NCBI GenBank assembly: GCA_003056145.1
Contig: LSNL01000007.1
Location: 1-44,240, forward strand
From: Parcubacteria group bacterium M10-OD1-1
Lineage (GTDB): Bacteria; Patescibacteriota; Minisyncoccia; Moranbacterales; UBA2206
Direction: 5' to 3'
Length of the DNA: 44,240 bases
Shown: positions 1 through 44,240 of the stretch, piece after piece
How positions within the stretch are numbered: the stretch's first letter is position 1
Layout of the letters: each line of letters opens with the position of its first letter
The notes under the pieces: generated by a model
What the model saw: only the letters and a program-made list of their open reading frames with translations
Told to the model about the DNA's origin: nothing
Database searches by the model: none
Program-made: the position numbers and the translations under genes

Positions 1-534
1 TTTTGTTTTTCCTTCTGCTTCTATATTTTCTTTAATTAAAGCTTCCGTAGATAAAAGTGAATAGGTATTTCCTTCAATAGCTGAAGACTTCCACGAAAAC
101 TCAATCATTATTCTTTCAAATTCTTTATTGATTAAAGTTTGACTATCATACTTTGAGAAATTTTTTATAAATTCAGTCTGCAATTCTTCAATCTTGTTTT
201 TTTCCTCTATCGTGAAAATATCATTTTCCAAAATTTTAAAAATCTTAAAATTAAAACTTTCTTTTACATTTCTTCTTAAATATGGTGTCGCAAAATATTT
301 TCCAGAATCGATTGGTAAAAATATTTTATTTAGATCCGTAATGCTGTATTTCACACCCCTTCCGGATCCGGTCTTTGAGATAAATCCTTGCTCTTGTAAA
401 TAGTTTAAATCTCTTTGTAAGGTTGTTCTTTCTATTGATTTTCCAAGAAAATCTAAAATTTCAGAGTTAGAAACAGTATTTTTACTCTGGATGAAGTTAA
501 TAATCTTTTGTTGTCTTTGTTGTCTTTTTCTCAT
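1..534 (-). CDS. Fic-family protein with N-terminal HTH (partial, runs off window start)
   Basis: Not in ORF track. Manual translation from ATG at 534 gives MRKRQQRQQKIINFIQSKNTVSNSEILDFLGKSIERTTLQRDLNYLQEQGFISKTGSGRGVKY (wHTH-like), then ...FSWKSSAIEGNTYSLLSTEALI. SxxIEGN is typical of Fic-domain N-terminal regions. Confidence 0.8.
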   Translation of the reverse strand, partial: MRKRQQRQQKIINFIQSKNTVSNSEILDFLGKSIERTTLQRDLNYLQEQGFISKTGSGRGVKYSITDLNKIFLPIDSGKYFATPYLRRNVKESFNFKIFKILENDIFTIEEKNKIEELQTEFIKNFSKYDSQTLINKEFERIMIEFSWKSSAIEGNTYSLLSTEALIKENIEAEGKTK

Positions 535-554
535 ATTATATATAATAACATATA

Positions 555-648
555 ATTGCTGCATTTTCAATCACTTATTGCTGCATTTTATATTACTTTT
601 TTAAAGAATCCCTTCAAAGTTAAGACTTTATTGCTGCATTTTATATTA
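555..648. repeat. Three direct repeats ATTGCTGCATTTT (555-567, 577-589, 630-642); copies 2 and 3 share 21 bp; probable operators
   Basis: Seen in sequence. Copy 1 lies in the spacer of a putative minus-strand TTGAAA-17-TATTAT promoter just upstream of the HTH-Fic ATG. Confidence 0.7.
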
Positions 649-776
649 TTACTTGTGACATTTTATTTTTAAAATCGCATCAATTTGATGAAATTTAATC
701 TTACCTCCAACCAACTTCTTTCAACTTTGGATTTATATAATCTCTTTTTGTTTGCTCTTCGTTCACAAGACTTAAT

Positions 777-1277
777 TTACTTTTTTTCAAAAACTTCTTC
801 AAAGAAATTTGCTACTTTATCTTTTAATTCATTAAAGTCCATGTTTTGTTTATTTTTTGAAGCAATGATAATTGCCAAATGATACATAGCAAAGCCAATT
901 GGAGTAAATCCTTCAAAATCATTAATCTCAAAATCTCTAAACAATGTCTGTAAAATCTCTAAAAATTCATCTTTTGATAATTCTCTTGAAGTATAATTAT
1001 TTTTTTCAAGAAAAAATACCGTACTAGTCATAGCCAATCGCTTATTTCCATTGGAAAAATAATGTGTATTTATATTAATAAAAAGAAAAGAAGCTTTATC
1101 AAAAATGCTAGGATAATAATCTGTTTTTGAACGATCTATCAAAGAAAAATATTTATCAATTCCTTCTCTTTCTTGATCATAATTAGGCACTTCTTCTTGA
1201 TATTCATAATCAAAGCTATTGATAGTGTCAATAATTTCAATTAAATCTTCTGGAGTAATATATTTAATATCTTTCAT
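777..1277 (-). CDS. Doc/Fic (death-on-curing) family toxin
   Basis: HYFSNGNKRLA matches the Doc-type HxFx[DN]GNKR motif; 166 aa. Confidence 0.85.
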   Translation of the reverse strand: MKDIKYITPEDLIEIIDTINSFDYEYQEEVPNYDQEREGIDKYFSLIDRSKTDYYPSIFDKASFLFININTHYFSNGNKRLAMTSTVFFLEKNNYTSRELSKDEFLEILQTLFRDFEINDFEGFTPIGFAMYHLAIIIASKNKQNMDFNELKDKVANFFEEVFEKK

Positions 1278-1288
1278 GCATTTATAAC

Positions 1289-1462
1289 CTACGTACTCCC
1301 TAGTTTTTTAATTGCACTTCCATACTTTTTTTTAACAGTTTTGGCAACTGATCCACTTTTATACGCACCTAAAATTTGCCCTTTGCGACCTGCAGAGGTT
1401 GTACGCTGACGAATAGCATAATATTTGCCAGTAGATGGATTGTGTATACGTTTTTGTCCCAT
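1289..1462 (-). CDS. Small basic protein, putative Doc antitoxin (57 aa, start re-called at MGQKR)
   Basis: 11 nt upstream of Doc. C-terminus VKKKYGSAIKKLGST resembles the C-terminal helix of Phd-type antitoxins. Confidence 0.55.
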   Translation of the reverse strand: MGQKRIHNPSTGKYYAIRQRTTSAGRKGQILGAYKSGSVAKTVKKKYGSAIKKLGST

Positions 1463-1576
1463 ATATTTATATTTAAACAATATCATTAAATGCGACATTT
1501 TCAAAGTCTAATTCATCATCCACAATTTTCTTCAATCCCCAAAATGCTCTTTTGCCTTCGACAAGAAGTTTGTTTA

Positions 1577-2119
1577 TTAAATTTTTTGTTTTTTTATAAT
1601 TTGATTCATTCTCTCTATATATTCTTCAAATTCTTTTTGAAAATCATCTTCATTCTTAAAAAATATTTCTCCTTTTGCATGCAGTCTTTCATTTCTTTTT
1701 TTTATCGGTAAAGATAAATTTCTAACTGAACCAAAGTCAAACCCTAGCAAATAGAAAAAATCGAATATATCTGATTCTCTTATTGTAGAAAAATTAAAAG
1801 GCGTTGTTATTTTATTTTTAAAATCACTATTCCTACTTTTTGTCCTGTAATTATTTACGAAATATTCAAACTCTGTCATAATCTCATTGTTCTTTTCACC
1901 CTCTTTTTGTTTTATCTCTTCAAATATTTTAGACATTCTAAAAATTTGAATATACACAAATGTCATATACAAAATATGCAAATGTGTATAAGCACTTGTA
2001 AAAAGATCATTCTCTGAACAACCCCAGAAATGTTCCAAATGATGTTTTACATATTCCGACAGCCTAAGCTCTGAATAGCCCAATGGAAAATATTCTATTA
2101 TTTGATATTGTTCGTCCAT
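1577..2119 (-). CDS. Helical protein with RxxxxH motif, putative HEPN domain; probably frameshifted (continuation to 1473)
   Basis: KRNERLHAKG gives R-x4-H. After the A7 run (1589-1595) the -1 frame reads KNLINKLLVEGKRAFWGLKKIVDDELDFENVAFNDIV*, stopping 10 nt before the next ATG. Confidence 0.5.
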   Translation of the reverse strand: MDEQYQIIEYFPLGYSELRLSEYVKHHLEHFWGCSENDLFTSAYTHLHILYMTFVYIQIFRMSKIFEEIKQKEGEKNNEIMTEFEYFVNNYRTKSRNSDFKNKITTPFNFSTIRESDIFDFFYLLGFDFGSVRNLSLPIKKRNERLHAKGEIFFKNEDDFQKEFEEYIERMNQIIKKQKI

Positions 2120-2144
2120 GATGATTTTCTTATAAGAATTTTAA

Positions 2145-3212
2145 TTAAAAATATTCATTAAAAATAAGAGCTAGTTTTTTATAAAAATCTGATTGTTTTA
2201 AATTCTTATGACAGTATTTGCTTACATTTGATTTAGATTTTTTTGTATATTTTTTCAAAGATATTTCCCATAAATCAGATTTCTTTTCCGTTATTAATTC
2301 TAAAAATAAACCATCTTCATTGTAACATTCCCAATGTTGAGAAGTTTGGGATATTTCTTTGATAGCCCAGTCATATTTTATTTTCAGTTTTCCAAAATCA
2401 TTTCTAACTTCTCTCACATTTTTATATCTTTTGTCTAAATCAATATTTAGACATTTATTGATTATCCTCTTTAATTTGCTATGAACATGAGGTAAATATT
2501 TTTTTCTATCAGGAAACTTTCCAAATATAATTTGCTCTTTTAATATTTTTTTATTTTTAAAATCATCCCATTGTTCAGAAAAATAAGAATTTCCATTTAG
2601 TAGTCTGTATAAAGTAACTCCTAGCATGTAAATATCACTTTGTTCATCAGCTTCTTTTTTTTGACCTGATAACTTTTCTGGCGGGTAGTGTGCAGTATAT
2701 ATTTTCTTGAATATGCTTGATCCATCTTTATTTTTTATATTTGCTAATCCAAAATCAGATAATTTATATATATTTTCGTTTTTGATAAGAATATTACCAG
2801 GTTTAATATCTAAATGAAGTATTTGTTTAGTATGAGCATGTTCCAATGCATGTAAAACACATTCTGAAATCTTAACAATTTGTTTTGTAGGCAAGAAAAT
2901 AGTTTTATTAAGAATATCTTGCACACTTCCATTTTCTAAAAATTCCATTCTTATGCTAAATCCAGGTTTTATAAATTCTGCATCATAAATATCTACAATA
3001 TATTGAGATTTTCTTAAATATTCTAAAACTGAAGATTCAAATAAATTATCATTAAGTTCTTTGGCAATATCTTTTTCTGTTTTTCCTTTAATAGGAATTA
3101 TTTTTACAGCTTCTTTTCTTAGAAGATATGTATTTTCACAAAGTAAAACATCTCCAAAATTTCCGTCAGAGGATATTTTACTCAAAAATTTTAATTTATT
3201 TGGTATTTGCAT
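2145..3212 (-). CDS. Hanks-type Ser/Thr protein kinase
   Basis: DGNFGDV (Gly loop), AVKII, HLDIKPGNIL, KLSDFGLA, YPPE, DIYMLG, plus a ~70 aa C-terminal extension. Confidence 0.95.
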   Translation of the reverse strand: MQIPNKLKFLSKISSDGNFGDVLLCENTYLLRKEAVKIIPIKGKTEKDIAKELNDNLFESSVLEYLRKSQYIVDIYDAEFIKPGFSIRMEFLENGSVQDILNKTIFLPTKQIVKISECVLHALEHAHTKQILHLDIKPGNILIKNENIYKLSDFGLANIKNKDGSSIFKKIYTAHYPPEKLSGQKKEADEQSDIYMLGVTLYRLLNGNSYFSEQWDDFKNKKILKEQIIFGKFPDRKKYLPHVHSKLKRIINKCLNIDLDKRYKNVREVRNDFGKLKIKYDWAIKEISQTSQHWECYNEDGLFLELITEKKSDLWEISLKKYTKKSKSNVSKYCHKNLKQSDFYKKLALIFNEYF

Positions 3213-3215
3213 AAT

Positions 3216-3683
3216 TTAAAAAGTTTCTTTCAAAGAAAATAAAAATACCAATCCATCAAGTAATTTGTCTGATTTTGCTATACTATAGTTTTTTAATACT
3301 TCATTTTTATTTTTTTCTAATAACGCTTTAAAATCTTTATTCGAAATAGATAATTTTTCCCTAACTGTAACAAGAGTGAGTTCTAAAATATGTAAATTAT
3401 TTTGATAACAATAAAGATTCAAAATGGCAGAATTAGCAAATCCTTCCTCATCTTTAATTACACCCCTGCATTTTTGAGGCGATTGATATGCAAAAGCACT
3501 GGGAGAATACCTTGTTTGTATATGTGATATTTCATCTAATATCTTGTTATATTTTTCTCCTTTATTCATCGCAGATTCTAGTGATATTTTTTCTTTCTCA
3601 CCAAAAATCAAATTTCCAGAATTGATCGTACATTCTAAAAAATGTATTTTCTCTTTTTCAAATCTAAATAATATAATTTTCAT
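3216..3683 (-). CDS. Hypothetical protein, RNase H/RuvC-like fold with degenerate active site
   Basis: Pattern parallels RuvC: KIILFRFEKEKIHFLEC; KILDEISHIQTRYSPSAFAYQSP; AILNLYCYQNNLHILELTLVTVREKL; DKLLDGLVFL. By-eye inference. Confidence 0.5.
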   Translation of the reverse strand: MKIILFRFEKEKIHFLECTINSGNLIFGEKEKISLESAMNKGEKYNKILDEISHIQTRYSPSAFAYQSPQKCRGVIKDEEGFANSAILNLYCYQNNLHILELTLVTVREKLSISNKDFKALLEKNKNEVLKNYSIAKSDKLLDGLVFLFSLKETF

Positions 3684-3694
3684 AATAATTTATT

Positions 3695-4288
3695 TTACTC
3701 TCCCCAAACTTCTGCGATTTTGGTTTTGATTTTCTTTTCAAAAATTTTAATGAGTTTCTTGTTTTGATTTACCATTTCTTGCTCGGCTTCAATTTCAGAA
3801 ACAATTTTTTCTTGAATTTTTAGTGGTGGTAAAAATATTTTTTGAGTATAAGCATCTTCTCTATTTAATCCAGGTATTCCTGCACCACCTCGCAATTTCT
3901 GTAATTCTAATTTTTGAAGAATGTTAAAAATAAATTTCAAATTATCATTTCTTTTTAATTTTACATAATAAGTTGTATCTATTGGAAAACAATTCTCTTC
4001 AACCCATACAACTTCACCAGCAGAACCCTTTCTTCCAACAATTATGGAAGGCCCTTTAATTAAGTATTTATTATGATACCCACTTATTCCATTTGAACCC
4101 ATTACTGGATATTTTCCATCAACCCTATCTCTCTTAGGTAAACTTTTACCATACTCTAAACTTAATACTTCTTTCAGCTCGACCATCTCCCAATCACTCT
4201 CAATTTTAATATTTGGTTTCCAGTTTTCTACAACCTGCTTTGCTCCGTCAATGACTTTTTGATAAGAATCTAATTCTTCAACAATTTG
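3695..4288 (-). CDS. hsdS: HsdS specificity domain (second TRD plus coiled-coil spacer), disconnected 3' part of the HsdM-S fusion
   Basis: LEYGKSL, YPVMGSNG, IIVGRKGSAG, IPGLN...IFLPPLKIQEKIVSEIEAEQ. The frame is open upstream of the track ATG (4186) to ~4288: QIVEELDSYQKVIDGAKQVVENWKP. Confidence 0.9.
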   Translation of the reverse strand, partial: QIVEELDSYQKVIDGAKQVVENWKPNIKIESDWEMVELKEVLSLEYGKSLPKRDRVDGKYPVMGSNGISGYHNKYLIKGPSIIVGRKGSAGEVVWVEENCFPIDTTYYVKLKRNDNLKFIFNILQKLELQKLRGGAGIPGLNREDAYTQKIFLPPLKIQEKIVSEIEAEQEMVNQNKKLIKIFEKKIKTKIAEVWGE

Positions 4289-6036
4289 TTTTTTTCAACA
4301 TTTTTTACTGTTATCATTGGAATACCCATTCCTTCAGTTATACTTTTGAAATCTAAATTTTTTAACAAACTATAAATATATTTTGTTAAAACTTTTTTAT
4401 TATTTAAACTAACCGCAATAGTTGTTTGGGTACAAGTAAAATCTTCTAAATTTGGCATCTTTACAGAACCAATTGTCCCTCTAGCACCAATTACTAAAGT
4501 ATTTTTACTAAATGATAGTTTTGTTTTTTCTGTAAAATTCCAAGGTTTTTCAGATGTATCTGCACTAAAAATTGCTTTTCCTTTTCCAGTTAAATCTTTC
4601 TTTATTAAAGTCTCTCCCATTCTTATATTAGCAATTTCTTTTAAATTAAAAATATCAAATTTCACATTAGAATAATCGACAACTTCTCTATATCTATCAC
4701 CAGTTAAATTATAATCTCCACTCTCTGCAATCTCTGATTTCTTTACTGCAAAAGCAACTTTTTGACCTTCTTTAACTTTTTGTTTTTCTTTCCACTCTTT
4801 CAAAACTTCTAAAGCTAACGGAAAATCATTTTTATCAATTTCTCGTCTTTGTGCTCCTAAATCAAAACCATCATTTTCTATTTTTATGAATAAAACTTCT
4901 TTTTTCTTTTTTGTTATATCGTTATCAAAAAGCAAGATGGAAGTCTTAACTCCAGAATACGGATTAAAAACTCCTGACGGTAAAGACACCACCGCATACA
5001 AACCATCTTCAACTAAAATTTTTCTCAATTTTTTATAAGCATTTGCTGATTGAAAAATAATTCCCTCCGGCACAATAATTCCTGCTCGCCCTTTTGGTCG
5101 CAAGTGTTCTACAATATAATCTACAAAAAGTACTTCGGCTCTATTTGCTTGAACACCAAATTTTGAATGTGGTTCTATTCCGCCTTTTGGAGTCATAAAT
5201 GGTGGATTGGCTAGAATAATATCAAAATCTTCATCCCAGTTATCCGTACTGGATAAAGTATCATAAACTCTAATATCTGGATTTTTGAATTTATGTAAAT
5301 AAGTATTGACTTGTGCCGTTCGCACCATATTTGAATCAATATCATATCCAGTAATATTTTTGTGAATTTTTGCTCGCTCTGCTGAAGTTAGTGGTTTTTC
5401 TTTATTTGTTGGTTTACCTGTTTTGTTATCAAGCCCATCATGAGCTTCTAAAATATGCTTATAAGCTGAAATCAAAAATCCACCAGTTCCACAAGCTGGA
5501 TCTAAAATTTTATCTTCTTTTTGTGGATCAATAGCCTTAACAATAAAATCAATAATATGCCGTGGTGTTCTAAATTGTCCCGCATCTCCTTGAGAACCCA
5601 TAATGCTTAAAAGATACTCATAAGCATTTCCTAATTCTTCAGAATTATCATATTGAAATTGGTCAATTTCTGAAAGAAATAAACCTAGTGTTCGGGGATC
5701 ATTAAAAGGTAAGTAAACATTTTTGAAAATATCTCTAAAAAGTTGCGGTATCTTATTATTTTCCGGAATTCTTTTTAATGCCTCTAAAAATAAATTTAAT
5801 TTTTCTTGATTTCCAAGACGACTGTCCATTAAATTATGCCAAGAATATTTTTTGAAATCTCCTGTGAAAAAACTGCCATTACCACCTAATTTTCTAGATT
5901 GCTCGTCCATATCATCCATAAACTTATAAATCAAAGCGGTGGTGATAAGATCAACCTGTTGCATTGGGTTTGGCAAAACTCCAACTAAAACTTGCCTAGC
6001 ACCATCTATCCTTCTTTTTGTTTCTGCTGTTAACAT
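4270..6036 (-). CDS. hsdM: Type I N6-adenine methyltransferase fused to first HsdS TRD (HsdM-S fusion, truncated by frameshift)
   Basis: GQFRTPRHI, ILDPACGTGGFL, ILANPPF; the C-terminal ~130 aa are TRD-like (GARGTIGSV, GIPMITV). Confidence 0.93.
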   Translation of the reverse strand: MLTAETKRRIDGARQVLVGVLPNPMQQVDLITTALIYKFMDDMDEQSRKLGGNGSFFTGDFKKYSWHNLMDSRLGNQEKLNLFLEALKRIPENNKIPQLFRDIFKNVYLPFNDPRTLGLFLSEIDQFQYDNSEELGNAYEYLLSIMGSQGDAGQFRTPRHIIDFIVKAIDPQKEDKILDPACGTGGFLISAYKHILEAHDGLDNKTGKPTNKEKPLTSAERAKIHKNITGYDIDSNMVRTAQVNTYLHKFKNPDIRVYDTLSSTDNWDEDFDIILANPPFMTPKGGIEPHSKFGVQANRAEVLFVDYIVEHLRPKGRAGIIVPEGIIFQSANAYKKLRKILVEDGLYAVVSLPSGVFNPYSGVKTSILLFDNDITKKKKEVLFIKIENDGFDLGAQRREIDKNDFPLALEVLKEWKEKQKVKEGQKVAFAVKKSEIAESGDYNLTGDRYREVVDYSNVKFDIFNLKEIANIRMGETLIKKDLTGKGKAIFSADTSEKPWNFTEKTKLSFSKNTLVIGARGTIGSVKMPNLEDFTCTQTTIAVSLNNKKVLTKYIYSLLKNLDFKSITEGMGIPMITVKNVEKNKLLKN

Positions 6037-6040
6037 AATT

Positions 6041-8572
6041 TTATCTATAAATATTTGTATTAATATAATCCTTTACATAAGTTGGTATTTTTTTCCTATA
6101 ATTTTCTGGAACATTTTCCAAGTCCTCCATAGTAAGTTTTGGATTAGTTGCTAGCTGATTAAATTCTTTAGTGTCAATAATATTTTCTATTTCTTTATCC
6201 TCAATGTAAGTATTAAAAAAATATTTTGTTTTTGCATATTCGTCTGGTGCTACTTCTCCCATTTCTGTTGCTCTAAACTTTTCAAATTCACTATCAAGCA
6301 ATTCTTCTTTTGTCTCAAATCGCTTTTTCTTTCCAAAAGCATAATCTAAAAGTTCATTCATTCTTACTCGTCTATCTAATTTTAATGCTTTTCTAATTTT
6401 ATCTAAATTCATAAAGTTTTTAGGCTTATCAAAAATTTGCACTCTAATAATATCACCAGCCTCTTGATAATTATTATTTTCTATCAATTTTTCTAACTCT
6501 TTATTTGTTTTTAAATCTTCATCAATAAATTTAGAAAATGCCTCTCTGTCTATCCTCATTCCGTCTTCACCGATTTTTGTTTTTTCTTTTGTCTTTATTT
6601 TATCTTCGGACTTAAGATCTATTTCATCAGCTATCGCAGGAACTAGTCCAATGCTAATATCCTCTTTTTTTCCCTCTTTTGGTAGTTCTAATATTTCATC
6701 ATAATCAAAATCTTCTTCAAAATATTGATAGTTAGCAAAAAAATCAAATAAATAAAAGTTATCTTTCTTTCTTGCTATTTCTTCTCTAGTTTCTGAGTCA
6801 ATGTACTTAAAAATATTTTTTCTAGTACCTCTTCCTTTGATTTGCACAAAATCAGATGGGGAAAATATCGGTCGCATTAATACAAGATTTAAAATATTCG
6901 GACAATCATAGCCTGTTGCCATCATCCCAACCGTAACTGTAACCCTCGATTTACTCGTTTTATAACCTTCCAAAAATTGGCTTGTGCCATTGAGTCGATC
7001 ATTAGCAAAATCAACAGTCATTTGTTGTGCTCCTTGCACATGAGAGGTAATTTGAACTGCAAAATCAGACTTATATTTTCCTAACCATTTCTGCATCGCT
7101 AACTTATTTAAAATACTTGTAATTTTAGCAGCATGATTTTGGCTAACTGCGAAAATAATCGTCTTGCCAATTTCACCGCTAACTGGATCAAGCTTTGCAT
7201 TATTTAAAAAAGCCTTACAAAATTGAACATTTGTTTCTTCATTAAAAAATCTTTTTTCAAAATTTCTTCCAAAAAAAGTTTCCTCGATTTCTTTTCCATT
7301 GTCATCAACGGTATGTACGGCATAACCCTCTTCGGATAAAAGTTCAGTAGTAATTTCTGTACGAATATCTAAAACATACGGATTAACTAAATATTTTGGC
7401 ACACCATCAGCTAAGCTAAATCTATAGGTAGGCTCTCCAGACTCACAACCAAAAGTTTTATAAGTATCTAATAATTGTCTTTTTTCATAAGCTCGTTGTG
7501 AATTTTGTTTAACATCTTCGTCAACTCCTTTTAAATACTCTTTTGGCGTAGCCGTTAGCCCAAGTTTAAATCCTACAAAATATTCAAAAACTGCTCGAGC
7601 ATTTCCACTTATTGACCTGTGAGATTCATCAGAAATAACAAACTCAAAATCAGTTGGTGAAAACTCTTTTTTATATCTGTCATTTGAAGCTAAGCTTTGC
7701 ACAGTTGAAATAACTATATGTGCATTTTTCCAAGTATCTCTTGATTCTTTATAAACAGCTATTTGATAATCTTTTTCTAAATAATCCCTAAAAGCTTTTT
7801 TTGCTTGATCTTCTAATTCCAACCTATCCACCAAAAATAATATCCTCTTAGCATTGCCCGTTTTAAGAAATAATTTTGAAATAGCCGCTGTAGTCAAGGT
7901 TTTTCCTGTTCCAGTCGCCATCTCTAAAAGATATCTAGTATTTCCTTTTTTGGCTGATTCTTGAATAGCGTAAATTGCCTCTAGCTGATAATCTCTTAAA
8001 ATTCTTACCCCTGTTTTAAATAAATAATCATTTTTTTCTTCCTCTGTTCCATTTTGCCACAGTGGATTATTTTGAAAGCTTAGATTTTTTGAAAGAGCAA
8101 TATAATCTTCACCCACTTCTTCTAGTGATAATCTTTCTGGATTCGGATTGTATTTACTAAATTCAGCTAATGATTCTTGTGTAGGGAATTTAATAATTAT
8201 TTCTGGATTTCCTTTTTCAATATCCCAAAGATAATGGATATTTCCATTCGATAAAATAACATAACGAGCATGATTTGTTCTGGCATATTTTCTAGCTTGA
8301 TCTTTTGCACTTAAAGGATTTATACTTTCTTTCTTTGCCTCTAAAACTACCAAAGCTTTTCCGTCTTGATCTAATAACAAATAATCAATATAGCCATCCT
8401 TTGTCATTTCAAAATTATCTCCCTGACTATTTATATCTTCTTTTTTAATCTTTACATTTGGCTCTAGTTGAATATTTGCCTCTCCATTTTCATCATCAAA
8501 AAACCGCCATCCTGCTTCTTCAAGAAGTTTGTTTATTTTTATTCGTGCTTTTGCCTCCTTTGCAGTTGTCAT
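6041..8572 (-). CDS. hsdR: Type I restriction endonuclease subunit R (EcoAI/EcoEI-like)
   Basis: DYLLLD...VLEAKK (PD-D/ExK nuclease), MATGTGKT, DESHR, LTATP, ATGYDCP, QIKGRGTR. Confidence 0.95.
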   Translation of the reverse strand: MTTAKEAKARIKINKLLEEAGWRFFDDENGEANIQLEPNVKIKKEDINSQGDNFEMTKDGYIDYLLLDQDGKALVVLEAKKESINPLSAKDQARKYARTNHARYVILSNGNIHYLWDIEKGNPEIIIKFPTQESLAEFSKYNPNPERLSLEEVGEDYIALSKNLSFQNNPLWQNGTEEEKNDYLFKTGVRILRDYQLEAIYAIQESAKKGNTRYLLEMATGTGKTLTTAAISKLFLKTGNAKRILFLVDRLELEDQAKKAFRDYLEKDYQIAVYKESRDTWKNAHIVISTVQSLASNDRYKKEFSPTDFEFVISDESHRSISGNARAVFEYFVGFKLGLTATPKEYLKGVDEDVKQNSQRAYEKRQLLDTYKTFGCESGEPTYRFSLADGVPKYLVNPYVLDIRTEITTELLSEEGYAVHTVDDNGKEIEETFFGRNFEKRFFNEETNVQFCKAFLNNAKLDPVSGEIGKTIIFAVSQNHAAKITSILNKLAMQKWLGKYKSDFAVQITSHVQGAQQMTVDFANDRLNGTSQFLEGYKTSKSRVTVTVGMMATGYDCPNILNLVLMRPIFSPSDFVQIKGRGTRKNIFKYIDSETREEIARKKDNFYLFDFFANYQYFEEDFDYDEILELPKEGKKEDISIGLVPAIADEIDLKSEDKIKTKEKTKIGEDGMRIDREAFSKFIDEDLKTNKELEKLIENNNYQEAGDIIRVQIFDKPKNFMNLDKIRKALKLDRRVRMNELLDYAFGKKKRFETKEELLDSEFEKFRATEMGEVAPDEYAKTKYFFNTYIEDKEIENIIDTKEFNQLATNPKLTMEDLENVPENYRKKIPTYVKDYINTNIYR

Positions 8573-8779
8573 ATTTTTATCTATTTAAACAATATTCTTA
8601 CTCAATATTTAAATTATACTCTTTTGGTGGTGGAGAATCAAAGAATAAGAAAGAAAAAAGAAGGGGGTTGTTTTATTGTTGTGTGATTGATTTGCTTTGC
8701 CTTTTTGTGTTCCATGAAGTGCATAGTAATATCAACGGTACTTTTTAAAAAAAGTAAGTTAAAGAGAGCAAAATTGTAT

Positions 8780-8833
8780 AAAAAAATCTCATCCTCTTTT
8801 CAATTGATAAACAACTGAATTGAGAACGAGATT
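8780..8833 (-). terminator. Possible intrinsic terminator after leuB
   Basis: Imperfect AATCTC...GAGATT / TCAATT...AATTGA hairpin followed by a U-run on the minus strand. Confidence 0.4.
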
Positions 8834-8851
8834 GGTTTTCGCGCTGAAATT

Positions 8852-9922
8852 TTAATTTAATCTTTTAAGAACTTCATCGCCCATTTGTTGAGTAGTCAAC
8901 TGACGGCAACCATCCGACATTATATCGGCTGTCCGTAATCCGTCAGCTATGGTTTTTTTAACTGCTGTTTCAATGACCACAGCTGCTTCCTCCAGATTAA
9001 AACTGTAACGGAGCATCAACGCCAAAGAAAGAATCTGCGCCAAAGGATTAGCAATCCCCTTACCAGCAATATCAGGAGCACTGCCACCAGCTGGCTCGTA
9101 CAGTCCAAAATTGGTTTCTCCATTAATACTTGCACTCGGCAACATACCGAGCGAACCAGTCAGTTGAGCAGCTTCGTCTGACAAAATATCACCAAACATA
9201 TTTGAGCAAAGAATAACATCAAATTGCTTGGGATCGCGAACTAACTGCATCGCCGCATTATCCACATATAGATGACTACATTCCACCTCTGGATATTCAT
9301 TAGCAATTTTGCCAACAATATCCCTCCAAAGCTTACTGCACATTAACACATTGGCCTTATCAATTGAAACAACTTTTTTGTTTCGTTTCATTGCGATTTG
9401 AAAAGCACAATGAGCAATACGTTCAATTTCACTTTGACTGTAAGTCATAGTATCAACAGCAGTATTACCATCGATACTCTTTGGTTCAGCAAAGTAAATT
9501 CCACCGGTCAGCTCTCTAACCACCAAAATACTCAATCCTTTTAAAAATTCTGGTTTCAGAGAAGAAGCGTTCTCAAGACCATCATAAACTATTACTGGTC
9601 GCAAGTTAGCAAATAAACCATATCTTTTGCGCAACGGCAAAAGAGCTCCTTGCTCTGGTGTTAGCTCCGAAGGCAAATCAGCCCATTTGGGACCGCCGAT
9701 ACTACCAAACAAAACGGCAGCAACTTCATCGCATATTTTTTTGGTTTCCTCCGGAAAAGGGTGTCCAGTTTCATCATAAGCAACTCCTCCAATAAGACAA
9801 GTTTGCTTTTCAAATTTGATCCCAAATTCATTTTCAATGACATTTAAAACTCTAAGTGCCTGAGTCATAACCTCAGGACCAATTCCGTCACCCGGTAACA
9901 CAGCTATTTTCTTATTCATCAT
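8852..9922 (-). CDS. leuB: 3-isopropylmalate dehydrogenase
   Basis: [62 protein letters not shown]. Start re-called at ATG 9922 with AAGGAGG SD at 9931-9937. Confidence 0.97.
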
Positions 9923-9938
9923 TTTTTTTACCTCCTTG

Positions 9939-10451
9939 TTAGTAATTTTTAGCAACAAAGCCAACTAGGCCATCTTCACGCACCAGTCGTTCCGCAAATT
10001 CATCTAGCGAAAAACGAAAGATTAAACCATTGTTGCATTTAATCTGTTTCTCATTAAGGTCAACTTCACAATTAACCATTCGTCCGGCTGCGTTAAACAT
10101 CTGATCAATTTCGCTTTGGCTAATTTCAATCGCCAGTAATCCTCTATTGAACATATTTTGTCGAAAAATTCTGGCAAAACTTGGAGCAATCACTACTTTG
10201 AAATCATTTGCCTCAAGCGCCCAAACAGCATGTTCACGAGATGAACCACAACCAAAATTTTCTTGAGCAATTAAAATAGTTGCTTCTTGAAAATCTTGAT
10301 TAGATTGACTAAAGCCCGGCATATCCAAATCCTCAAAAAGATGAGGACCAAGACCACTAATACTAATTCCAGTAAGATACTTAGCAGGAATAATTTGATC
10401 AGTGTCTATGTTTGCACGATCAAGAAAATAAACTTTCTCTTGAATTTTCAT
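9939..10451 (-). CDS. leuD: 3-isopropylmalate dehydratase small subunit
   Basis: [34 protein letters not shown]. Confidence 0.96.
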
Positions 10452-11711
10452 TTATATTACCTCCCTAGGATCAGTTATAAATCCTCGCAAAGCTGTAGCC
10501 GCGGCAGTATCCGGACTCATCAAATGAACTGTACCACCCTTCCCCATACGCCCAGGAAAATTACGGTTAGTTGTAGAAGCACAAACCTCTCCTTTAGCCA
10601 AAACACCGCTAGACATCCCCAAGCAAGCACCACAAGTCGGGTTGGTAAAGCAAGCACCAGCTTGAATAAAAATTTCCGCTAGTCCTTCTTGAATAGCTTG
10701 TATTTGAACTTGGGTTGTGGCTGGAGATACAATCATACGCACGGATTTAGCAATATGTTTACCTTCCAAAATCTTGGCCGCTATTCGCAAATCAGTAATC
10801 CGTCCATTAGTGCAACTACCAAGATAAACTTGATCAACTTTTGTTCCAGCCATTTCAGTAACAGATTTAACTTGACTTGGATTACTACCAAAAGTGACTT
10901 GTGGTTCTAACAAAGATAAATTGAATAAAAGATCTTTGTCATATTGAGCATCACTATCGGGTTGCCAATCCCAAATCAAAGATTCTATTTCTAGATTTCT
11001 CTGTCGGCAGTATTCAAGAGTTTGTCCATCGGGATAACAAAGACCGGAAGTGGCACCAGCTTCAACACTCATATTGCAGATTGTCATCCGACTTTCCATA
11101 TCCATGTTTTCAATAATTGGACCACAAAACTCAATGACATAATCAGTTGCACCTTTTACTCCCAGTTGCGAAATCAGATACAAAATCACATCTTTGGCAT
11201 AAACATTTTCAGATAATTTGCCATCAAGCTGGATTCTCATTGTTTTAGGTTCGCGGAAAAATACTACACCCTTAAGAATTGCTGCTTCTAAATCGGTGGT
11301 GCCGATACCAGCAGCAAATGCTCCAAAAGCGCCGTGAGTACAAGTATGAGAATCGCCACAAACGATGGTCATACCTGGAAGAACATGTCCCTGTTCTGGC
11401 AAAAGAGCGTGACAAACTCCATTACTACCAACATCATAAAACTTAATGTCATGCCGTCTAACCCAATCACGCATTACTTTTCCTTGTAAAGCAGTGGCGC
11501 TGTCTTTAGCTGGATTAACATGGTCAATCAGGGCAACAATCTTATTGGGATTGAAAACTTCATCGCCCCATTTGTTTTGAATATCCAAAATTGCTGGTGG
11601 CGTAGTGATTTCGTGACACATTACCAAATCAACTTCTAAAGCTACTGTACCAGCTGATGGTCGATCAATAATATGACCATCAAAAATCTTTTGAACTAAT
11701 GTCTTACCCAT
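10452..11711 (-). CDS. leuC: 3-isopropylmalate dehydratase large subunit (short ~420 aa type)
   Basis: CHEIT, GVCH, DSHTCTHGA, GSCTNGR, CGACLG (Fe-S cysteines), TNRNFPGRMG. SD AAGGAGG at 11721-11727. Confidence 0.96.
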   Translation of the reverse strand: MGKTLVQKIFDGHIIDRPSAGTVALEVDLVMCHEITTPPAILDIQNKWGDEVFNPNKIVALIDHVNPAKDSATALQGKVMRDWVRRHDIKFYDVGSNGVCHALLPEQGHVLPGMTIVCGDSHTCTHGAFGAFAAGIGTTDLEAAILKGVVFFREPKTMRIQLDGKLSENVYAKDVILYLISQLGVKGATDYVIEFCGPIIENMDMESRMTICNMSVEAGATSGLCYPDGQTLEYCRQRNLEIESLIWDWQPDSDAQYDKDLLFNLSLLEPQVTFGSNPSQVKSVTEMAGTKVDQVYLGSCTNGRITDLRIAAKILEGKHIAKSVRMIVSPATTQVQIQAIQEGLAEIFIQAGACFTNPTCGACLGMSSGVLAKGEVCASTTNRNFPGRMGKGGTVHLMSPDTAAATALRGFITDPREVI

Positions 11712-12017
11712 TTTTCAATACCTCCTTTTTTAAATTAATGGTTCTTTGATTGTTAAATAGCTCTTCTTACTTAAGCAAATTAAACTAGAAAAATCAAATT
11801 TATCTATCCGTCTTTATTATTTCAAAAAAAATTAAGCCCCGCCTTCTATCTTAAAAGAAAACCAAAAGGAATTTTTCTTTTACTAACATAACGTACCAAC
11901 CATAAATTTTACCTTTCTTTCTCGTTATTTTTGGACAAGCTTTTTTTGAGAACAGGGGAAAATCTTATCCAAGAAAGACAAAACCTGTAACTAACGCTAC
12001 GATTACCAAAAAATCAA

Positions 12018-12045
12018 AGAAAAGAAAAGTCGGCAAAATGCCGAC
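12018..12045 (-). terminator. Intrinsic terminator after tRNA-Leu
   Basis: GTCGGC-ATTTT-GCCGAC stem followed by TTTTCTTTTC on the minus strand. Confidence 0.8.
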
Positions 12046-12056
12046 AAGTTAGATTC

Positions 12057-12143
12057 TGGTGCCCGGAGCGAGACTTGAACTCGCACGGTATTACTACCGA
12101 GGGATTTTAAGTCCCTTGTGTCTACCAATTCCACCATCCGGGC
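12057..12143 (-). tRNA. tRNA-Leu (TAA), CCA encoded
   Basis: GCCCGGA...TCCGGGCACCA; anticodon loop CTTAAAA; long variable arm. Confidence 0.97.
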
Positions 12144-12159
12144 TTATAAAAACATTCCT

Positions 12160-12188
12160 ATTATACTTAATTATTTATCTACTGACAA
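12160..12188 (-). promoter_or_regulatory. Sigma70 promoter for tRNA-Leu
   Basis: TTGTCA-17 nt-TATAAT on the minus strand. Confidence 0.7.
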
Positions 12189-12206
12189 ATAATATTTTCC
12201 TTTTTG

Positions 12207-12277
12207 AGGTCGCGCCCGGATTTGAACCGGGGTGAAGGGTTTTGCAGACCCACGCCTAACCGCTCGGCCACACGACC
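12207..12277 (-). tRNA. tRNA-Cys (GCA)
   Basis: GGTCGTG...CGCGACC-T; anticodon loop CTGCAAA; T-loop GTTCAAATC. Confidence 0.97.
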
Positions 12278-12423
12278 ATTATTATTCTCTATTCTCAATT
12301 TTAAATTAGAACTACTTATTTATAGATACTACCAAAACATTCTGGGCTAGTCAATGAAAATAAAACTATAACTAAACGAAAAAATCCCCTGTTCAAACAA
12401 GGGATTTAATAGCTAGTCAAAAA

Positions 12424-12996
12424 TTAGTTAACTATTTCTGCTAAGAGTCTTTGACGTCCAAAAGCAAAAGCCTGAGATTTAGTTTTCATATAGATATCTA
12501 TGTGATTGCCTTTTATAGCTCCTCCTCTGTCTTCGCAAATATAAGTACCTAAACCAGCAATCTGTAATTTAGTTCCAAAAGGTAAGTAACTAGGACAAGC
12601 GACAGTTTCATTCTCTTTAACTAGTAAACCTGAAGCTGTAATTCCATCAGATTTTCCACATTCATCAGCAGCCGCTGTATAGGCTGAAGCATTAATGATA
12701 AATTTTTTTTGTGGTACAGTTATTCTCTTGGCTCGCTTTTGAAATTTAGCCAAATATTTTTCTCTTTTAGTTTCTTGAGGTTTTTTCCCCAAAAGAAAAC
12801 CTTCCGAATTATTATCCATTAAAGCTAACATTACTGTATTTTGTTGATCAATAATTGGATAATTAGCAATCTTTTCTTCTATTTTTAAATTTGTTTTTGT
12901 TTCATTAGATTGAAAGACCTCGGCGGCTAGAACTACTTGTGGTAGAAGTAGTGCTATAATTATTCGCCAGACTACGAAAGCACTAATGATACGCAT
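12424..12996 (-). CDS. Secreted 3D (Asp-Asp-Asp) domain cell-wall protein
   Basis: Signal peptide; ASAYT...TASG...VAC...PFGTKL...CEDRGGAIKGNHIDIY. Confidence 0.9.
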   Translation of the reverse strand: MRIISAFVVWRIIIALLLPQVVLAAEVFQSNETKTNLKIEEKIANYPIIDQQNTVMLALMDNNSEGFLLGKKPQETKREKYLAKFQKRAKRITVPQKKFIINASAYTAAADECGKSDGITASGLLVKENETVACPSYLPFGTKLQIAGLGTYICEDRGGAIKGNHIDIYMKTKSQAFAFGRQRLLAEIVN

Positions 12997-13093
12997 TCAT
13001 TATTTCTAATTGTTAGCTATCTTTCTTAAATCCCCCTTTTGAAAGATAGGCTAATTAAAAATTTGAACTTAATTTATTTTTAATTAACTTAAG

Positions 13094-13122
13094 ACTATAG
13101 CAAATAAAACTAATTTTGTCAA
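13094..13122 (-). promoter_or_regulatory. Sigma70 promoter for the 3D-domain gene
   Basis: TTGACA-17-TATAGT with extended TG. Confidence 0.7.
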
Positions 13123-13355
13123 TAGCTATTTTGAATTATTGGCTCAAATAAAGTCTTTTTTCTTATTTTTTCGCTTTAATCAGGTAAGATTAAGAATAAT
13201 AGCCTATTCTTTTTAGCTAATTATCTTGAACTTGATTTTAATTTTAATATTTTGAAAATCTATGTTAAAATTAAATTTGTTATTTAATTTTACTAACTTT
13301 ATCTGCTAAGCTAATAATTATTAAAAATTTGCTTTAAAGATAATTAAACAAATAA

Positions 13356-13709
13356 ATGAGAAATATTCAAGAAATTTTTAACGAAATTCAAGAATTAAAA
13401 AAAGAACAAAAAGGAATAAGAGCTGAATATAAAGATGCTCTTGATAATGCTAATGAATATGAAGAAACGGTAGATGAGGCGAAAGAATTACGAGAAAAGA
13501 AAAAACAAATTGAAACTATGGTTCAAGGACAATTAGGACTTCGCTATCAACGATTTGAAGAAATTAAAGACAAACTAGTAGAATTAAATGAGATGTTAAC
13601 AGATGTAGCTATGACTACTTTAATGGGAGGAAAAACTATTGAGTTAAAAGATCAATATGAAAATGAATATGAACCAGTTTACAAAATAACTTTTAAGAAA
13701 AGAAATTAA
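13356..13709 (+). CDS. Hypothetical coiled-coil protein
   Basis: 117 aa, charged helical composition, no recognised motif. Confidence 0.8.
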   Translation: MRNIQEIFNEIQELKKEQKGIRAEYKDALDNANEYEETVDEAKELREKKKQIETMVQGQLGLRYQRFEEIKDKLVELNEMLTDVAMTTLMGGKTIELKDQYENEYEPVYKITFKKRN

Positions 13710-13730
13710 AGTTTTAAAGATATTTATTTT

Positions 13731-14939
13731 TTAACCTAAACTATTTCCTACTCGCAAATTAAAACTAATTAATTTACTCTCTTCTACTGCTGGTTGATTA
13801 AAAGGGTCTACTCTTCTCAACATAGAAGAATAGACTGCAAAATACTGCCAGAAAACCATCCACTCCCCCATATTTTCTTGGCTAATTTCTGAAATTAAAA
13901 CCTCAACAACAGGAATTTTTTTATTGATACAATTTTCTAAAACTCCTTGTCTGTCAAAATGCATTGATTTTAATGCCGATAGACCAGCCAACTTCTTTAA
14001 GGCTACTCCATCAAATTTTATATCTTCTAATTCAAGCGGAATTTCAATTTTAAAATCATCCTCTGAATTTTCCACCCCAACCAATAAACCCGCAACATTT
14101 TTTGTTCCGCCAAAAAATCTTTGATTAGTATGATGTTGTGATTCTGGCGCATAATCTCCAAAAATTATTTGACCTTTTCCATCTTTTCCTGAGCTTTCAT
14201 GAACCAGCTGAATAATTAGAGGCAAGAAAGCAAAAAGAGAAGTGGAATATAGAGAAGAAAAAATTTCCGCGTAACCTTTTTTCTCTAATTTGCAAAAATA
14301 CCAAGCTAATTTAAGCGCATTATTTTTTTCAATCTCTACTTTATTATTATAAAATTGATATCCTTTTCGTGCTCCTTTATAAATTTTTTCAATGTCTAAT
14401 CCCATAAGATATGCCGGAACCAATCCACAAGAAGTCATTCCCGAATAACGACCACCTACTTCAGGATGGACAATAATATCCCATCTTTTTTTTTGTGCGA
14501 TTTGACGTAATGGGTTATCCTTTTCTCCAGTAATCACAAGTACCTGATAATCTAGAAAAGAGAGCAGTGGCTCCAGACTATTAATATTAGCTCCGGACTT
14601 AGAAATAATCAAAATCAGAGTATCCTCTTTTTTGTATTGTTTCTTTAATTCATTAATAAGTTCTGGCTCAACTGAAGCTAAAAATTTAAAATTAGTTTTG
14701 TTTCGATATTCAAAAAGAGAATGAAAAAATGCCCAAGCGCTGGTTCGTGATCCACCATTTCCAATTAGAATTATATTTTTGAATTTTTTGAATTTCTCAG
14801 TTTTCTCAATAATATATTTCAAATCAGTTTTGATTTTTTCGAAACTGAAATCGTCTTGTTGCAGGATTTTCTCTAAAATATCCTGACTTTTTGAAAAATC
14901 TGAATTAACCAGAAGATTGTCATAATTTATTTTTATCAT
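13731..14939 (-). CDS. pgi: Glucose-6-phosphate isomerase (SIS family)
   Basis: IGNGGS, ISKSG, EVGGRYS, DPFNQPAVEESK. Confidence 0.88.
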   Translation of the reverse strand: MIKINYDNLLVNSDFSKSQDILEKILQQDDFSFEKIKTDLKYIIEKTEKFKKFKNIILIGNGGSRTSAWAFFHSLFEYRNKTNFKFLASVEPELINELKKQYKKEDTLILIISKSGANINSLEPLLSFLDYQVLVITGEKDNPLRQIAQKKRWDIIVHPEVGGRYSGMTSCGLVPAYLMGLDIEKIYKGARKGYQFYNNKVEIEKNNALKLAWYFCKLEKKGYAEIFSSLYSTSLFAFLPLIIQLVHESSGKDGKGQIIFGDYAPESQHHTNQRFFGGTKNVAGLLVGVENSEDDFKIEIPLELEDIKFDGVALKKLAGLSALKSMHFDRQGVLENCINKKIPVVEVLISEISQENMGEWMVFWQYFAVYSSMLRRVDPFNQPAVEESKLISFNLRVGNSLG

Positions 14940-15177
14940 CTTGATTTTTTTTATTTATAAATTTAATCTCTATTAACTTTATTCTTATTTTTTAATTATA
15001 CCACAAACAAAGCTTATCAAGCATTTATAGTTTTTTAACAAACCAAAAAAGAATTTAGAATATTAGATTATACCCAAATAATATTATTCCATTTAAATTT
15101 AGTCCTCAAAAAATGAGGAAAATTTGAACTACTTATATTTACTGCTATAATAAAATTATAATTTTTAAATAAATATT

Positions 15178-16557
15178 ATGTATAGCGTTATTCTTTGTGG
15201 CGGATCTGGAACACGCCTTTGGCCTCTTTCTCGTAAAAACTATCCTAAACAATTTCTTAACCTTTTTAGTAACAAATCCCTTCTTCAAGAAACTTTTTTG
15301 AGAATGCAAAAAATAATGCCTCAAAATCATATTTTTTTTGTAACTAATCAAGCTAATTATTTTAATGTTTTTAATCAAATAAAAGAATTAGCCAAAGATT
15401 TCAATCAAGAACAAATCTTAATTGAACCAGTCAGTTTAAATACTGCTCCCGCCATAACTTTAGCAGTTAAATATTTAACTGAAAAATTTAAAATAAATAC
15501 TAATGACCCTATTCTTTTTCTCCCTTCTGATCACTATATCAAAAGTAAAGAAAAATATTTTGAACTATTGAATATAGCTACTCAAGAAATAGGCACTTTT
15601 ATTGGAACTATTGGCATTACTCCTCAATCTCCCAAAACTGGCTACGGCTATATTAAAAAAGGAAAAAGTAAAAATCATTATTTTAAGGTTATAGATTTTA
15701 AGGAAAAACCTAAAAAATCAGTAGCTCAAAAATATTTAGCTTCAGGAAATTATGTTTGGAACTCCGGTATCTATATTTTTAACGCTAAAACTTTTTTTAA
15801 AGAATTAGCTCTCTGTTCACCCGAAATTTCTAAACTAGCCGATAAGAAATTAGACAAATTTATTGAAAACTTTAAAAAACTTCCTTCTATCTCTATAGAT
15901 TATGCAATTGCCGAAAAATCTAAAAAAGTTATTGTCTTTGAAGGAAACTTTGGTTGGAATGATATTGGTTCTTTTGATAGTTTAGCTGAAATATCGAAAA
16001 AAAATTATCCCGCTAAGCATCTTTCCCTTAATTCAAAGAATATCTACATTCATAGTGATTCTAAGAAATTAGTTGCCACGATTGGAGTAGAGGATTTAAA
16101 TATTATAGAAACCGCCGATAGTATTCTAGTGCAAAAACAAGGACACGGAGAAGAAGTGAAAAAAATTGTTACAGAAATAAAAAAACAGAAAATGAAAGAG
16201 TTGGAACATAATTTAATTGTTCATCGTCCTTGGGGTAAATACGAAATTCTTTTGGATAACCCTGATCATAAAGTTAAAAAAATAACTGTTTATCCAGGAG
16301 AAAAACTCAGTCTTCAATCTCACAATCATCGAGCTGAACATTGGATTGTTACTAAAGGTTCCGCTCTTATTGTTAACGGTGATCAAGAAATAGCCTTACA
16401 AAAAAATGAAAGCACTTTTATTCCTATTTTTGCTAAACATCGTCTTTCTAATCCAGGGAAAATAAATTTAGAAATAATTGAAGTCCAATCTGGTGACTAT
16501 TTAGAAGAAGACGACATTATCCGCTATGAAGATATTTACAACCGAGACAAGATTTAA
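15178..16557 (+). CDS. manC: Mannose-1-phosphate guanylyltransferase / mannose-6-phosphate isomerase
   Basis: ILCGGSGTRLWPLSRKNYPKQF, NTAPA, PSDH, WNDIGSF, C-terminal cupin RPWG...HRAEHW. Confidence 0.95.
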   Translation: MYSVILCGGSGTRLWPLSRKNYPKQFLNLFSNKSLLQETFLRMQKIMPQNHIFFVTNQANYFNVFNQIKELAKDFNQEQILIEPVSLNTAPAITLAVKYLTEKFKINTNDPILFLPSDHYIKSKEKYFELLNIATQEIGTFIGTIGITPQSPKTGYGYIKKGKSKNHYFKVIDFKEKPKKSVAQKYLASGNYVWNSGIYIFNAKTFFKELALCSPEISKLADKKLDKFIENFKKLPSISIDYAIAEKSKKVIVFEGNFGWNDIGSFDSLAEISKKNYPAKHLSLNSKNIYIHSDSKKLVATIGVEDLNIIETADSILVQKQGHGEEVKKIVTEIKKQKMKELEHNLIVHRPWGKYEILLDNPDHKVKKITVYPGEKLSLQSHNHRAEHWIVTKGSALIVNGDQEIALQKNESTFIPIFAKHRLSNPGKINLEIIEVQSGDYLEEDDIIRYEDIYNRDKI

Positions 16558-16914
16558 ATAGAATACTCCCACTTTGACACAAAAATTAAACTTGACTTTT
16601 ATTACTTCTTGCTATATAATAAGGACATTGTAATGATTATAGGCTATTTTAGCTTTCTTTCTTATTTTTATATTTTCCCTTCTTTTTGAGATCTTTCCTT
16701 GGTTGGAACAATTAATATTTTTAATTTTGAAGTTCAATTCTTCTGCAAGGAACATTTTTTATTTTATCTTTTATAAGACAAACTATTTCAAAAATTTTCT
16801 TTATTTGAAATCAATAAAGTTTTTTGAATGTCTTGAAAAAAAATAGAAACTATTATAATTAAAACTTAGAAAATTACTATTTTAGTAAACTTTCTATTTA
16901 AACAATCAAAAAAA

Positions 16915-18699
16915 ATGAACAAACCAAATAACAAACCTACCCACAAAAACCGCCCTCGGTCAGGTAATCATAAGATATTTTCCCAAAAAGAAAATCAATC
17001 AAAAAATAATTCTCTCTCAAAATTTACTAAAAATAAATTACGGATTATCCCTTTGGGTGGGTTAGAGGAAGTCGGTCGTAATATGACTGTCTTTGAATAT
17101 GAAGAAGATATTGTAATTTTAGATATGGGGCTTCAATTTCCTGAAGAAGATATGCCAGGAATTGATTATATAGTCCCTAATATCAGTTACCTTAAAGGAA
17201 AAGAGAAAAATATTAGAGGAGTGCTCCTTAGTCACGGACATCTAGATCATATTGGAGCAGCTCCTATTCTTTTAGAAAAATTAGGTTATCCTCCAGTAAT
17301 TGGACGAGATTTTACTCTAGCCTTAACTAAGAAAAAAATGGAAGATTATCAGAAAGGTTCCACTAGTCAGTTAAAAACTATTCGGATAAATTCTATTACA
17401 GATAAAATTCGCTTAGGAAATTTTAAAATTAGTTTTTTTGATGTAGAGCATTCTATTATGGATGCTGTAGGAGTTATTTTAACTACCCCTCAAGGAAATG
17501 TTATTCATCCAGGCGATTGGACAATGGGACACAATCCTGAAACTAAAAAAGATTTAACTTATACCCAACTAGCCAACGTTCCTAGTCCTAAAATTTTGAT
17601 GCTAGAAAGTTTAGGTGCTACCGATGTACGTCCAGCCGCTACTTCAGAAGAAGCAATGTTTGATAATTTAGAGCATTTAATTAGTGAAGCTCAAGGGCAA
17701 GTGGTGATTGGTACCTTTTCTTCTCAAATAAAAAGAATTGGAACTCTCATAGAATACGCTGAAAAAATAGGTAAAAAGGTAGCCTTAGATGGATATAGTA
17801 TGAAGATGAATGTAGAAATAGCCAAAGAATTAGGTTATATTAAAGCCCATAAAGATACTCTTATTTCTGTTCAAGACCTACATAAATATCCTAAAAATAA
17901 AACTATTATCATTTGTACTGGAGCGCAAGGAGAAGGAAATGCAGTTTTATCTAGAATTATTACCGATAATCATCGCTTTGTTAAAATTCAAAAAAATGAT
18001 ACTATCATTTTTTCTTCTTCAGTCATCCCTGGTAATGAAAGAACCATTCAGCGATTAAAAGACAACCTTTACAGAAAATGTGATAATGTAATTCACACTG
18101 ACACTATGGATGTTCATATCAGTGGACACTGTAATGCTAACGACATTAAGGAAGTTTTAAAACAGATTAAGCCAGACTTTTTTATTCCCGTTTATGCTAA
18201 TCATTACTTTTTAAAAGAAGCTGCCAAACTAGCAATGGAAGTTGGTATACCTAAAGAGAAAATTTTTGTCTTAGATAATGGTTCTGTGATTGAGTTTAAA
18301 GAAAACCAAGCTAAAGTCTTAAATAAAAAAGCTGATACTAGTTATGTCATGGTTGATGGCTTAGGTATTGGAGATGTTGGACAAGTTGTTTTGCGTGATC
18401 GTCAAGTTCTCTCAGCTGATGGAATGTTTGTCATCACAGTTTTACTTGATAGAAAAACTAAAAAAGTAGTCGGCAATATTCAAATAACTTCTCGAGGTTT
18501 TATTTATGTAAAAGAAAACTTTGATTTAGTTAATGAAACAAAAAGAAAAATTGTTAAGATTATTAAAGACACTACTTCTAAAAATACCTCCGTAGAAAAA
18601 AGATTTATTGAAAATAATATTCGTGATATTATCGGACAATATCTATACTCTAAAACTGAACGCCGACCGATGGTTTTGCCGGTTATTATTGAAGTTTAA
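16915..18699 (+). CDS. rnj: Ribonuclease J
   Basis: PLGGLEEVGRNM, SHGHLDHIG, HSIMD, HISGH, C-terminal RRPMVLPVIIEV. Confidence 0.97.
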   Translation: MNKPNNKPTHKNRPRSGNHKIFSQKENQSKNNSLSKFTKNKLRIIPLGGLEEVGRNMTVFEYEEDIVILDMGLQFPEEDMPGIDYIVPNISYLKGKEKNIRGVLLSHGHLDHIGAAPILLEKLGYPPVIGRDFTLALTKKKMEDYQKGSTSQLKTIRINSITDKIRLGNFKISFFDVEHSIMDAVGVILTTPQGNVIHPGDWTMGHNPETKKDLTYTQLANVPSPKILMLESLGATDVRPAATSEEAMFDNLEHLISEAQGQVVIGTFSSQIKRIGTLIEYAEKIGKKVALDGYSMKMNVEIAKELGYIKAHKDTLISVQDLHKYPKNKTIIICTGAQGEGNAVLSRIITDNHRFVKIQKNDTIIFSSSVIPGNERTIQRLKDNLYRKCDNVIHTDTMDVHISGHCNANDIKEVLKQIKPDFFIPVYANHYFLKEAAKLAMEVGIPKEKIFVLDNGSVIEFKENQAKVLNKKADTSYVMVDGLGIGDVGQVVLRDRQVLSADGMFVITVLLDRKTKKVVGNIQITSRGFIYVKENFDLVNETKRKIVKIIKDTTSKNTSVEKRFIENNIRDIIGQYLYSKTERRPMVLPVIIEV

Positions 18700-18725
18700 T
18701 CTTTATCAATTTTGTTTTTAACTTA

Positions 18726-18750
18726 AAAGAGCCTTAAAAGCTCTTTTTTG
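18726..18750. terminator. Terminator between convergent rnj and PLD genes
   Basis: AAAAGAGC-CTTAAAA-GCTCTTTTTT. Confidence 0.7.
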
Positions 18751-18800
18751 TTGGTCTATTTTTAAGACTTTACAAAATTTGGCTTCGTAAAAACTCTAAA

Positions 18801-19832
18801 TTAGAGTATTGGATGCAATATTTTTATCAAGAGTAAAATAAGATAATCTATAAATTTCATTCGGTAATTTTTCTGTGAAAAAGTAACTGATTGTTTTTTC
18901 CAATTAGTAATAGTGGTTGTAAGATCTTTAATTAAGTTTCTATCTCGAAAAAATATCCCTGCTTCTGCATTAATTTGAAAAGAGAAAAAATCAATATTCT
19001 GTGAACCCAATAATCCAACTTTTTGATCTATTAACAAAACCTTGGCATGATTCATTTCATTGGTTAAAAAGAACTTAACTCCCACCAAGGAAAGTTTATA
19101 CATATACAAATAGTTAATTCTATTAACAAACATATAGTTGGTTTTTTGAGGAACAACAATTTCTACTTTAACTCCTCGTCTAATAGCATCATCTAAAAGA
19201 GCTATTAACCAACGAGGAGGAACAAAGTAAGGAGTAACTATCTGAACTCTTTTCTGAGCTTGAGTGATTTTTTCTCGATATTGATCTTTAAGCATATAAA
19301 TATTTCTAGCTGGAACATTCTCCATCATCCAAAGTCGCATTTTTTTAGAAAAAGTTCTCTTCCTGTATTTTAAAATTGTAGGGTTTTTTCCACCAACTAC
19401 TTCATAAGTATAAGAAAACGATTTCATTATTATTTTTACAATTCTTCCTTGTAATTTTATCTGTAAATCGTTCCATTTGGCAAAGTTTTGCCCAATATTT
19501 ATTCCTCCAATAAAAGCCACTTTTTCGTCTATAATTAAAATTTTTCGATGGATATGACGCAACCAATTACTAAATAAAAAGAATTCTATTCCTGCTTCTC
19601 TAATTGATTGAATAGTCGTTTTTTTTAATTTACTGCTTCCATAAGCGTCAGTAATAATTACTACTTGAACACCAGCTTGAACTTTTTTTCTAAGCTCCTG
19701 TATAAAATCATACTTATCAGTATCATCTAAAAAAACATACATCTCTAAATAAATAGATTTCTGAGCCTTTTTAATTTCCGCCAACATCGCTGACCAAGCC
19801 TTTTGAGATTTATTGTAAAGTTTATAACGCAT
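18801..19832 (-). CDS. cls: Phospholipase D / cardiolipin synthase family protein
   Basis: Two HKD motifs (HRKILIIDEK, HAKVLLIDQK). Start re-called at MRYKLY. Confidence 0.9.
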   Translation of the reverse strand: MRYKLYNKSQKAWSAMLAEIKKAQKSIYLEMYVFLDDTDKYDFIQELRKKVQAGVQVVIITDAYGSSKLKKTTIQSIREAGIEFFLFSNWLRHIHRKILIIDEKVAFIGGINIGQNFAKWNDLQIKLQGRIVKIIMKSFSYTYEVVGGKNPTILKYRKRTFSKKMRLWMMENVPARNIYMLKDQYREKITQAQKRVQIVTPYFVPPRWLIALLDDAIRRGVKVEIVVPQKTNYMFVNRINYLYMYKLSLVGVKFFLTNEMNHAKVLLIDQKVGLLGSQNIDFFSFQINAEAGIFFRDRNLIKDLTTTITNWKKQSVTFSQKNYRMKFIDYLILLLIKILHPIL

Positions 19833-20063
19833 AATAAAAAGATTTGAGTATTTAATTTGTATTTTTGATGAGATAACGGATCTATCCAACTTCATTACTG
19901 TCTCATTTATCCCGCTAATATTCTTATGTCTTACTATCTACTAGTCTAACTTATTTAGCTAATTTTAGCACACTTTTTAATTTTTTTTTCAAATTATTTC
20001 TTGTGAATTCTAAAAATTTAAGTTATCATTAAGCTAGATAAATAATGAAACAATTATATTTTT

Positions 20064-21047
20064 ATGAAAAAAAAAGTTTTCTCAGGCATTCAACCTTCAG
20101 GACAGTTACATATTGGAAATTATTTAGGTGCAATTAAAAATTGGATTCATCTACAAAATGATTATGAAGCTATTTTTTGTATTGTTGATTTACACGCCAT
20201 TACTGTTCCTCAGGATCCAGAAGAATTAAAAAAAAGAGTTTTAGAAATCGCTAAGATTTATTTAGCTAGTGGAATTAATCCAGAAAAATCAACCATTTTT
20301 GTCCAATCTCAAATTCAAGAACATACTGAATTAGCTTGGATTTTAAATACCTTAGCTAAAATTTCTGAAATGGAAAGAATGACTCAATTTAAAGACAAAA
20401 GTCAAAAAAAAGGTCAGGAAAATTCTAGCGTTGGACTTTTTGATTATCCAGTTTTAATGGCCTCAGATATTTTACTTTACAACACTGATTTAGTCCCAGT
20501 CGGAGAAGATCAACTGCAACATATTGAATTAGCTAGAACTTTAGCTAGAAGATTTAATAAAAAATTCGGAAATACCTTTATTCTACCTCAGCCTTCTTTG
20601 CAAAAAAATGGAACACGAATAATGGGATTAGATAATCCTCTAAAAAAAATGAGTAAATCTTCTTCTTCAGAATACAATTATATCTCTCTTTTAGACTCTG
20701 CCGAAATAGTTCAAAAGAAAATCAGAAAAGCAGTAACTGATAGCGGCTCCAAAATAGTTTACTCAACAGAAAAACCAGCTCTGAAAAATCTTATTAATAT
20801 TTATTCTCTTTTTTCAGAAAAAACTACTCAAGAAATTGAAATAGAATATCAAGATAGAGGTTATGCTGAATTTAAAAACGATTTAGCTCAGATAATTATA
20901 GAATTTTTAACTGACTTTCAAAAGAAATTTCAAGCTATTAGTGATGAAGAAGTTATTAAAATATTAAAACAAGGCGCACAAAAAGCTTTTCCCTTGGCAA
21001 AAGAAAAAATGAAAGAAGTAAAAGAGAAAATGGGTTTATCTTTTTAG
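20064..21047 (+). CDS. trpS: Tryptophan--tRNA ligase
   Basis: SGIQPSGQLHIGNY (HIGH), VPVGEDQ, KMSKS. Confidence 0.98.
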   Translation: MKKKVFSGIQPSGQLHIGNYLGAIKNWIHLQNDYEAIFCIVDLHAITVPQDPEELKKRVLEIAKIYLASGINPEKSTIFVQSQIQEHTELAWILNTLAKISEMERMTQFKDKSQKKGQENSSVGLFDYPVLMASDILLYNTDLVPVGEDQLQHIELARTLARRFNKKFGNTFILPQPSLQKNGTRIMGLDNPLKKMSKSSSSEYNYISLLDSAEIVQKKIRKAVTDSGSKIVYSTEKPALKNLINIYSLFSEKTTQEIEIEYQDRGYAEFKNDLAQIIIEFLTDFQKKFQAISDEEVIKILKQGAQKAFPLAKEKMKEVKEKMGLSF

Positions 21048-21126
21048 TTTAGTAAAAAATAACAGTTATAATCAACTAATTTTATAATTCTTTAAGATCT
21101 ATCTTTTTGAATTTATACTAATAATA

Positions 21127-22485
21127 ATGCAAGAAGAAATTTTTAAAGCTTACGATATCCGAGGAATCTATCCAAAGGAAATAAATGAAGAAGCTGTCTA
21201 TAAAATCGGCAGAGCTTTAGTCAAATTTTTACAAGCCAAAAAAATAGTAATTGGAAGAGATATTAGAGAATCTAGCCCCACTCTTTTTAAACACCTAGCT
21301 CAAGGAATAATTGATGAAGGTGCTACTGTTTATGATTTAGGCTTAGCTACTACTCCTATGCTTTATTACGCTTCTGGGAAACTTGAAGTAGATGGTGGAG
21401 TAATGATTACCGCCTCCCACAATCCAAAACAATATAATGGGATTAAACTTTGCCGTTCTCAAGCTGTTCCAATTGGAGAAAATAGCGGTTTGTTAGAAAT
21501 AAAAAAAATAGCTTTGCAAATAAATTCTTTAGCTAAAAATGACACTCTTGGAGAAATTATTGAAAAAAATATTCAAAAAGAATATCTAGCTAATTGGATT
21601 GCTAAAATGAAATTAGGAACTAAAAAATTTAAAATTGTAATTGATTTTGCTAATGCTATGGGAATTTTAGAGTTACCTGTCTACACTTCTCAGGCTCAAA
21701 ATTTAAAAATTATAAAACTTTATGATAATCTAGATGGCACTTTTCCTAATCACGAAGCCAACCCTTTAAAGACAGAAACTCTCAAGGATTTACAAGATAA
21801 GGTTAAAGAAACTAAAGCTGATTTAGGAATTGCCTATGATGGAGATGCTGACCGAGTAGGTTTTGTTAATGAAAAAGGAGAAATTATTCCTATGGATTTT
21901 ATAACTGGTTTAATCGCCAAAGTGATTTTAGAAAAAAATCCTCAAGCAACTATTTTATGCGACCTTCGCTCGTCTAAAGCGGTTAAAGAATATATCGAAG
22001 AAAATGGCGGAATAGTTCATGAATGCCGAGTTGGACATGCACTTATCAAAAAACAAATGCGAGATGAAAATGCCATTTTTGCTGGAGAACTTTCTGGACA
22101 TTATTATTTTAAAGAAAACTATACCGCCGAAGCTGGTTCTTTGCCAGCTATTTATTTATTAAATTTAATGGCTAAAACTAAAAAACCAATTTCTGAGCTA
22201 TTGAGTGTGATGAAAAGATATTATCATAGCGGGGAAATAAATAGCCAAGTGCAAGATAAAAAGTCTGTTATTCAACAAATTAAAAAAAAGTATTCTCAAG
22301 GGAAATTAGATGAATTAGATGGAGTAAAAATAAGTTTCTGGGATAATCAACCAGGAAAAAGATGGTGGTTAAATGTTCGTCCTTCTAATACTGAACCAGT
22401 ATTAAGACTTAATCTAGAAGCAGACAATAAAAAACTAATGGAAGAAAAAGTTACTGAAGTTTTAAAAATAATTCACGCAAGCTAA
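21127..22485 (+). CDS. manB: Phosphomannomutase/phosphoglucomutase
   Basis: FKAYDIRG, ITASHNP, YDGDADR, GELSGH, VRPSNTEP. Confidence 0.93.
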   Translation: MQEEIFKAYDIRGIYPKEINEEAVYKIGRALVKFLQAKKIVIGRDIRESSPTLFKHLAQGIIDEGATVYDLGLATTPMLYYASGKLEVDGGVMITASHNPKQYNGIKLCRSQAVPIGENSGLLEIKKIALQINSLAKNDTLGEIIEKNIQKEYLANWIAKMKLGTKKFKIVIDFANAMGILELPVYTSQAQNLKIIKLYDNLDGTFPNHEANPLKTETLKDLQDKVKETKADLGIAYDGDADRVGFVNEKGEIIPMDFITGLIAKVILEKNPQATILCDLRSSKAVKEYIEENGGIVHECRVGHALIKKQMRDENAIFAGELSGHYYFKENYTAEAGSLPAIYLLNLMAKTKKPISELLSVMKRYYHSGEINSQVQDKKSVIQQIKKKYSQGKLDELDGVKISFWDNQPGKRWWLNVRPSNTEPVLRLNLEADNKKLMEEKVTEVLKIIHAS

Positions 22486-22521
22486 TAATTACAAACTATT
22501 TCAATTTGTAGTTTCTTGTAT

Positions 22522-23091
22522 TTATTCTTCAATCTTAAAATTCCATAACCAATCTTTTGAATCCTTGGCATAATCAACACCAATCCGAGGAGAAGCTTTG
22601 ACTTTAATATTATTTTGATTTTGTAATACTGGATATTCTAACCATATTTTTTCTCCTTTCGTTAAGTCCCAACCATTAAAAGATTTACCAATCACTAAAT
22701 TTTTAGTCAATTTTCCTGGACCATCTAGTTTTTTGAGTTTTTTTATTCGCTTTTTTTGATTTTTAGTCTTAATCTGATAATCATTACTTAGACCTCTAAT
22801 TAAAACAGCAGCTGGAAAGTTCTTTTTCTCTGTAACAATATTAAACATATAATACATTCCGTAAATTAAATAAATATAAGCTCGCCCTGGTTCTCCAAAC
22901 ATAGCTTTATTTCTTTCAGTTTTTCCTTTAGAAGCATGGCTAGCTAAATCATTTTCTCCTTGATAAGCTTCGGTCTCAATAATCTTTGCTCTAATAATTT
23001 TCCCTCGATACTTCCGAACTAAATAGCAACCCAATAATCTCTTAGCTACCTTAATTGTATCTTGATTATAAAAATTTTTCTTAATTAACAT
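22522..23091 (-). CDS. mpg: DNA-3-methyladenine glycosylase (MPG family)
   Basis: IIETEAY, YIYLIYGMY, AVLIRG, GPGKL, SPRIGV. Confidence 0.95.
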   Translation of the reverse strand: MLIKKNFYNQDTIKVAKRLLGCYLVRKYRGKIIRAKIIETEAYQGENDLASHASKGKTERNKAMFGEPGRAYIYLIYGMYYMFNIVTEKKNFPAAVLIRGLSNDYQIKTKNQKKRIKKLKKLDGPGKLTKNLVIGKSFNGWDLTKGEKIWLEYPVLQNQNNIKVKASPRIGVDYAKDSKDWLWNFKIEE

Positions 23092-23276
23092 AGTTTTTAT
23101 TTTAATCTAATCTTTTTACTTTTGAGCTTACTCTTATTATATCCTAATTGACAAAAACTCAAACAACCGCCACAATTTAAAAAGATACTCTTAATTTATC
23201 CAATAATTAAACTATCCAAAAAAATTAATTCTTAACTGAAAAAATACTTTGACTATTTTTTCAAAATCTAAAACTT

Positions 23277-24341
23277 ATGCCTCTTAAAATTGGTATTGTC
23301 GGACTTCCAAATATAGGAAAATCTACTTTATTTAAAGCTATTACTCAAAATCCTGTTGACATCAACAACTATCCTTTTTGTACTATTGAACCCAATATTG
23401 GAATTGTTAAAGTGCCTGATCATCGCTTAACCAAGCTTTCTGAAATGTCTCATTCAGCTAAAATAATTCCTACCGTTATTGATTTTGTAGATATTGCTGG
23501 TTTAGTTAAAGGTGCTTCTACTGGTGAAGGTTTAGGTAATAAATTTTTAGCCAATATCCGTGAAACCGATGCTATTATTCAAGTTGTTCGAGTTTTTCCT
23601 TTAGCTAAAAACTCTAACGACATTACTCATATTTATAATTCTATTGATCCTGAAAGAGATATTGAAATTATCAATACCGAGCTAATTCTAGCTGATTTGG
23701 AAACCGTCAAAAAAGTGGAAGTCCGACTAGAAAAGGATTTGCGTGGAAATAAAGAAGGTGTTGACACCCAACTTGCCGTTGTAAAAAAAATAAAATCTTT
23801 TTTGGAAAAAGGAAACCTAGCTAATTCAATCAATCTAGATTTTTCTGAAAAAAATACCACCCAAATCATTCGTGAACTTTCTCTTATTACTATGAAACCT
23901 TTCTTGTATATTTATAATGTCAATGAGACAGGTAAAGAGCTTTCTCAAAAACTAGAAGAAAAAAATCATGTTAAGCTAGACATAAAAATTGAAGAAGAGC
24001 TTTTAGAAATGACTACTGAAGAAGCTCAAGAATTAGAAGTACATTCTAAACTAGATAAACTTATTCTTAAAGCCTATGAAGTTCTAGGGCTTATCACTTT
24101 TTTAACTACTGGTGCTGATGAAACTCGCGCCTGGACAATCAAAAAAGGCTGGAAGGCCCCAATGGCTGGAACCGCCATTCATAATGATTTCAAAGACAAA
24201 TTCATTCGAGCAGAAGTTATTCAGTGGAACAAACTATTAGAGGCTGGCTCATGGGGAAAAGCTCGAGAAGTTGGAACACTTCGCCTAGAAGGAAAAGAAT
24301 ACATAGTTCAAGATGGCGATGTAATTGAATTTAAGATTTAA
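23277..24341 (+). CDS. ychF: Redox-regulated ATPase YchF
   Basis: [39 protein letters not shown]-terminal TGS domain. Confidence 0.97.
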
Positions 24342-24351
24342 GCGTTTCCGC

Positions 24352-24380
24352 TTGACGCTTACGCTATTTACTGATAGTAT
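24352..24380 (+). promoter_or_regulatory. Sigma70 promoter of rpsF-ssb-rpsR
   Basis: TTGACG-17-TAGTAT. Confidence 0.8.
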
Positions 24381-24386
24381 AAGTAC

Positions 24387-24480
24387 AACTTAGAAAGTCC
24401 AATTAGCTTTCCCGCCAAGGCTCTGCCTAGGATAGAAAAGCTATAATCCGTCAGAAGGACTTTTGGGCGGATTTTTTATT
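24387..24480 (+). promoter_or_regulatory. Structured rpsF leader (S6:S18-binding-motif-like hairpin plus intrinsic terminator)
   Basis: Stem TAGCTTTC/GAAAAGCTA with a CCG internal loop and CC-AAGGC-TCT-GCCT-AGG hairpin, then terminator AATCCGTC-AGAA..TTTT-G-GGCGGATT-TTTT. Confidence 0.65.
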
Positions 24481-24542
24481 AATTAATAACACTTTTAGTA
24501 TTTAGAATTATTTCTAATACTAATCTGTGAAAATATCAAACT

Positions 24543-25100
24543 ATGCGATACGAATTATTCTACTTAGTTGGAATTTCTCAAGAACCCAATCTAGAAACAA
24601 TTAAAAAAGAAGTTGCCGAGATGGTTACTTCGCTAGGTGGTGTTTTTGAAGAAAAAGAAACCTTAGAAAAAAGAAAGCTATCTTATGAAGTTAAACACGA
24701 AACTCACGGTATTTATATTGCCCAGAGATTTGAGCTAGAAGAAGTTGAAAAAATCAAAGAACTTTTAGCTACCTTGAATCTTTATAATCAAGTTTTACGC
24801 TTTATTATTAGCAAAGCCGATGAACTTCCTCCTCTTAAATCCAAAGAAGAGCGGATTGATGAAGCAGCTAAAAAAGAAGCTATAACTACTTCCAGACGAG
24901 AAAAAGAAGAAAAAATAGCTACTGCCAATAAAGAAGCCCAAGAAGAAAAGTTGAAAGTTTTAGAAAAAAATCAAGAAAAAAAACCAGCCACTAAAGAGAC
25001 TAGAAAAGAACAAAAAGAGAAAAAAGAAGGAGGAGAGAAAGAAGAAAAGAAAACAGATAGCTCTATTGATAAAAAGTTAGAAGAAATTTTAAATATTTAA
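24543..25100 (+). CDS. rpsF: 30S ribosomal protein S6 with long K/E-rich C-terminal tail
   Basis: MRYELFYL, RKLSYEVK, G.Y, VLRFII; followed by ssb and rpsR. Confidence 0.95.
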   Translation: MRYELFYLVGISQEPNLETIKKEVAEMVTSLGGVFEEKETLEKRKLSYEVKHETHGIYIAQRFELEEVEKIKELLATLNLYNQVLRFIISKADELPPLKSKEERIDEAAKKEAITTSRREKEEKIATANKEAQEEKLKVLEKNQEKKPATKETRKEQKEKKEGGEKEEKKTDSSIDKKLEEILNI

Positions 25101-25195
25101 CTTATAATTTTTAAAGATTTTTATTTTGAAGTAAAAGTTAATTAAATAAATTAATTAAAAAACTTTTCTTCTCCAAAATAAAAGTTATAAAAAAT

Positions 25196-25672
25196 ATGAA
25201 TGTCAACAAAGTAATGTTAGTTGGTCGTTTAACTCGCGACCCTGAAGTAAGAAATACCACTTCAGGACAACCAGTAGCTTCTATCAGCTTAGCTACTAAT
25301 AGATTTTGGAAGGACAAAGCTGGGCAAAAACAAGATCAAACTGAATTTCATAATGTAGTACTTTGGGGCAGGTTAGCAGAAATTGCTGGACAATATTTAA
25401 CTAAAGGGCAAGAAGCTTACATTGAAGGACGCCTTCAAACTAGAAAATATACTACTAAAGACGGGATTGAGAGAAGAGTAACTGAAATAGTAGCGGAAAA
25501 TATGCAACTTGGTTCTCGAGCTCAAGGATCTTCTAGACCTAAACCATTTTCTCCCTCTCCAGCACCTACTAACGAGACCACACAACCATCTAAGCCAGTT
25601 GTCGAAGAGATTCCTACTATTAACTTAGACGAAGAAGAGGATGAAATAAAAATAGAGGATGTTCCTTTTTAA
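25196..25672 (+). CDS. ssb: Single-stranded DNA-binding protein
   Basis: NKVMLVGRLTRDPE, TEFHNVVLWG, C-terminal EDVPF. Confidence 0.98.
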   Translation: MNVNKVMLVGRLTRDPEVRNTTSGQPVASISLATNRFWKDKAGQKQDQTEFHNVVLWGRLAEIAGQYLTKGQEAYIEGRLQTRKYTTKDGIERRVTEIVAENMQLGSRAQGSSRPKPFSPSPAPTNETTQPSKPVVEEIPTINLDEEEDEIKIEDVPF

Positions 25673-25711
25673 ATAACTTATTTATTAACCAATCTTATCA
25701 ATTAAAAAAAT

Positions 25712-25930
25712 ATGAATGAAGCTCAAGAAAAAAAGACTTGTTATTTTTGTCAAAACAAAATAGACAAAATAGATTTTAAAGATGCTTACTTGATTAGGCG
25801 TTTTATGAATTCTCAAGGAAAAATTTACCCTAGAAAACGACATGGCACTTGTGCTAAACACCAACGAGTTTTATCTAACGCTATTAAAAAATCTCGAGTG
25901 ATGGCTTTAGTTCCTTTCGTGGCTAGATAA
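25712..25930 (+). CDS. rpsR: 30S ribosomal protein S18
   Basis: CYFC, IDFKD, GKIYPRKRHGTCAKHQR. Confidence 0.97.
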   Translation: MNEAQEKKTCYFCQNKIDKIDFKDAYLIRRFMNSQGKIYPRKRHGTCAKHQRVLSNAIKKSRVMALVPFVAR

Positions 25931-25984
25931 TTATTTATTAAACTATTAGCAATTATACTACTATTGCTATAATCTTTTGTTTTT

Positions 25985-26542
25985 ATGTTAAATCTTTCCG
26001 AAATTAAAACTGGTAAAAATATTATTTTTAACGGCATTCCCTTTGCTGTTTTACATCATGAACAATCTAAAACTGGACGAGCTGGTTCAGTTTTAAGAAC
26101 TAAATTAAAAAATCTTATCACTGGGACAGTTTTAGAAAAAACCTTTCAAGGAGCTGATTCAGTTCAAGAAGCTGATATTACTAAAACTAAAGCTCAATTT
26201 ACTTATCAAGATGGTAATGACTATAATTTTATGGATGAAGAAACTTACGAGCAGTTTTCTCTTTCTAGGGAAGTTTTAGGTAAGGCAACCGACTATTTAA
26301 AAGAAGGCACTGAAGTAACTATTTTAAATTTTAATAGCAATCCTATTAATCTTGAGCTCCCTGCCAAAATAACTTTAAAAGTAACTGACGCTCCTCCATG
26401 CATTAAAGGTAATTCAGTTTCTACCGGTGGAAAAATCGTAACACTAGAAACTGGACTTAAAATGTCAGCTCCTCTTTTTGTAAAAGTTGATGATGAAATA
26501 ATAATCAATACAGAACGAGAAGAGTATGTTTCTCGTGTTTAA
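25985..26542 (+). CDS. efp: Elongation factor P
   Basis: KTGRAGSVLRTKLKNL, PPCIKGNSVS, LETGL, PLFV, EYVSRV. Confidence 0.96.
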   Translation: MLNLSEIKTGKNIIFNGIPFAVLHHEQSKTGRAGSVLRTKLKNLITGTVLEKTFQGADSVQEADITKTKAQFTYQDGNDYNFMDEETYEQFSLSREVLGKATDYLKEGTEVTILNFNSNPINLELPAKITLKVTDAPPCIKGNSVSTGGKIVTLETGLKMSAPLFVKVDDEIIINTEREEYVSRV

Positions 26543-26559
26543 TAATCAAAAAGCCAAAC

Positions 26560-26592
26560 AAAAAAAGTCTTAGCATCTGCTAGACTTTTTTG
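26560..26592. terminator. Terminator between efp and the convergent small ORF
   Basis: AAAAAAAGTCT-TAGCATCTGC-TAGACTTTTTT. Confidence 0.65.
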
Positions 26593-26642
26593 TTTTTGTT
26601 TTTGTTATTTAATTATTTGGTTCTCTTTAAAAGAAACGTCTT

Positions 26643-26786
26643 TTATAAAAGACCGACACTTTTAAAAAGAGTAATCGTCAGTACTGGCACTAAGGCCACT
26701 AGAACTGCAAAATTCAGTTCTTCTGACATTTTGTCACTACTCTCCCTTTTTTTACATTCAGGACATTGACAATTTGTTTTTTCCAT
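26643..26786 (-). CDS. 47-aa membrane peptide with CxCxxC motif (not in ORF track)
   Basis: MEKTNCQCPECKKRESSDKMSEELNFAVLVALVPVLTITLFKSVGLL*; a consensus promoter lies upstream. Confidence 0.75.
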   Translation of the reverse strand: MEKTNCQCPECKKRESSDKMSEELNFAVLVALVPVLTITLFKSVGLL

Positions 26787-26880
26787 TGTGTTGTTTCCCT
26801 TAATTTAAGGGATAAATTAATAATTAGCAATAAAAAAAGAAACTGGTAATAAATCACCCGTTTCTCAATATTGTAATTCA

Positions 26881-26909
26881 ATTATACACCATTCAAATGA
26901 AAAAGTCAA
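26881..26909 (-). promoter_or_regulatory. Sigma70 promoter for the 47-aa peptide
   Basis: TTGACT-17-TATAAT. Confidence 0.8.
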
Positions 26910-27052
26910 GTAAAGACAATAGTAACGAAATTAAAAAAGAATTGCTCCTATTATTGCCTAAAACAAAAATTCTTAAATTTCTTTTTGGCAAAAATATATA
27001 AATTTTCTTTTTTTCACCTTGTCATCTTGTTATTAAATGCTAGACTAAGAAT

Positions 27053-27499
27053 ATGACTACTATTGCTAAAAACAAACGAGCTAATTTTGATTACACAATC
27101 CTAGATAAATATGACGCTGGGATAGTTCTATCTGGACAAGAAGTAAAATCTATTAAAACTGGACACGCCAGCTTAAAAGAAAGTTTTGTTACTACTCATC
27201 AAAATGAACTCTATTTAACTAACGCTCATATTCCACCTTATCAGCACGCTGGAGAAGTAGCTAATTATGATCCTACTCATCCCCGAAAGCTTTTACTCAA
27301 AAAATCACAAATCAAGCATTTAATAGGTAAATTAAAGGCTCAAGGCTTGACACTAGTACCCATTAGACTATATACTAAAAGACGACTTATCAAATTAGAA
27401 TTTGGGATAGGGAAAGGAAAGAAAGAATACGATAAGCGAGCGACTATCGCTAAAAGAGACGACGAAAGAAAAATCCGTAGAAGATTAAGAAATTTTTAA
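27053..27499 (+). CDS. smpB: SsrA-binding protein
   Basis: IAKNKRANFDY, AGIVLSGQEVKS, HIPPY, RKLLL, GKGKKEYDKR. Confidence 0.98.
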   Translation: MTTIAKNKRANFDYTILDKYDAGIVLSGQEVKSIKTGHASLKESFVTTHQNELYLTNAHIPPYQHAGEVANYDPTHPRKLLLKKSQIKHLIGKLKAQGLTLVPIRLYTKRRLIKLEFGIGKGKKEYDKRATIAKRDDERKIRRRLRNF

Positions 27500-27508
27500 T
27501 CTCTCTAA

Positions 27509-27915
27509 GGGGATGTTGTAGATTAGACAGGTTGTACATTTAAAATACGCAAGCCGAGAATGATAAAAAACTCGTTAACTTTTATCAAAAGTTATAAGTG
27601 CAAACTTCATAACCAAAGCAAAATCTGCAATTGCTAACGCTTTTGTACCTAATTTTGCGACTGCTATCGCCTAATCCTGTTTCCCAGGAAGCTTTAGCCA
27701 TCAAACTGTCCACTCCCGATAGACAGAGCTTGGTGTTATATTTCGGGATAGCAAATTTTTTTATTTTCAAGAATTATTTGTAAAACTAAATTGAAAATAA
27801 GTTAAGAAACTTTTTGTTTATTTATTGTTCTTAACTGAAATTACTAAATAAACTAAGCTTGTAGATTATTTTAGGTAAACAATTTTGGACATGGGTGCAA
27901 TTCCCATCATCTCCA
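27509..27915 (+). ncRNA. ssrA: tmRNA
   Basis: GGGGATG/CATCTCC acceptor stem with G.U pair, discriminator A then CC; T-arm ATGGG-TGCAATT-CCCAT; tag ORF 27600-27674 ANFITKAKSAIANAFVPNFATAIA*; directly after smpB. Confidence 0.95.
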
Positions 27916-27951
27916 CCGCTAAAAAATATTTTAATAATTAAAATCAAACCT

Positions 27952-28491
27952 ATCAGAAGAAAACAGCGTAAAATTTTTGTTAAAAAAGCTCCAAAAACTA
28001 GAATCAACGAACAGATTCAGGCTAAGGAAGTGCGAGTTATCAATGAAGATAAAAGCCAAATAGGTATTCTTTCTCTAAATGAAGCTTTGTCATTAGCTAA
28101 AGAAAGAATGCTTGATTTAGTAGAAATTTCGCCTAAAGTAGTTCCTCCTGTTTGTAAAATTATGGATTTTGGAAAATTTCAATATCAGAAATCTAAAGAA
28201 GATCGCCAACATAAATCTAAACAAAAGAAATCAGAAGTTAAAGGTATTAGATTAAGAGTAAGAACTGATGAACATGATATCAACTTCAAAAAGAAACAAG
28301 TAGAAAAATTTTTAGAAAAAGGCAACAAAGTTAAAATAGAAATCACTATGCGAGGAAGAGAAAAAGCTCACGAGCATATCGCTAAAAAAAATTTAGCTGA
28401 CTTTATCAGAAACATTTCTGTTCCTAATAAAATAGAACAAGAAGTTAAACGCTATCCTGGAGGTTACAATGTCGTTATTGCTCCTGAATAA
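27952..28491 (+). CDS. infC: Translation initiation factor IF-3, non-AUG start (ATC 27952; ATT 27937 alternative)
   Basis: RINEQI..KEVRVI, LDLVEIS, PPVCKIMDFGKF, KVKIEI.MRGRE. There is no in-frame ATG near the 5' end, and the track GTG lies inside the tmRNA. Confidence 0.92.
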   Translation: MRRKQRKIFVKKAPKTRINEQIQAKEVRVINEDKSQIGILSLNEALSLAKERMLDLVEISPKVVPPVCKIMDFGKFQYQKSKEDRQHKSKQKKSEVKGIRLRVRTDEHDINFKKKQVEKFLEKGNKVKIEITMRGREKAHEHIAKKNLADFIRNISVPNKIEQEVKRYPGGYNVVIAPE

Positions 28492-28533
28492 TCATTTTTC
28501 TCTTAATTTAATCAATCATCACTAATTAAAAAT

Positions 28534-28725
28534 ATGCCAAAATTAAAAACTAAAAAAGCCTTAGTTAAAAAAATTAAAGTTACTAAAAATAAAAAAGTTA
28601 CTAGAAGAAAAACTGGACAAAACCATCTTAATTCTAAAGAAAATGGTAAAACTGGACGAAATAAAAAAAAATCCACTCGCCTCTTTAGAACTGACGAAAA
28701 GAATGTTTTGAAAGCTTTAGTTTAA
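28534..28725 (+). CDS. rpmI: 50S ribosomal protein L35
   Basis: MPKLKTKKALVKKIKVT, GQNHLNSK; between infC and rplT. Confidence 0.95.
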   Translation: MPKLKTKKALVKKIKVTKNKKVTRRKTGQNHLNSKENGKTGRNKKKSTRLFRTDEKNVLKALV

Positions 28726-28756
28726 TAATTGGAATTAATATTTAGATAATAAAAAA

Positions 28757-29101
28757 ATGACTAGAATAAAACGCGGAGTTGCCGCTAAAAAACGAAGAAA
28801 AAACCTCTTGGCTGATGCTAAAGGTTACCGATGGGGACGCAAATCTAATTATGCCACTGCTAAACAAGCAGTAATAAAAGCTGGACGCTACGCTTTTAGA
28901 GATAGAAAAGTTAAAAAAAGATTAATGAGAAGACTCTGGATAACTAGATTAAATATTGCCTTAAGAGAACTAGGCTTAAAATATAGCACTTTCATTAAAA
29001 CTTTAACTAAAAAAGATATTGAGTTAGACAGAAAAGTTCTTTCTCAGATGGCAGTAGAAAATCCTCAAGTCTTTGAAAAATTTATTGAAACCCTTAAATA
29101 A
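28757..29101 (+). CDS. rplT: 50S ribosomal protein L20
   Basis: MTRIKRGV, AKGYRWGR, YAFRDRKVKKR, LDRKVLS. Confidence 0.98.
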   Translation: MTRIKRGVAAKKRRKNLLADAKGYRWGRKSNYATAKQAVIKAGRYAFRDRKVKKRLMRRLWITRLNIALRELGLKYSTFIKTLTKKDIELDRKVLSQMAVENPQVFEKFIETLK

Positions 29102-29109
29102 ATTGCCTT

Positions 29110-29140
29110 AAAAAAACTCTGGTTTTAACCAGAGTTTTTT
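29110..29140. terminator. Bidirectional terminator
   Basis: AAAAAACTCTGGTT-TT-AACCAGAGTTTTTT. Confidence 0.85.
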
Positions 29141-29324
29141 ATTTTTTGAAAATAACTTCTTTAATCAATCGTTGGAAAGCATAGAAAGGAAGCCAAATCC
29201 AAAGAGTCTTTCTAGACCACTTGTTCCAGAAAAGATTGGCGTTAGTAGCAATATATTCAATAATCAAATAGAGACTAAAGAAAAAAATTCCTCCAATTAG
29301 TATTAATACTAGATATTTATTCAT
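29139..29324 (-). CDS. Small membrane protein
   Basis: 61 aa with hydrophobic N-terminus; start overlaps the HAD gene stop. Confidence 0.65.
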   Translation of the reverse strand: MNKYLVLILIGGIFFFSLYLIIEYIATNANLFWNKWSRKTLWIWLPFYAFQRLIKEVIFKK

Positions 29325-30040
29325 AATATTTTATTAATAGTTTTTAAACAATTAGTTACCTCATAAATAATATCTTTCTTCTCAACAATAATTCTCCAGT
29401 TTTTTTCTTTTGCTATAATTTGTAAATTCAAATTGGGATTAAAAGCAATTGGATGATCAACTATAGCTAAAAATTTAGCATCTGACTCGGTATCTCCCAT
29501 TCCATAAGAATCTTTTAAAGTTAGATTATTCTCTAAGACATATTGATTGACTACATGTCCTTTATGAATTGTTGGCTCAAAAGCAGCTTGTCCAGTATAA
29601 ACACCCATTTCGTCAACAGCATAAACTGAACCATAAACCTCATCAAAGCCTAAATATTTATTATATTCCTCTACTACTTCAATAGGAGAGCCAGAAACAG
29701 CAATAATATGATAATTCTCTTTTCTTAGTTTCTTTATTAATCTAGTCGCGAAAATATAAGTTCTATTTTTAAAAAAAGGAACAACTATTTGGCTAGCTTT
29801 AATAATATCCTCTTTTTTTTGACCTTTAAGGTTTTTAACATAAAGAGTAACTAGAGCTTTTCTATACTCCTCGTAAGTTCCTTTGTGGTCGAGCCATTTA
29901 GAATACAATACTACTAATTCTTGACGAACATTCTTCTTAAAAATCTTCATCCAAACTAGCTCATTAATTAATTCAAAAGCTAAGTTCTTTCTAAAAATTG
30001 TACCATCTATATCAAAAACGGCAATTTTTTGTTTTTCCAT
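29321..30040 (-). CDS. HAD-IB family hydrolase (SerB-like)
   Basis: AVFDIDGT, VSGSP, K, GDTESD, PIAFNP. Confidence 0.92.
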   Translation of the reverse strand: MEKQKIAVFDIDGTIFRKNLAFELINELVWMKIFKKNVRQELVVLYSKWLDHKGTYEEYRKALVTLYVKNLKGQKKEDIIKASQIVVPFFKNRTYIFATRLIKKLRKENYHIIAVSGSPIEVVEEYNKYLGFDEVYGSVYAVDEMGVYTGQAAFEPTIHKGHVVNQYVLENNLTLKDSYGMGDTESDAKFLAIVDHPIAFNPNLNLQIIAKEKNWRIIVEKKDIIYEVTNCLKTINKIL

Positions 30041-30057
30041 TTTTAATTATTTACTCT

Positions 30058-30549
30058 TTATTTTAAAATTTGATAAACAGCAACTCCAGCTGCTACCGAA
30101 ACATTCAAAGATTCTTTTTTCCCTCGCATCGGGAGAAAAACAGTTTTATCACACTGATTTAAAATATCTTCTTCCACTCCTTTTATTTCATTACCTAATA
30201 TTAAAGCACAAGGGAAATTAATTTTGGCTTCTCCTAACTTCTCAGCCTTATTATTTTTCTCTAAAGCAATTAGAGAAATTTTTTGTTGTTTAAGCTCTTT
30301 AATTAAATCTTTTATACTATTTTTCTTCTCCCAATCTACAAAGTTCTCAGCACCTAAAGCAGTTTTAGCAATCATTTTTTGTGGTTTAGTTGGTTCTTTT
30401 TCTGTTTTATCTTTTTCCAAAAAAGGTGCTTGAGTGTAACCAGTTAAATAAACTTTTTTAGCACCTACTCCATCAGCTGTTCTGAGAATAGCTCCTACAT
30501 TATGAGCACTTCTAATATCATTAGCTATTAAATATAATTCTTTTTTCAT
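30058..30549 (-). CDS. SpoU/TrmH family RNA methyltransferase
   Basis: SAHNVGAILRTA, LGNEIKGV, ESLNVSVAAG. Confidence 0.93.
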   Translation of the reverse strand: MKKELYLIANDIRSAHNVGAILRTADGVGAKKVYLTGYTQAPFLEKDKTEKEPTKPQKMIAKTALGAENFVDWEKKNSIKDLIKELKQQKISLIALEKNNKAEKLGEAKINFPCALILGNEIKGVEEDILNQCDKTVFLPMRGKKESLNVSVAAGVAVYQILK

Positions 30550-30553
30550 TTTA

Positions 30554-31222
30554 TTAAAACCTCAAATATTTTTCCCAGTATTCATATAATTCTTTAGTCG
30601 CTACAATATCTCTGGCGCAATAACGAGCAATTTCCAAATATTTTTTTTCTTTATAAAAATCTTTTACCATAGAACCTTCTATTCCTTCCTCCTTAGGGCT
30701 TTTAATCCCAAAACTTTTAGTATAAAACTCTAAATTAAATCGTCGTGTAGCTCCATAAAAAGTAAGTTGCTCTAAAAGATCACAATGCGACTTATAATCA
30801 AATCGATAACCCATTAAATTTTTACTAACCCTAACTTTATTAATAGCACTTCTCATCATCAAGAAAGGAACATCAAAACTACGACCATTGAAAGTAATCA
30901 CCTGCTCATAAGTTTTAATAATTTCCCAGAATTTTTCTAGTATTCCTTTTTCATTTCCCGCCTCAAAAATAATTCCGTTTTCTTCAAATTTTTCTATTTT
31001 TGTTCCATTAGTCTGAAATAAAACATAGCCTTTCTGGGTTTCTGGGTTTAGCATCCCAATAGTTACTACTTCTCCTGTCAAAGGAGACAAGGCTAAACTA
31101 TTTTTAACTTTTTCTTCCTCCTCTTTTGTTTGACTGTACTTTAATAGATAGTTCTGACTTTTTTGATCATACTTCTCAAAATCAAAACCAATTGTTTCAA
31201 TATCAACAACTACTTTAGACAT
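30554..31222 (-). CDS. DEDD 3'-5' exonuclease (PolB-exonuclease-like)
   Basis: VVVDIET, TFNGRSFDVPF, HCDL, YCARDIVAT. Confidence 0.9.
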   Translation of the reverse strand: MSKVVVDIETIGFDFEKYDQKSQNYLLKYSQTKEEEEKVKNSLALSPLTGEVVTIGMLNPETQKGYVLFQTNGTKIEKFEENGIIFEAGNEKGILEKFWEIIKTYEQVITFNGRSFDVPFLMMRSAINKVRVSKNLMGYRFDYKSHCDLLEQLTFYGATRRFNLEFYTKSFGIKSPKEEGIEGSMVKDFYKEKKYLEIARYCARDIVATKELYEYWEKYLRF

Positions 31223-31253
31223 AAAATATTATTTATAAATCGCCTTAGAATAA

Positions 31254-31430
31254 TTAAACTGCTTTCATTTTAGCATAGATACCATAGATACCTACTACAA
31301 TAGCGATTAAAATCCATTGAGTTCCTGCTAAACCAAAAATATTATTCTGAGTAAAAAAAACATACCCAGAAAAAATAATCGTTAGGATAGAAATCCCCAT
31401 TAAAATATCGCTTGTTTTTTGATTGTTCAT
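31254..31430 (-). CDS. 58-aa two-TM membrane protein (not in ORF track)
   Basis: MNNQKTSDILMGISILTIIFSGYVFFTQNNIFGLAGTQWILIAIVVGIYGIYAKMKAV*; SD AAAGGAGG upstream. Confidence 0.8.
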   Translation of the reverse strand: MNNQKTSDILMGISILTIIFSGYVFFTQNNIFGLAGTQWILIAIVVGIYGIYAKMKAV

Positions 31431-31503
31431 AATACACCTCCTTTCTTTTTTCTTGCTTTAATTATAGCATATTATCAAGCAAACATAAATACTAATAAGT
31501 TTA

Positions 31504-32526
31504 CTATTCTACTCTCTGATCAGCAAACATTTTTTTCGCTGCATTCCAAAGTTCTGGATGATTTCTTTCAGTTTTTAGCCAATACCACCATTCTACTCCC
31601 CAAAGATAAATCGATGGAAAACCCACTTCCCGAGCATATTTCACATTAGCTTTTAATTTTTTAACATTCATAGAAGCAAATTGTTCTTTTAGTGGTTTAC
31701 TGACCGTCCAACCAGAAATCCATGGCTCTGCTTGTAATTCAATGACAATAGCCCTATCTTGACCAGCTAGGAGTTTAATCAAACCGTATTTAAATCTAAA
31801 AAATCTTGGTCCAATCGGATAAGTAAAAAATCCAAAACCATTTTTATAAATAGTTCTATACATTGTAGTTCCAAAAATATCGGCTCTCTTAGCCGCTTTC
31901 ACCCAAAGACTTAACTCTCCACTATCTGTAACAATAATTTTCCTAGAGGGATCAATTCTTCGTGCTAAAGCCAGCTCACTATCTAAAAGTTTAGCGTCTG
32001 GTTTTGGACAAATACCAAACTTAAGGAAAGGTTCATTTTCAATTTGCCAATTCTTTATTTCTGGTTCATTTTTATATCTATTAAGTGTGACATCAATAAA
32101 TTTTAATAAGTCTTCTTTTCTAGCTTGATTATTGTGTTGATCCCATTTTGGGATATCACATTCTGGCCAACGAGGCACTTTTTGTCCAACTACTAATATA
32201 ATATCGGCCTTTCTTTTTCTAGCTTCTGCTAATTGCCAATCCACATCTGAAAAATCATATTGACCCTTAGTTTTTTCCACCAAATCCCAATAAACTGGTA
32301 TTCGAATTCTTCTAACATTTAAATCATCTAAAACAGCTAAATAAGCTTGTTTCCAATTCATTCCTAAATCTGAAGCATACCGACTAGAAAAAGTAACTCC
32401 CAATTGAGCTTTTTTATTTTCTTTCCTAACTGGAATATTGAAATAAATAAATAGTAAAATTGCTCCAGCTAAAAGAGCTAATACTAACCAACCAATTATC
32501 TTTAAAATTTTTTTGAGAATTTTCAT
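31504..32526 (-). CDS. Membrane-anchored clan GH-A glycoside hydrolase
   Basis: N-terminal TM; RIRIPVYWDLVE; QIENEPF (acid/base); IELQAEPW (nucleophile). Confidence 0.85.
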   Translation of the reverse strand: MKILKKILKIIGWLVLALLAGAILLFIYFNIPVRKENKKAQLGVTFSSRYASDLGMNWKQAYLAVLDDLNVRRIRIPVYWDLVEKTKGQYDFSDVDWQLAEARKRKADIILVVGQKVPRWPECDIPKWDQHNNQARKEDLLKFIDVTLNRYKNEPEIKNWQIENEPFLKFGICPKPDAKLLDSELALARRIDPSRKIIVTDSGELSLWVKAAKRADIFGTTMYRTIYKNGFGFFTYPIGPRFFRFKYGLIKLLAGQDRAIVIELQAEPWISGWTVSKPLKEQFASMNVKKLKANVKYAREVGFPSIYLWGVEWWYWLKTERNHPELWNAAKKMFADQRVE

Positions 32527-32572
32527 AGATATTAAATTATTTTTTAATTTTTATTTAAATTAGTAAACTTTT

Positions 32573-33499
32573 TTATTTAAATTTAGAAATTAAAACTATC
32601 CCAGTTGTAATAATTATAATCGCCAATATTTTTTGGATAATGCTTTCTGAATCTCTTTTTTCTTTAAATACCTTTGGTAGCCAAAAAGAAAAAGATAGCC
32701 CCAATAGAAAAATAAAAATGTATTCTGTAGAAACTAAGGCATTAACAATCGTTACACTACCGATAGAAGTTGCGTATTCTTTTACAATAGAGCCTGTTCC
32801 CCCTAAGGCTTTATTCAAAACAAATAAAATTCCAGAAAATTTATTTTTCGTTGAAGGTTTTTTAAACTTAAGAAAAGAATTTAAAATTAATTTTCTCCAA
32901 ACTGGAACAACTAAAAGACTTAAGGCTCCTAATAAAACTCCAAATCTAGTCCAAATATAAACATTGATAAAATTATCGTGGTTGTAAAATTCTTTAAAAA
33001 CAGTGTAAGAAATAGCTAATAAAATACCAGCAATGATAGAATGGGCAAAACCCACAAAAAATTTACGAGAATTTTTGGATGAAAGATCTAAGGATATACC
33101 TAAGCCCCCAATAATTAACATCCCCACTCCAATAACTTCTAGTTTTCCCAGGTGCTCACTAATAATAAGTCCTGAAGATAAAAATAACGTTACCATAGGA
33201 ACAACCGCTCCAACAACAGGGATAACTCTACTAGCCTCACTCTTATTAATAGCAAAAAATAACGCTAGAATAGCATAGACAAAAATAATTCCAGCCACCA
33301 AACTGGCTATTATTTTATTTCCACTAATCATATGAAATCCAAAAGGGAAAAAAGCTAAAGCAAACAAGCTAAGAATACCTGTATAAAAAGTATAAATAGC
33401 TGGGTGAGAAACTCTTTTAGAAGTAAGTAAAAACTTATCCATAATCACTTCTAGAGCGATTAAAAAATAAGCACTAACGGCAATTGGCAACCAAGCCAT
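32573..33499 (-). CDS. EamA/DMT family transporter
   Basis: About 10 hydrophobic segments, two-repeat layout, EASRV.P motif. Confidence 0.8.
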   Translation of the reverse strand: MAWLPIAVSAYFLIALEVIMDKFLLTSKRVSHPAIYTFYTGILSLFALAFFPFGFHMISGNKIIASLVAGIIFVYAILALFFAINKSEASRVIPVVGAVVPMVTLFLSSGLIISEHLGKLEVIGVGMLIIGGLGISLDLSSKNSRKFFVGFAHSIIAGILLAISYTVFKEFYNHDNFINVYIWTRFGVLLGALSLLVVPVWRKLILNSFLKFKKPSTKNKFSGILFVLNKALGGTGSIVKEYATSIGSVTIVNALVSTEYIFIFLLGLSFSFWLPKVFKEKRDSESIIQKILAIIIITTGIVLISKFK

Positions 33500-33609
33500 A
33501 AAAAAATTAACTTAAAAATTTATTTTACTTTAACTAACTTTTTAATTCTACACTAATATTCAAATATAAAAAAGACTGCTAAAGCAATCTTTTTAAAAAA
33601 TATTTTGTT

Positions 33610-34359
33610 TTAAGAATTTAATCTATAAAAATAAAAACTAACGTCACTAATCCATTTTTTAACCCCTTGAGGATTATGTCCGCGACAAGTTGACCCACAT
33701 TTCCAAACAATCATTTTCTGAGGAGTGTTAATTTTTTGACTAATCAAATTTTCAATTCTTCCTCCAACAATAGACACCGCCTGTTGTGGATTATCAAAAC
33801 AGCTATAGCCAGATTTTGTTGGATTGTATCGCCCCCTATAGCCCCAATAATTATAACAATCTCTCCCGTTCTTTTTTGGCGAATATTTCCCCCAATTACT
33901 TTCCTTTTTAGCAATTCCAATTAAAAAAGCAGCTACTCGTTTATTTTTTTTAGCAATTTCTGGTACCATATTTTCCATTGGATAGCCAGTAATCATTTCT
34001 TTGTATCGTTCTATTTTTTCTTTTGTTTTTTGATTACTACTTCTTATTACTTGGCCAACGGACAAACAAAGCTTAGTATTGGCTGTTGAAGTTGGAATTT
34101 TTATTATTCCTTTTCCAATTTTTTGACCAGGATTAAAAATCTTTAAATTAATTCCAGGCTGAGAAATATTTTTCTGTGCATACGCTTTATCATCTAAAAA
34201 GACAGAAAAAAATAGCCTTAAACCTATTAGTGTAAGAATAGCTAACCATAATATATTTTGTTGTTTCTTCCCGAATAATCTTTTTAAATTATTTTTAGCT
34301 TTTCGCCAATTAATAAAAAGATTGATTTTTCTTCGACTTTTCAGGAAATAATCATCCAT
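33610..34359 (-). CDS. Membrane-anchored lysozyme-fold (GH73/glucosaminidase-like) protein, paralog 1
   Basis: TM; GIAKKESNWGK...CYNYWGY...CFDNP; WKCG..C. Start uncertain (ATG 34359 vs track 34398). Confidence 0.7.
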   Translation of the reverse strand: MDDYFLKSRRKINLFINWRKAKNNLKRLFGKKQQNILWLAILTLIGLRLFFSVFLDDKAYAQKNISQPGINLKIFNPGQKIGKGIIKIPTSTANTKLCLSVGQVIRSSNQKTKEKIERYKEMITGYPMENMVPEIAKKNKRVAAFLIGIAKKESNWGKYSPKKNGRDCYNYWGYRGRYNPTKSGYSCFDNPQQAVSIVGGRIENLISQKINTPQKMIVWKCGSTCRGHNPQGVKKWISDVSFYFYRLNS

Positions 34360-34527
34360 TAGTTTTTCATTTCTGGAATGTCCCCGCTTTAAACTCAATA
34401 GTTATCATCAAGATTTTCAACATCCAGTAGTTTTTAAACGACCAAAGTAGTCTAGCACTCTGACATTTCTTGTCAATAGATGATTTTATTGTTATTTTTC
34501 CTTTATTTTATTGTCTTAAATGAGTTA

Positions 34528-35595
34528 TTAAAGTCTATTTAACCTTTGAAATTCTTTAAAATATATATTCACATCACTCACCCATTTATTTACTGCTTTT
34601 GGACTATCCCAAGAACAATCATAACCACATTTCCAAATAACTACCATTTTTCTAGGATTGTTTATTTTTTCTTTAGTTACTAGATAATTAATTCTTCTAG
34701 CTACTGTATCAACTGCATCTTTTGGACTATTAAAACAAGTATGCCCTCCGCTACCCATTTTTTTTCGCTTAGCTCTAAAACCCCAATAGTTAAAACAGTC
34801 TTGTCCCTTATAGACTGGCACTCTCCTCCCCCAGTTACTTTCTTTCCTTGCAATTCCTACTAAAAAGGCAGCCACTGTTTTATTTTGTTTAGCTATATAA
34901 GGAATCATTTTTTCAATTGGATAACCTTTCAACATTTTCTGAAGATTTTTTTCAGTTCTTCTCTGTTCTGCAGTTTCGTTTTGTTTCTTATAGTTATCAA
35001 CAATTTTAGTATTTTCTTTTCCCGATCTACCTCCCCTAAACCTCTCCATGCTCTCGCCAAGAACCATTCCTTGATTACTCTTTTTTGAGAACTGAGATTG
35101 AGAAGTATTGTTTTGAGCTAAAACTTGTTTAGAAACAGCTTCCGCTCCTTGACCTAAATAACGATAAATGAAAGTCATTAAAAACATTCCAAAAAATAAA
35201 GCTGTAACAATGGAAAGATTCCACATTTTAACAGCTGATACACCTTGAACAGAGCCCCTAAAAAAATCTTTAAGATAATTACTTCCATTAGCATATCTTT
35301 TTTGAATTTGCCTATAAAGGTCAAAACTTTGTTGCTTATAAATTTCCTTATAAGAGCTTTTTTTAGCTGGTTGAATACCATCTAAATTGCGTAGATATAA
35401 AGATTTTTTATTTTTTACAAAATGATATTCTACACTCTCTGTTATAAAGTCGTTAGATATGCCATATTTAGAAAAAAGAGTGGAAGAATTTTTATATTTC
35501 CCAATAAATTTAACTAACGGCAGATCAAAATCTGATTTTGGTGTTTTATTATTATAAAAAATATCTATTATTTTTGGTCTTTGAAAATTTTTCAT
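34528..35595 (-). CDS. Membrane-anchored lysozyme-fold (GH73/glucosaminidase-like) protein, paralog 2
   Basis: Central TM; GIARKESNWGR...CFNYWGF...CFNSP; WKCG.DC. Confidence 0.75.
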   Translation of the reverse strand: MKNFQRPKIIDIFYNNKTPKSDFDLPLVKFIGKYKNSSTLFSKYGISNDFITESVEYHFVKNKKSLYLRNLDGIQPAKKSSYKEIYKQQSFDLYRQIQKRYANGSNYLKDFFRGSVQGVSAVKMWNLSIVTALFFGMFLMTFIYRYLGQGAEAVSKQVLAQNNTSQSQFSKKSNQGMVLGESMERFRGGRSGKENTKIVDNYKKQNETAEQRRTEKNLQKMLKGYPIEKMIPYIAKQNKTVAAFLVGIARKESNWGRRVPVYKGQDCFNYWGFRAKRKKMGSGGHTCFNSPKDAVDTVARRINYLVTKEKINNPRKMVVIWKCGYDCSWDSPKAVNKWVSDVNIYFKEFQRLNRL

Positions 35596-35624
35596 TTTTT
35601 ATTGTTGGACTACCTTTATTTTAT

Positions 35625-36533
35625 TTATTGTATCATTTTTTTGGTTTTTTGGCTATAAATCATTAAGCCTCCAGCCAAGAGAATCATCAGAAAACTTAAC
35701 ATTTGACCCATCGTTAAAAAACCTAGCAGATAACCTATTTGTTGATCTGGTTGACGAAAAAATTCCGCTATAATTCTAGCAATAGCATAACCAAAAAGAT
35801 AGAAAGCTAAAAGATTAGGCTGATATTTTTTATTATTTCTAATGCTCCATAAAATAAAGAATAAAAGTAATCCTTCTAAAATAGCTTCTATCAATTGAGA
35901 GGGATATCGCAAAGAATGGGTATAATCATTAGGGAAATACATTCCCCAACTACCAGTTGTTATTCTTCCATAAAGTTCTCCGTTAAGAAAATTTCCTATC
36001 CTACCAAAAAAATAGCCAGCAGGAACAGCTGGAATAATAAAATTAGCTAATCGCAAAAAATAAAGTTTATTTTTGTTCGCAAAGATTAAAGCCATTATTA
36101 AAACACCTATCAGCCCTCCATGATAGCTCATTCCATAAAAACCGATGAATTGATGGGTAATAGGATCAAATGGAGAAATTATAGCTAAAGGATTCTTCCA
36201 ATAATACGCTAAGTTATAGAAAAGAACATAGCCTATCCGACCACCCAATATTACTCCGAAAAAAGCATACGCCAAAAAATCAAAGATTAGAGTCTGCAAT
36301 CTAGCTTGGTTTTGAGGATTAAAAGATGAGACACCTTTATTTGAGGATTTCCACCAAAAAATATTATTTTTTAGTTCTCCTTTTTTTATTCGCCAATCTA
36401 ATAAAAAATAGACAGTTACAAATCCCACCAAGTACATCAAACTATACCAACCAATATTCAAGGACCCAACAGAAAAAGCCACTGGATTTAAATGTTCAGG
36501 GATATGCTGAAAATTGTAAATAAAATTGTTCAT
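35625..36533 (-). CDS. lgt: Prolipoprotein diacylglyceryl transferase
   Basis: WYSLMY, GGRIGYVLFY, GMSYHGG, GRIGNFLNGELYGR, YPSQL, EFFRQPD. Confidence 0.97.
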   Translation of the reverse strand: MNNFIYNFQHIPEHLNPVAFSVGSLNIGWYSLMYLVGFVTVYFLLDWRIKKGELKNNIFWWKSSNKGVSSFNPQNQARLQTLIFDFLAYAFFGVILGGRIGYVLFYNLAYYWKNPLAIISPFDPITHQFIGFYGMSYHGGLIGVLIMALIFANKNKLYFLRLANFIIPAVPAGYFFGRIGNFLNGELYGRITTGSWGMYFPNDYTHSLRYPSQLIEAILEGLLLFFILWSIRNNKKYQPNLLAFYLFGYAIARIIAEFFRQPDQQIGYLLGFLTMGQMLSFLMILLAGGLMIYSQKTKKMIQ

Positions 36534-36567
36534 ATTACCTTTATAATTCTAGCATTTTTTTAAACAT

Positions 36568-36596
36568 AAAAAAAACCGTCCCTCAAGGACGGTTTC
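36568..36596 (-). terminator. Intrinsic terminator after the beta-helix gene
   Basis: AAACCGTCC-CTCAA-GGACGGTTT with a U-run on the minus strand. Confidence 0.8.
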
Positions 36597-36608
36597 CATA
36601 GATATTTC

Positions 36609-37580
36609 TTATTTTACAAAAATAATCCGAGAAATGCTTCCAAAAATATTTCTACTAAATTCATTCTTACTTCCAAAAGTTAAATATTTATTCCACAAAT
36701 TACTATTAAACCTACCTGAAGTTCTCTGAATTTTGGCAACTGCGTATCGATGGTTACCAATAATTTTTGATTTAGCGATATTGATTCTCCCATTTCCACC
36801 GAAAAAAGAAATTTCAATGCCTTCTCTTTTATTTTTTCTGATACTATTTTTTTTCATCCAAATATTAGAAGTTCCTATTGTTAATTTAAATCCACTTCCC
36901 TTATTATCCTTTATAGAATTTTCAGCAATCCAAGCGCTTGTTCCAGCAGCCAAATCTACTCCATCTCCTCTGTTGTTAAGAACATCACTATCCATCAAAA
37001 CAACTCTTCTTGGCCCCATACTATAAATTCCAGACTTTCCATTGTTTCTGATTCTAGTCTTTGAAATATAGATTCCATTAGATTTTTTCGTGTTCCCACC
37101 TTCAATTAAAACTCCGTCTTTTTTATTATATTTAATCACACAATCAATAATAGAAGATTTAGCATGACTGCCTACTCGAATCCCTTGTTTACCTCGCTTA
37201 ATCGTAAACCCGTCAATTTCACTGTCATCTTCCATTCTTACTGTTGCCCATTTACTTTTTTTAGCTTTAATGATAGTCCTGTCTCTATCTTCTCCAAAAA
37301 GTTTTACGCCCTTTTTAAGAGTTATATTTTCATTATATTCACCTTTAGCTACATGAATTTCTGTTCTTTTGTCCGCTTCATTTAAAGCTTGATTAATTGT
37401 CTTATACGGATGCTCAACAGAACCATTTTCTTCTCCATTGGCCTTAATATTAACATAGATATCAGTCTTATGGCTTGAAAAGGCAAAAACAGGCAGACTC
37501 AATATGACAACTGCGGTTAGACCTATGACATATAACTTAATCTTGTTTCGTTTTTTCATTTTCTGTTCTAATTTTTTCAT
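36609..37580 (-). CDS. Secreted right-handed beta-helix (pectin-lyase-like, DUF1565-type N-terminus) protein
   Basis: Signal/TM; GSVEHPYKTINQAL; repeated I..N...G units. Start uncertain (37580 or 37559). Confidence 0.85.
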   Translation of the reverse strand: MKKLEQKMKKRNKIKLYVIGLTAVVILSLPVFAFSSHKTDIYVNIKANGEENGSVEHPYKTINQALNEADKRTEIHVAKGEYNENITLKKGVKLFGEDRDRTIIKAKKSKWATVRMEDDSEIDGFTIKRGKQGIRVGSHAKSSIIDCVIKYNKKDGVLIEGGNTKKSNGIYISKTRIRNNGKSGIYSMGPRRVVLMDSDVLNNRGDGVDLAAGTSAWIAENSIKDNKGSGFKLTIGTSNIWMKKNSIRKNKREGIEISFFGGNGRINIAKSKIIGNHRYAVAKIQRTSGRFNSNLWNKYLTFGSKNEFSRNIFGSISRIIFVK

Positions 37581-37711
37581 TGTATTATATTTATTATTAA
37601 CATCCAATGATAACAAACATTTAATAGTTTTGTCAATGTTTGAAAAATAAAAAACCACCCTTTAAAATTAGAGTGGTTCTTAATTAAGGAATTTAGCTAA
37701 ATCCTAATTAC

Positions 37712-38641
37712 CTATTTATTACTAGTCTCACTATTTGAAGTGCTATTTGTGGTAGTTGTTTTTGAAAAAGTGGCAGAAAAATCAGTTTTAGCTTTTTCAA
37801 TGGCAGTTTTAAAATTATCTCTCGCTACTTGCATTGCTTGTTGTCGGGTTTTAATTAGAGCTCTAATTTGCTCACCGATATTTTTAAATTGTTGCATCTT
37901 TTTTTGTCTATTATTTTTCATAGATTGCATTTCTGTTTGTAACTCAGTTTTCATAGATTGAACATTAACTTCTCCTTTTTCACAAGCATTTTTAGCCTTA
38001 TTAAAAGCTTCTACTCTATTAGATTGCATAGTTACAATAGCACTATTTATAATTGACATTCTTTGTGAAAGCAATTTCATTAAGCCTTCTCTAAAATTAG
38101 TAATTGCTTTAGTTGTAGCTTCTCTTCTGATTTTAGTAGCTGATTCAATAGCATTCTCAAAACTAGCCACTGCTGATTTTTGTTCTGCTGTTTGCGCTCT
38201 TTTATCTAATAAATCAAAACTTTTTTTAAGATGAGAATCTACTTTAGTTCTCCACTGATTTCTTTGGGTGTCTATATTTTTTTGTCGTTCTTGCAAACGT
38301 GCTTCCCTTTGAGCTATTCTCCCTTGAATTTCTTTTTTATGAGTATTCATTTTTTGACTGAAAGTTGAATTTTCCTCATTAATTCTTTCACAAAAACGAG
38401 CACTTCTTTTTTGTATTTTTGCTCCAGTTTTTTTAGAATGATTTTCTTGTGAATTACTTTCTTGACGAACATATTTATTGATTGAATGTATCTGAGCTAC
38501 TGGTCCATTATGACCTTCAGTCATCTCCATTGAATCAGCTGAAACGCTTTGAAAAGCGATAAATACCGCTGAAATAACCACTACTGAAATTAGCATTTTT
38601 TGTTTAAACTTAATTTGAATCATATATTTGATTAAGGTCAT
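37712..38641 (-). CDS. Secreted long coiled-coil protein
   Basis: Signal peptide, ~230 aa helical heptads, S/T-rich tail. Confidence 0.8.
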   Translation of the reverse strand: MTLIKYMIQIKFKQKMLISVVVISAVFIAFQSVSADSMEMTEGHNGPVAQIHSINKYVRQESNSQENHSKKTGAKIQKRSARFCERINEENSTFSQKMNTHKKEIQGRIAQREARLQERQKNIDTQRNQWRTKVDSHLKKSFDLLDKRAQTAEQKSAVASFENAIESATKIRREATTKAITNFREGLMKLLSQRMSIINSAIVTMQSNRVEAFNKAKNACEKGEVNVQSMKTELQTEMQSMKNNRQKKMQQFKNIGEQIRALIKTRQQAMQVARDNFKTAIEKAKTDFSATFSKTTTTNSTSNSETSNK

Positions 38642-38972
38642 TTAATTCTTGCGAGTCATCAACTGTGCTAGTTGCATCACTTTCTTCTTGATCAGTAAAG
38701 TTTTTTTCAGAAGAAGCATCTTTAAGAACAGTTGAAACTATATCGTCAACACTTCCAGTAGGTTTAGAGAGTGTTGGCTCTTTGATAATTTCCGACGCTG
38801 GTTTTCCAGTAGTTTTGATTGTTGATTGTTTTTTAGCTAAAGTATTAACTGTTGGTGCTATAGCAACATTTCTGTCTAAGCCTTCTTCCATATAGAAGAA
38901 TAAATAGACTATAACAGCTAGTCCTGATAGAGCAACCACAAGAGCTAAAACTTCTATGGTTTTTTTTGACAT
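38610..38972 (-). CDS. Single-TM anchored low-complexity protein
   Basis: N-terminal TM, acidic S/T/D-rich tail; adjacent to the coiled-coil gene. Confidence 0.7.
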   Translation of the reverse strand: MSKKTIEVLALVVALSGLAVIVYLFFYMEEGLDRNVAIAPTVNTLAKKQSTIKTTGKPASEIIKEPTLSKPTGSVDDIVSTVLKDASSEKNFTDQEESDATSTVDDSQELNDLNQIYDSN

Positions 38973-39051
38973 ATATTTTTCTTTTAATTTTAATTTTAAT
39001 TATTTACTTAATTTTAGCGAAAACTCGACCTCATTTTCGCTTAACTACTGT

Positions 39052-39690
39052 CTATTCAATACAACAGTTAACAGCTTTTTTTACTAATTCTCCTAATTTT
39101 CCCATAAAATTATTCTCTCCTGGATTTTTAGGACCTTCTTTGACTGTATTTTTATCAACGGATTGACTATCGTCCTCTACTTTTAAGGCTAGCTTTATTT
39201 TATTATTCTCATGCTTATTCAGACTGCCTTCATCAATTTTTTGAAGGTCACTTGAATCAATTAGCTTCATATTAATTCCCCAAAAAAGAGAATAGAGATT
39301 ATAAGCTTTCTGAAAAAGTTCTTGAGCCTCTTCTTTTTTCCCCATTCCTTGTTGTTTAGTTCCAACTTCCATTAAGCGCATAGAAGCTGCCAATAAATGT
39401 TTAGAAATACACCAGATTTCTCCCTCAGGATCCTTAACAATTTTTTTTAGAAGTTCCCCCCTCATAACTCTTATTTCTTGTAACAAATCAAAATAATGAG
39501 GTTTGTTAAGCTTTGAACCAGTAAAGAAAAAGTGTTCTTCTATACTCACTAAATTCATAATAGCAATTGATAAATCTTGGTCGGAACTTAAATCTAGTTT
39601 ATCTTGCTTTTTCATATTATCTACTTTCTCAATAAATTCATTGATATTTTGAATAACTTTTTGCTTGTTTTTTGGTTCTTGATTATTCAT
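39052..39690 (-). CDS. Hypothetical helical protein ending in CCIE
   Basis: DLSIAIMNLVSIEEHFFF, WCISKHLL, C-terminal vicinal cysteines. Confidence 0.8.
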   Translation of the reverse strand: MNNQEPKNKQKVIQNINEFIEKVDNMKKQDKLDLSSDQDLSIAIMNLVSIEEHFFFTGSKLNKPHYFDLLQEIRVMRGELLKKIVKDPEGEIWCISKHLLAASMRLMEVGTKQQGMGKKEEAQELFQKAYNLYSLFWGINMKLIDSSDLQKIDEGSLNKHENNKIKLALKVEDDSQSVDKNTVKEGPKNPGENNFMGKLGELVKKAVNCCIE

Positions 39691-39698
39691 AGCCTTAA

Positions 39699-40220
39699 TT
39701 AGTTAATTATAAAATAAAAGATAGCACTTCCCAAAAGAAGCATTGAAACAGGAATAATAACTTTTTGAAAAGGAAAGAAAACTTTATTATTATTCATTTT
39801 TTTCAACCAACCATTTAAAGCTACTCCTCCTAAAAATAAAATACTGCCAACAAAAATACCTAACACTAATTTATCTATTCCCCAAAGCTTATTAAAAGGA
39901 TGCCCAATAATTTCATTGTAATATAATGGTCCAACAGAAAATAAATAATAGGCAATAACAGTAATTGTTTTTTGACCATAGAATTTAATTTTCTTTTTAG
40001 TTAACCATTCAATTGTCCAAATAGACATTGAGATGATTAAAGCTCCTATCCAAAGTCCAGTAATTGTATCATCAACCCCAAAGTATCTTGAAAGTCCCAC
40101 TCCAGCTCCAACAGCAATAGCACAAACTGGACAAATAGCTTTAGCTGGAGAAGCTATTAACCAAATAACCAAAGCCAAAAATGGCAATATTATTTTATTG
40201 GAAATTTTTTTTATCTTCAT
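39699..40220 (-). CDS. Multi-TM membrane protein with CPVC motif
   Basis: AICPVCAIAVGAG after a signal/TM segment; about 4 further TMs. Confidence 0.8.
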   Translation of the reverse strand: MKIKKISNKIILPFLALVIWLIASPAKAICPVCAIAVGAGVGLSRYFGVDDTITGLWIGALIISMSIWTIEWLTKKKIKFYGQKTITVIAYYLFSVGPLYYNEIIGHPFNKLWGIDKLVLGIFVGSILFLGGVALNGWLKKMNNNKVFFPFQKVIIPVSMLLLGSAIFYFIIN

Positions 40221-40612
40221 TTTATTTTGTCATCAAAGAATTTACTTACCTCAATTTCCCCTAGATAGCATCTCCCATTCGCCCAAAGAAAAGGTACGCC
40301 CAATTCTTTTATTTCTATTTTACATTGCTTAGCTTTTTCAACCATTAAGTTAGCATTAGCTTTATTATGAAAAACTTCTCTTTGAGAAAATTTTATTTTT
40401 TCTGTCGCCTTAATAGCTGATAAATGTTTCTCTAGTTTTTGACAATGAGGACATTCTTTTCCATAAAATAGAATTACAGAAGCATTATCTTTAGCCACAT
40501 CCGAAATCTTTTTTTGTTTAATCCCATTATTTCTATTAAGAGCATACACACCAATAATTATTAAAGTAAGAATAGCAATTAGAAAAATAATAAGATACTT
40601 TTTTCTGTTCAT
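40217..40612 (-). CDS. Membrane-anchored glutaredoxin/thioredoxin-fold protein
   Basis: TM anchor; LFYGKECPHC; cis-Pro motif GVPFL. Confidence 0.88.
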   Translation of the reverse strand: MNRKKYLIIFLIAILTLIIIGVYALNRNNGIKQKKISDVAKDNASVILFYGKECPHCQKLEKHLSAIKATEKIKFSQREVFHNKANANLMVEKAKQCKIEIKELGVPFLWANGRCYLGEIEVSKFFDDKIK

Positions 40613-40892
40613 TTTAATTGATAATTTTTTAATTTAGTAACCATAGTTAAGAAATATCTTCTAATAATTTTCATTATTTAATCTTAACCTTTTATTATAA
40701 TAACATTTTTTTCTTAAAAATAAAAATAATTAAAATAAACTAGTTCAAATCTATTCAGGACATCTATTAAATAATGGTCTCCTAATTAAATTTTAGAAAA
40801 ATCAATAAAAAAATTAAAACTGAAGACTCTACTCAAATGATCTTTCTCTAATTTTTTATACTTAATTAGTTCAGAAAATAATTTTAATTAAA

Positions 40893-40928
40893 CAAAAAAA
40901 ACAACCCCAATTACTCAGGGTTGTTTTT
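40893..40928 (-). terminator. Terminator after the RRM gene
   Basis: AAAACAACCCC...GGGGTTGTTTT with U-run. Confidence 0.8.
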
Positions 40929-40944
40929 AAATTTTTTCTGAAGA

Positions 40945-41244
40945 CTAGTATCTTCCTCCACCAAATCCGTTTCCAGTTCTTGGACGATCGGTTTTAGGAC
41001 GAGCCTCATTAACGGTTAGCTTTCTTCCATCATGTTCTTTTTCATTGAACATTTCAATAGCAGCTTGAGCTTCTTCAGGAGTACTCATTTCAACAAATCC
41101 AAATCCTTTGGATCGACCAGACATTCTATCAGTTATAATAATAGCTGATTGAACTGTTCCAGCTTGAGAAAAAAGTTCTTGAAGTGCTTCATCATTAATA
41201 TTGTAAGAAAGATTTCCTACGTATAATTTTTGTTCCATTTTCAT
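40945..41244 (-). CDS. RRM (RNP-1) RNA-binding protein
   Basis: KLYVGNL (RNP2), KGFGFVEM (RNP1), LTVNEARPK, Gly-rich tail. Confidence 0.97.
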   Translation of the reverse strand: MKMEQKLYVGNLSYNINDEALQELFSQAGTVQSAIIITDRMSGRSKGFGFVEMSTPEEAQAAIEMFNEKEHDGRKLTVNEARPKTDRPRTGNGFGGGRY

Positions 41245-41348
41245 TTTGCCTTATTTAAATTACGCATTGCAAGGCGACCGTTTCTCATATCGCTTAACAC
41301 TTACCTAAATAAGGCGAAACTTATTGAGAAGACTTACAACTGCTCTAT

Positions 41349-41427
41349 TCTAGCTTATTTATGATAAAAAGTCAAGTAAATTTTCTAGCTCTGTTTTTTT
41401 GACAGAGCTAAAACAAATTGTTAGAAT
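41349..41427. promoter_or_regulatory. Back-to-back sigma70 promoters
   Basis: Minus strand TTGACT-17-TAGAAT (about 41347-41375); plus strand TTGACA(41399)-17-TAGAAT(41427). Confidence 0.75.
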
Positions 41428-41804
41428 AATCATACGATTTAATCAAAAGTAGCCGCACATTTCAAAAATACATTAGAAATTAACAAAGATATATTTTCTT
41501 TTTAGTTTTTGATGCCCAATTCAGTAGCTGAGCTTTATAGACACAATTTTAAAAAGTATCCTCAGGAAAATTAAAAGTCACCCATTTTTGCTCAATTAGT
41601 AAAATATTTACTAGAAAATATTTTAAATGCATCAAAAACAATCAAAAATAGGCAAACTGCTTTAGAAAAATCAACCAACAATTCACCTTCTGAAAGTTCT
41701 CTCATCCAAAAAGCATAGGTGAAGACCGAAAATTTCGGTTGTCTCTTGATTAAATTGAAATATTTGCTATAATCAGGTTACTTTAGATTTTTAAAAAAAT
41801 ATAT

Positions 41805-41879
41805 TCCGCGATAGCTCAATGGTAGAGCAGTTGACTGTTAATCAATTGGTTGTAGGTTCGAGTCCTACTCGCGGAGCCA
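41805..41879 (+). tRNA. tRNA-Asn (GTT), CCA encoded
   Basis: TCCGCGA...TCGCGGA-GCCA; anticodon loop CTGTTAA. Confidence 0.97.
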
Positions 41880-41919
41880 AAAAAAATACAGAGTTAACTC
41901 TGTATTTTTTTTGGCTCCG
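41872..41919. terminator. 48-bp perfect palindrome/terminator overlapping the tRNA-Asn 3' end
   Basis: CGGAGCC-A8-TACAGAGTTAACTCTGTA-T8-GGCTCCG. Confidence 0.85.
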
Positions 41920-42056
41920 AACTCTGAACGAAATCCGAACTTTTTTTAAGGAAAATCCGCAAGCGGATTTAGAAGACTGACCACGCACGGAGCGTGTGGT
42001 AGCTCTGACTTCTTTCTTACGCTCCGATGAAATAGGTAATTTAATCGGTGCGTTTC

Positions 42057-42090
42057 CTCTCGCCTCCGCTCCGGCGAAACAAAACAGAAA
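42057..42090 (+). repeat. Repeat A, copy 1 (34 bp)
   Basis: CTCTCGCCTCCGCTCCGGCGAAACAAAACAGAAA, identical at 43995-44028; contains a TCGCC/GGCGA hairpin. Confidence 0.95.
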
Positions 42091-42295
42091 CGCGCGCGAG
42101 CTACAAGAGGTCGGTGAGGACATCGATGAAATTTCCGAAGACATTGAAGAGATTGGTGAAGACATCGACGAAATGTCTGAAGATGACGAAGAAGATGAAG
42201 AACATCGAAAAATACAAAATGTTATATTGGGCAAACTTACGAAAGATATCCAGCGCATCCTCGATGACCTTGAGACTCTGAAGCACTCGAGGTAA
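42083..42295 (+). pseudogene. 3' remnant of an acidic-repeat membrane protein gene (DUF1003-like, tentative)
   Basis: NRNARELQEVGEDIDEISEDIEEIGEDIDEM...DDLETLKHSR*; no plausible start; begins within the end of repeat A. Confidence 0.55.
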
Positions 42296-42297
42296 GA
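42266..42297 (+). repeat. Repeat B, copy 1 (32 bp)
   Basis: GACCTTGAGACTCTGAAGCACTCGAGGTAAGA; second copy at 43788-43819 with one mismatch. Confidence 0.95.
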
Positions 42298-42411
42298 CAC
42301 GAATACCAACAAGAAACTTCTTGGACTTCAAAATTAATCATTTTTTTATAAAAAAATAGCATCGGATTTTATTCCAATGCTATCAGATATGAACTGAAAG
42401 AACTTTTTAGA

Positions 42412-42630
42412 TTAGAACTGCCACCACTTTTTGCGTGGTTTTGGTTCTTCTAATAACTCTGTAATCTGCTCGACAATGAACTTATGTCGACCAGCAGTAC
42501 GATTAACGCTTATTAGGCGCATTATAACATCTCTCTTCCGTGCCCCGCAAAGGGCGTTTGCAAGTTCATCTACAAACCTTGCATCTTCTTTAAGTTGCTC
42601 CTTGGTTCCTTTGAAATATATTGTCGACAT
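42412..42630 (-). CDS. 72-aa hypothetical protein ending KPRKKWWQF
   Basis: SD GAGGGG at 42640-42645; 19 nt downstream of the DHH gene. Confidence 0.7.
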   Translation of the reverse strand: MSTIYFKGTKEQLKEDARFVDELANALCGARKRDVIMRLISVNRTAGRHKFIVEQITELLEEPKPRKKWWQF

Positions 42631-42649
42631 AATCTTTAGCCCCTCTAAT

Positions 42650-43459
42650 TTAGTTAGTATGTTTTAAAAACTCCTCAACTTTATCTTGATTGGCGTACCC
42701 TCCCCAAAAGGCGGTTTTACCCGCTTCCCCGAGACCAGCACCGCCTGACCAACCGTCAAATTTTTCCTGAAGTTTAAAACAAATTTCTCCGTCTCCGGAA
42801 AAATTTGTTTCTCCGTCTCCGGAAAAGACCACATACTGAGGAATATCTTCTCCCTCAGTAAAATTCAGAATGGCGAAGTAGTCCCCCACAGGACCACATT
42901 TCGAGTGACTCATACGAATCACCCGAATGGAGCCAACCATCTCAACAGGAGCATTCAAGGCCCTGCTGATTTCCGCCATCATATCCTCTGTAACCCCCTG
43001 AAGACTGCTGTCTTCATGCCGGATTTTTTTCACCTCCTCCTGCGTGGCAGGCGGTGACAAGAAACCCGTGCCGGGAATTTCCAGTGTGCCAGCAAGACCA
43101 GGAAACCAACCTGCATCGTTGGCAGCCACAATATGATCCCAACGAGTCGGCGGAACGCCGAGCAAATCAAGCACCTGCAATATAGCAGGTGGCTCATTCA
43201 CTCTGTCATTGTGATGATCAATCACGACTGCCGTTTCCGGCAAGTCGCAGTCAACCTCCAGCTCAATTAGAACTGGAATCTTCCCGGTTTTGGCAACCGC
43301 GGCGAACTCCTGTTCGCCGTAATCGGACGCTTTTGCGCCCCAGCCTAAACCCGCGTCGCGGACCTCGCAGCCCGCTTTTTCAAGAACTTCCGCGATGCGC
43401 GCCATTTCGGCGTCTGCACCGCCGAGAAAAAATACATAATTATTTAACTTGTTGTCCAT
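42650..43459 (-). CDS. DHH-family phosphodiesterase, NrN-like
   Basis: FLGGADAEM, VIDHHN, VAANDAGWFPG, IRHED...QGV, CGPVGD, FWGG. SD AAGGAG at 43467-43472. Confidence 0.8.
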   Translation of the reverse strand: MDNKLNNYVFFLGGADAEMARIAEVLEKAGCEVRDAGLGWGAKASDYGEQEFAAVAKTGKIPVLIELEVDCDLPETAVVIDHHNDRVNEPPAILQVLDLLGVPPTRWDHIVAANDAGWFPGLAGTLEIPGTGFLSPPATQEEVKKIRHEDSSLQGVTEDMMAEISRALNAPVEMVGSIRVIRMSHSKCGPVGDYFAILNFTEGEDIPQYVVFSGDGETNFSGDGEICFKLQEKFDGWSGGAGLGEAGKTAFWGGYANQDKVEEFLKHTN

Positions 43460-43555
43460 GATTTATCTCCTTAGATATTACGCCTTCATCATATTAGAAT
43501 CCGGCAATTTTATCCGCCCCAACACCGTTGGTTCAGAAATTAAAATTCATCGACT

Positions 43556-43609
43556 CTTGCGAGCAACGTTTTAACTATAAAAAATTACAATCAAAACATT
43601 GCTCGCAAG
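43556..43609. repeat. 17-bp inverted repeat (1 mismatch), 20-nt spacer
   Basis: CTTGCGAGCAACGTTTT ... AAAACATTGCTCGCAAG. Confidence 0.9.
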
Positions 43610-43732
43610 CACTTTGCACTCAACAAATTGAAAACGGAGTACATTTCATCGTGTTTTCAAAGAACAGCATTCAGATTTAAACAAATCTACTAATTAGTAA
43701 AGCATATTGAAGTTCATTTGTCAAGGACATGT

Positions 43733-43774
43733 ACTGAATTAACACTTGAGGTGCACGTCAAGTGTTAATTCAGT
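43733..43774. repeat. Perfect 17-bp inverted repeat, 8-nt loop
   Basis: ACTGAATTAACACTTGA-GGTGCACG-TCAAGTGTTAATTCAGT. Confidence 0.95.
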
Positions 43775-43787
43775 CTTAACAGTACGC

Positions 43788-43819
43788 GACCTTGAGACTC
43801 TGAAGCGCTCGAGGTAAGA
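43788..43819 (+). repeat. Repeat B, copy 2
   Basis: GACCTTGAGACTCTGAAGCGCTCGAGGTAAGA. Confidence 0.95.
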
Positions 43820-43877
43820 TATTAGGGTTGTAAACGAACTGATAAAAGTTTACGATTAAAAACTTCAAAATAAGTGA

Positions 43878-43950
43878 GGGCCATTAGCTCATCTGGTAGA
43901 GCGCATCCATGGCATGGATGAGGTGAGCGGTTCGAGTCCGCTATGGTCCA
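43878..43950 (+). tRNA. tRNA-Ala (GGC)
   Basis: GGGCCAT/ATGGTCC acceptor with G3.U70; anticodon loop ATGGCAT (A32-U38, typical of Ala-GGC). Confidence 0.96.
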
Positions 43951-43994
43951 CAAACGCGAACTTCGTTCGCAGACAGCACAACACGACCGCGCTA

Positions 43995-44028
43995 CTCTCG
44001 CCTCCGCTCCGGCGAAACAAAACAGAAA
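43995..44028 (+). repeat. Repeat A, copy 2
   Basis: Identical to 42057-42090. Confidence 0.95.
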
Positions 44029-44240
44029 TTTTTTCAATACATTTTTTTAATTTTTTTCTGCCCCCATTTTTTTCTTTTAATAGGAATTGAAAAATTTTCT
44101 GTTTTGATTTCCTCTTAATCAGAGAAAAGCGGAAACGCTCTATTTTTAATCGCAAAAGGGCAAAAATTCCTTCCCCCAGACCCCCTTCCTTTTTGCCCTT
44201 TTGTTTTTCGGGCTTCGCCCGATTTACACAGTACGTAGTC

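Follow-up and report, generated by a model that had tools for sequence, protein, structure and literature searches.

Do the three genes that follow the specificity gene of a type I restriction-modification (R-M) operon in this Parcubacteria contig constitute a single defence system? The first-pass annotation had proposed such a system, in which a RuvC-fold protein acts as sensor and a Ser/Thr kinase switches an HEPN effector. The features that bear on this question, given in the order of transcription, all lie in the window, i.e. the whole stretch of 44,240 nt that was analysed:

6041 to 8572, minus strand: hsdR, type I restriction subunit of 843 aa, EcoAI/FtnUII-like (Pfam ResIII, 5.3e-40, and HSDR_N_2)
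4270 to 6036, minus strand: hsdM in an in-frame fusion with one target-recognition half of hsdS, 588 aa (Pfam, PADLOC)
3695 to 4186, minus strand: half-size hsdS, 163 aa, with the second target-recognition domain and a conserved C-terminal helix (Methylase_S, 7.5e-20)
3216 to 3683, minus strand: p155, kinase partner of 155 aa with a RuvC fold and an atypical active site (AF2 and Foldseek)
2145 to 3212, minus strand: Stk-type Hanks kinase, 355 aa, with a kinase domain and a C-terminal domain of about 80 aa (Pfam Pkinase, 2.6e-40)
1577 to 2119, minus strand: p180, predicted HEPN-superfamily protein of 180 aa with a short C-terminus (motif invariant in relatives)
1289 to 1504, minus strand: small ORF, 71 aa from a TTG or 57 aa from an internal ATG (ORF list)
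777 to 1277, minus strand: Doc/Fic-family toxin, 166 aa (Pfam Fic, 6.9e-5)
1 to 570, minus strand: HTH protein, incomplete at the window edge (Pfam HTH_DeoR, 4.3e-6)

All genes from hsdR through the HTH gene are located on the minus strand, inside an AT-rich island that adjoins the leu operon, and no terminator-like site was found within this gene string in the window. The common strand had been recognised before, together with gaps of only 3-25 nt. The latter description fits most junctions, namely hsdR and the hsdM fusion (4 nt), half-size hsdS and the p155 gene (11 nt), p155 and kinase (3 nt), kinase and p180 (25 nt) and the 71-aa ORF and Doc (11 nt), but it does not hold for the spacers between the hsdM fusion and half-size hsdS (83 nt), between p180 and the 71-aa ORF (72 nt) and between Doc and the HTH gene (206 nt).

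The type I R-M set is complete and comprises HsdR, HsdM and HsdS; of the two halves of HsdS, one is joined to HsdM and the other is free. HsdR matches the NCBIfam model restrict_EcoAI with an E-value of 1.8e-60, which is under the cut-off of that model, and is 45-56% identical to the HsdR proteins of eight loci that also bear the HEPN gene. In the hsdM fusion protein Pfam places N6_Mtase at residues 133-452 (6.5e-57) and Methylase_S at residues 458-584 (2.4e-12), and the PADLOC model MTase_I matches with 2.4e-100. The free half of HsdS is matched by PADLOC Specificity_I (1e-39); at its C-terminus it shares 62% identity with the HsdS encoded directly 5' of the HEPN gene in a metagenome contig (L018).

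The third of the genes in question codes for p180. Neither Pfam nor NCBIfam, PADLOC or PHROGs contains a match to the window copy, which belongs to a family with 295 representative relatives. The R-x4-H of this protein that had been noticed earlier is real: it reads R142-N143-E-R-L-H147, and R142 and H147 are invariant across the 44 aligned relatives, as are H48, M52 and E115, with N143 conserved in at least 90%. Pfam HEPN_RiboL-PSP matches eight of these 44 proteins (best E-value 1.1e-5), and the HEPN models AbiA_CTD, Swt1 and MAE_28990 match a single relative each. The AF2 model of p180 (pLDDT 91.7) is all-helical. A Foldseek search of this model against the PDB gave no match below an E-value of 1; the weak matches include the HEPN chains 7bxo and 7ae9 and Csm6 (5yjc). 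The invariant R-N-x3-H motif supports the assignment of the family as HEPN-type, and with it the former label "HEPN-like". Members of the family are usually about 225-245 aa long, which accounts for the length of about 220 aa that had been considered as an alternative to 180 aa. The gene of the window does encode 180 aa, however, and its product is some 45-50 aa short at the C-terminus; the sequence downstream of the stop codon was screened for frameshifted traces of the lost part, and nothing significant was detected.

Loci of the p180 family were collected by a search with a 12-sequence alignment of the family. The gene follows hsdS in nine of nine genome loci, which represent eight lineages, and in the metagenome contig L018. 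In this type I R-M family the conserved gene order is hsdR-hsdM-hsdS-HEPN, with p180 in fourth place. The linkage of HEPN genes to R-M systems is a published theme with at least 16 R-M-associated HEPN clades, and Doc toxins have been described in the mobile neighbourhoods of such genes (Anantharaman et al. 2013, PMC3710099); they are also present in p180 neighbourhoods. Like PrrC, RloC and other R-M-linked HEPN proteins, p180 combines an R-N-x3-H motif and an all-helical structure with a conserved partnership in a type I R-M operon. PrrC and RloC, however, carry an N-terminal ABC-type ATPase domain, whereas Pfam finds no ATPase domain in p180 and its relatives of about 230 aa. p180 would be an RNase and could form a second line behind R-M, as has been proposed for other R-M-linked HEPN proteins.

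How, then, do the p155 and kinase genes come to lie between hsdS and the HEPN gene? The hsdS|HEPN junction measures 25 nt or less, or is overlapping, in most of the related operons (L044, L045, L047-L049 and L018). In three further operons other genes intervene; L046 has Shedu (SduA_C) at this point, L043 a Fic/Doc pair and L050 two unknown genes. The junction is a cargo slot for other defence genes. p155 and the kinase are absent from all ten related p180 loci, whose R-M genes are orthologous to those of the window, and the p180 family is absent from all 15 retrieved p155-kinase loci (13 of them distinct). Since the homologues do not co-occur outside the window, where p180 and the pair each exist without the other, guilt by association does not join the three genes, and p180 and the pair are not one system. 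We find two unrelated defence units, an R-M-HEPN operon and a RuvC-like/kinase cassette that has landed in the hsdS|HEPN spacer. Target-site duplications or repeats flanking the insertion were sought, and only chance-level AT-rich repeats came up. This type I R-M family retains an HEPN gene together with an adjoining slot that gathers further defence cargo, and the defence setting ascribed to these genes at the outset is supported. Taken as a whole, the locus is probably best explained as a composite of two modules, with an abortive-infection mechanism exerted by p155 and the kinase.

The intact catalytic motifs previously ascribed to the kinase were all located, i.e. the G-loop at residues 17-22, AVK with K37, HLDIKPGN at 133-140 and DFG at 153-155, and the protein matches phrog_2361 with an E-value of 1.2e-55. 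At least 23 of the 36 clusters of the kinase subfamily lie on a contig of the same size as that of a p155 cluster. In every context examined the kinase gene is preceded by one for 152-156 aa, with a spacing of -4 to +13 nt between the end of the latter and the start of the kinase gene; membership of this upstream gene in the p155 family was verified in the subset of contexts tested. p155 and the kinase form a tightly coupled two-gene cassette that is present in 13 other distinct loci. The hosts of this branch are candidate-phyla and other uncultured bacteria. Both proteins are 77% identical between the window (genetic code 11) and a Gracilibacteria contig (code 25), and this identity across two codes argues for horizontal transfer of the cassette.

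Among the neighbours of the cassette are R-M genes of types I, IIG and III, Eco57I-like methyltransferases, SoFic, SIR2, AIPR and a helicase-nuclease as well as integrases or serine recombinases. In six of 14 distinct loci (window included) the cassette is located directly behind R-M genes on the same strand. These genes differ in type. The window has a type I system at this place, L020 one of another type I family, L002 type IIG, L126 N6_N4 methyltransferases and L128 type III mod and res; in L035 an Eco57I-like methyltransferase lies two genes upstream. The latter locus also features a different HEPN family, HEPN_Toprim_N, just upstream of the cassette. The recurrent position behind R-M genes of differing types would be expected if the pair were tied to R-M generally and served, in analogy to PrrC and EcoprrI, as a reserve triggered by the evasion or inhibition of restriction, for instance by sensing anti-restriction proteins or unrestricted phage DNA. 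We regard this as unlikely. The remaining loci have no adjoining R-M genes but integrases, SoFic or SIR2, and prophage res-stk operons follow cI and not R-M. Defence genes, moreover, cluster for non-functional reasons too, and the slot behind hsdS accepts Shedu and Doc just as well. A back-up function to R-M had been part of the original proposal; it draws some support from the published R-M-linked HEPN proteins and from the six loci mentioned above, but not in the three-gene form in which it was put forward.

No family in Pfam, NCBIfam, PADLOC or PHROGs corresponds to p155, a profile of its family retrieved nothing meaningful from the PDB sequences, and relatives were found neither in the phage collection nor in viral contigs. 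The homologues fall into 76 clusters, nearly all of 151-165 aa. The AF2 model (pLDDT 91.6) was searched against the PDB with Foldseek, and the best 12 matches were all RuvC proteins (E-values down to 1.9e-7, TM 0.6-0.69), headed by RuvC of E. coli, Deinococcus and Thermus (E-value 1.9e-7, TM 0.66). Viral RuvC proteins are matched as well. The RuvC fold assumed by the first-pass annotation is confirmed by these matches. p155 shares fold, size and order of secondary structure elements with RuvC resolvases (PF02075; PDB 1hjr, 4ld0, 7w8d) but has no match to them at the sequence level. The conserved residues of p155 include R7, F8, E9, Y45, Q67, E79, R108 and K137; in an alignment of 27 sequences E9 never varies, and D78, E79 and D139 vary hardly at all. 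The catalytic tetrad of E. coli RuvC (D7, E66, D138 and D141), placed by position in the matching secondary structure elements, is not kept: R7, F8 and E9 end strand 1, Q67 ends strand 4, and D139 and D143 are located at the last helix, so that R7/F8 take the place of D7 and Q67 that of E66.

p155 also exists without an adjoining kinase. In at least 16 loci it stands alone among everyday genes of the chromosome, those for TilS and SelO for instance; Gracilibacteria and Margulisbacteria have standalone copies in such housekeeping surroundings. The standalone copies retain the same conserved residues as the kinase-linked ones. The family leads an independent existence in candidate-phyla bacteria. 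The occurrence of p155 without the kinase means that it has some role independent of the latter, so that it is not necessarily a dedicated kinase regulator. This raises the question whether p155 is itself the effector, an active structure-specific nuclease, with the kinase as regulator or sensor. The RuvC fold, the acidic residues E9, D78, E79 and D139, of which E79 is conserved in kinase-linked and standalone copies alike, the conserved basic residues R108 and K137 and the ability of p155 to work without the kinase would all suit a nuclease. The position of the first catalytic Asp, however, is taken by R7/F8 and is an invariant Arg in the prophage res family; the equivalent of E66 is a nearly invariant Gln, and the exchange E66Q inactivates E. 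coli RuvC. An effector function of p155 therefore appears quite improbable.

The kinase is homologous to Stk of the Stx phages (31.6% identity over residues 6-301 in tblastn, E-value 5e-37). Of the kinases outside the subfamily, the closest ones (33-37% identity) follow res-type partners beside prophage repressors. With one of these, the prophage kinase of L037, BLASTP aligns residues 10-351 of the window kinase at 36.7% identity, and a C-terminal profile of the window kinase subfamily matches the C-termini of kinases that have res-type partners, those of L037 and P0116 (E-value 4e-7, residues 282-349). In phage 24B the gene order is cI, DUF3024, "res" (annotated as RuvC-like, 153 aa) and stk, and a kinase gene lies directly 3' of the res-like gene in every one of the 70 viral loci that extend far enough downstream. 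An hhalign comparison of the p155 family with the res family, represented by L0083 of 933W and res of 24B, did not establish homology: the probability was 6.6% with small alignments and 22.6% (P 1.8e-4) with larger ones; the latter match is collinear from end to end (residues 1-152 against 1-153). The window cassette probably represents a remote offshoot of the prophage res-stk operon. Both have a homologous kinase of the same length with a common C-terminal domain of about 80 aa, a gene for a RuvC-like protein of about 153-155 aa immediately 5' with predicted translational coupling, and a location on mobile or defence DNA (933W/24B Stk: Friedman et al. 2011, Mol Microbiol 82:567). They differ in that the partners belong to different sequence families, in that the partner family of the window also exists alone, and in that the phage operon forms part of a prophage immunity region and ends with a small ORF, whereas the window cassette has neither. 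This ORF of about 55 aa trails stk in 24B, SPbetaL7, L037 and L039; no conserved small ORF after the kinase was detected in the window and 12 related loci. The pairing of kinase and RuvC fold persists outside the prophage setting although the sequence of the partner has diverged beyond recognition.

In accounts that cite the original work (PMC3681748, PMC8008677), Stk of 933W is an abortive-infection effector that is triggered by a superinfecting phage. The kinase of the window also matches more than 20 PADLOC models of PD-T4-6, a defence system that consists of a single Ser/Thr kinase gene (Vassallo et al. 2022, PMC9519451); in the best match (E-value 1.8e-38) residues 15-277 align with positions 18-273 of the 292 of the model. 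A match to PD-T4-6 taken alone is weak evidence, since these models also match housekeeping kinases, and PD-T4-6 is a one-gene system, whereas the window kinase is tied to a partner. The earlier remark that the three-gene combination was not recognised as a named system nevertheless requires correction as far as the kinase is concerned, given its matches to 933W/24B Stk and to PD-T4-6. In PADLOC the kinase finds models of mad6 and PD-T4-6, whereas p155 and p180 have no match. Stk of 933W and PD-T4-6 are treated as single-gene kinase defences in the literature searched, in which we found no discussion of a RuvC-like partner of either; the partner of stk appears only as the annotation line "res" in the GenBank record of phage 24B. 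What looks new, then, is that the partner represents a second, sequence-distinct family, that this family occurs on its own and that the cassette is placed behind varied R-M types.

Two other systems were considered because of HMM matches. MADS, with its kinase MAD6, likewise places a methylation system next to a Hanks kinase, and mad6 is the best PADLOC match of the window kinase (2.4e-43). We reject it: the NCBIfam scores are 108.7 bits for MAD6 (cut-off 460) and 119.9 bits for MAD2 (cut-off 720), mad1, mad3, mad4 and mad7 are absent, and the kinase has half the length of MAD6. PglW of BREX type 2 is rejected as well, with an NCBIfam score of 35.1 bits against a cut-off of 990 and no BREX genes.

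The homology to a published abortive-infection kinase also speaks against the pair being an addiction module of the toxin-antitoxin kind, or a signalling pair for cellular DNA repair, that plays no part against phages. A small gene that precedes an enzyme gene with an overlap or a 3-nt spacer, the presence of the pair on integrative elements and the housekeeping synteny of standalone p155 are features that such modules might show. The neighbours of the pair, however, are overwhelmingly defence genes, and one would not expect orphan antitoxins to hold a conserved syntenic place in the chromosome throughout a lineage, so that this interpretation is distinctly improbable. Hardly any credence can be given to a single three-gene system of RuvC-fold sensor, kinase and HEPN effector within the R-M operon: its genes are adjacent, close-set and on one strand in the window, and HEPN_Toprim_N stands just upstream of the pair in L035, but ten loci have p180 without the pair, 13 distinct loci have the pair without p180, and the p180 copy of the window is truncated at its C-terminus relative to its family.

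We assume that the composite of two modules functions as follows. The first module is the four-gene type I R-M system hsdR-hsdM-hsdS-HEPN, and the second a mobile cassette of p155 and the Stk-type kinase that was inserted in the short hsdS|HEPN spacer. Translational coupling would provide p155 and the kinase in a fixed proportion, from which a complex of both proteins may form. p155, RuvC-shaped but devoid of the full set of catalytic carboxylates, would keep the kinase silent and/or sense a phage cue; candidates are a protein of the phage and DNA that is branched or undergoing recombination. Once freed, the kinase would phosphorylate many proteins of the cell, and the infection would be aborted. 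As points against this model, the Stk kinase alone reportedly may suffice for defence and PD-T4-6 is defined as a single gene; the partner would in that case be modulatory rather than essential. The findings on the pair, on its partner family and on the R-M slot provide an entry point to the question of how kinase-based immune systems perceive infection.

A more far-reaching generalisation can be formulated, albeit as a speculation that we consider doubtful. There might be an old two-component immune module, spread across phyla, in which Stk-type kinases act as effectors and a former resolvase, by now a pseudo-enzyme, acts as sensor. The window branch would then reveal the origin of the sensor, or a model of it, in the RuvC-like protein that is kept as a standalone chromosomal gene in Gracilibacteria and Margulisbacteria, and the cassette would dock preferentially behind R-M genes and act when restriction fails. 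If this were true, the Stk-type abortive-infection kinases would not be single-protein systems.

The gene string continues beyond the HEPN gene. The Doc protein is further matched by NCBIfam DOC_P1 (3e-8, under the cut-off) and by phrog_577, a Doc-like toxin (2.7e-12). The 71-aa ORF has no family match in Pfam, NCBIfam, PADLOC and PHROGs; it is a possible antitoxin of Doc, a suggestion based solely on its location 11 nt upstream of the Doc gene. The HTH protein matches PADLOC SoFic (6.7e-6) with an alignment confined to the HTH part of the model, and by eye its C-terminal residues resemble a Fic N-terminal motif.

The minus strand of the window carries an unbroken run of genes (1-8572), which the ORF listing resolves as follows:

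Genes of the run, in reading order
8572-6041, minus strand: hsdR, subunit of the type I restriction-modification (R-M) system
6036-4270, minus strand: hsdM fused in frame to one hsdS half
4186-3695, minus strand: free half-hsdS
3683-3216, minus strand: p155, RuvC-fold protein of 155 aa
3212-2145, minus strand: kinase of 355 aa
2119-1577, minus strand: p180, HEPN-like protein of 180 aa
1504-1289, minus strand: ORF of 71 aa
1277-777, minus strand: Doc/Fic toxin
570-1, minus strand: HTH gene, cut by the window edge

From hsdR to the HTH gene the intergenic gaps are 4, 83, 11, 3, 25, 72, 11 and 206 nt; a promoter-like site lies upstream of hsdR and no terminator-like site was found inside the string. 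The R-M assignments of the hsdR, hsdM and hsdS genes are solid. The G+C content of the block is 25-32% versus ~40% in the adjoining leuB-leuD-leuC, and the R-M, kinase and Doc genes look like an acquired island that reaches past the window start. At the hsdR/leuB boundary (8500-9000) G+C steps from ~30% to ~40%. The hsdS gene is split (3695-6036): HsdM carries one target-recognition half at its C-terminus (588 aa in all), and a free gene of 163 aa, 83 nt further downstream, encodes the second half. Since the HsdM alignments of two comparison loci (L044 and L050) continue into the S part in one piece, the fusion may be a regular trait of this R-M family and not damage.

The first-pass annotation had interpreted p155, the kinase and p180 as one three-gene defence system within the R-M operon. 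Its observations have largely stood; this interpretation has not, because the homologues do not co-occur. Loci were fetched separately for the p180 family and for the p155-kinase pair. In all nine genome loci of the p180 family (Cloacimonadota, Gammaproteobacteria, Desulfobacterales, Peribacteria, Fusobacteriales, two Saccharibacteria, Gracilibacteria and Bdellovibrionales) the p180 homologue lies downstream of hsdS, and neither p155 nor the kinase was found there. The order hsdR-hsdM-hsdS-p180 is complete in every p180 contig that extends far enough upstream, and the R-M proteins are orthologous to those of the window (HsdR 45-56%, HsdM 42-68% identical). The same arrangement is seen in a metagenome contig (L018), where the p180 gene overlaps the hsdS end. 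No p180-family member is present in 13 other distinct p155-kinase loci; among the fetched loci, family and pair meet in the window only. Such an absence of co-occurrence is one of the outcomes that the first-pass annotation itself had listed as refuting its model. The spacer between hsdS and p180 measures at most 25 nt, or the genes overlap, in six related operons, and it holds foreign cargo in three others:

Cargo in the hsdS-p180 spacer of related operons
L046, 2095-3258: Shedu SduA_C nuclease
L043, 811-2330: 360-aa protein and Fic/Doc toxin
L050, 5911-7001: two unknown genes

In the window this slot is occupied by p155 and the kinase, which begin 11 nt after hsdS and end 25 nt before p180. 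The two modules are distributed independently and the pair has been inserted into a variable slot, a composite reading that we hold to be very probable. The flanks of the cassette were searched for repeats that might betray how it was inserted, and none were found. The hsdS-HEPN spacer of these operons is a hotspot for defence cargo within an operon (L043, L046, L050).

The HEPN-like character of p180 is accepted on sequence grounds. A word-based search gave two relatives and an exhaustive profile search 295 representatives, typically 225-245 aa long. H48, M52, E115, R142 and H147 are invariant in 44 aligned relatives, N143 is nearly so, and the family motif R-N-x3-H is the HEPN signature; the Pfam model HEPN_RiboL-PSP is matched by 8 of the 44, and three other HEPN models by single members. 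The predicted structure is all-helical (pLDDT 91.7); a Foldseek search with it gave nothing significant, the weak matches including HEPN toxins and Csm6. The window copy (1577-2119) stops ~45-50 residues before the family norm, has ~25 extra residues inserted in the region of residues 64-100 and has no detectable remnant of the missing C-terminus downstream. It may be a decaying copy and may be impaired by the truncation. That HEPN genes are linked to R-M systems, and that Doc toxins occur in the same mobile surroundings, has been described (Anantharaman et al. 2013, PMC3710099). A basic ORF of 57-71 aa without family match lies 11 nt upstream of the Doc gene (777-1504) and is a candidate for a new Doc antitoxin.

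p155 and the kinase are tightly coupled. At least 23 of the 36 kinase-subfamily clusters lie on contigs whose length equals that of a contig with a p155 cluster, and wherever the gene context was examined the kinase is preceded by a gene of 152-156 aa whose end is -4 to +13 nt from the kinase start; those upstream genes that were tested are clear p155 family members. The following neighbours of the pair were found:

Neighbours of the p155-kinase pair in other loci
L020: another type I R-M operon, directly upstream
L002: type IIG enzyme
L126: two N6_N4 methyltransferases
L128: type III mod-res pair
L035: SNF2/PLD protein, Eco57I-like methyltransferase and HEPN-Toprim protein
L023: SoFic
L029: SIR2
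L001/L127: large helicase-nuclease and tyrosine recombinase
L005: P4-type integrase
L034, L129: serine recombinases and AIPR

In 6 of 14 loci (window counted) the pair stands immediately behind R-M genes of the same strand, and these are of several R-M types. This adjacency may stem only from defence-island clustering and read-through transcription, or from a functional link of the pair to R-M systems, which we regard as improbable. In L002 (4006-5499) and L020 (9636-11132) the gene after the kinase encodes a DUF2779 protein of ~498 aa with weak Cas4-like and RNase_H_2 matches; some cassettes may include it as an optional third gene.

The kinase is a Hanks kinase with intact catalytic motifs, as first described: it matches Pfam Pkinase (E 2.6e-40), and the G-loop, AVK (K37), HLDIKPGN (133-140) and DFG (153-155) are all present. 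Its subfamily is a discrete group of 36 clusters at 43-100% identity, with the next drop to 37%. The nearest kinases outside it (33-37% identical, 350 aa) adjoin S24 repressors in Bacteroidota-type prophage regions and are preceded by another ~155-aa protein, which belongs to the res family of Stx phage 24B. The window kinase aligns over its whole length with kinases that have a res-type partner (36.7% identity, residues 10-351), and their C-termini are also recognised by a profile built from its last ~80 residues (E 4e-7). It is also matched by the permissive PD-T4-6 models of PADLOC. The Stk kinase of phage 933W is reported to abort HK97 infection (Friedman et al. 2011, cited after PMC3681748 and PMC8008677). 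The homology to Stk, the published abortive function of the latter and the PD-T4-6 matches place the kinase in a known defence-kinase family.

In phage 24B the gene order is cI, DUF3024, res, stk and a 54-aa ORF; res, directly before stk, is annotated as 'putative Holliday junction resolvase, RuvC superfamily'. SPbeta-like phages have a res-family gene too, and an Stk-like kinase directly follows a res-like gene in 70 of 70 viral contigs with continuing sequence. What the window pair shares with the 933W/24B cassette is the gene order, RuvC-like gene first and kinase second. p155 and the res family may be homologous: their comparison by hhalign gave probabilities of 7-23%, and with the larger alignments the match is collinear end to end (1-152 versus 1-153, P 1.8e-4) and aligns residues that are conserved in each family (R7 with R7, E79 with E87). 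The prophage cassette has a trailing small ORF and resides in immunity regions, whereas the p155-linked kinases, located on integrative elements and in defence islands, are followed by no conserved small ORF. Searches of phage records and viral contigs gave no p155. In the window the pair of Stk-type kinase and RuvC-like protein occupies the cargo slot of an operon for a type I R-M system and a HEPN protein.

p155 matched none of four family libraries; its homologues form 76 clusters of almost constant length. An AlphaFold2 model built with 27 homologues as alignment (pLDDT 91.6, pTM 0.86) has bacterial RuvC resolvases as its best PDB matches in Foldseek (1hjr, E 1.9e-7, TM 0.66; the next eleven also RuvC), and viral RuvC-like proteins match as well. 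The initial fold call was therefore correct. Judged from the model, the RuvC catalytic set is not retained and the site is non-canonical. Strand 1 ends with R7-F8-E9 at the place of the first RuvC Asp, strand 4 ends with the nearly invariant Gln Q67 at the place of E66, and D139 and D143 lie at the last helix, these positions being read from matching secondary-structure elements; on this reading p155 may or may not be catalytically competent.

We propose, with moderate confidence in the reading as a whole, that this composite locus houses an anti-phage pair. p155 would bind the kinase, perhaps via the kinase C-terminal domain, and would act as its inhibitor and/or as infection sensor; infection would release the kinase, and mass phosphorylation would abort the infection. 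p180 would act as an RNase in support of the type I system. An anti-phage role of the pair is fairly likely, while the specific sensor or inhibitor role of p155 is a tentative assignment.

p155 stands alone in at least 16 loci. Such copies show conserved synteny beside tilS, often also selO, in Gracilibacteria, and lie among transporter, SPFH and YaiI genes in Marinamargulisbacteria-type and other bins. In the tree they form lineage-specific clades, with the kinase-linked copies scattered around them in an unresolved part. As stand-alone copies exist and conserve the same residues as kinase-linked ones, p155 has a function independent of an adjacent kinase. In L012, L013 and L015-L017, near position 10000, tilS (opposite strand) is followed by p155, often selO, and a membrane protein of 160 aa. 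It may be coincidence that a kinase-fold gene (selO, an AMPylase) recurs beside stand-alone p155.

Many database homologues of p155 have Trp at positions where Gly is conserved in the family (L001, 4254-4721; P0004, P0045, P0058, P0069-P0074). Their genes contain 4-9 in-frame TGA codons each, which identifies them as genes of code-25 (TGA = Gly) Gracilibacteria translated with code 4. The 77% identity between the code-11 window and a code-25 genome points to transfer of the cassette across genetic codes with subsequent recoding. In L035 (7034-7216) a 60-aa ORF overlaps the kinase stop; its C-terminus, ...IDQLVYKPYNLTKEEIKIVELN, resembles by eye the tail of an Eco57I/PglX-type methyltransferase, and the ORF is probably a remnant from cassette insertion and not a trailing peptide.

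Follow-up and report, generated by a model that had tools for sequence, protein, structure and literature searches.

A leuC-leuD-leuB operon without leuA in a genome of the Moranbacteria (CPR)

The window analysed here is a stretch of 44,240 nucleotides, and at 8852-11711 it holds three contiguous open reading frames on the minus strand which form a single operon. None of the three contains a frameshift or a stop, and the intact leuC-leuD-leuB operon read by the initial annotation was found at exactly these positions. The genes and their leader are:

10452-11711, minus strand: leuC, large (Fe-S) subunit of 3-isopropylmalate isomerase, 419 aa, short type
9939-10451, minus strand: leuD, small (swivel) subunit of isopropylmalate isomerase, 170 aa
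8852-9922, minus strand: leuB, NAD-dependent 3-isopropylmalate dehydrogenase, 356 aa (370 aa when the ORF is read to the TTG at 9964)
11712-12028, minus strand: operon leader with a ribosome-binding site and a putative promoter-like TTGAAA-17-TAAATT at 11825-11797 (consensus match only)

The start of leuD abuts the stop of leuC, and the ribosome-binding site (AAGGAGG, a good match) lies 8 nt 5' of the leuC ATG. The ATG at 9922 is likely the true start of leuB, since both the database gene call (P0121, 356 aa) and the onset of alignments to solved LeuB structures agree with it. In the leader RNA no Rfam family, T-box included, was found at gathering score.

The leuC product has the Pfam domain Aconitase and scored above the cut-offs of the NCBIfam subfamily models NF001614 (548.6 bits, cut-off 385), TIGR01343 (494.2 bits) and TIGR02086 (454.2 bits), while it was below those of the equivalog models TIGR00170 (leuC, 392 against 560 bits) and TIGR02083 (LEU2, 438 against 611 bits). 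These equivalog models may not cover the short type, since the nearest relatives, which lie in true leuACDB clusters, share it. LeuD passed TIGR00171 (144.5 bits, cut-off 116.25) and LeuB passed the equivalog TIGR00169 (508.1 bits, cut-off 353.2). The Fe-S ligands C300, C360 and C363 of LeuC were invariant in a 20-sequence clade alignment. GDSHT was present in 24 of 24 LeuC proteins of the clade to which this one belongs (clade A), and GSCTNG and CGACLG, which hold the Cys ligands, were present in most of them and varied in a few. LeuD has the GSSREHA motif. The substrate, metal and NAD motifs of LeuB (37 residues, together with GSAPD) were present, each in most of 19 clade members, and the pocket for the isopropyl group (E-G-LL-LR, Leu-Leu) was kept. 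Across about 20 relatives the catalytic, Fe-S and isopropyl-pocket motifs were intact and largely conserved. The best solved relatives were H. influenzae 6xxy (452 bits), enterobacterial 1cm7 (440 bits) and 1cnz for LeuB (range 452-438 bits), and Campylobacter jejuni 3q3w and M. tuberculosis 3h5j for LeuD (108 bits). The substrate, metal and NAD motifs align unchanged with the solved LeuB and LeuD structures, and only the genomic context differs. Judged from sequence, LeuC, LeuD and LeuB all look canonical and are predicted to be catalytic on isopropylmalate-type substrates; the enzymes appear ordinary and their genomic context unusual.

A repurposed activity had been suggested for the operon, and the sequences did not back it. 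With the Haemophilus and E. coli enzymes LeuB shares about 60% identity, all motifs being kept, and it scored far below the cut-offs for tartrate/D-malate dehydrogenase (TIGR02089, 244 against 470 bits), homoisocitrate dehydrogenase (AksF2, 264 against 540 bits) and isocitrate dehydrogenase (222 against 510 bits). The cut-offs of the homoaconitase models HacA/HacB were not reached (NF040615, 428 against 550 bits; NF040604, 90 against 230 bits). The accompanying label of short-type, Methanocaldococcus-like enzymes fitted the length of LeuC only, while LeuD and LeuB were of bacterial types.

The operon is under purifying selection: compared with the copy in MAG G457, dN/dS was 0.07 for leuC and 0.10 for leuB, with dS saturated. 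It is richer in GC than its surroundings, as had been noticed before, with about 0.40 (leuC 0.407, leuB 0.403, leuD 0.363) where the genome averages 0.306, and the three genes stand at the 94th-98th percentile among 624 ORFs. GC3 of the operon genes was 0.23-0.32 against a median of 0.20. Since much of the GC excess is held by codon positions 1 and 2, GC alone is a weak argument for transfer.

The operon lies in a variable, defence-rich, tRNA-adjacent island with the following features:

1-8572, minus strand: rest of the variable island, with restriction-modification, kinase, Fic-like, DeoR-like and hypothetical ORFs
1-570, minus strand: DeoR-like
777-1277, minus strand: Fic-like
2145-3212, minus strand: Ser/Thr kinase
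3695-4186, minus strand: hsdS, type I restriction-modification
4270-6036, minus strand: hsdM-S fusion, type I restriction-modification
6041-8572, minus strand: hsdR, type I restriction-modification
12045-12029, minus strand: terminator-like hairpin of tRNA-Leu(taa)
12057-12143, minus strand: tRNA-Leu(taa), the island boundary
12206-12277, minus strand: tRNA-Cys(gca), part of the conserved anchor 3D-protein / tRNA-Cys / tRNA-Leu

The region is assigned as variable because relatives carry a conserved block of seven genes there: in at least 10 of them 3D-protein / tRNA-Cys / tRNA-Leu(taa) is followed by this same block, whereas in the present genome leuCDB and restriction-modification genes follow tRNA-Leu(taa) instead. 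The 7-gene block of this genome was found at C4:3292-9122, after another HsdR-like gene (C4:753-3059). The island genes at 1-8572 had no counterpart at the same position in relatives. No direct repeat of the tRNA-Leu 3' end (att-type) longer than 10 nt was detected, nor was an integrase domain among the scanned ORFs of the island, which is split by a contig break with part of it out of view. The operon breaks the synteny of the family, and this operon type was found in none of the other 318 genomes of the order, nor in samples of 400 genomes each from the class and the phylum, all of which agrees with the horizontal acquisition proposed initially.

The host belongs to the Moranbacteria, and a CPR origin had been presumed from the window. 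Its genome comprises 866 kb in 7 contigs at 97% completeness (relatives, 0.6-1.4 Mb), and the RNase J of the window is 66-78% identical to those of Candidatus Moranbacteria/Moraniibacteriota MAGs. The initial annotation had seen no leuA, ilv or aminotransferase gene near the operon, and none was found when the larger ORFs of the window were searched with Pfam and NCBIfam; they matched only restriction-modification, kinase, sugar-metabolism and translation genes. The absence also extended to the whole genome. Searches for a LeuA/CimA-type synthase with TIGR00973 and PF00682 were negative up to E<=1, whereas 14 of 14 control genomes matched, and tblastn with real LeuA sequences detected no remnant. 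IlvD (PF00920), acetolactate synthase (PF02776) and citrate synthase (PF00285) were likewise without match in the genome. A complete leucine pathway, with LeuA and with IlvB/IlvD for the supply of 2-oxoisovalerate, was not found, and the host is unable to make the substrate of leuCDB itself.

The nearest relatives outside CPR were those of Malonomonas rubra DSM 5091, Geobacter spp. and others (Desulfuromonadales/Geobacteraceae, Spirochaetota, Clostridia), with LeuC 60-65% and LeuB 60-64% identical. Their clusters have the same order leuC-leuD-(x)-leuB, the same short LeuC (about 420-430 aa) and the same catalytic motifs. These nearest relatives start with a true leuA (TIGR00973, 742-748 bits) directly 5' of leuC and belong to prototroph genomes, in contrast to the present host without leuA, ilvD and acetolactate synthase. 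Since they sit in leuA-leuC-leuD-leuB clusters, the enzymes described here descend from true leucine genes. An outside donor was considered: in the trees, clade A was sister to a Desulfobacterota/Spirochaetota/Bacillota group, but in an AU test a grouping of clade A and the other LeuC proteins of Patescibacteria was not rejected (p = 0.1).

Genomic context was recovered for three other clade-A operons, of about 20 other clade-A proteins. These operons, in the Patescibacteria MAGs Modern_marine.mb.304 (L075) and binchicken_co196_455 (L272) and on metagenome contig Ga0066637_10003526 (L192), have the same gene order, a LeuC 71-77% identical to this one, a GC content above that of the flanking genes and no leuA nearby. 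Their flanks differ in every case, and L192 alone has IorAB-like genes upstream.

Among 20 Patescibacteria genomes with a LeuC homologue, nine have LeuA-like, IlvD and LeuB proteins. In the remaining 11, LeuA-like and IlvD proteins are both absent and an adjacent Iso_dh gene is always present, and 10 of these are of the leuCD type; G695 was excluded as a synthase-less leuCD-leuB genome, having an aconitase and an ICDH-like gene instead. The synthase-less modules have at least three origins, since their LeuB types differ (TIGR00169 type in the present genome, G000, and in G470; PRK03437 type in G007; divergent in others). HMGL-like matches in 16 other genomes of the order were lower (127-257 bits), occurred without LeuC and were not counted as LeuA. 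No paper on synthase-less leuCDB in CPR was found in the literature covered, which was partial.

A single class-IV aminotransferase is encoded in the genome (C4:134691-135521), adjoined by an HxsC-like radical-SAM gene. Its score was 190 bits with the BCAT subfamily PRK08320, for which the cut-off is 363, and 170 bits with a D-amino-acid transaminase model, and its best PDB matches were tied between 7p8o, a class-IV transaminase which we take to be a D-amino-acid transaminase, and 5mqz (BCAT). Class-IV aminotransferases occurred in 5 of 8 module carriers and in 26 of 60 relatives without the module; being about as frequent without it, the enzyme was ruled out as a specific partner. A search for the DASS family recognised no such dicarboxylate transporter in 20 genomes, and among the contexts examined there was no conserved neighbour able to supply or import the substrate. 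The neighbours of the synthase-less modules were unrelated housekeeping genes (ATP synthase, FtsX, AspRS, LytB, MreC), and a conserved partner was rejected. The IorAB-like oxidoreductase occurs in 2 of the 4 clade-A hosts but not in G000; it was rejected as a general partner and is a lead only.

As the best explanation, held tentatively and at somewhat below an even chance, we propose a working, horizontally acquired module that finishes an alkylmalate made by another organism and then yields leucine. It corresponds to the alternative offered in the initial annotation, the finishing of a host-derived intermediate, and it is reached by inference from the missing upstream steps and the intact enzymes. 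A 2-alkylmalate, with 2-isopropylmalate or citramalate/citraconate as candidates, would be made by the other organism and enter the cell. LeuC and LeuD, with their 4Fe-4S cluster, would isomerise it to the 3-alkylmalate, and LeuB would perform the oxidative decarboxylation to the 2-oxo acid (4-methyl-2-oxopentanoate) with generation of NADH; the class-IV aminotransferase may then convert the 2-oxo acid to leucine. Intracellular isopropylmalate pools are normally small, so that salvaging isopropylmalate rather than leucine is not obviously useful. The absence of a DASS transporter, the aminotransferase being unspecific to carriers and its ambiguous scores were also counted against the salvage of an outside intermediate.

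The same proteins could serve energy generation, which we consider unlikely. An external alkylmalate-type acid (isopropylmalate, citramalate/citraconate, or D-malate from maleate) would then be converted to a 2-oxo acid and, via a 2-oxoacid:ferredoxin oxidoreductase (OFOR), to an acyl-CoA, yielding NADH, reduced ferredoxin and ATP by substrate-level phosphorylation and not leucine. The maleate to D-malate to pyruvate route of the initial annotation is covered by this scheme. In L192, leuC is immediately preceded on its strand by genes for an IorA-like protein (TIGR03336, 619 bits) and an IorB-like one, and a 66%-identical IorA occurs in G457, another clade-A carrier; however, the adjacency was seen once, and IorA-like proteins are absent from G000 and G1078. 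An OFOR alpha subunit was found in G000, G007, G470 and G742, but the enzyme is widespread in relatives without the module and is not discriminating. G000 is without Leu/Glu dehydrogenase and its aminotransferase is ambiguous, which would suit a catabolic fate, while the retention of E-G-LL-LR in LeuB and its low tartrate/D-malate dehydrogenase score count against it.

It is improbable that the operon is a passenger, brought recently on a mobile/defence island, without a role in this host and intact through selection in earlier hosts. Such an origin would fit a variable region with two restriction systems, an operon unique within the order and a GC3 still above the host median, and a LeuB 87% identical to this one exists elsewhere, so that the transfer could be fairly recent. 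Yet GC3 has largely ameliorated to the host, the reading frames and the strong ribosome-binding site are retained, and an 866-kb genome would be expected to shed 2.9 kb of useless DNA. Modules of the same content also became fixed in at least three other lineages, each time independently, and in family f182 the module lies after atpD-atpC in two genera, a position conserved between them. We regard it as very improbable that the pathway is complete after all, with the synthase and ilv genes in an unassembled part or a non-homologous enzyme making 2-isopropylmalate. The assembly does consist of several contigs, a contig end cuts the island, and the nine Patescibacteria with complete sets are a precedent; against this, the assembly would have to have missed no fewer than four of them (leuA, ilvD, ilvB and, by extension, ilvC), each a separate gene or family. 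The 11 genomes with the same pattern include seven that are at least 95% complete, among them the single-contig G490, and no LeuA remnant was present near the four clade-A operons examined.

The usual picture of CPR/Patescibacteria is of bacteria that lack amino-acid synthesis and live at the expense of hosts. The present genome acquired only two successive activities from the middle of a pathway and seems to maintain them under selection, and it is unable to make the substrate on which they act. A broader proposal, possible and rather doubtful, is that ultra-small CPR bacteria of this class have fixed the middle part of the leucine pathway alone, on at least three occasions, siphoning alkylmalate from a host or community and either finishing it to leucine or burning it via a ferredoxin oxidoreductase. 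If true, this would be an undescribed metabolic dependence on intermediates and not on end products; if the module is a passenger, or has ordinary specificity without a supply route, it would represent routine gene transfer. In case the substrate does come from outside, the modules would mark an exchange of intermediates between epibiont and host, and they could hint at the identity of the host, since the nearest relatives of the genes outside CPR are Desulfuromonadales-type. A likeness may be drawn to the complementation in Buchnera, where a reduced genome keeps part of the branched-chain pathway and the partner supplies the rest. Buchnera is without the terminal transaminase ilvE, which the aphid supplies. 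In that symbiosis the early steps stay with the symbiont and the host carries out the final one, whereas in the present genome the committed first step is absent and the module is an acquisition, not a remnant.

Three adjoining open reading frames on the minus strand, at 8852-11711 of the window, make up the leu operon, and their coordinates agree exactly with the initial annotation:

10452-11711, minus strand: leuC, 419 aa, aconitase/isopropylmalate-dehydratase large-subunit subfamily
9939-10451, minus strand: leuD, 170 aa, LeuD equivalog (TIGR00171, 144.5 bits against a cut-off of 116.25)
8852-9964, minus strand: leuB, 370 aa, LeuB equivalog (TIGR00169, 508.1 bits against a cut-off of 353.2)

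The leuC product matched NF001614 (548.6 bits), TIGR01343 (494 bits) and TIGR02086 (454 bits), each above its cut-off. The real start of leuB is probably the ATG at 9922, giving 356 aa, since alignments with solved LeuB proteins start there and the public gene call also has 356 aa. AAGGAGG and a promoter-like site lie upstream of leuC, as does the terminator hairpin of a tRNA-Leu. The operon GC was 0.36-0.41 versus 0.306 for the genome (94th-98th percentile among 624 ORFs), while GC3 was only 0.23-0.32 against an ORF median of 0.20, which points to amino-acid composition as the source of much of the GC excess. An intact three-gene operon, with GC above its flanks and no leuA, ilv or aminotransferase gene nearby, had been described, and this was borne out: profile scans of the larger ORFs of the window found no amino-acid biosynthesis genes besides leuCDB.

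LeuB aligned over its full length, at 452 to 438 bits, with the structures 6xxy (H. influenzae) and 1cm7 and 1cnz (E. coli/Salmonella), and kept the isopropyl-pocket Glu and Leu-Leu as well as GSAPD. Against the tartrate/D-malate, homoisocitrate and isocitrate dehydrogenase models it scored far below cut-off. LeuD carries GSSREHA and is of bacterial type, closest to its counterparts in C. jejuni and M. tuberculosis. LeuC falls below the equivalog cut-offs of TIGR00170 and TIGR02083, and its nearest relatives in true leu clusters share its short type. In clade A (the G000 operon type and its close relatives, G000 being the genome carrying the window), the LeuC cluster cysteines C300, C360 and C363 were invariant in a 20-sequence alignment; by simple motif search, GDSHT occurred in every one of 24 LeuC sequences, and GSCTNG, CGACLG and NRNFPGR in most of the clade with a few variants. 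As far as can be read from sequence, the three intact enzymes appear orthodox, and the genes add ordinary members to families already known. Of the suggested short-type, Methanocaldococcus-like character, only the length of LeuC held, LeuD and LeuB being of bacterial types; the suggested repurposing found no support in the pocket motifs or the dehydrogenase models.

The G000 assembly comprises 865,987 bp in 7 contigs (97% complete, 0.03% contaminated), and its relatives have genomes of 0.6-1.4 Mb. The leu genes are physically linked on one contig to CPR housekeeping genes; tmRNA, SmpB, IF3, EF-P, S6, SSB, TrpRS and RNase J are also encoded on the window. RNase J is 66-78% identical to those of Candidatus Moranbacteria/Moraniibacteriota MAGs, and with the small genome this makes the CPR assignment, already proposed, sound. 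The tmRNA (27509-27917) directly follows smpB, and its predicted tag peptide is unusually long (ANFITKAKSAIANAFVPNFATAIA).

Neither the LeuA model TIGR00973 nor the HMGL-like family PF00682, which takes in LeuA, CimA, homocitrate and Re-citrate synthases, had any match in G000 even at E<=1, while 14 of 14 control genomes were matched. Profile searches of G000 also found no IlvD (PF00920), acetolactate-synthase N domain (PF02776) or citrate synthase (PF00285), and tblastn with genuine LeuA queries detected no trace of the gene, either in the genome or next to four related operons. The genome-wide search proposed in the initial annotation was therefore negative for leuA/cimA, ilvD and acetolactate synthase, the module's substrate is not made in G000, and a complete pathway hidden in the genome is highly improbable. 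Elsewhere G000 encodes SHMT, the alpha subunit of a 2-oxoacid:ferredoxin oxidoreductase and, next to lysA, a DapL-like aminotransferase; Leu/Glu dehydrogenase was looked for in G000 and not found. Sixteen genomes of the order (including G022, G042, G484, G489, G687-G689 and G694) have an HMGL-like protein of ~530-630 aa (127-257 bits) and no LeuC homologue, and some share genera with synthase-less leuCD-leuB carriers. These proteins may be carboxylase subunits of OadA/PycB type or orphan synthases.

In at least 10 genomes of the same family, a 3D-domain protein gene is followed by tRNA-Cys, tRNA-Leu(taa) and a 7-gene block, with tRNA-Ser(cga) after the block in several. In G000 this block sits at C4:3292-9122, and after tRNA-Leu contig C1 instead runs through leuCDB, type I R-M genes, a kinase gene and small ORFs to its end. 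The displaced block thus places leuCDB within an insertion no shorter than 15 kb, at a site that holds other small insertions in some relatives. Its other genes are:

777-1277: Fic/DOC-like ORF
2145-3212: Ser/Thr kinase
3695-4186: separate, half-size hsdS
4270-6036: hsdM fused to a specificity domain
6041-8572: hsdR
C4:753-3059 of G000: second HsdR-like gene, across the contig break

No integrase was found among the island ORFs scanned, nor an att repeat. Clade-A LeuC was absent from 318 other species genomes of the order (best match 60% identity) and from 400-genome samples of the class and of the phylum. Gain by transfer, as had been supposed, agrees with the synteny break and this distribution, and acquisition by the G000 lineage is well supported. 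At 41800-44240 the window has a GC-rich (0.45-0.55) segment between tRNA-Asn (41805-41879) and tRNA-Ala (43878-43951), with a 269-aa ORF (42650-43459, GC 0.505) without Pfam match. It contains a 34-bp direct repeat (42057-42090/43995-44028) and a 48-bp inverted repeat (41872-41919), and ~220 bp of it recur where contig C2 begins; from its sequence it resembles a mobile cassette.

Among 5.8 billion proteins searched, clade A took in ~23 LeuC (66-78% identity) and ~18 LeuB (63-87%) sequences, followed at 60-65% by Desulfuromonadales/Geobacteraceae, Spirochaetota, Brevinematia and Clostridia. The LeuC and LeuB maximum-likelihood trees agreed on a well supported clade A (SH-aLRT 99), sister to this mixed group, with other Patescibacteria LeuC further out. 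The phylogenies called for earlier thus supported the clade and left an outside donor unproven, since the AU test did not reject uniting clade A with other Patescibacteria LeuC (p = 0.1). Three further clade-A operons, from the Patescibacteria MAGs Modern_marine.mb.304 (L075) and binchicken_co196_455 (L272) and metagenome contig Ga0066637_10003526 (L192), share the gene order, exceed their flanks in GC, lie among different neighbours and have no detected leuA. In contrast, the nearest non-CPR clusters have the synthase, with a bona fide leuA (TIGR00973, 742-748 bits) directly upstream of leuC in Malonomonas rubra and a related MAG. L075 also encodes a 232-aa ORF (848-1546) that matches PF00382, the TFIIB repeat family (39.5 bits, cut-off 23.6), and its MAG has SmpB and is hence bacterial.

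The interest lies in the repetition of the synthase-less layout in CPR genomes, on which no paper was found in the literature searched. Twenty Patescibacteria genomes with any LeuC homologue were searched for HMGL-like, Iso_dh and IlvD; nine had all three, the complete pathway, and 11 had neither synthase nor IlvD, the Iso_dh gene adjoining the LeuC gene in all 11. Ten of these 11 are leuCD-type: G000 and G457 (clade A), G470 (separate, Desulfuromonadales-like genes; LeuB TIGR00169, 499 bits), G007 (fused 648-aa LeuCD with actinobacterial-type LeuB, PRK03437, 460 bits) and a further six in which LeuCD is fused and the dehydrogenases are divergent. The G470 and G007 copies fall outside clade A in the LeuB tree, indicating at least three origins. 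The eleventh, G695, of the same family as G000, was rejected as a leuCD-leuB carrier: on its contig C86 (L094:3259-6271) a true aconitase (PRK07229, 983 bits) adjoins an ICDH-like dehydrogenase, and no citrate synthase of Si (PF00285) or Re (HMGL-like) type was found. Here too an isomerase and a dehydrogenase are paired in the absence of a synthase, in a second form.

Completion of an external intermediate is plausible. The module would convert an externally supplied 2-alkylmalate into a 2-oxo acid and NADH, and the 2-oxo acid could be aminated to leucine by the single class-IV aminotransferase of G000 (C4:134691-135521; L076:1411-2241) or oxidatively decarboxylated for energy by a ferredoxin oxidoreductase. 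Salvage to leucine is the likeliest of the readings considered, held tentatively. Against uptake, a DASS transporter was looked for in 20 genomes and not found, and the modules share no conserved neighbour. The aminotransferase also counts against it, as genomes with the module have it no more often than relatives lacking the module. BCAT and D-amino-acid transaminase models scored this protein alike, both below cut-off, and the PDB search tied between class-IV transaminase 7p8o, which we take to be a D-amino-acid transaminase, and archaeal BCAT 5mqz. An HxsC-like radical-SAM gene ends 23 nt before it and a Dph6-like PP-loop ATPase is near; the aminotransferase may belong to an HxsC-like peptide-maturation locus and not to amino-acid metabolism.

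The genes are under purifying selection: comparison of G000 with G457 gave a dN/dS of 0.07 for leuC and 0.10 for leuB, with synonymous sites saturated. A passenger role for the operon is improbable. A catabolic role, or another substrate, is unlikely, yet L192 lends it some support: there, IorA-like (TIGR03336, 619 bits) and IorB-like genes of indolepyruvate type (3033-5333) lie directly upstream of leuC on the same strand and G457 has an IorA 66% identical to the L192 copy; G000 and G1078, another clade-A host, have no IorA. Downstream of leuC-leuD-leuB, L192 carries a TnpB/Cas12f-TNB fragment.

Follow-up and report, generated by a model that had tools for sequence, protein, structure and literature searches.

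The window, by which we mean the whole 44,240-nt stretch of DNA that was analysed, carries on its forward strand the operon rpsF-ssb-rpsR (24543-25930), in which open reading frames and Pfam identified rpsF (24543-25100, Ribosomal_S6), ssb (25196-25672, SSB) and rpsR (25712-25930, Ribosomal_S18). The gene ychF (23277-24341) lies upstream and efp follows rpsR, with YchF and EF-P likewise assigned by Pfam. The 201-nt gap between ychF and rpsF holds the RNA element described here, also on the forward strand, which heads the operon, as an earlier note made from the sequence alone had proposed in calling it an rpsF leader; the promoter named there is present, and all coordinates given there for the hairpin, the terminator and two alternative pairings agree with the sequence. 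The relatives retrieved with the S6 protein bear the names Candidatus Moranbacteria or Moraniibacteriota and belong to the Parcubacteria/Patescibacteria. The S6 protein itself (24543-25100) comprises 185 aa, with the S6 domain at residues 2-91 followed by a Lys/Glu-rich C-terminal tail of ~90 aa, and the S6 open frames of relatives are likewise long (145-229 aa).

The genome had also been described as poor in Shine-Dalgarno (SD) sequences, which was borne out by the finding of GGAG or GAGG upstream of 6 of 40 ORFs, and no SD precedes rpsF in the window. Three of these six ORFs are leuC, leuD and leuB (window 8851-11711), which are preceded by the strong Shine-Dalgarno AAGGAGGU, consistent with a foreign origin of the leu operon, while most other genes of the window have A-rich upstream regions lacking an SD. 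Rfam matches in the window, at 27509-27918, 12060-12277, 41805-41876 and 43878-43950, comprised one tmRNA (122.8 bits) and four tRNAs.

Within the intergenic gap, a promoter occupies 24352-24380, with the −35 element TTGACG at 24352-57, a 17-nt spacer and an extended −10 element TGaTAGTAT at 24372-80, in which the hexamer TAGTAT takes up 24375-80 and the upstream TG 24372-73. This is the clean promoter of the earlier note, and it predicts a transcription start at ~24387-24389. In 45 of 50 relatives, GAAAG is preceded at a distance of 12-16 nt by the pattern TTG(A/C)(C/A)N-17-TAnnnT, the spacing between promoter and leader being constant. A covariance-model match to the whole leader RNA covers 24388-24481 (61.2 bits and E 4.5e-12 with model R1; 70.5 bits with the second model, R2), giving a leader of ~95 nt. 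A search for sequencing runs containing the leader sequence found no RNA run; the runs that contain it behave as DNA, and the contigs are flat over the leader.

The leader contains a hairpin, H (24404-24443), with a lower stem (24407-12 paired with 24435-40) and an upper stem (24415-21 paired with 24425-31) separated by an internal loop in which C24413 and G24414 face A24432, U24433 and A24434. Both stems covary strongly: in 50 leaders, two-sided changes occurred in 6/6 pairs of the lower stem (98% of cells paired) and 4/4 pairs of the upper stem (96.5%), so that all 10 modelled pairs of H are supported, with 96-98% of cells paired. The hairpin that the earlier note had drawn is thus present, covarying and conserved throughout the order. 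The loop bases C, G, A and A are invariant in 50/50 leaders, and the pyrimidine between the two adenines is U in 44 and C in 5; RNAalifold adds a G:Y pair within the loop, which would be G-U in 44 and G-C in 5. A kink-turn reading of this loop was rejected, as tandem G.A pairs are missing from the right register.

The earlier note had further placed a CCG (24412-14) in the internal loop, and this part of its description stood only for the single sequence. In the minimum-energy fold of 24385-24545, H is formed with C24412, C24413 and G24414 in the internal loop. The position of C24412 depends on the register, however, since the comparative register pairs it with G24435 and leaves only C24413 and G24414 unpaired. 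The base preceding the loop C-G is U in ~60% of leaders, so the loop "CCG" is a window-specific reading and only the CG is an invariant feature.

Hairpin H is followed by the junction AAUCCGU (24445-24451, with CCG at 24448-50), which also forms the 5′ base of an intrinsic terminator, T (24445-24479). The terminator stem pairs 24445-56 with 24461-73, with G24465 bulged, and is capped by the loop GGAC (24457-60) and followed by a U-tract at 24472-77. The same minimum-energy fold of 24385-24545 contains this 12-bp hairpin (24445-24473) and then U6, with a fold z-score of −2.56, and 3 of 200 shuffles fold equally well. A simple terminator scan omits this forward-strand terminator because its stem is bulged. 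Comparison across leaders gave two-sided changes in 6/6 modelled pairs of the terminator stem, whose two parts have 92% and 85% paired cells, and a U-rich tail (≥5 U in 9 nt, that is, at least five) in 53 of 59 leaders. RNAalifold independently predicted H together with the base of the terminator stem (4 of the 6 modelled pairs). What the earlier note had drawn as a terminator at 24445-24477 is therefore a real, covarying intrinsic terminator, kept order-wide.

Taking H and the terminator stem together, 16/16 modelled pairs show two-sided changes. For the whole structure, 93.9% of cells are paired in 50 leaders as against 79% in shuffled ones, a value that 0 of 500 shuffles equalled, and sliding the partners by 1-3 columns makes the pairing collapse. 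As a whole-leader MAFFT alignment mis-registers the 3′ half, it was replaced by a curated seed and by alignments fitted to the covariance model, which are biased towards the model's own structure.

The structured RNA has a clean promoter on one side and a strong terminator on the other, and terminated leaders often accumulate, which raises the question whether these ~90 nt are a small RNA gene in their own right that merely neighbours rpsF, rpsF being promoted separately. The distance from terminator to ATG, 62 nt in the window, would leave room for this, and across the 30 closest relatives it ranges from 11 to 104 nt. In 12 of these 30, however, the end of the U-tract lies only 11-29 nt from the ATG, too short for a promoter; no conserved downstream promoter was seen, and the position and orientation of the element before rpsF are invariable. 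We consider a separate small RNA gene very improbable. A leaderless rpsF promoter within the U-tract of the short-spacer relatives was also tried and set aside, as no −35/−10 pair recurred consistently.

The spacer between terminator and rpsF has features of its own. The 62-nt spacer of the window includes an AT-rich 12-bp hairpin with one bulged U at 24495-24523, for which no conservation was seen in relatives. Six relatives with long spacers (L004, L023, L029, L038, L105 and L035) carry between terminator and ATG a second hairpin, AAUCCGCC-UNNG-GGCGGAU, that echoes the word at the terminator base, and in four spacers (L021, L033, L035 and L011) there is a long hairpin whose 5′ arm begins within the terminator U-tract. 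Such spacer hairpins of relatives may offer the protein another site or lock the read-through form. In L014, L022, L034, L042, L045 and L072, the spacer just upstream of rpsF is filled by short tandem repeats with units of 7-11 nt (e.g. GTTACGGGTTA and CGTTAACC).

To describe the distribution of the element, covariance model R1 was built from 12 leaders. In the 866-kb genome to which the window belongs, its sole significant match is 24388-24481. R1 recovers 50 of 51 loci of the order and, with filters off, 8 of 9 later additions. The second model, R2, matches 145 of 201 genomes of the order Candidatus Moranbacteria and 0 of 396 genomes elsewhere in the phylum; its misses are concentrated in families f7 and f9, whose leaders were identified by eye. 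The R2 match is present once per genome except in one genome (G056), which has two. There, contig 4 carries near-identical leader copies 1.1 kb apart (L064 at 81950-82056 and L068 at 80813-80919) that share their downstream flank, the upstream copy heading a different ORF, which looks like a recent segmental duplication. Class-level matches of R1 (24-29 bits; L062, L063 and L065-L067) lie away from rpsF, look like A-rich sequence plus a terminator, and were discarded.

Upstream regions of rpsF were read in 60 genomes (30 of the same family, 29 from the order's other 11 families, and G063), and the element precedes rpsF in all 60, whichever gene lies upstream. At 6 rpsF loci of other orders, leaders are short or missing and the element is absent. 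The 30 same-family leaders have the promoter TTGACt-17-TAnAcT and then a uniform layout from 5′ to 3′: AGAAAGUCC; a hairpin of the form ..YCGCY-variable-RGAYAR..; AAUCCGY, with a short stretch rich in purines; GGNCUUUCU; a stem partner for CCGY; and the U-tract. This layout recurs in the 29 leaders from the other families and in G063. Large insertions occur exactly at helix tips and junctions, namely at the hairpin apex (L011, L014 and L017), in the terminator loop (L004, L029, L034, L035 and L037) and between the 5′ strand and the hairpin (L022); the hairpin insertions include a conserved insert of ~70 nt (..GACCCUCGACCCGCCUACGCUAnnGCUUCGGCGCGGUAAG).

A search of the leader against Rfam 15, which presumably includes the Chlorobi S6:S18 motif, returned nothing at the gathering threshold; at E = 10 it returned only L10_leader (15 bits, E 2.7), over the terminator part. 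The Rfam S6:S18 search that the earlier note had put forward came back empty: RF02893 finds nothing in the window, even with the cut-off relaxed to E = 10, and none of 61 genomes of the order is matched. As a control, RF02893 scores the E. coli leader at 110 bits and matches E. coli alone among 14 control genomes, so the model is narrow and its silence here says little. Conversely, R1 has no match to the E. coli rpsF leader. The leader is a genuine, order-wide RNA family that Rfam does not contain.

A third helix, P1, competes with the terminator. The extreme 5′ segment of the leader, strand a (AGAAAGUCC, 24392-24400), is near-invariant in 50 leaders, and its partner, strand a′ (GGACUUUU, 24457-24464), lies in the terminator loop and the 3′ upper strand of the terminator stem; P1 pairs 24393-24400 with 24457-24464. 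The earlier note had recognized the core of this helix as the complementarity of AAAGTCC (24394-400) to GGACTTT (24457-63) and had said that it disrupts the terminator, which the comparison supports, and the pairing is kept in every family of the order. The P1 duplex has an energy of −10.5 kcal/mol, which 0 of 200 shuffles attain, and 92% of its cells are paired across leaders, position 11 being U-G in 24, U-A in 13 and C-G in 5. Compensated forms of P1 occur in L107 (AUAAAGCCC:GGGUUUUAU), in L108 (AGAAAAGUCC:GGAUUUUUCU, where an additional A is met by an additional U) and in L046 (GUCCCGCGC:GCGCGGGAC). Independent covariation within P1 is limited: it is mostly conserved sequence that backs the helix, and independent compensatory events are few in the main family.

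The location of a′ relative to the terminator differs among families. In most, it occupies the loop and the 3′ upper strand; in L046 it is the 5′ strand of the terminator, and in family f9 it is the 3′ base and the U-tract. Because AGAAAGUCC finds its partner GGACUUUC within the terminator in all families, in three registers, P1 can be read as an antiterminator, and the three registers argue that conservation concerns the rivalry of P1 with the terminator. By an automated count in which some boundaries are mis-set, P1 overlaps paired terminator bases in 59/59 leaders. A terminator/antiterminator architecture is very probable. A pairing of strand a with the 3′ end of 16S rRNA (CCUCCUUUCU) was tried and dropped, just 6 nt matching without independent support.

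The second alternative pairing of the earlier note fared differently. There, CCGCCAAGG (24412-20) was said to pair with TTTTGGGCGG (24461-70), with CCGCC meeting GGGCGG (24466-70) as the antiterminator, and S6:S18 bound to the CCG at 24412-14 was thought to hide CCGCC from GGGCGG and so spare the terminator. The pairing is feasible in the window, and all 5 pairs can form in 19 of 50 relatives, both sides being conserved G/C-rich words. Across leaders, however, 81.4% of its cells are paired, no more than the 82.0% of shuffled controls, and 418 out of 500 of these equal it; covariation across relatives, which the note had called for, thus supports H and the terminator stem and does not support this pairing. 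The variants of the 3′ word b′ (GAUGG, GGAGG, GGUGG and GGCAG) are not tracked by the YCGCY word of the hairpin, as b′ covaries with b instead. The pairing would also need the strongly covarying hairpin H to be unfolded, and the U that stands ahead of the loop C-G in so many leaders speaks against it as well. We regard this mechanism as hardly credible.

Folding calculations bear on which of the two states would form. When transcripts are cut directly after a′, the minimum-energy fold includes P1 in 37 of 42 leaders. In full-length transcripts of these leaders, the P1 state lies on average 2.8 kcal/mol above the minimum (−21.2 vs −24.0 kcal/mol in the window). An automated calculation, with several terminator boundaries mis-set, gave a median of −10.7 kcal/mol for the P1 duplex and of −11.2 kcal/mol for the terminator. 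From these modelled folds we infer that P1 would form first and that read-through would be the default. An additional hairpin, which is among the insertions seen in the terminator loop, would turn the P1 state into a three-way junction.

The two helices might alternatively be parts of a constitutive structure, either a pseudoknot of P1 and the terminator base or a leaky, fixed attenuator that also ends read-through from ychF, with regulation through mRNA stability or translation. The gene ychF (stop at 24341) lacks a terminator of its own ahead of the leader promoter, and the U-tract lies close to the ATG in 12 of the 30 closest relatives; both points were counted for this reading. Terminator loops of 11-15 nt hold a′ almost entirely, so that a pseudoknot is topologically possible, and in the large-loop leaders L009, L024 and L044 P1 and the terminator base might coexist in this way. 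Against a constitutive structure, a′ shares nucleotides with the terminator stem or U-tract in f9 and L046, making the folds mutually exclusive there; the near-equal energies of the two states are kept over 42 leaders; and the element accompanies rpsF even where ychF is not upstream. This explanation appears rather improbable, and we return to a regulated choice between P1 and the terminator.

The S6:S18 complex is the candidate effector favoured here. In the canonical S6:S18 motif, a hairpin H2 stands inside a stem H1, with a 3′ bulge carrying CC(R) 2-3 nt before the SD, beside the start codon (Matelska 2013, PMC3854524; Fu 2014, PMC3895269); the S6:S18 protein contacts the bulge and adjoining parts of H1 and H2 and represses translation (Babina 2015, PMC4647458), and it needs the enclosing helix H1 (PMC3895269). 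Like that motif, the present element is a 5′ leader whose operon has rpsF as its first gene and contains rpsR, and as in Firmicutes rpsF operons ssb lies between the two; that the operon encodes both S6 and S18 was counted for the link. Both RNAs have a hairpin of variable length with a conserved base region, followed on its 3′ side by an A/U-rich stretch, a CCG and, 1-2 nt on, a purine tract. The 16S rRNA of the window's organism retains the CCR junction (as CCAA) and helix h23a.

Local alignment brought out a specific resemblance. In the RF02893 alignment, the E. coli segment CAGACAGGAGGCUGAAUAAUCCGUAAGGAG runs from the 3′ side of the internal loop through the 3′ strand of H2 and the CCG bulge to the SD strand, and this core is collinear with the present leader (GAUAAGAGGAU-AAUUAUCCGC-AAGGA) over the 3′ strand of its hairpin H, its junction and its purine tract. 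The 30-nt E. coli core has a mean score of 9.24, whereas 1314 natural E. coli decoys average 6.43 ± 0.52 and not one equals it; the score is 5.4 sd above both these decoys and shuffles. With whole leaders, the mean local score is 10.1 against 7.74 ± 0.44 for shuffled sequences, and the 12 best of 768 sequence windows all overlap the leader. The E. coli UCCG falls on (U/C/A)CC in 41 of 59 leaders. The counterpart of the canonical CCG in this alignment is therefore 24448-50, which belongs to the 5′ arm of the terminator, and not 24412-14, so that of the S6:S18-type leader claimed by the earlier note the likeness to the contact core stands and the choice of CCG does not. E. coli H2, too, has an internal loop, of 2 nt by 5 nt and reading ..GACA, which was counted for the link. 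A candidate mimic of 16S helix h23a in the leader (CCGCAAGGAAAGGC; CCAAAGGCGAAGGC in the organism's own rRNA) was rejected because neither the sequence nor the length of the region from b to a′ is constant within the order.

A CCR (CCG, CCA, CCC or CCU) follows H in most leaders and is absent from L051 and L108 of family f6; it is base-paired in the terminator fold. The purine tract after the CCG probably corresponds, by sequence and spacing, to the SD strand of H1. It pairs with a downstream pyrimidine tract to form the top of the terminator, the first two of these pairs covarying, and this upper terminator stem looks, again from spacing and sequence, like the counterpart of H1. Strand a vies for the same pyrimidine tract, as H3 vies with H1 in Firmicutes and Actinobacteria (PMC3895269). 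P1, for its part, encloses H with a 3′ junction of 15-25 nt, where the canonical motif has a bulge of 8-23 nt.

The element departs from the S6:S18 motif in several ways. RF02893 does not match it; no SD is sequestered, and the start codon lies 62 nt past the element; the pyrimidine partner of the purine tract is downstream rather than upstream, with the CCG paired in that form; and the expected output is transcription termination rather than a block of translation. In a genome so poor in SD sequences, hiding an SD would be unworkable.

Taking these observations together, we propose, with confidence no better than even, that the element is a divergent S6:S18 leader rewired from hiding an SD to attenuating transcription in cis, with read-through as the default and the protein favouring the terminator. 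Transcription would begin ~4 nt ahead of strand a (AGAAAGUCC), and hairpin H would fold second, presenting the invariant C-G/A-Y-A loop and followed by the A/U-rich junction, the CCG and the purine tract. The emerging pyrimidine tract a′ (GGACUUUU) could then pair with the waiting strand a to form P1, allowing read-through into rpsF. Alternatively, a′ and the purine tract could pair locally and zip down to AAUCCGU:GGCGGAUU, completing the terminator, and the transcript would stop at U6. Without protein, P1 would win; surplus S6:S18, bound to H, the junction and the purine-tract helix as counterparts of the canonical H2, CC bulge and H1, would favour the terminator, amounting to negative feedback. 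While we infer regulated termination, S6:S18 as its effector and the sign of the response alike, the identity of the effector seems to us somewhat on the likely side. Against this model, the canonical CC is paired in the finished terminator and is missing from the f6 leaders L051 and L108. Moreover, if P1 were the equivalent of H1, protein binding would lead to read-through, the wrong sign for feedback.

The same switch could work with another effector or the opposite sign, a protein or small molecule stabilizing the P1-closed domain and turning the operon on by antitermination. P1 encloses a conserved domain, much as in ligand-stabilized riboswitch aptamers, and in L046 a single segment serves both as 3′ strand of P1 and as 5′ strand of the terminator, a classic ON arrangement. 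The only universally invariant unpaired bases are those in the loop of H, not those of the CCG; the CC is missing from some f6 leaders; and no Rfam family matches. The element occurs strictly together with rpsF, however, in a single copy per genome, and ribosomal-protein operons are known for negative autoregulation. The pocket is also very small for a metabolite, and an ON switch would not account for the collinear alignment with the S6:S18 contact core of E. coli. We therefore judge another effector or sign unlikely, and quite unlikely in the particular form in which a ligand or factor stabilizing P1 and the H loop licenses the S6-SSB-S18 operon by antitermination in an order of the ultrasmall bacteria of the Candidate Phyla Radiation (CPR); were that form true, it would be a new sensor class governing ribosome synthesis.

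Returning to the rewired S6:S18 leader, its proposed logic has precedents. Attenuation by ribosomal-protein leaders operates in the L10(L12)4 rplJL leader of B. subtilis (PMC4538822), the L20 infC leader and the E. coli S10 leader controlled by L4 (cited in PMC4647458). In these, as proposed here, a protein-binding RNA chooses between a terminator and an alternative fold, and surplus protein represses default read-through. They involve another protein and another RNA fold, and in the present leader the antiterminator strand comes from the very 5′ end of the RNA and pairs into the terminator, with no anti-antiterminator helix evident. In the B. subtilis pyrG attenuator, the nascent 5′ end likewise pairs with the pyrimidine-rich part of the terminator and prevents termination, the pairing strand being made by reiterative G addition at low CTP; in the present leader that strand is encoded, and the controlled gene differs. 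A lineage-restricted leader before rpsF-ssb-rpsR that is distinct from the widespread motif also has a precedent in the S6:S18 Chlorobi r-leader candidate, from a different phylum (Eckert and Weinberg 2020, PMC7247131). With the Chlorobi rpsF leader and the L10, L20 and L4 attenuators as precedents, the leader extends known systems.

Our literature searches turned up neither an rpsF leader coupled to a terminator nor a ribosomal-protein leader from CPR bacteria. To our knowledge, almost no RNA regulators have been described in CPR bacteria. The leader adds a well-supported structured RNA family, compact at ~95 nt, and is the first such leader that we have found reported for the CPR. If the proposed mechanism is true, it would be the first transcription-level form of the S6:S18 feedback switch, joining the S6:S18 contact core to a terminator/antiterminator platform in bacteria where most genes lack an SD. 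Babina et al. expected other expression platforms for the rpsF leader (PMC4647458), none of which has been described so far, and the present leader would be such an additional platform. It would then show how a regulatory RNA is rewired once its host's mode of translation initiation changes.

Follow-up and report, generated by a model that had tools for sequence, protein, structure and literature searches.

How did two pairs of direct repeats, one nested within the other, come to enclose a gene cassette and a tRNA gene at the end of a contig from an uncultivated bacterium? The window (the whole stretch of DNA that was analysed, 44,240 nt) is an entire contig, C1, and the nested-repeat feature occupies its last 2.3 kb. 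The outer repeat, A (CTCTCGCCTCCGCTCCGGCGAAACAAAACAGAAA), is present at 42057-42090 and 43995-44028 with 34/34 identity, and the inner repeat, B (GACCTTGAGACTCTGAAGC(A/G)CTCGAGGTAAGA), at 42266-42297 and 43788-43819 with 31/32 identity, which confirms the arrangement A-[B-cassette-B-tRNA-Ala]-A described in the original prediction. By simple arithmetic, ~1e-12 such A pairs and ~1e-9 such B pairs would be expected by chance in 44 kb. A search for further copies, which the prediction had proposed, revealed two of A and two of B in the whole 866-kb genome and no third copy of either with up to 6 mismatches allowed, and the exact B pattern had no matches in JGI metagenome contigs. A does belong to a dispersed family of sequences, described below as arms. 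ORF and family searches found no integrase within 41880-44240, as predicted, and no terminal inverted repeats were present at the ends of the 1.49-kb cassette or of the A-bounded unit. The nested repeats are best read as traces left by two ordinary accidents of recombination and not as paired integrase-style mobile elements, and the two successive insertions that had been proposed are supported. The features of the interval are as follows.

41805-41879, plus strand: native tRNA-Asn(GTT), identified by ARAGORN and by Rfam (75.6 bits); the arm starts at its 3' end
41872-41919, no strand: perfect 24+24-nt palindrome that overlaps the 3' end of the tRNA and forms the arm's outer end; 40 nt are identical in the arm of contig C2
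41880-42056, plus: L part of the arm module (rich in hairpins and in GC), 88% identical to C2 428-213 in a colinear alignment
42057-42090, plus: repeat A copy 1, belonging to the recipient's arm and ending in the 9-10 nt (AAACAGAAA) that form the left-joint microhomology
42091-42295, plus: 3' 70 codons of a foreign DUF1003-family membrane-protein gene; the N-terminal half, with two transmembrane segments, is missing
42266-42297, plus: repeat B copy 1, where the DUF1003-family gene truly ends, stop codon included
42298-43787, minus: inserted cassette, 1,490 nt
~42360-42387: terminator hairpin of the cassette (plus strand), with a T-run at ~42344-42359 as read on the minus strand
42412-42630: 72-aa ORF of the cassette
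42650-43459: NrN-like DHH phosphodiesterase gene of the cassette
43556-43609 and 43733-43774: leader palindromes of the cassette
43788-43819, plus: repeat B copy 2, the duplicated gene end in its ancestral place before tRNA-Ala
43878-43951, plus: tRNA-Ala(GGC), foreign and redundant, 74/74 identical to that of genome L030
43952-43994, plus: donor-type spacer from tRNA-Ala to the arm
43995-44028, plus: repeat A copy 2, running on into R as in uninterrupted arms
44029-44225, plus: R part of the arm, 92% identical to C2 239-24, with a 31-nt-armed inverted repeat at 44015-44109, a hairpin at 44153-44203 and a terminator-like CGGGCTTCGCCCG followed by Ts
44226-44240, no strand: final 15 nt of the contig (ACACAGTACGTAGTC), likely to be an artefact of the assembly end; Logan contigs read TTTTCGGCAGGGTTAAAATTCTT instead, like C2

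A permissive Rfam scan of 41500-44240 returned only the two tRNAs, and the arm is therefore without a match to a known RNA family. An 81-nt unitig covering 41821-41901 joins tRNA-Asn to the arm at host depth in public runs X2 and X3. A motif related to the 44226-44240 end occurs only at contig ends.

Comparison with relatives accounts for the inner repeat. In both the window and L030, a distant CPR genome, a 1.49-kb GC-rich cassette (43-54% GC vs 30% in the host) lies between the DUF1003-family gene and tRNA-Ala, and the last 32 nt of the gene are duplicated; L030 contains the full 146-aa gene together with the cassette and both copies of B (32/32). B corresponds to the last 9 codons plus the stop codon of the ORF at 41996-42295 (DLETLKHSR*, with ..DLETLKRSR* in the other copy), as had been noted for the truncated acidic-repeat gene. 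Four other genomes (L031, L032, L034 and L035) have empty sites, in which a DUF1003-family gene is followed by tRNA-Ala(GGC) 13-50 nt on, and the gene end in L034, GACCTTGAGGCACTGAAGCAGTCGCGGTAAGA, resembles B. These alleles, which the original prediction had suggested seeking, bear out its view that the cassette integrated where the acidic-repeat (DUF1003-family) gene ends, and B is, judging from the sequence comparison, a target duplication caused by that insertion. The suggestion that B is itself a hairpin fared less well: B does fold, but only modestly (dG -5 kcal/mol, z -2.1, with 7/200 shuffles equally good), and the fold is not kept in relatives. A role for B as a functional hairpin or attC-like site was rejected on the weakness of the fold and its lack of conservation at orthologous gene ends. 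The cassette contains the NrN-like gene and the 72-aa ORF, which has no family match, and no mobility gene; its proteins matched nothing in Pfam or NCBIfam, and their assignment called for structure prediction. The 72-aa ORF was considered as a conserved partner of NrN and dismissed, as it is not conserved beside NrN in other loci. Rfam searches of the leaders in L049, L050 and L003 found no family above threshold.

The piece that contains this cassette came from another lineage. Positions 42082-43951 of the window share 96.6% nucleotide identity with L030, the remainder of which has no other match to the window, whereas RNase J of the host and of L030 are only 39% identical; the 1.9-kb piece is thus recent foreign DNA (about 2-3% divergence), shared by organisms that are otherwise only remotely related. 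GC3 of the NrN gene is 0.50, vs 0.19-0.22 in host genes. The truncated gene product is 97% identical in amino acids to the full-length L030 protein P0121 (146 aa) over residues 77-146 of the latter, and no other DUF1003-family gene is present in the genome; the family label derives mainly from named homologs, the Pfam DUF1003 score being below cut-off (22.2 bits vs 27.4, E 1.7e-4). Because a native tRNA-Ala(GGC), 78% identical to the foreign copy, is located at C2 83028-83101, the foreign tRNA is redundant. Further instances of the 1.9-kb unit were found in L030 only. The spacer at 43952-43994 is absent from L030 and adjoins the same tRNA-Ala in other genotypes of the samples.

Repeat A has a different background from B. 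It sits inside a ~410-nt hairpin-rich arm, and it is single-copy in uninterrupted arms, such as those of G481, which read L-A-R without a break. When 41880-42090 is joined to 44029-44225, the product aligns colinearly with the C2 arm (370 identical positions in 436 columns, including 23 extra C2 nt). At the left joint, the arm and the donor gene have in common the microhomology AAACAG(A/G)AA (AAACAGRAA; 9/10 nt), the window tracking the arm up to and including ..CAAAACAGAAA, and the donor gene from AAACAG(G)AACGCGCG onwards. The right joint may lie in sequence homologous between donor and recipient, as suggested by the arm that follows tRNA-Ala in L030 and by a depth excess in runs X1 and X4, the latter from k=31 contigs only. 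The original prediction treated the A-bounded unit as a discrete mobile element; since it starts mid-gene at a 9-10-nt microhomology and probably ends in donor/recipient-shared sequence, that view is not supported, and the segment appears to be an arbitrary slice of donor chromosome.

We consider it probable that two separate events produced the locus: an older cassette insertion in the donor and a recent homology-facilitated illegitimate recombination through the arm. In the first, the 1.49-kb GC-rich cassette would have landed, in the donor lineage, between the DUF1003-family stop codon and tRNA-Ala(GGC), duplicating the last 32 nt of the gene (B) with neither a mobility gene nor site specificity. 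In the second, the DNA that entered this genome would have been a donor piece beginning midway along the DUF1003-family gene, taking in the cassette and tRNA-Ala and reaching into the following arm. It would have recombined with the resident homologous arm beside tRNA-Asn, the right side joining by homology within A-R and the left side illegitimately at AAACAG(A/G)AA, at the end of the recipient's A. Because the illegitimate joint would lie inside the region of homology, A would then border the 1.9-kb insert at each end; a fragment that first became a circle at the microhomology and afterwards crossed in through A would give an identical product. The genome contains the uptake genes ComEC and DprA, and we infer uptake of the DNA by competence, just as we infer in what order the strands joined and which crossover made the right-hand side. 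Homology-facilitated illegitimate recombination was reportedly described by de Vries and Wackernagel in 2002 in natural transformation. In the laboratory, it usually deletes recipient DNA and produces no duplication, which counts against our explanation.

Public sequencing runs were read as k=31 contigs, which cannot span A or B (32-34 nt) or the 40-nt palindrome common to the arms, so that evidence for linkage across the interval comes from the original assembler and from depth pairing, which is noisy. The contigs of four runs fit the layout. Depths on the left (L to A/A to insert) were 20.4/22.5 in X1, 20.1/21.4 in X2, 25.5/31.1 in X3 and 17.9/21.6 in X4, and those on the right (insert to A/A to R) were 28.7/29.5, 14.3/12.7, 32.5/28.4 and 44.5/35.3, respectively. 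These pairings, noisy as they are, match the contig and not a circle plus an empty site. In X2, insert to A is below L to A, which counts against the two-event explanation. That insert-A-R is in excess in X1 and X4 speaks for a donor-type genome whose spacer-A-R is identical, a genotype deduced from depths and not from an assembled contig. In X1 the excess roughly equals the depth at which the intact-gene genotype occurs (11.6), and in X4, where this genotype stands at 34.8, it comes to some two thirds, a pattern to be expected where the window-type spacer is confined to a portion of the genotype.

Alternatively, A and B could both result from insertion with long target duplication, through a ~32-34-nt staggered break, microhomology at both ends and fill-in, in which case the donor's A-like sequence would be a short microhomology (CTCTCGCCTC) and no true anchor. 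The similar lengths of the duplications (34 and 32 nt) hint at one shared mechanism, against our preferred explanation, and the left-joint microhomology is consistent with it, as is a genotype in X5 in which CTCTCGCCTC comes after the spacer and the sequence diverges beyond it, so that the right joint may have its own 10-nt microhomology. Moreover, four further near-perfect direct repeats of 29-63 nt flank intervals of 0.7-1.7 kb in this genome, three of which hold a single gene, and such insertions are known from naturally competent bacteria (PMC2853133). We nevertheless regard a process shared by both repeats as unlikely: the X1/X4 excess points to a native sequence comprising the spacer, a full A and the start of R, and the arm comes directly after tRNA-Ala in L030, so homology is the simpler explanation for the right side. 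A later deletion is very improbable. A larger donor fragment, or a whole donor island together with its flank, would have been acquired first, beyond the tRNA-Asn arm on its downstream side, and an intrachromosomal deletion at the microhomology would have taken out all that lay between the end of A and the mid-part of the DUF1003-family gene; this would yield the same product with the same microhomology, and arms are repeated in the genome, but it needs two steps and the deleted material left no trace.

It is in our view quite unlikely that A, B or both are att sites left by decayed (CIME-like) integrative elements, from which a recombinase encoded elsewhere can excise 1.5- or 1.9-kb circles. 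B restores the 3' end of its target gene, as integrase elements do, the insert adjoins tRNA genes, three different right-hand partners occur at the A/R boundary, and a recombinase might come from an unassembled 5-kb cargo or be one of the two tyrosine recombinases in the genome, which are far from the locus. However, the A-bounded unit begins in a truncated gene and lacks terminal inverted repeats, no serine recombinase was found in the assembly or in the arm-bracketed loci examined, and neither skipping or circular joints nor an empty site from the same population turned up in k=31 contigs, which are too short for 32-34-nt repeats. In addition, A falls within the dispersed arm family, and 59 other NrN loci are at unrelated sites where flanking repeats differ or are absent; the claim that A and B serve a recombinase acting in trans is not supported. 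Mis-assembly of DNA from two organisms through a common tRNA or arm sequence is extremely unlikely, despite the position of the feature at a contig end, a jump in composition at 41880 and the co-occurrence of a donor-like organism in the same samples. Words of tRNA-Asn are common to many organisms (depth up to ~430 in X1 and ~3,650 in X4 vs 30 in the flank), and the L unitig has a depth of only 8-20 vs 30-49 in the flank. Yet the 9-10 nt of the left joint are too short for a k-mer chimera, a 73-nt contig spans that joint in four runs from three studies, the 81-nt contig ties tRNA-Asn to the arm at host depth, and C2, a 147-kb host contig, holds the partner arm.

Insertion with long target duplication has been defined as the insertion of a gene or gene pair that duplicates >30 bp without a transposase, integrase or terminal inverted repeats; empty sites have one copy of the repeat, and most examples are from competent bacteria (Furuta, Abe & Kobayashi 2010, PMC2853133). 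B fits this class fully, with a 32-nt duplication, single-copy empty sites in relatives and neither a mobility gene nor a terminal inverted repeat, and three or four other inserts in the genome do likewise; in the published class the cargo is restriction-modification (R-M), whereas here it is an NrN-type phosphodiesterase in an uncultivated CPR bacterium. The second event resembles homology-facilitated illegitimate recombination, a term used in PMC6382021, in having one joint at a 3-10-nt microhomology, a recipient with uptake genes and, probably, one homologous anchor. It differs in that the proposed anchor is a mobile hairpin-rich island arm common to distant lineages and, as the sequence suggests, in that the illegitimate joint would lie inside the anchor, duplicating 34 nt with no deletion. 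CIMEs and other integrase-less remnants with attL and attR similarly have target-derived direct repeats (here A and B), a position beside a tRNA gene and no internal recombinase, but this locus has no recurrent att core and no site specificity, and one of its ends is in a truncated gene. The locus is a clean natural fossil of gene gain in an ultra-small uncultivated bacterium, in which a transfer was probably fixed via a shared mobile arm and a microhomology joint; the assembled sequence shows no integrase, transposase or phage, and the 5-kb cargo beside it was not read.

The arm ties this locus to the widespread inverted-arm defence islands of CPR genomes. Arms are ~200-480-nt mosaics of GC-rich hairpins, conserved over 43 genera of one CPR order, and pieces of them recur in other genera. 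Among 301 genomes of the order, 53 have matches to the R part, for the most part in inverted pairs, which are present in at least 11 genomes; such pairs bracket R-M or other defence cargo (R-M in L018, L122 and L124), and in L030 tRNA-Ala is followed by an arm, cargo and an inverted arm. The arm hairpin pattern had no matches in viral contigs. The 3' end of C1 (plus) and the 5' end of C2 (minus) are partner arms, that of C2 being uninterrupted. A Logan contig of 5,090 nt from X1 and X2 (3,469 + 1,651 nt in X3), which the assembly lacks, has the first 30 nt of C2 at both ends in inverted orientation. This 5.09-kb cargo contig links C1 and C2. R-M units with long inverted repeats (PMC2853133) and tRNA-linked islands are comparable, since the arm of A likewise occurs in inverted pairs around R-M or defence cargo by tRNAs, but here the arms are ~200-480-nt hairpin mosaics and no recombinase was found in the loci examined. 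In X6, a variant of L-A continues into a third, unrelated sequence at the A/R boundary, making a preferred crossover point there possible, which counts against the two-event explanation. Whether the arms are a dedicated CPR platform for gene capture and exchange, with a preferred crossover at the A/R boundary, is doubtful. Under such a reading the crossover would lie within the stem of the 31-nt-armed inverted repeat, and the direct-repeat intervals (four to six near-perfect repeats of 29-63 nt around 0.7-1.9 kb, most with a single gene) would stem from one undescribed mechanism of cassette insertion. By this route, lineages as distant as classes would exchange defence cargo and, now and then, nearby chromosomal DNA like the NrN-tRNA piece.

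The label NrN given to the cassette enzyme proved apt. CorA-type III-B CRISPR systems have NrN as their SAM-AMP phosphodiesterase (Chi et al. 2023, PMC10600005; PDB 9lq9-9lqc), and the predicted structure of the 269-aa cassette enzyme matches NrN 9lqa/9lqc (Foldseek E 1e-19, TM 0.77-0.85, 26% identity), with PADLOC profile hits to C3a116 (1.5e-47) and DHH_CorA (8e-32). E18, D115 and the DHH motif are invariant in the NrN family alignment, and by position E18 and D115 plausibly correspond to E21 and D119 of NrN, which are mutated in crystal forms 9lqa/9lqc. From its fold and the DHH_CorA match, the enzyme is predicted to share the NrN activity; in contrast to the NrN of CorA systems, its gene is on its own, in a cassette that moves horizontally. 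A predicted SAM-AMP phosphodiesterase of NrN type thus travels as standalone cargo and might be an off-switch or an anti-CRISPR for type III signalling. The gene is rare (3 of 401 genomes of the phylum). None of the 59 other NrN loci is at a DUF1003-family gene, their contexts are unrelated to this one, and flanking repeats, where present, are unrelated (32, 41, 70 and 153 nt). Flanking repeats were set aside as a general trait of NrN, since 4/59 loci vs 8/459 control genes at the same score is a weak enrichment. Two of the four repeat-flanked NrN loci have duplicated 5' leaders, not insertion scars.

The coordinates of repeats A and B matched the original prediction exactly, and because the window is all of contig C1, the feature lies within the last 2.3 kb of that contig. 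G+C content steps from ~30% to 45-54% across 41880-44030, and no further copy of A or B was found in the 866-kb, 7-contig genome with up to 6 mismatches allowed.

Features at the 3' end of contig C1
41805-41879: tRNA-Asn(GTT)
42057 and 43995: repeat A, 34/34 identical
42266 and 43788: repeat B, 31/32 identical
43878-43951: tRNA-Ala(GGC)

The ORF at 41996-42295 corresponds to the 3' 70 codons of a gene whose product is a small membrane protein of the DUF1003 family, which is very frequent in Patescibacteria (3,816 homologs); the label comes mainly from homologs bearing the name, since the Pfam score (22.2 bits) falls below the family cut-off (27.4 bits). In four relatives (proteins 64-76% identical), tRNA-Ala(GGC) lies 13-50 nt past the stop codon of this gene, and the gene end at locus L034, GACCTTGAGGCACTGAAGCAGTCGCGGTAAGA, is recognisable as B. 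The gene-then-tRNA arrangement of these relatives is the empty site for the B event: in the window and in L030, a GTDB representative MAG labelled Ca. Saccharibacteria, tRNA-Ala is separated from the gene by a 1,490-nt cassette, flanked on each side by the gene's final 32 nt. The claim that the cassette entered the 3' end of a gene and duplicated B is therefore upheld. B does fold into the hairpin proposed for it, but weakly, and orthologous gene ends have no conserved hairpin. The cassette contains no mobility gene or terminal inverted repeats, and none of 59 other loci with related NrN genes, whose contexts are unrelated, has a DUF1003-family neighbor.

The 269-aa cassette protein had no Pfam or NCBIfam match, yet its predicted fold (high confidence, pLDDT 93.7) best matched the NrN crystal structures 9lqa/9lqc (E 1e-19, TM 0.77-0.85), which are of a SAM-AMP phosphodiesterase, and it matched the PADLOC profiles C3a116 (1.5e-47) and DHH_CorA (8e-32). 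The gene is rare (3/401 genomes of the phylum) and exceeds its CPR host flanks by 10-22 points of G+C at any host G+C (loci L040, L043, L047, L048, L053, L055, L057, L064, L072 and L118); human-gut homologs show no such excess. In L003, a CPR genome of 55% G+C, an NrN homolog and an unrelated 73-aa ORF lie between 153-nt direct repeats (4637-4789 and 6295-6447; 99% identical) that correspond to the terminator region 3' of a helicase gene. At two other loci, a 40-110-nt leader is duplicated, standing ahead of the NrN gene and again ahead of the gene that follows it (L049, 1483-1523 / 2647-2687; L050, 1597-1666 / 2688-2756) and may be a shared cis-regulatory RNA; Rfam gave no match for these leaders except a sub-threshold Hammerhead_3 at L050 2504-2587 (E 0.004).

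Four further near-perfect direct repeats of 29-63 nt surround 0.7-1.7-kb intervals in the host genome and appear to be insertions of the B type. Single-gene inserts lie in three of the intervals, bracketed by copies of the target: the beginning of a U32 peptidase gene at one, the 3' end of an ELP3-like gene at another and, at the third, the leader of a flippase gene located next to gmd. No ORF of at least 80 aa lies in the C3 interval.

Direct-repeat intervals
C4:80474-81320
C4:177309-178422
C4:243437-244950
C3:87986-89734

Window positions 42082-43951 are 96.6% identical to L030 (38 substitutions, three indels; tRNA-Ala 74/74), with no other DNA-level match in that genome, whereas RNase J of the host and of the L030 organism share only 39% identity. 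The host has its own tRNA-Ala(GGC) on contig C2 and no native DUF1003-family gene, and GC3 is 0.50 in NrN versus ~0.20 in host genes. Because of this disparity in identity, the extra tRNA, the lack of a native gene and the GC3, the segment is foreign DNA acquired recently. The prediction of two successive insertions was right, with empty sites for B and a separate foreign piece bounded by A.

Comparison of window, L030 gene and arm sequences (the arm being a hairpin-rich module beside tRNA-Asn, with left part L and right part R) places a 9-10-nt microhomology at the left joint. The DUF1003-family gene, intact in L030 (146 aa), is cut in the window at ..GTAAACAGGAA/CGCGCG; the joint reads ..CAAAACAGAAA/CGCGCG, and an arm copy elsewhere reads ..CAAAACAGAAA/TTTTTTCAATAC. 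A microhomology of this kind marks illegitimate recombination rather than an att site. TCTCGCC, at the start of A (42058-42064), also occurs in the L030 gene ~35 nt upstream of the microhomology, probably by chance.

Junction evidence came from k=31 Logan contigs of public sequencing runs, which are unable to span A, and depths were compared. A 73-nt contig across the junction from A into the insert was found in X1-X4 (three studies).

Depths at L>A, A>insert, insert>A and A>R
X1: 20.4, 22.5, 28.7, 29.5
X2: 20.1, 21.4, 14.3, 12.7
X3: 25.5, 31.1, 32.5, 28.4
X4: 17.9, 21.6, 44.5, 35.3

In these four runs the depth pairing agrees with the contig layout, and mis-assembly is highly improbable. The opposite pairing, as would be expected of a free circle and an empty site, did not fit the depths; with microhomology at the left joint, the proposal of integrase-less units excising as circles is unsupported, and att sites mobilised in trans are distinctly unlikely. 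Neither the assembly nor the arm-bracketed loci read yielded a serine recombinase. In X1 and X4 insert>A>R is in excess; the excess approximates the depth of a co-occurring genotype with the intact gene in X1 (11.6) and about two thirds of that genotype's depth in X4 (34.8), as expected if the window-type spacer is present in only part of that genotype. This excess points to a donor-type genome where tRNA-Ala natively runs through spacer and A into R.

The simplest account of the outer event is homology-facilitated illegitimate recombination, which would combine a homologous joint within the shared arm (A-R) on the right with an illegitimate joint at the microhomology on the left; equivalently, a circle closed at the microhomology could have entered by a single crossover through A. 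DNA uptake is plausible, because the host has ComEC and DprA and the donor co-occurs in the samples. Insertion at two microhomologies with a long target duplication, as for B, would make both events alike and is unlikely given the native A-R contiguity implied for the donor; acquisition followed by a later deletion, which could leave the same joints in two steps, is very unlikely. Both events are recombination scars of already known kinds; their value is that they record gene flow between classes of CPR bacteria and reveal an arm-island context.

Joined, 41880-42090 and 44029-44225 (408 nt) align colinearly with C2 1-428 read as its reverse complement (370 of 436 alignment columns identical, 23 extra C2 nt included), and a third, degenerate copy follows tRNA-Arg on C4. 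R (44010-44225) matches 53/301 genomes of the host's order (43/104 genera), in at least 11 of them as inverted pairs 2-9 kb apart. The arms of G481, with L-A-R unbroken, enclose two methyltransferases and an R.HinP1I-type endonuclease, those of G544 and G013 enclose other R-M or defence genes, and in L030 an inverted arm pair with four cargo genes between its members lies after tRNA-Ala. The C1 3' end (44029-44240) and C2 5' end (C2:1-428) form such an inverted pair, and a 5,090-nt Logan contig (depth 15.4 in X1, 17.4 in X2; split into 3,469 + 1,651 nt in X3) carries the same arm-proximal 30-mer (C2 1-30) at both ends in opposite orientation. C1 and C2 are therefore adjacent, with ~5 kb of cargo between them missing from the assembly.

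Two arm variants are absent from the assembly: in X6, an L-A variant (42004-42091) runs into unrelated AATAAGGAGAATG.. at the same A boundary, and in X1 and X3 an unbroken L-A''-R variant (42001/44014; X1 depth 24.7) differs in its 39-nt middle. Public contigs do not support the final 15 nt of the window (44226-44240); CACAGTGCGTGGTCGG, or a variant of it, is confined to contig extremities (C3 3', C4 both ends, C1 3', C6 5'), a pattern suggestive of an assembly or linker artefact. In several related genera tRNA-Asn matches as two halves ~200-560 nt apart, which suggests an intron or insertion within the tRNA gene.

Split tRNA-Asn matches
G005:C17:2994-3317
G010:C42:20343-20657
G020:C33:450-738
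G015:C12:26908-27552
G007:C2:203136-203437

On C2, a 325-aa tyrosine recombinase (99382-99936) adjoins tRNA-Met and tRNA-Val (99066-99223) and may be part of another integrated element.

What the first reader, a model, noticed from the sequence alone, without database searches (positions are those of the whole stretch)
42650..43459. Standalone NrN-like (SAM-AMP phosphodiesterase-type) DHH enzyme on a mobile cassette, with no CRISPR or CorA
Seen: a 269-aa protein with the motif series LGGADAEM / LGW.AKASDY / VLIEL / IDHHN...P.AILQV / VAANDAGWFPG / EEV..IR.ED...QGV / GSIRVI / CGPVGD / FWGG. Knowledge (from memory): this order matches the NrN DHH nuclease encoded beside CorA in the Bacteroides fragilis type III-B CRISPR locus, which degrades the SAM-AMP second messenger. 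Here there is no cas10, CorA or CRISPR array in the window, and the gene sits in a GC-rich, repeat-flanked, SD-led cassette between tRNAs. Inference: an orphan signal-destroying enzyme, possibly counter-defence cargo against SAM-AMP or related nucleotide signalling in a host cell or virus, or a nucleotide-scavenging nano-RNase.
Basis: partly seen in the sequence, partly recalled or inferred. Interest (0 to 1): 0.85.

Follow-up and report, generated by a model that had tools for sequence, protein, structure and literature searches.

The report
Standalone mobile NrN-like phosphodiesterase gene
This gene encodes a close structural relative of NrN, the enzyme that destroys the CRISPR alarm molecule SAM-AMP, but it belongs to a separate, horizontally moving branch of that family that is never found with CRISPR genes, so its real substrate and role are still unknown.

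Summary
Window 42650..43459 (-) encodes a 269-aa protein with all the quoted motifs. It hits the solved B. fragilis NrN structures by sequence (E=4e-20; profile 2e-61) and by fold (TM 0.77-0.83, full length). The catalytic residues are conserved (E18, D81-H82-H83, D115).

It is not an isolated orphan. It belongs to a distinct standalone clade, found in CPR bacteria and gut Alphaproteobacteria MAGs. None of 37 such loci has cas10, cmr or corA within 10 kb, while the more distant clade is NrN-CorA fusions followed by cmr operons and CRISPR arrays.

The standalone clade has its own invariant C-terminal residues, which B. fragilis NrN lacks. Its genes are GC3-rich relative to their hosts (+0.15, p=3e-5). 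Some sit beside serine recombinases.

Here the gene forms a promoter-SD-gene-ORF72-terminator unit inside a 1.9-kb block. That block is 96.6% identical to one in an otherwise unrelated CPR genome from the same hydrothermal-vent community. A sister assembly of the host lacks the block, so it is strain-variable or the contig is mis-joined at tRNA-Asn.

No viral or plasmid copy was found, so the counter-defence reading is not supported. Recurrent partners are a KH-domain protein, a DEAH helicase and a TrmB-like regulator. This is a new variant of a known family with an untested substrate.

The parts
42650..43459 (-). NrN-like DHH/DHHA1-type phosphodiesterase gene, 269 aa, standalone clade
   Evidence: ORF. 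PDB NrN E=4e-20 and 2e-61 with a profile. AF2 pLDDT 92.9. Foldseek top hits 9lqa/9lqc/9lqb/9lq9, the three ligand-bound ones at TM 0.77-0.83. PADLOC C3a116 1.5e-47 and DHH_CorA 8e-32. Catalytic E18, D81-H82-H83 and D115 are invariant.
43467..43472 (-). Shine-Dalgarno AAGGAG, 7 nt upstream of the ATG
   Evidence: Read directly from the sequence.
43696..43724 (-). Promoter-like site: perfect -35 TTGACA, 17-nt spacer, TTTACT
   Evidence: Sequence. Not listed by the consensus scan because position 2 of the -10 is T. Inferred, not shown.
43733..43774 (.). 21+21-nt palindrome directly upstream of the -35 (possible operator or insulating terminator)
   Evidence: Inverted repeat I4, 95% complementary. 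The leader folds with z=-6.7.
43556..43609 (.). 25+25-nt palindrome in the 5' leader; it holds a 14-nt indel relative to the L005 copy
   Evidence: Inverted repeat I3. Indel at 43584-43597. No Rfam family in the leader.
42412..42630 (-). ORF72: 72-aa ORFan co-transcribed with the NrN-like gene, own SD GAGGGG at 42645-42640
   Evidence: ORF. Its only relative is the 97% copy of the L005-type cassette. No Pfam, NCBIfam, PADLOC or PHROG hit. AF2 pLDDT 58, three helices. Coding status uncertain: 2 synonymous and 2 non-synonymous differences.
42355..42384 (-). Intrinsic-terminator-like hairpin (12-bp stem plus T-run) closing the two-gene unit
42266..42297 (+). D2a: 32-nt direct repeat, the 3' end and stop codon of the DUF1003-like gene; inner flank of the NrN+ORF72 cassette
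   Evidence: The same pair is present in L005.
43788..43819 (+). D2b: second copy of the 32-nt repeat (97%), 58 nt upstream of tRNA-Ala; other flank of the cassette
42082..42295 (+). 5'-truncated remnant of a DUF1003-like membrane and acidic coiled-coil gene (intact, 146 aa, in L005)
   Evidence: L005:3808-4248(-) is the full gene, with a weak DUF1003 hit. The window copy starts at the D1a junction.
43878..43951 (+). tRNA-Ala(GGC); right-hand end of the 96.6%-identical shared block
   Evidence: Block boundary.
42057..42090 (+). D1a: 34-nt perfect direct repeat; left junction of the block, joined to the DUF1003-like gene through the microhomology TTCTGTTT
43995..44028 (+). D1b: second copy of the 34-nt repeat, 43 nt downstream of tRNA-Ala (L005 has a diverged D1-like element at the same relative place)
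41805..41919 (+). tRNA-Asn(GTT) plus 24+24-nt palindromic terminator; the window and the sister assembly L088 diverge at 41911/41912
   Evidence: Both continuations are present in the same sequencing runs.

Best explanation
The gene encodes a metal-dependent phosphodiesterase of the NrN lineage of the DHH/DHHA1 superfamily. It belongs to a CRISPR-independent, horizontally mobile sister clade of the CorA-associated NrN enzymes. By analogy with B. fragilis NrN, the DHH lobe (E18, E66, D81-H82-H83, D115) would bind divalent metal ions, and the enzyme would cut one 3'-5' phosphodiester bond in a dinucleotide-sized substrate, releasing a 5'-nucleoside monophosphate. This mechanism is inferred, not shown. 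The C-terminal substrate lobe carries clade-specific invariant residues (H185-S186, S213, D215-G216-E217-x-N219, W252, G254-Y255) that the SAM-AMP-specific enzyme lacks, so the physiological substrate is probably different or broader. The best guess is a short RNA or dinucleotide, or a 5'-modified dinucleotide-like metabolite, in the cell's own cytoplasm. In this window the gene is a self-contained unit (promoter-like site, palindromic leader, strong SD, gene, ORF72, terminator). The unit is bracketed by 32-nt repeats between a DUF1003-like gene and tRNA-Ala. The whole 1.9-kb block has recently moved between two unrelated CPR genomes living in the same hydrothermal-vent community. It is an accessory gene, not a component of a type III CRISPR system.
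For: Family and fold. Catalytic residues invariant in both clades. Separate clade: bimodal profile scores, 280-420 bits against 146-236, and a distance tree. Context: 0 of 37 standalone loci have cas10, cmr3, RAMP or corA, whereas 19, 16, 16 and about 30 of 47 distant loci do, with NrN-CorA fusions and CRISPR arrays. Clade-specific C-lobe residues, absent from B. fragilis NrN. Mobility: GC3 excess of +0.147 in 24 of 27 standalone loci (p=2.7e-5) against -0.001 in CRISPR-linked loci. A 1879-nt block is 96.6% identical between the window (Parcubacteria/Moranbacteria-like) and L005 (labelled Saccharibacteria, 41% GC), with no other strong similarity (only a 117-nt, 74% match beyond tRNA-Ala and short repeat hits). 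Both carriers are present in the same runs. The block is absent from sister assembly L088. A serine recombinase lies next to the gene in L025 and L028. Purifying selection between the two copies: 9 synonymous and 9 non-synonymous changes in 262 codons, none at invariant positions. RNA-related partners: KH-domain protein adjacent in 5 loci and fused twice, DEAH/HA2 helicase adjacent in 6 loci. Operon anatomy.
Against: No biochemical data exist for any member of the standalone clade, so the substrate assignment is inference. B. fragilis NrN does not cut pApA (PMC10600005), so a nano-RNase-type activity is not the family default. The family is rare (1,211 clusters at 50% identity among 1.84 billion) and compositionally foreign, which argues against a housekeeping RNA-turnover role. 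I could not map the clade-specific residues onto the SAM-AMP pocket of 9lqa, because no coordinates were available. The placement in the 30%-GC genome may be an assembly artefact. The junction is at a tRNA whose local depth is about 6x that of the host contig. In run X3 the host is at 49x, yet only the L005-type cassette variant is seen. Only +-10 kb around each homologue was examined, so cas10 or corA elsewhere in those genomes is not excluded.
Confidence: 0.55

Rival explanations
1. Counter-defence or signal-quenching enzyme. The protein specifically hydrolyses SAM-AMP, or a related SAM-nucleotide conjugate, made by a type III CRISPR or another defence system, and so neutralises CorA-type effectors. 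It spreads as selfish anti-defence cargo.
For: True NrN homologue with an intact active site and the same overall fold as the SAM-AMP complex structures. Horizontally mobile and compositionally foreign. Precedent: a phage SAM-AMP lyase has been proposed as AcrIIIB4 (PMC12255297).
Against: No NrN-like hit in IMG/VR, INPHARED phages, PHROGs or the BFVD structures (only generic DHH folds at TM<=0.5). PLSDB holds only NrN-CorA fusions and one hypothetical protein. The block has no phage, plasmid or conjugation genes. Most carriers are chromosomal sites between housekeeping genes. The C-lobe signature differs from the SAM-AMP-specific enzyme. The protein has no signal peptide, so it acts in its own cytoplasm. 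From general knowledge, CPR hosts rarely carry type III systems.
Confidence: 0.15
2. Stripped-down piece of an unrecognised CPR multi-gene system. In about 13 CPR loci the NrN-like gene sits beside a divergently transcribed TrmB-like regulator and a large 650-1400-aa protein (C-terminal GNAT domain in some), and in about 6 loci beside a DEAH/HA2 helicase. On this reading the enzyme processes a nucleotide product or RNA handled by those partners. The window and L005 cassette would then be a derived solo copy, working alone or with partners encoded elsewhere.
For: Recurrent module in L001, L008, L009, L013, L017, L019, L085, L087, L053, L070 and L077, with the helicase in L003, L007, L009 and L013. 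The window's nearest relatives L085, L087 and L001 have the module.
Against: The partners have host-like GC3 while the NrN-like gene alone is foreign, which suggests the gene is swapped in and out rather than co-inherited. The partners match no PADLOC defence model. Some of the association may reflect relatedness of the genomes. Neither the window nor L005 has any of these partners nearby.
Confidence: 0.2
3. Dispersed component of a canonical type III-B/CorA system located elsewhere in the same genome, so the gene is ordinary NrN that has drifted away from its operon.
For: Only 44 kb of this genome, and +-10 kb around each homologue, could be inspected. PADLOC's CorA-associated DHH model hits the protein.
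Against: 0 of 37 standalone loci are near cas10 or corA, whereas CRISPR-linked NrN is fused or adjacent to corA in most distant-clade loci. The two groups separate by score, tree and signature residues. The literature describes CorA and its degrading enzyme as obligately associated (PMC10600005).
Confidence: 0.05

Closest known systems
NrN of the Bacteroides fragilis type III-B (Cmr)-CorA CRISPR system (PDB 9lq9, 9lqa, 9lqb, 9lqc; Chi et al. 2023, PMC10600005)
   Same: Same fold over the full length (TM 0.77-0.83). About 26-35% identity. Identical catalytic set: E21/E18, D85-H86-H87/D81-H82-H83, D119/D115. Shared motifs GGxDxEM, W40, E66, Q95, R106, E142, R147, Q154-G155, D193 and W-x-GG. Similar size (260 against 269 aa).
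   Different: No corA, cmr or cas10 genes or CRISPR array nearby. A separate clade with its own invariant C-lobe residues, which in B. fragilis NrN are H185->A, S186->N, D215->N, G216->gap, N219->I, W252->I and G254->T. An 11-residue insertion (128-138) in the window's subgroup. Carriers are CPR and gut Alphaproteobacteria rather than Bacteroidota, Ignavibacteria or Desulfobacterales. Synonymous-site composition is foreign to the host. The substrate is untested.
NrN-CorA fusion proteins (Arcobacter/Aliarcobacter and many Bacteroidota, Ignavibacteria and Desulfobacterales MAGs)
   Same: Homologous N-terminal NrN domain at 30-40% identity.
   Different: The fusions are 750-900 aa with a C-terminal CorA transmembrane domain (Pfam PF01544), and are followed by Cmr2/Cas10, Cmr3, RAMP and Cas6-RT genes. 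The window protein is soluble and standalone.
NrnA / GdpP / PggH / DhhP DHH-DHHA1 nano-RNases and dinucleotide phosphodiesterases
   Same: Same superfamily. A two-lobe architecture with a DHH catalytic lobe. Cuts short phosphodiester substrates.
   Different: Only a remote structural match (TM 0.3-0.5, E about 1e-6). Pfam DHH and DHHA1 models do not detect the protein. No GGGH motif. About 50 residues shorter.
[quoted passage not shown]
   Same: The concept of a mobile, solo enzyme that destroys a type III CRISPR second messenger.
   Different: Unrelated folds and chemistry (a PII-like lyase). Those enzymes are virus-encoded, whereas no virus-encoded NrN-like protein was found.

Membership tests
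NrN (CorA-associated SAM-AMP phosphodiesterase of type III CRISPR) | DHH catalytic triad (D85/H86/H87 in B. fragilis NrN, required for function) | tested here: met
   D81-H82-H83 align to it and are invariant in 20 homologues and in both clades.
NrN (CorA-associated SAM-AMP phosphodiesterase of type III CRISPR) | Additional active-site acids E21 and D119 (the residues mutated to trap ligand in 9lqa and 9lqc) | tested here: met
   E18 and D115 occupy these columns, as seen in the alignments of the mutant chains. Both are invariant.
NrN (CorA-associated SAM-AMP phosphodiesterase of type III CRISPR) | Significant full-length sequence and fold similarity to solved NrN, clearly better than to other DHH enzymes | tested here: met
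   E=4e-20 for the single sequence and 2e-61 for a profile over residues 10-250 of 260. Foldseek TM 0.77-0.83, against 0.3-0.5 for GdpP, NrnA and PggH.
NrN (CorA-associated SAM-AMP phosphodiesterase of type III CRISPR) | Gene adjacent to or fused with corA, inside a type III (cmr/cas10) CRISPR locus | tested here: not met
   No cas10, cmr3, RAMP or corA ORF and no array in the 44-kb window. None in +-10 kb of 37 standalone-clade loci, whereas most distant-clade loci have them. The rest of the genome could not be searched.
NrN (CorA-associated SAM-AMP phosphodiesterase of type III CRISPR) | [quoted passage not shown] | not testable with these tools
   Needs an enzyme assay. The ligand-contact residues of 9lqa could not be read, as no coordinates or structure paper were available.
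NrN (CorA-associated SAM-AMP phosphodiesterase of type III CRISPR) | C-terminal (substrate) lobe residues as in the characterised enzyme | tested here: inconclusive
   Shared: K187, D193, E217, G222, W237, G239-G240, G253. Different: H185, S186, S213, D215, G216, N219, W252, G254 and Y255 are invariant in the standalone clade but not in B. fragilis NrN or the CRISPR-linked clade. Which of these touch the ligand is unknown.
NrnA/GdpP-type DHH-DHHA1 nano-RNases | Detected by Pfam DHH (PF01368) and DHHA1 (PF02272) models; GGGH motif in the DHHA1 lobe | tested here: not met
   No Pfam or NCBIfam family at E<=1, apart from a sub-threshold 'Phosphatase' hit. The sequence has W-S-GG and FWGG but no GGGH. 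The structural match is only remote.
Virus- or plasmid-borne anti-defence signal degraders (AcrIII-type) | Encoded on phage, virus or plasmid genomes | tested here: not met
   IMG/VR: 0 relatives. INPHARED tblastn: no match. PHROGs: none. BFVD fold search: only generic DHH proteins. PLSDB: only NrN-CorA fusions and one hypothetical protein.
tRNA-linked genomic islet or gene cassette | Flanking direct repeats, variable presence among strains, foreign composition, own recombinase | tested here: inconclusive
   Direct repeats D1 and D2 are present. The block is absent from sister assembly L088. GC3 is 0.50 against 0.21. There is no recombinase in the block or the window tail. A mis-join at tRNA-Asn cannot be excluded. 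A serine recombinase neighbours relatives in L025 and L028.

The most novel reading that the evidence does not exclude
SAM-AMP-like (SAM- or amino-acid-nucleotide conjugate) signalling or metabolism exists outside type III CRISPR. On this reading, the standalone NrN clade is its dedicated, horizontally traded hydrolase: either an off-switch for an unrecognised CPR system (TrmB-like regulator, large GNAT-containing protein, DEAH helicase), or an anti-defence enzyme that genome-reduced symbionts use against CorA-type immunity.
Probability: 0.12. Interest if true: 0.85.

Novelty: new variant of a known kind. Interest (0 to 1): 0.55.

Why it matters
In the papers I could read, NrN is known only as the CorA-partnered enzyme that degrades the CRISPR second messenger SAM-AMP, and the literature calls that association obligate. 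A coherent clade of NrN-like enzymes with the following properties raises a concrete, testable question: what small molecule do they destroy?

- They are never near CRISPR or CorA genes.
- They have their own conserved substrate-lobe signature.
- They behave as horizontally traded genes in CPR bacteria and gut Alphaproteobacteria.

If the substrate is SAM-AMP, this would be the first phosphodiesterase-type candidate anti-CRISPR for that pathway, or evidence that the messenger is used outside CRISPR. If it is short RNA, it would be a new nano-RNase type for genome-reduced bacteria. Either answer needs only a simple enzyme assay.

Tried and rejected
1. Riboswitch in the 418-nt leader: no Rfam family. 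The strong fold (z=-6.7) comes from two DNA palindromes.
2. ORF72 function: an ORFan whose only relative is the 97% copy. No family in four libraries. The AF2 model is too poor (pLDDT 58) for a fold search. A ribbon-helix-helix reading of its beta-alpha-alpha pattern is only a guess.
3. Empty-site search with the D2 repeat in JGI metagenomes: no match. A close-relative scan of the same collection found nothing.
4. A 'CorA-like' signal in five standalone loci was an artefact of profile contamination. After removing the self sequence there is none, and L024's 756-aa protein is an NrN-KH fusion without transmembrane segments.
5. A possible CRISPR array in standalone locus L003: it is a plain 56-nt tandem repeat.
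By sequence the partner is only a MarR/TrmB-type winged HTH.
7. A contig in runs X1 and X3 that joins window <=42001 to >=44014 through 39 other bases (item 5c) looked like an empty-site allele. It could not be verified, and another contig diverges after 44034, so I do not rely on it.
8. Literature: no paper in the library describes a standalone NrN clade or the NrN crystal structures.
9. GC-richness as an amino-acid effect: rejected, because the excess is at third codon positions and is specific to the standalone clade.
Full report
OBSERVATION. Every quoted motif is in the translation. The gene has 50% GC in a window that averages about 30%. It has an AAGGAG Shine-Dalgarno 7 nt before the start. 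It lies between tRNA-Asn (41805-41879) and tRNA-Ala (43878-43951). Two pairs of direct repeats frame it: D2, 32 nt, 97%, at 42266-42297 and 43788-43819; and D1, 34 nt, 100%, at 42057-42090 and 43995-44028. None of 100 shuffles gave such a D1 pair.

WHAT THE PROTEIN IS. Pfam and NCBIfam have no model for it. A plain sequence search of PDB finds the NrN crystal structures (9lq9, 9lqa/9lqb, 9lqc) at E=4e-20, and a mixed family profile aligns B. fragilis NrN over its full length at E=2e-61. An AlphaFold model built on 20 homologues is confident (pLDDT 92.9, pTM 0.88). Its best PDB matches are those same NrN entries, the three ligand-bound ones at TM 0.77-0.83. GdpP, DhhP, RecJ, NrnA and PggH follow at TM 0.3-0.5. 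PADLOC's type III accessory models also hit it: C3a116 at 1.5e-47 and 'DHH_CorA' at 8e-32. The residues mutated in the functional and structural work on B. fragilis NrN (D85/H86/H87 in PMC10600005; E21 and D119 in 9lqa and 9lqc) correspond to D81-H82-H83, E18 and D115. These are invariant in the family.

IT BELONGS TO A SEPARATE, CRISPR-FREE CLADE. The family is small: 378 clusters at 90% identity, and 1,211 clusters at 50% identity among 1.84 billion. I fetched 84 loci from reference genomes and metagenomes and scored their ORFs with the family profile. The scores are bimodal.

- Thirty-seven loci score 280-420 bits. They are mostly standalone proteins of about 250-300 aa from CPR bacteria (Parcubacteria, Saccharibacteria, Falkow-, Davies-, Kaiser- and Peribacteria) and from gut Alphaproteobacteria MAGs.
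- Forty-seven loci score 146-236 bits. They come mostly from Bacteroidota, Ignavibacteria, Desulfobacterales and Calditrichota. About 20 of these are 750-900-aa NrN-CorA fusions (Pfam CorA at the C-terminus). Downstream they have Cmr2/Cas10, Cmr3, RAMP and Cas6-RT genes and CRISPR arrays.

Profiles built from those cas10, cmr3, RAMP and CorA clusters find nothing in the window and nothing in any standalone locus. An apparent CorA signal in five standalone loci was my own profile contamination. A putative array in L003 is an ordinary tandem repeat. A bootstrapped distance tree groups the standalone sequences, plus five divergent CPR copies, apart from the CRISPR-linked ones, with moderate support of 20/40.

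The two groups share the catalytic core. The standalone clade also has its own invariant residues in the C-terminal lobe: H185-S186, S213, D215-G216-E217-x-N219, W252 and G254-Y255. In the SAM-AMP-specific B. fragilis enzyme these positions are A, N, T, N, gap, (E), I, I, T. In DHH/DHHA1 enzymes the C-terminal lobe holds the substrate (general knowledge of the superfamily). A different or broader specificity is therefore plausible but unproven.

THE CLADE BEHAVES AS A MOBILE ACCESSORY GENE.
(i) In 24 of 27 standalone loci the gene is richer in GC3 than its neighbours: mean +0.147, Wilcoxon p=2.7e-5. In the window it is 0.50 against 0.21+-0.05. CRISPR-linked NrN domains match their hosts (-0.001, p=0.30).
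(ii) L005, a 41%-GC MAG labelled Saccharibacteria, shares a 1,879-nt block with the window (42082-43951) at 96.6% identity. Outside the block the only other similarity is a weak 117-nt match (74%) just beyond tRNA-Ala and short repeat matches. By its RNase J the window organism is Parcubacteria/Moranbacteria-like.
(iii) Both versions occur in the same hydrothermal-vent metagenomes. Run X3 carries the L005-type junction and cassette variant.
(iv) In L025 and L028 a small serine recombinase lies next to the gene. Elsewhere the gene is wedged between housekeeping genes such as LigA, IF-3, AspRS and RNase D.
(v) Between the two cassette copies the NrN gene has 9 synonymous and 9 non-synonymous changes in 262 codons, none at invariant sites. 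That is consistent with purifying selection.

ANATOMY IN THE WINDOW. Reading the minus strand, the unit runs as follows:
- a 21+21-nt palindrome (43733-43774);
- a perfect TTGACA with a 17-nt spacer and TTTACT (43724-43696);
- a 5' leader holding a 25+25-nt palindrome (43556-43609);
- the AAGGAG Shine-Dalgarno and the NrN-like gene;
- 19 nt further on, a 72-aa ORFan with its own GAGGGG;
- a 12-bp terminator hairpin with a T-run (42384-42355).

This unit is bracketed by the D2 repeats. One copy is the 3' end of a DUF1003-like membrane and acidic coiled-coil gene. The other lies 58 nt upstream of tRNA-Ala. The gene is intact in L005 (146 aa), and L005 has the same repeat pair. The NrN+ORF72 cassette therefore looks like an insertion between that gene and tRNA-Ala that duplicated 32 nt.

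In the window the DUF1003-like gene is cut at 42082 and joined to D1a through the microhomology TTCTGTTT. D1 is an element that normally lies downstream of tRNA-Ala, and L005 has a diverged copy there. I infer that a roughly 1.94-kb circle formed by recombination between these short repeats in an L005-like donor and integrated at a D1 site. No recombinase is present in the block.

A CAVEAT ON THE HOST. L088 (GCA_003056095.1) is 99.95% identical to the window from 30217 to 41911. That stretch runs through tRNA-Asn and 32 nt of its palindromic terminator. L088 then continues into unrelated, host-like genes, and nothing right of 41911 in the window is present in it. Both continuations exist in the same runs. 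The tRNA region is about 6x deeper than the host contig. In X3 the host is at 49x while only the L005-type cassette is seen. The block is therefore either a strain-variable islet at tRNA-Asn or the product of a mis-join at a shared tRNA. This does not affect what the gene is. It does mean the contrast with a 30%-GC genome should not be over-read. L005 and the clade-wide GC3 result are the safer evidence of foreignness.

WHAT IT PROBABLY DOES. The chemistry is inferred from homology: metal-dependent hydrolysis of one 3'-5' phosphodiester bond in a dinucleotide-sized substrate. The biology is open.

The counter-defence idea has no positive support. IMG/VR, INPHARED, PHROGs and BFVD contain no NrN-like protein, and PLSDB contains only NrN-CorA fusions and one hypothetical protein. 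The block carries no mobile-element machinery. The protein has no export signal.

The recurring neighbours of the clade are RNA-related or regulatory:
- a soluble KH-domain protein, adjacent in five gut-alphaproteobacterial loci and fused to the enzyme in L024 and P0144;
- a DEAH/HA2 helicase, in six CPR loci;
- a divergently transcribed TrmB-like regulator with a large uncharacterised protein, in about 13 CPR loci, including the window's nearest relatives L085, L087 and L001.

This leans towards short-RNA or dinucleotide turnover, or towards an unrecognised CPR module. However, the family's rarity and foreign composition argue against a housekeeping role, and B. fragilis NrN itself does not cut pApA (PMC10600005). 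My estimates are 0.55 for a CRISPR-independent accessory phosphodiesterase with a non-CRISPR substrate, 0.20 for a stripped component of a CPR multi-gene system, 0.15 for a SAM-AMP quencher or anti-defence enzyme, and 0.05 for a dispersed part of a canonical CRISPR locus.

NOVELTY. In the literature available to me, NrN appears only as the CorA partner in type III CRISPR loci, and the association is called obligate (PMC10600005, PMC11229360, PMC12255297). I found no description of a standalone clade. I therefore rate this as a new variant of a known kind, with moderate interest. One enzyme assay and one published in-vivo assay would settle its meaning.

Noticed in passing
window 41805-41919 and 41912-44240; L088:1-8741: A 99.95%-identical sister assembly (L088, GCA_003056095.1) diverges from the window at 41911/41912, inside the palindromic terminator of tRNA-Asn, and continues into host-like genes (ornithine/DAP decarboxylase, aminotransferase). 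The window's last 2.3 kb is either a strain-variable islet or a chimeric join. Both junctions occur in the same sequencing runs.
   Followed up: partly
27 standalone-clade loci (e.g. L008, L017, L020, L085) compared with 39 CRISPR-linked loci: Standalone NrN-like genes are systematically richer in GC3 than their host genes (mean +0.147, p=2.7e-5), even when embedded in a conserved module whose other genes are host-like. CRISPR-linked NrN domains show no such excess.
   Followed up: yes
L001, L008, L009, L013, L017, L019, L053, L070, L077, L085, L087 (about 3 kb upstream of the NrN-like gene): Recurrent CPR gene module: a large 650-1400-aa protein with no known domains except a C-terminal GNAT in some, convergent with a TrmB-like wHTH regulator that is divergent from the NrN-like gene. 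It is often followed by a roughly 1000-aa DEAH/HA2 helicase. No PADLOC defence model matches.
   Followed up: partly
L024:9968-16429; P0144: A gut alphaproteobacterial locus has four NrN-like paralogues in tandem, one of them a 756-aa fusion to a soluble KH-domain protein. A second, independent NrN-KH fusion (916 aa) is in the representative library. The standalone KH protein neighbours the gene in L025, L028, L029, L030 and L033.
   Followed up: partly
L025:~770-1460, L028:9136-9810, L082:9388-10020: A small serine recombinase (Resolvase plus HTH) lies directly beside, and divergent from, the NrN-like gene in L025 and L028. A member of the same cluster is also present in L082.
   Followed up: no
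L005:1008-1891: In the other carrier of the block, the far side of tRNA-Ala holds an XRE-type regulator and an HNH endonuclease with homing-endonuclease-associated repeats. This is a possible source of double-strand breaks that could promote co-conversion of the neighbouring cassette.
   Followed up: no
window 42784-42826: A perfect 19-nt direct repeat 24 nt apart inside the NrN-like gene encodes the doubled peptide SGDGE-TNF-SGDGE. The first copy is the clade-invariant D215-G216-E217 motif.
   Followed up: no
window 42639-43111 (run X4): One contig (depth about 10) in run X4 skips 473 nt inside the NrN-like gene, which would truncate it. This may be a deletion variant or an assembly artefact.
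   Followed up: no
window 4270-8572: A type I restriction-modification system: an HsdR-like 843-aa helicase/nuclease and a 588-aa N6-methylase fused to a specificity domain. It is the only recognisable defence system in the window.
   Followed up: no
window 8852-11711, next to tRNA-Leu and tRNA-Cys at 12057-12277: A second GC-elevated stretch (0.37-0.41 against about 0.30) encodes an isocitrate/isopropylmalate dehydrogenase and an aconitase-family (LeuC-like) protein beside two tRNA genes. It may be another acquired segment, or simply conserved genes.
   Followed up: no
window 27509-27917: A tmRNA gene with tag peptide ANFITKAKSAIANAFVPNFATAIA. Together with RNase J, a class I (Trp/Tyr) tRNA synthetase, YchF and Lgt, it confirms a cellular (CPR) chromosome rather than a virus or plasmid.
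   Followed up: no
P0166 (1011 aa): A RAMP-domain protein with a C-terminal NrN domain (residues 753-1007). This is a direct fusion of NrN to a type III CRISPR subunit, in the CRISPR-linked score range.
   Followed up: no
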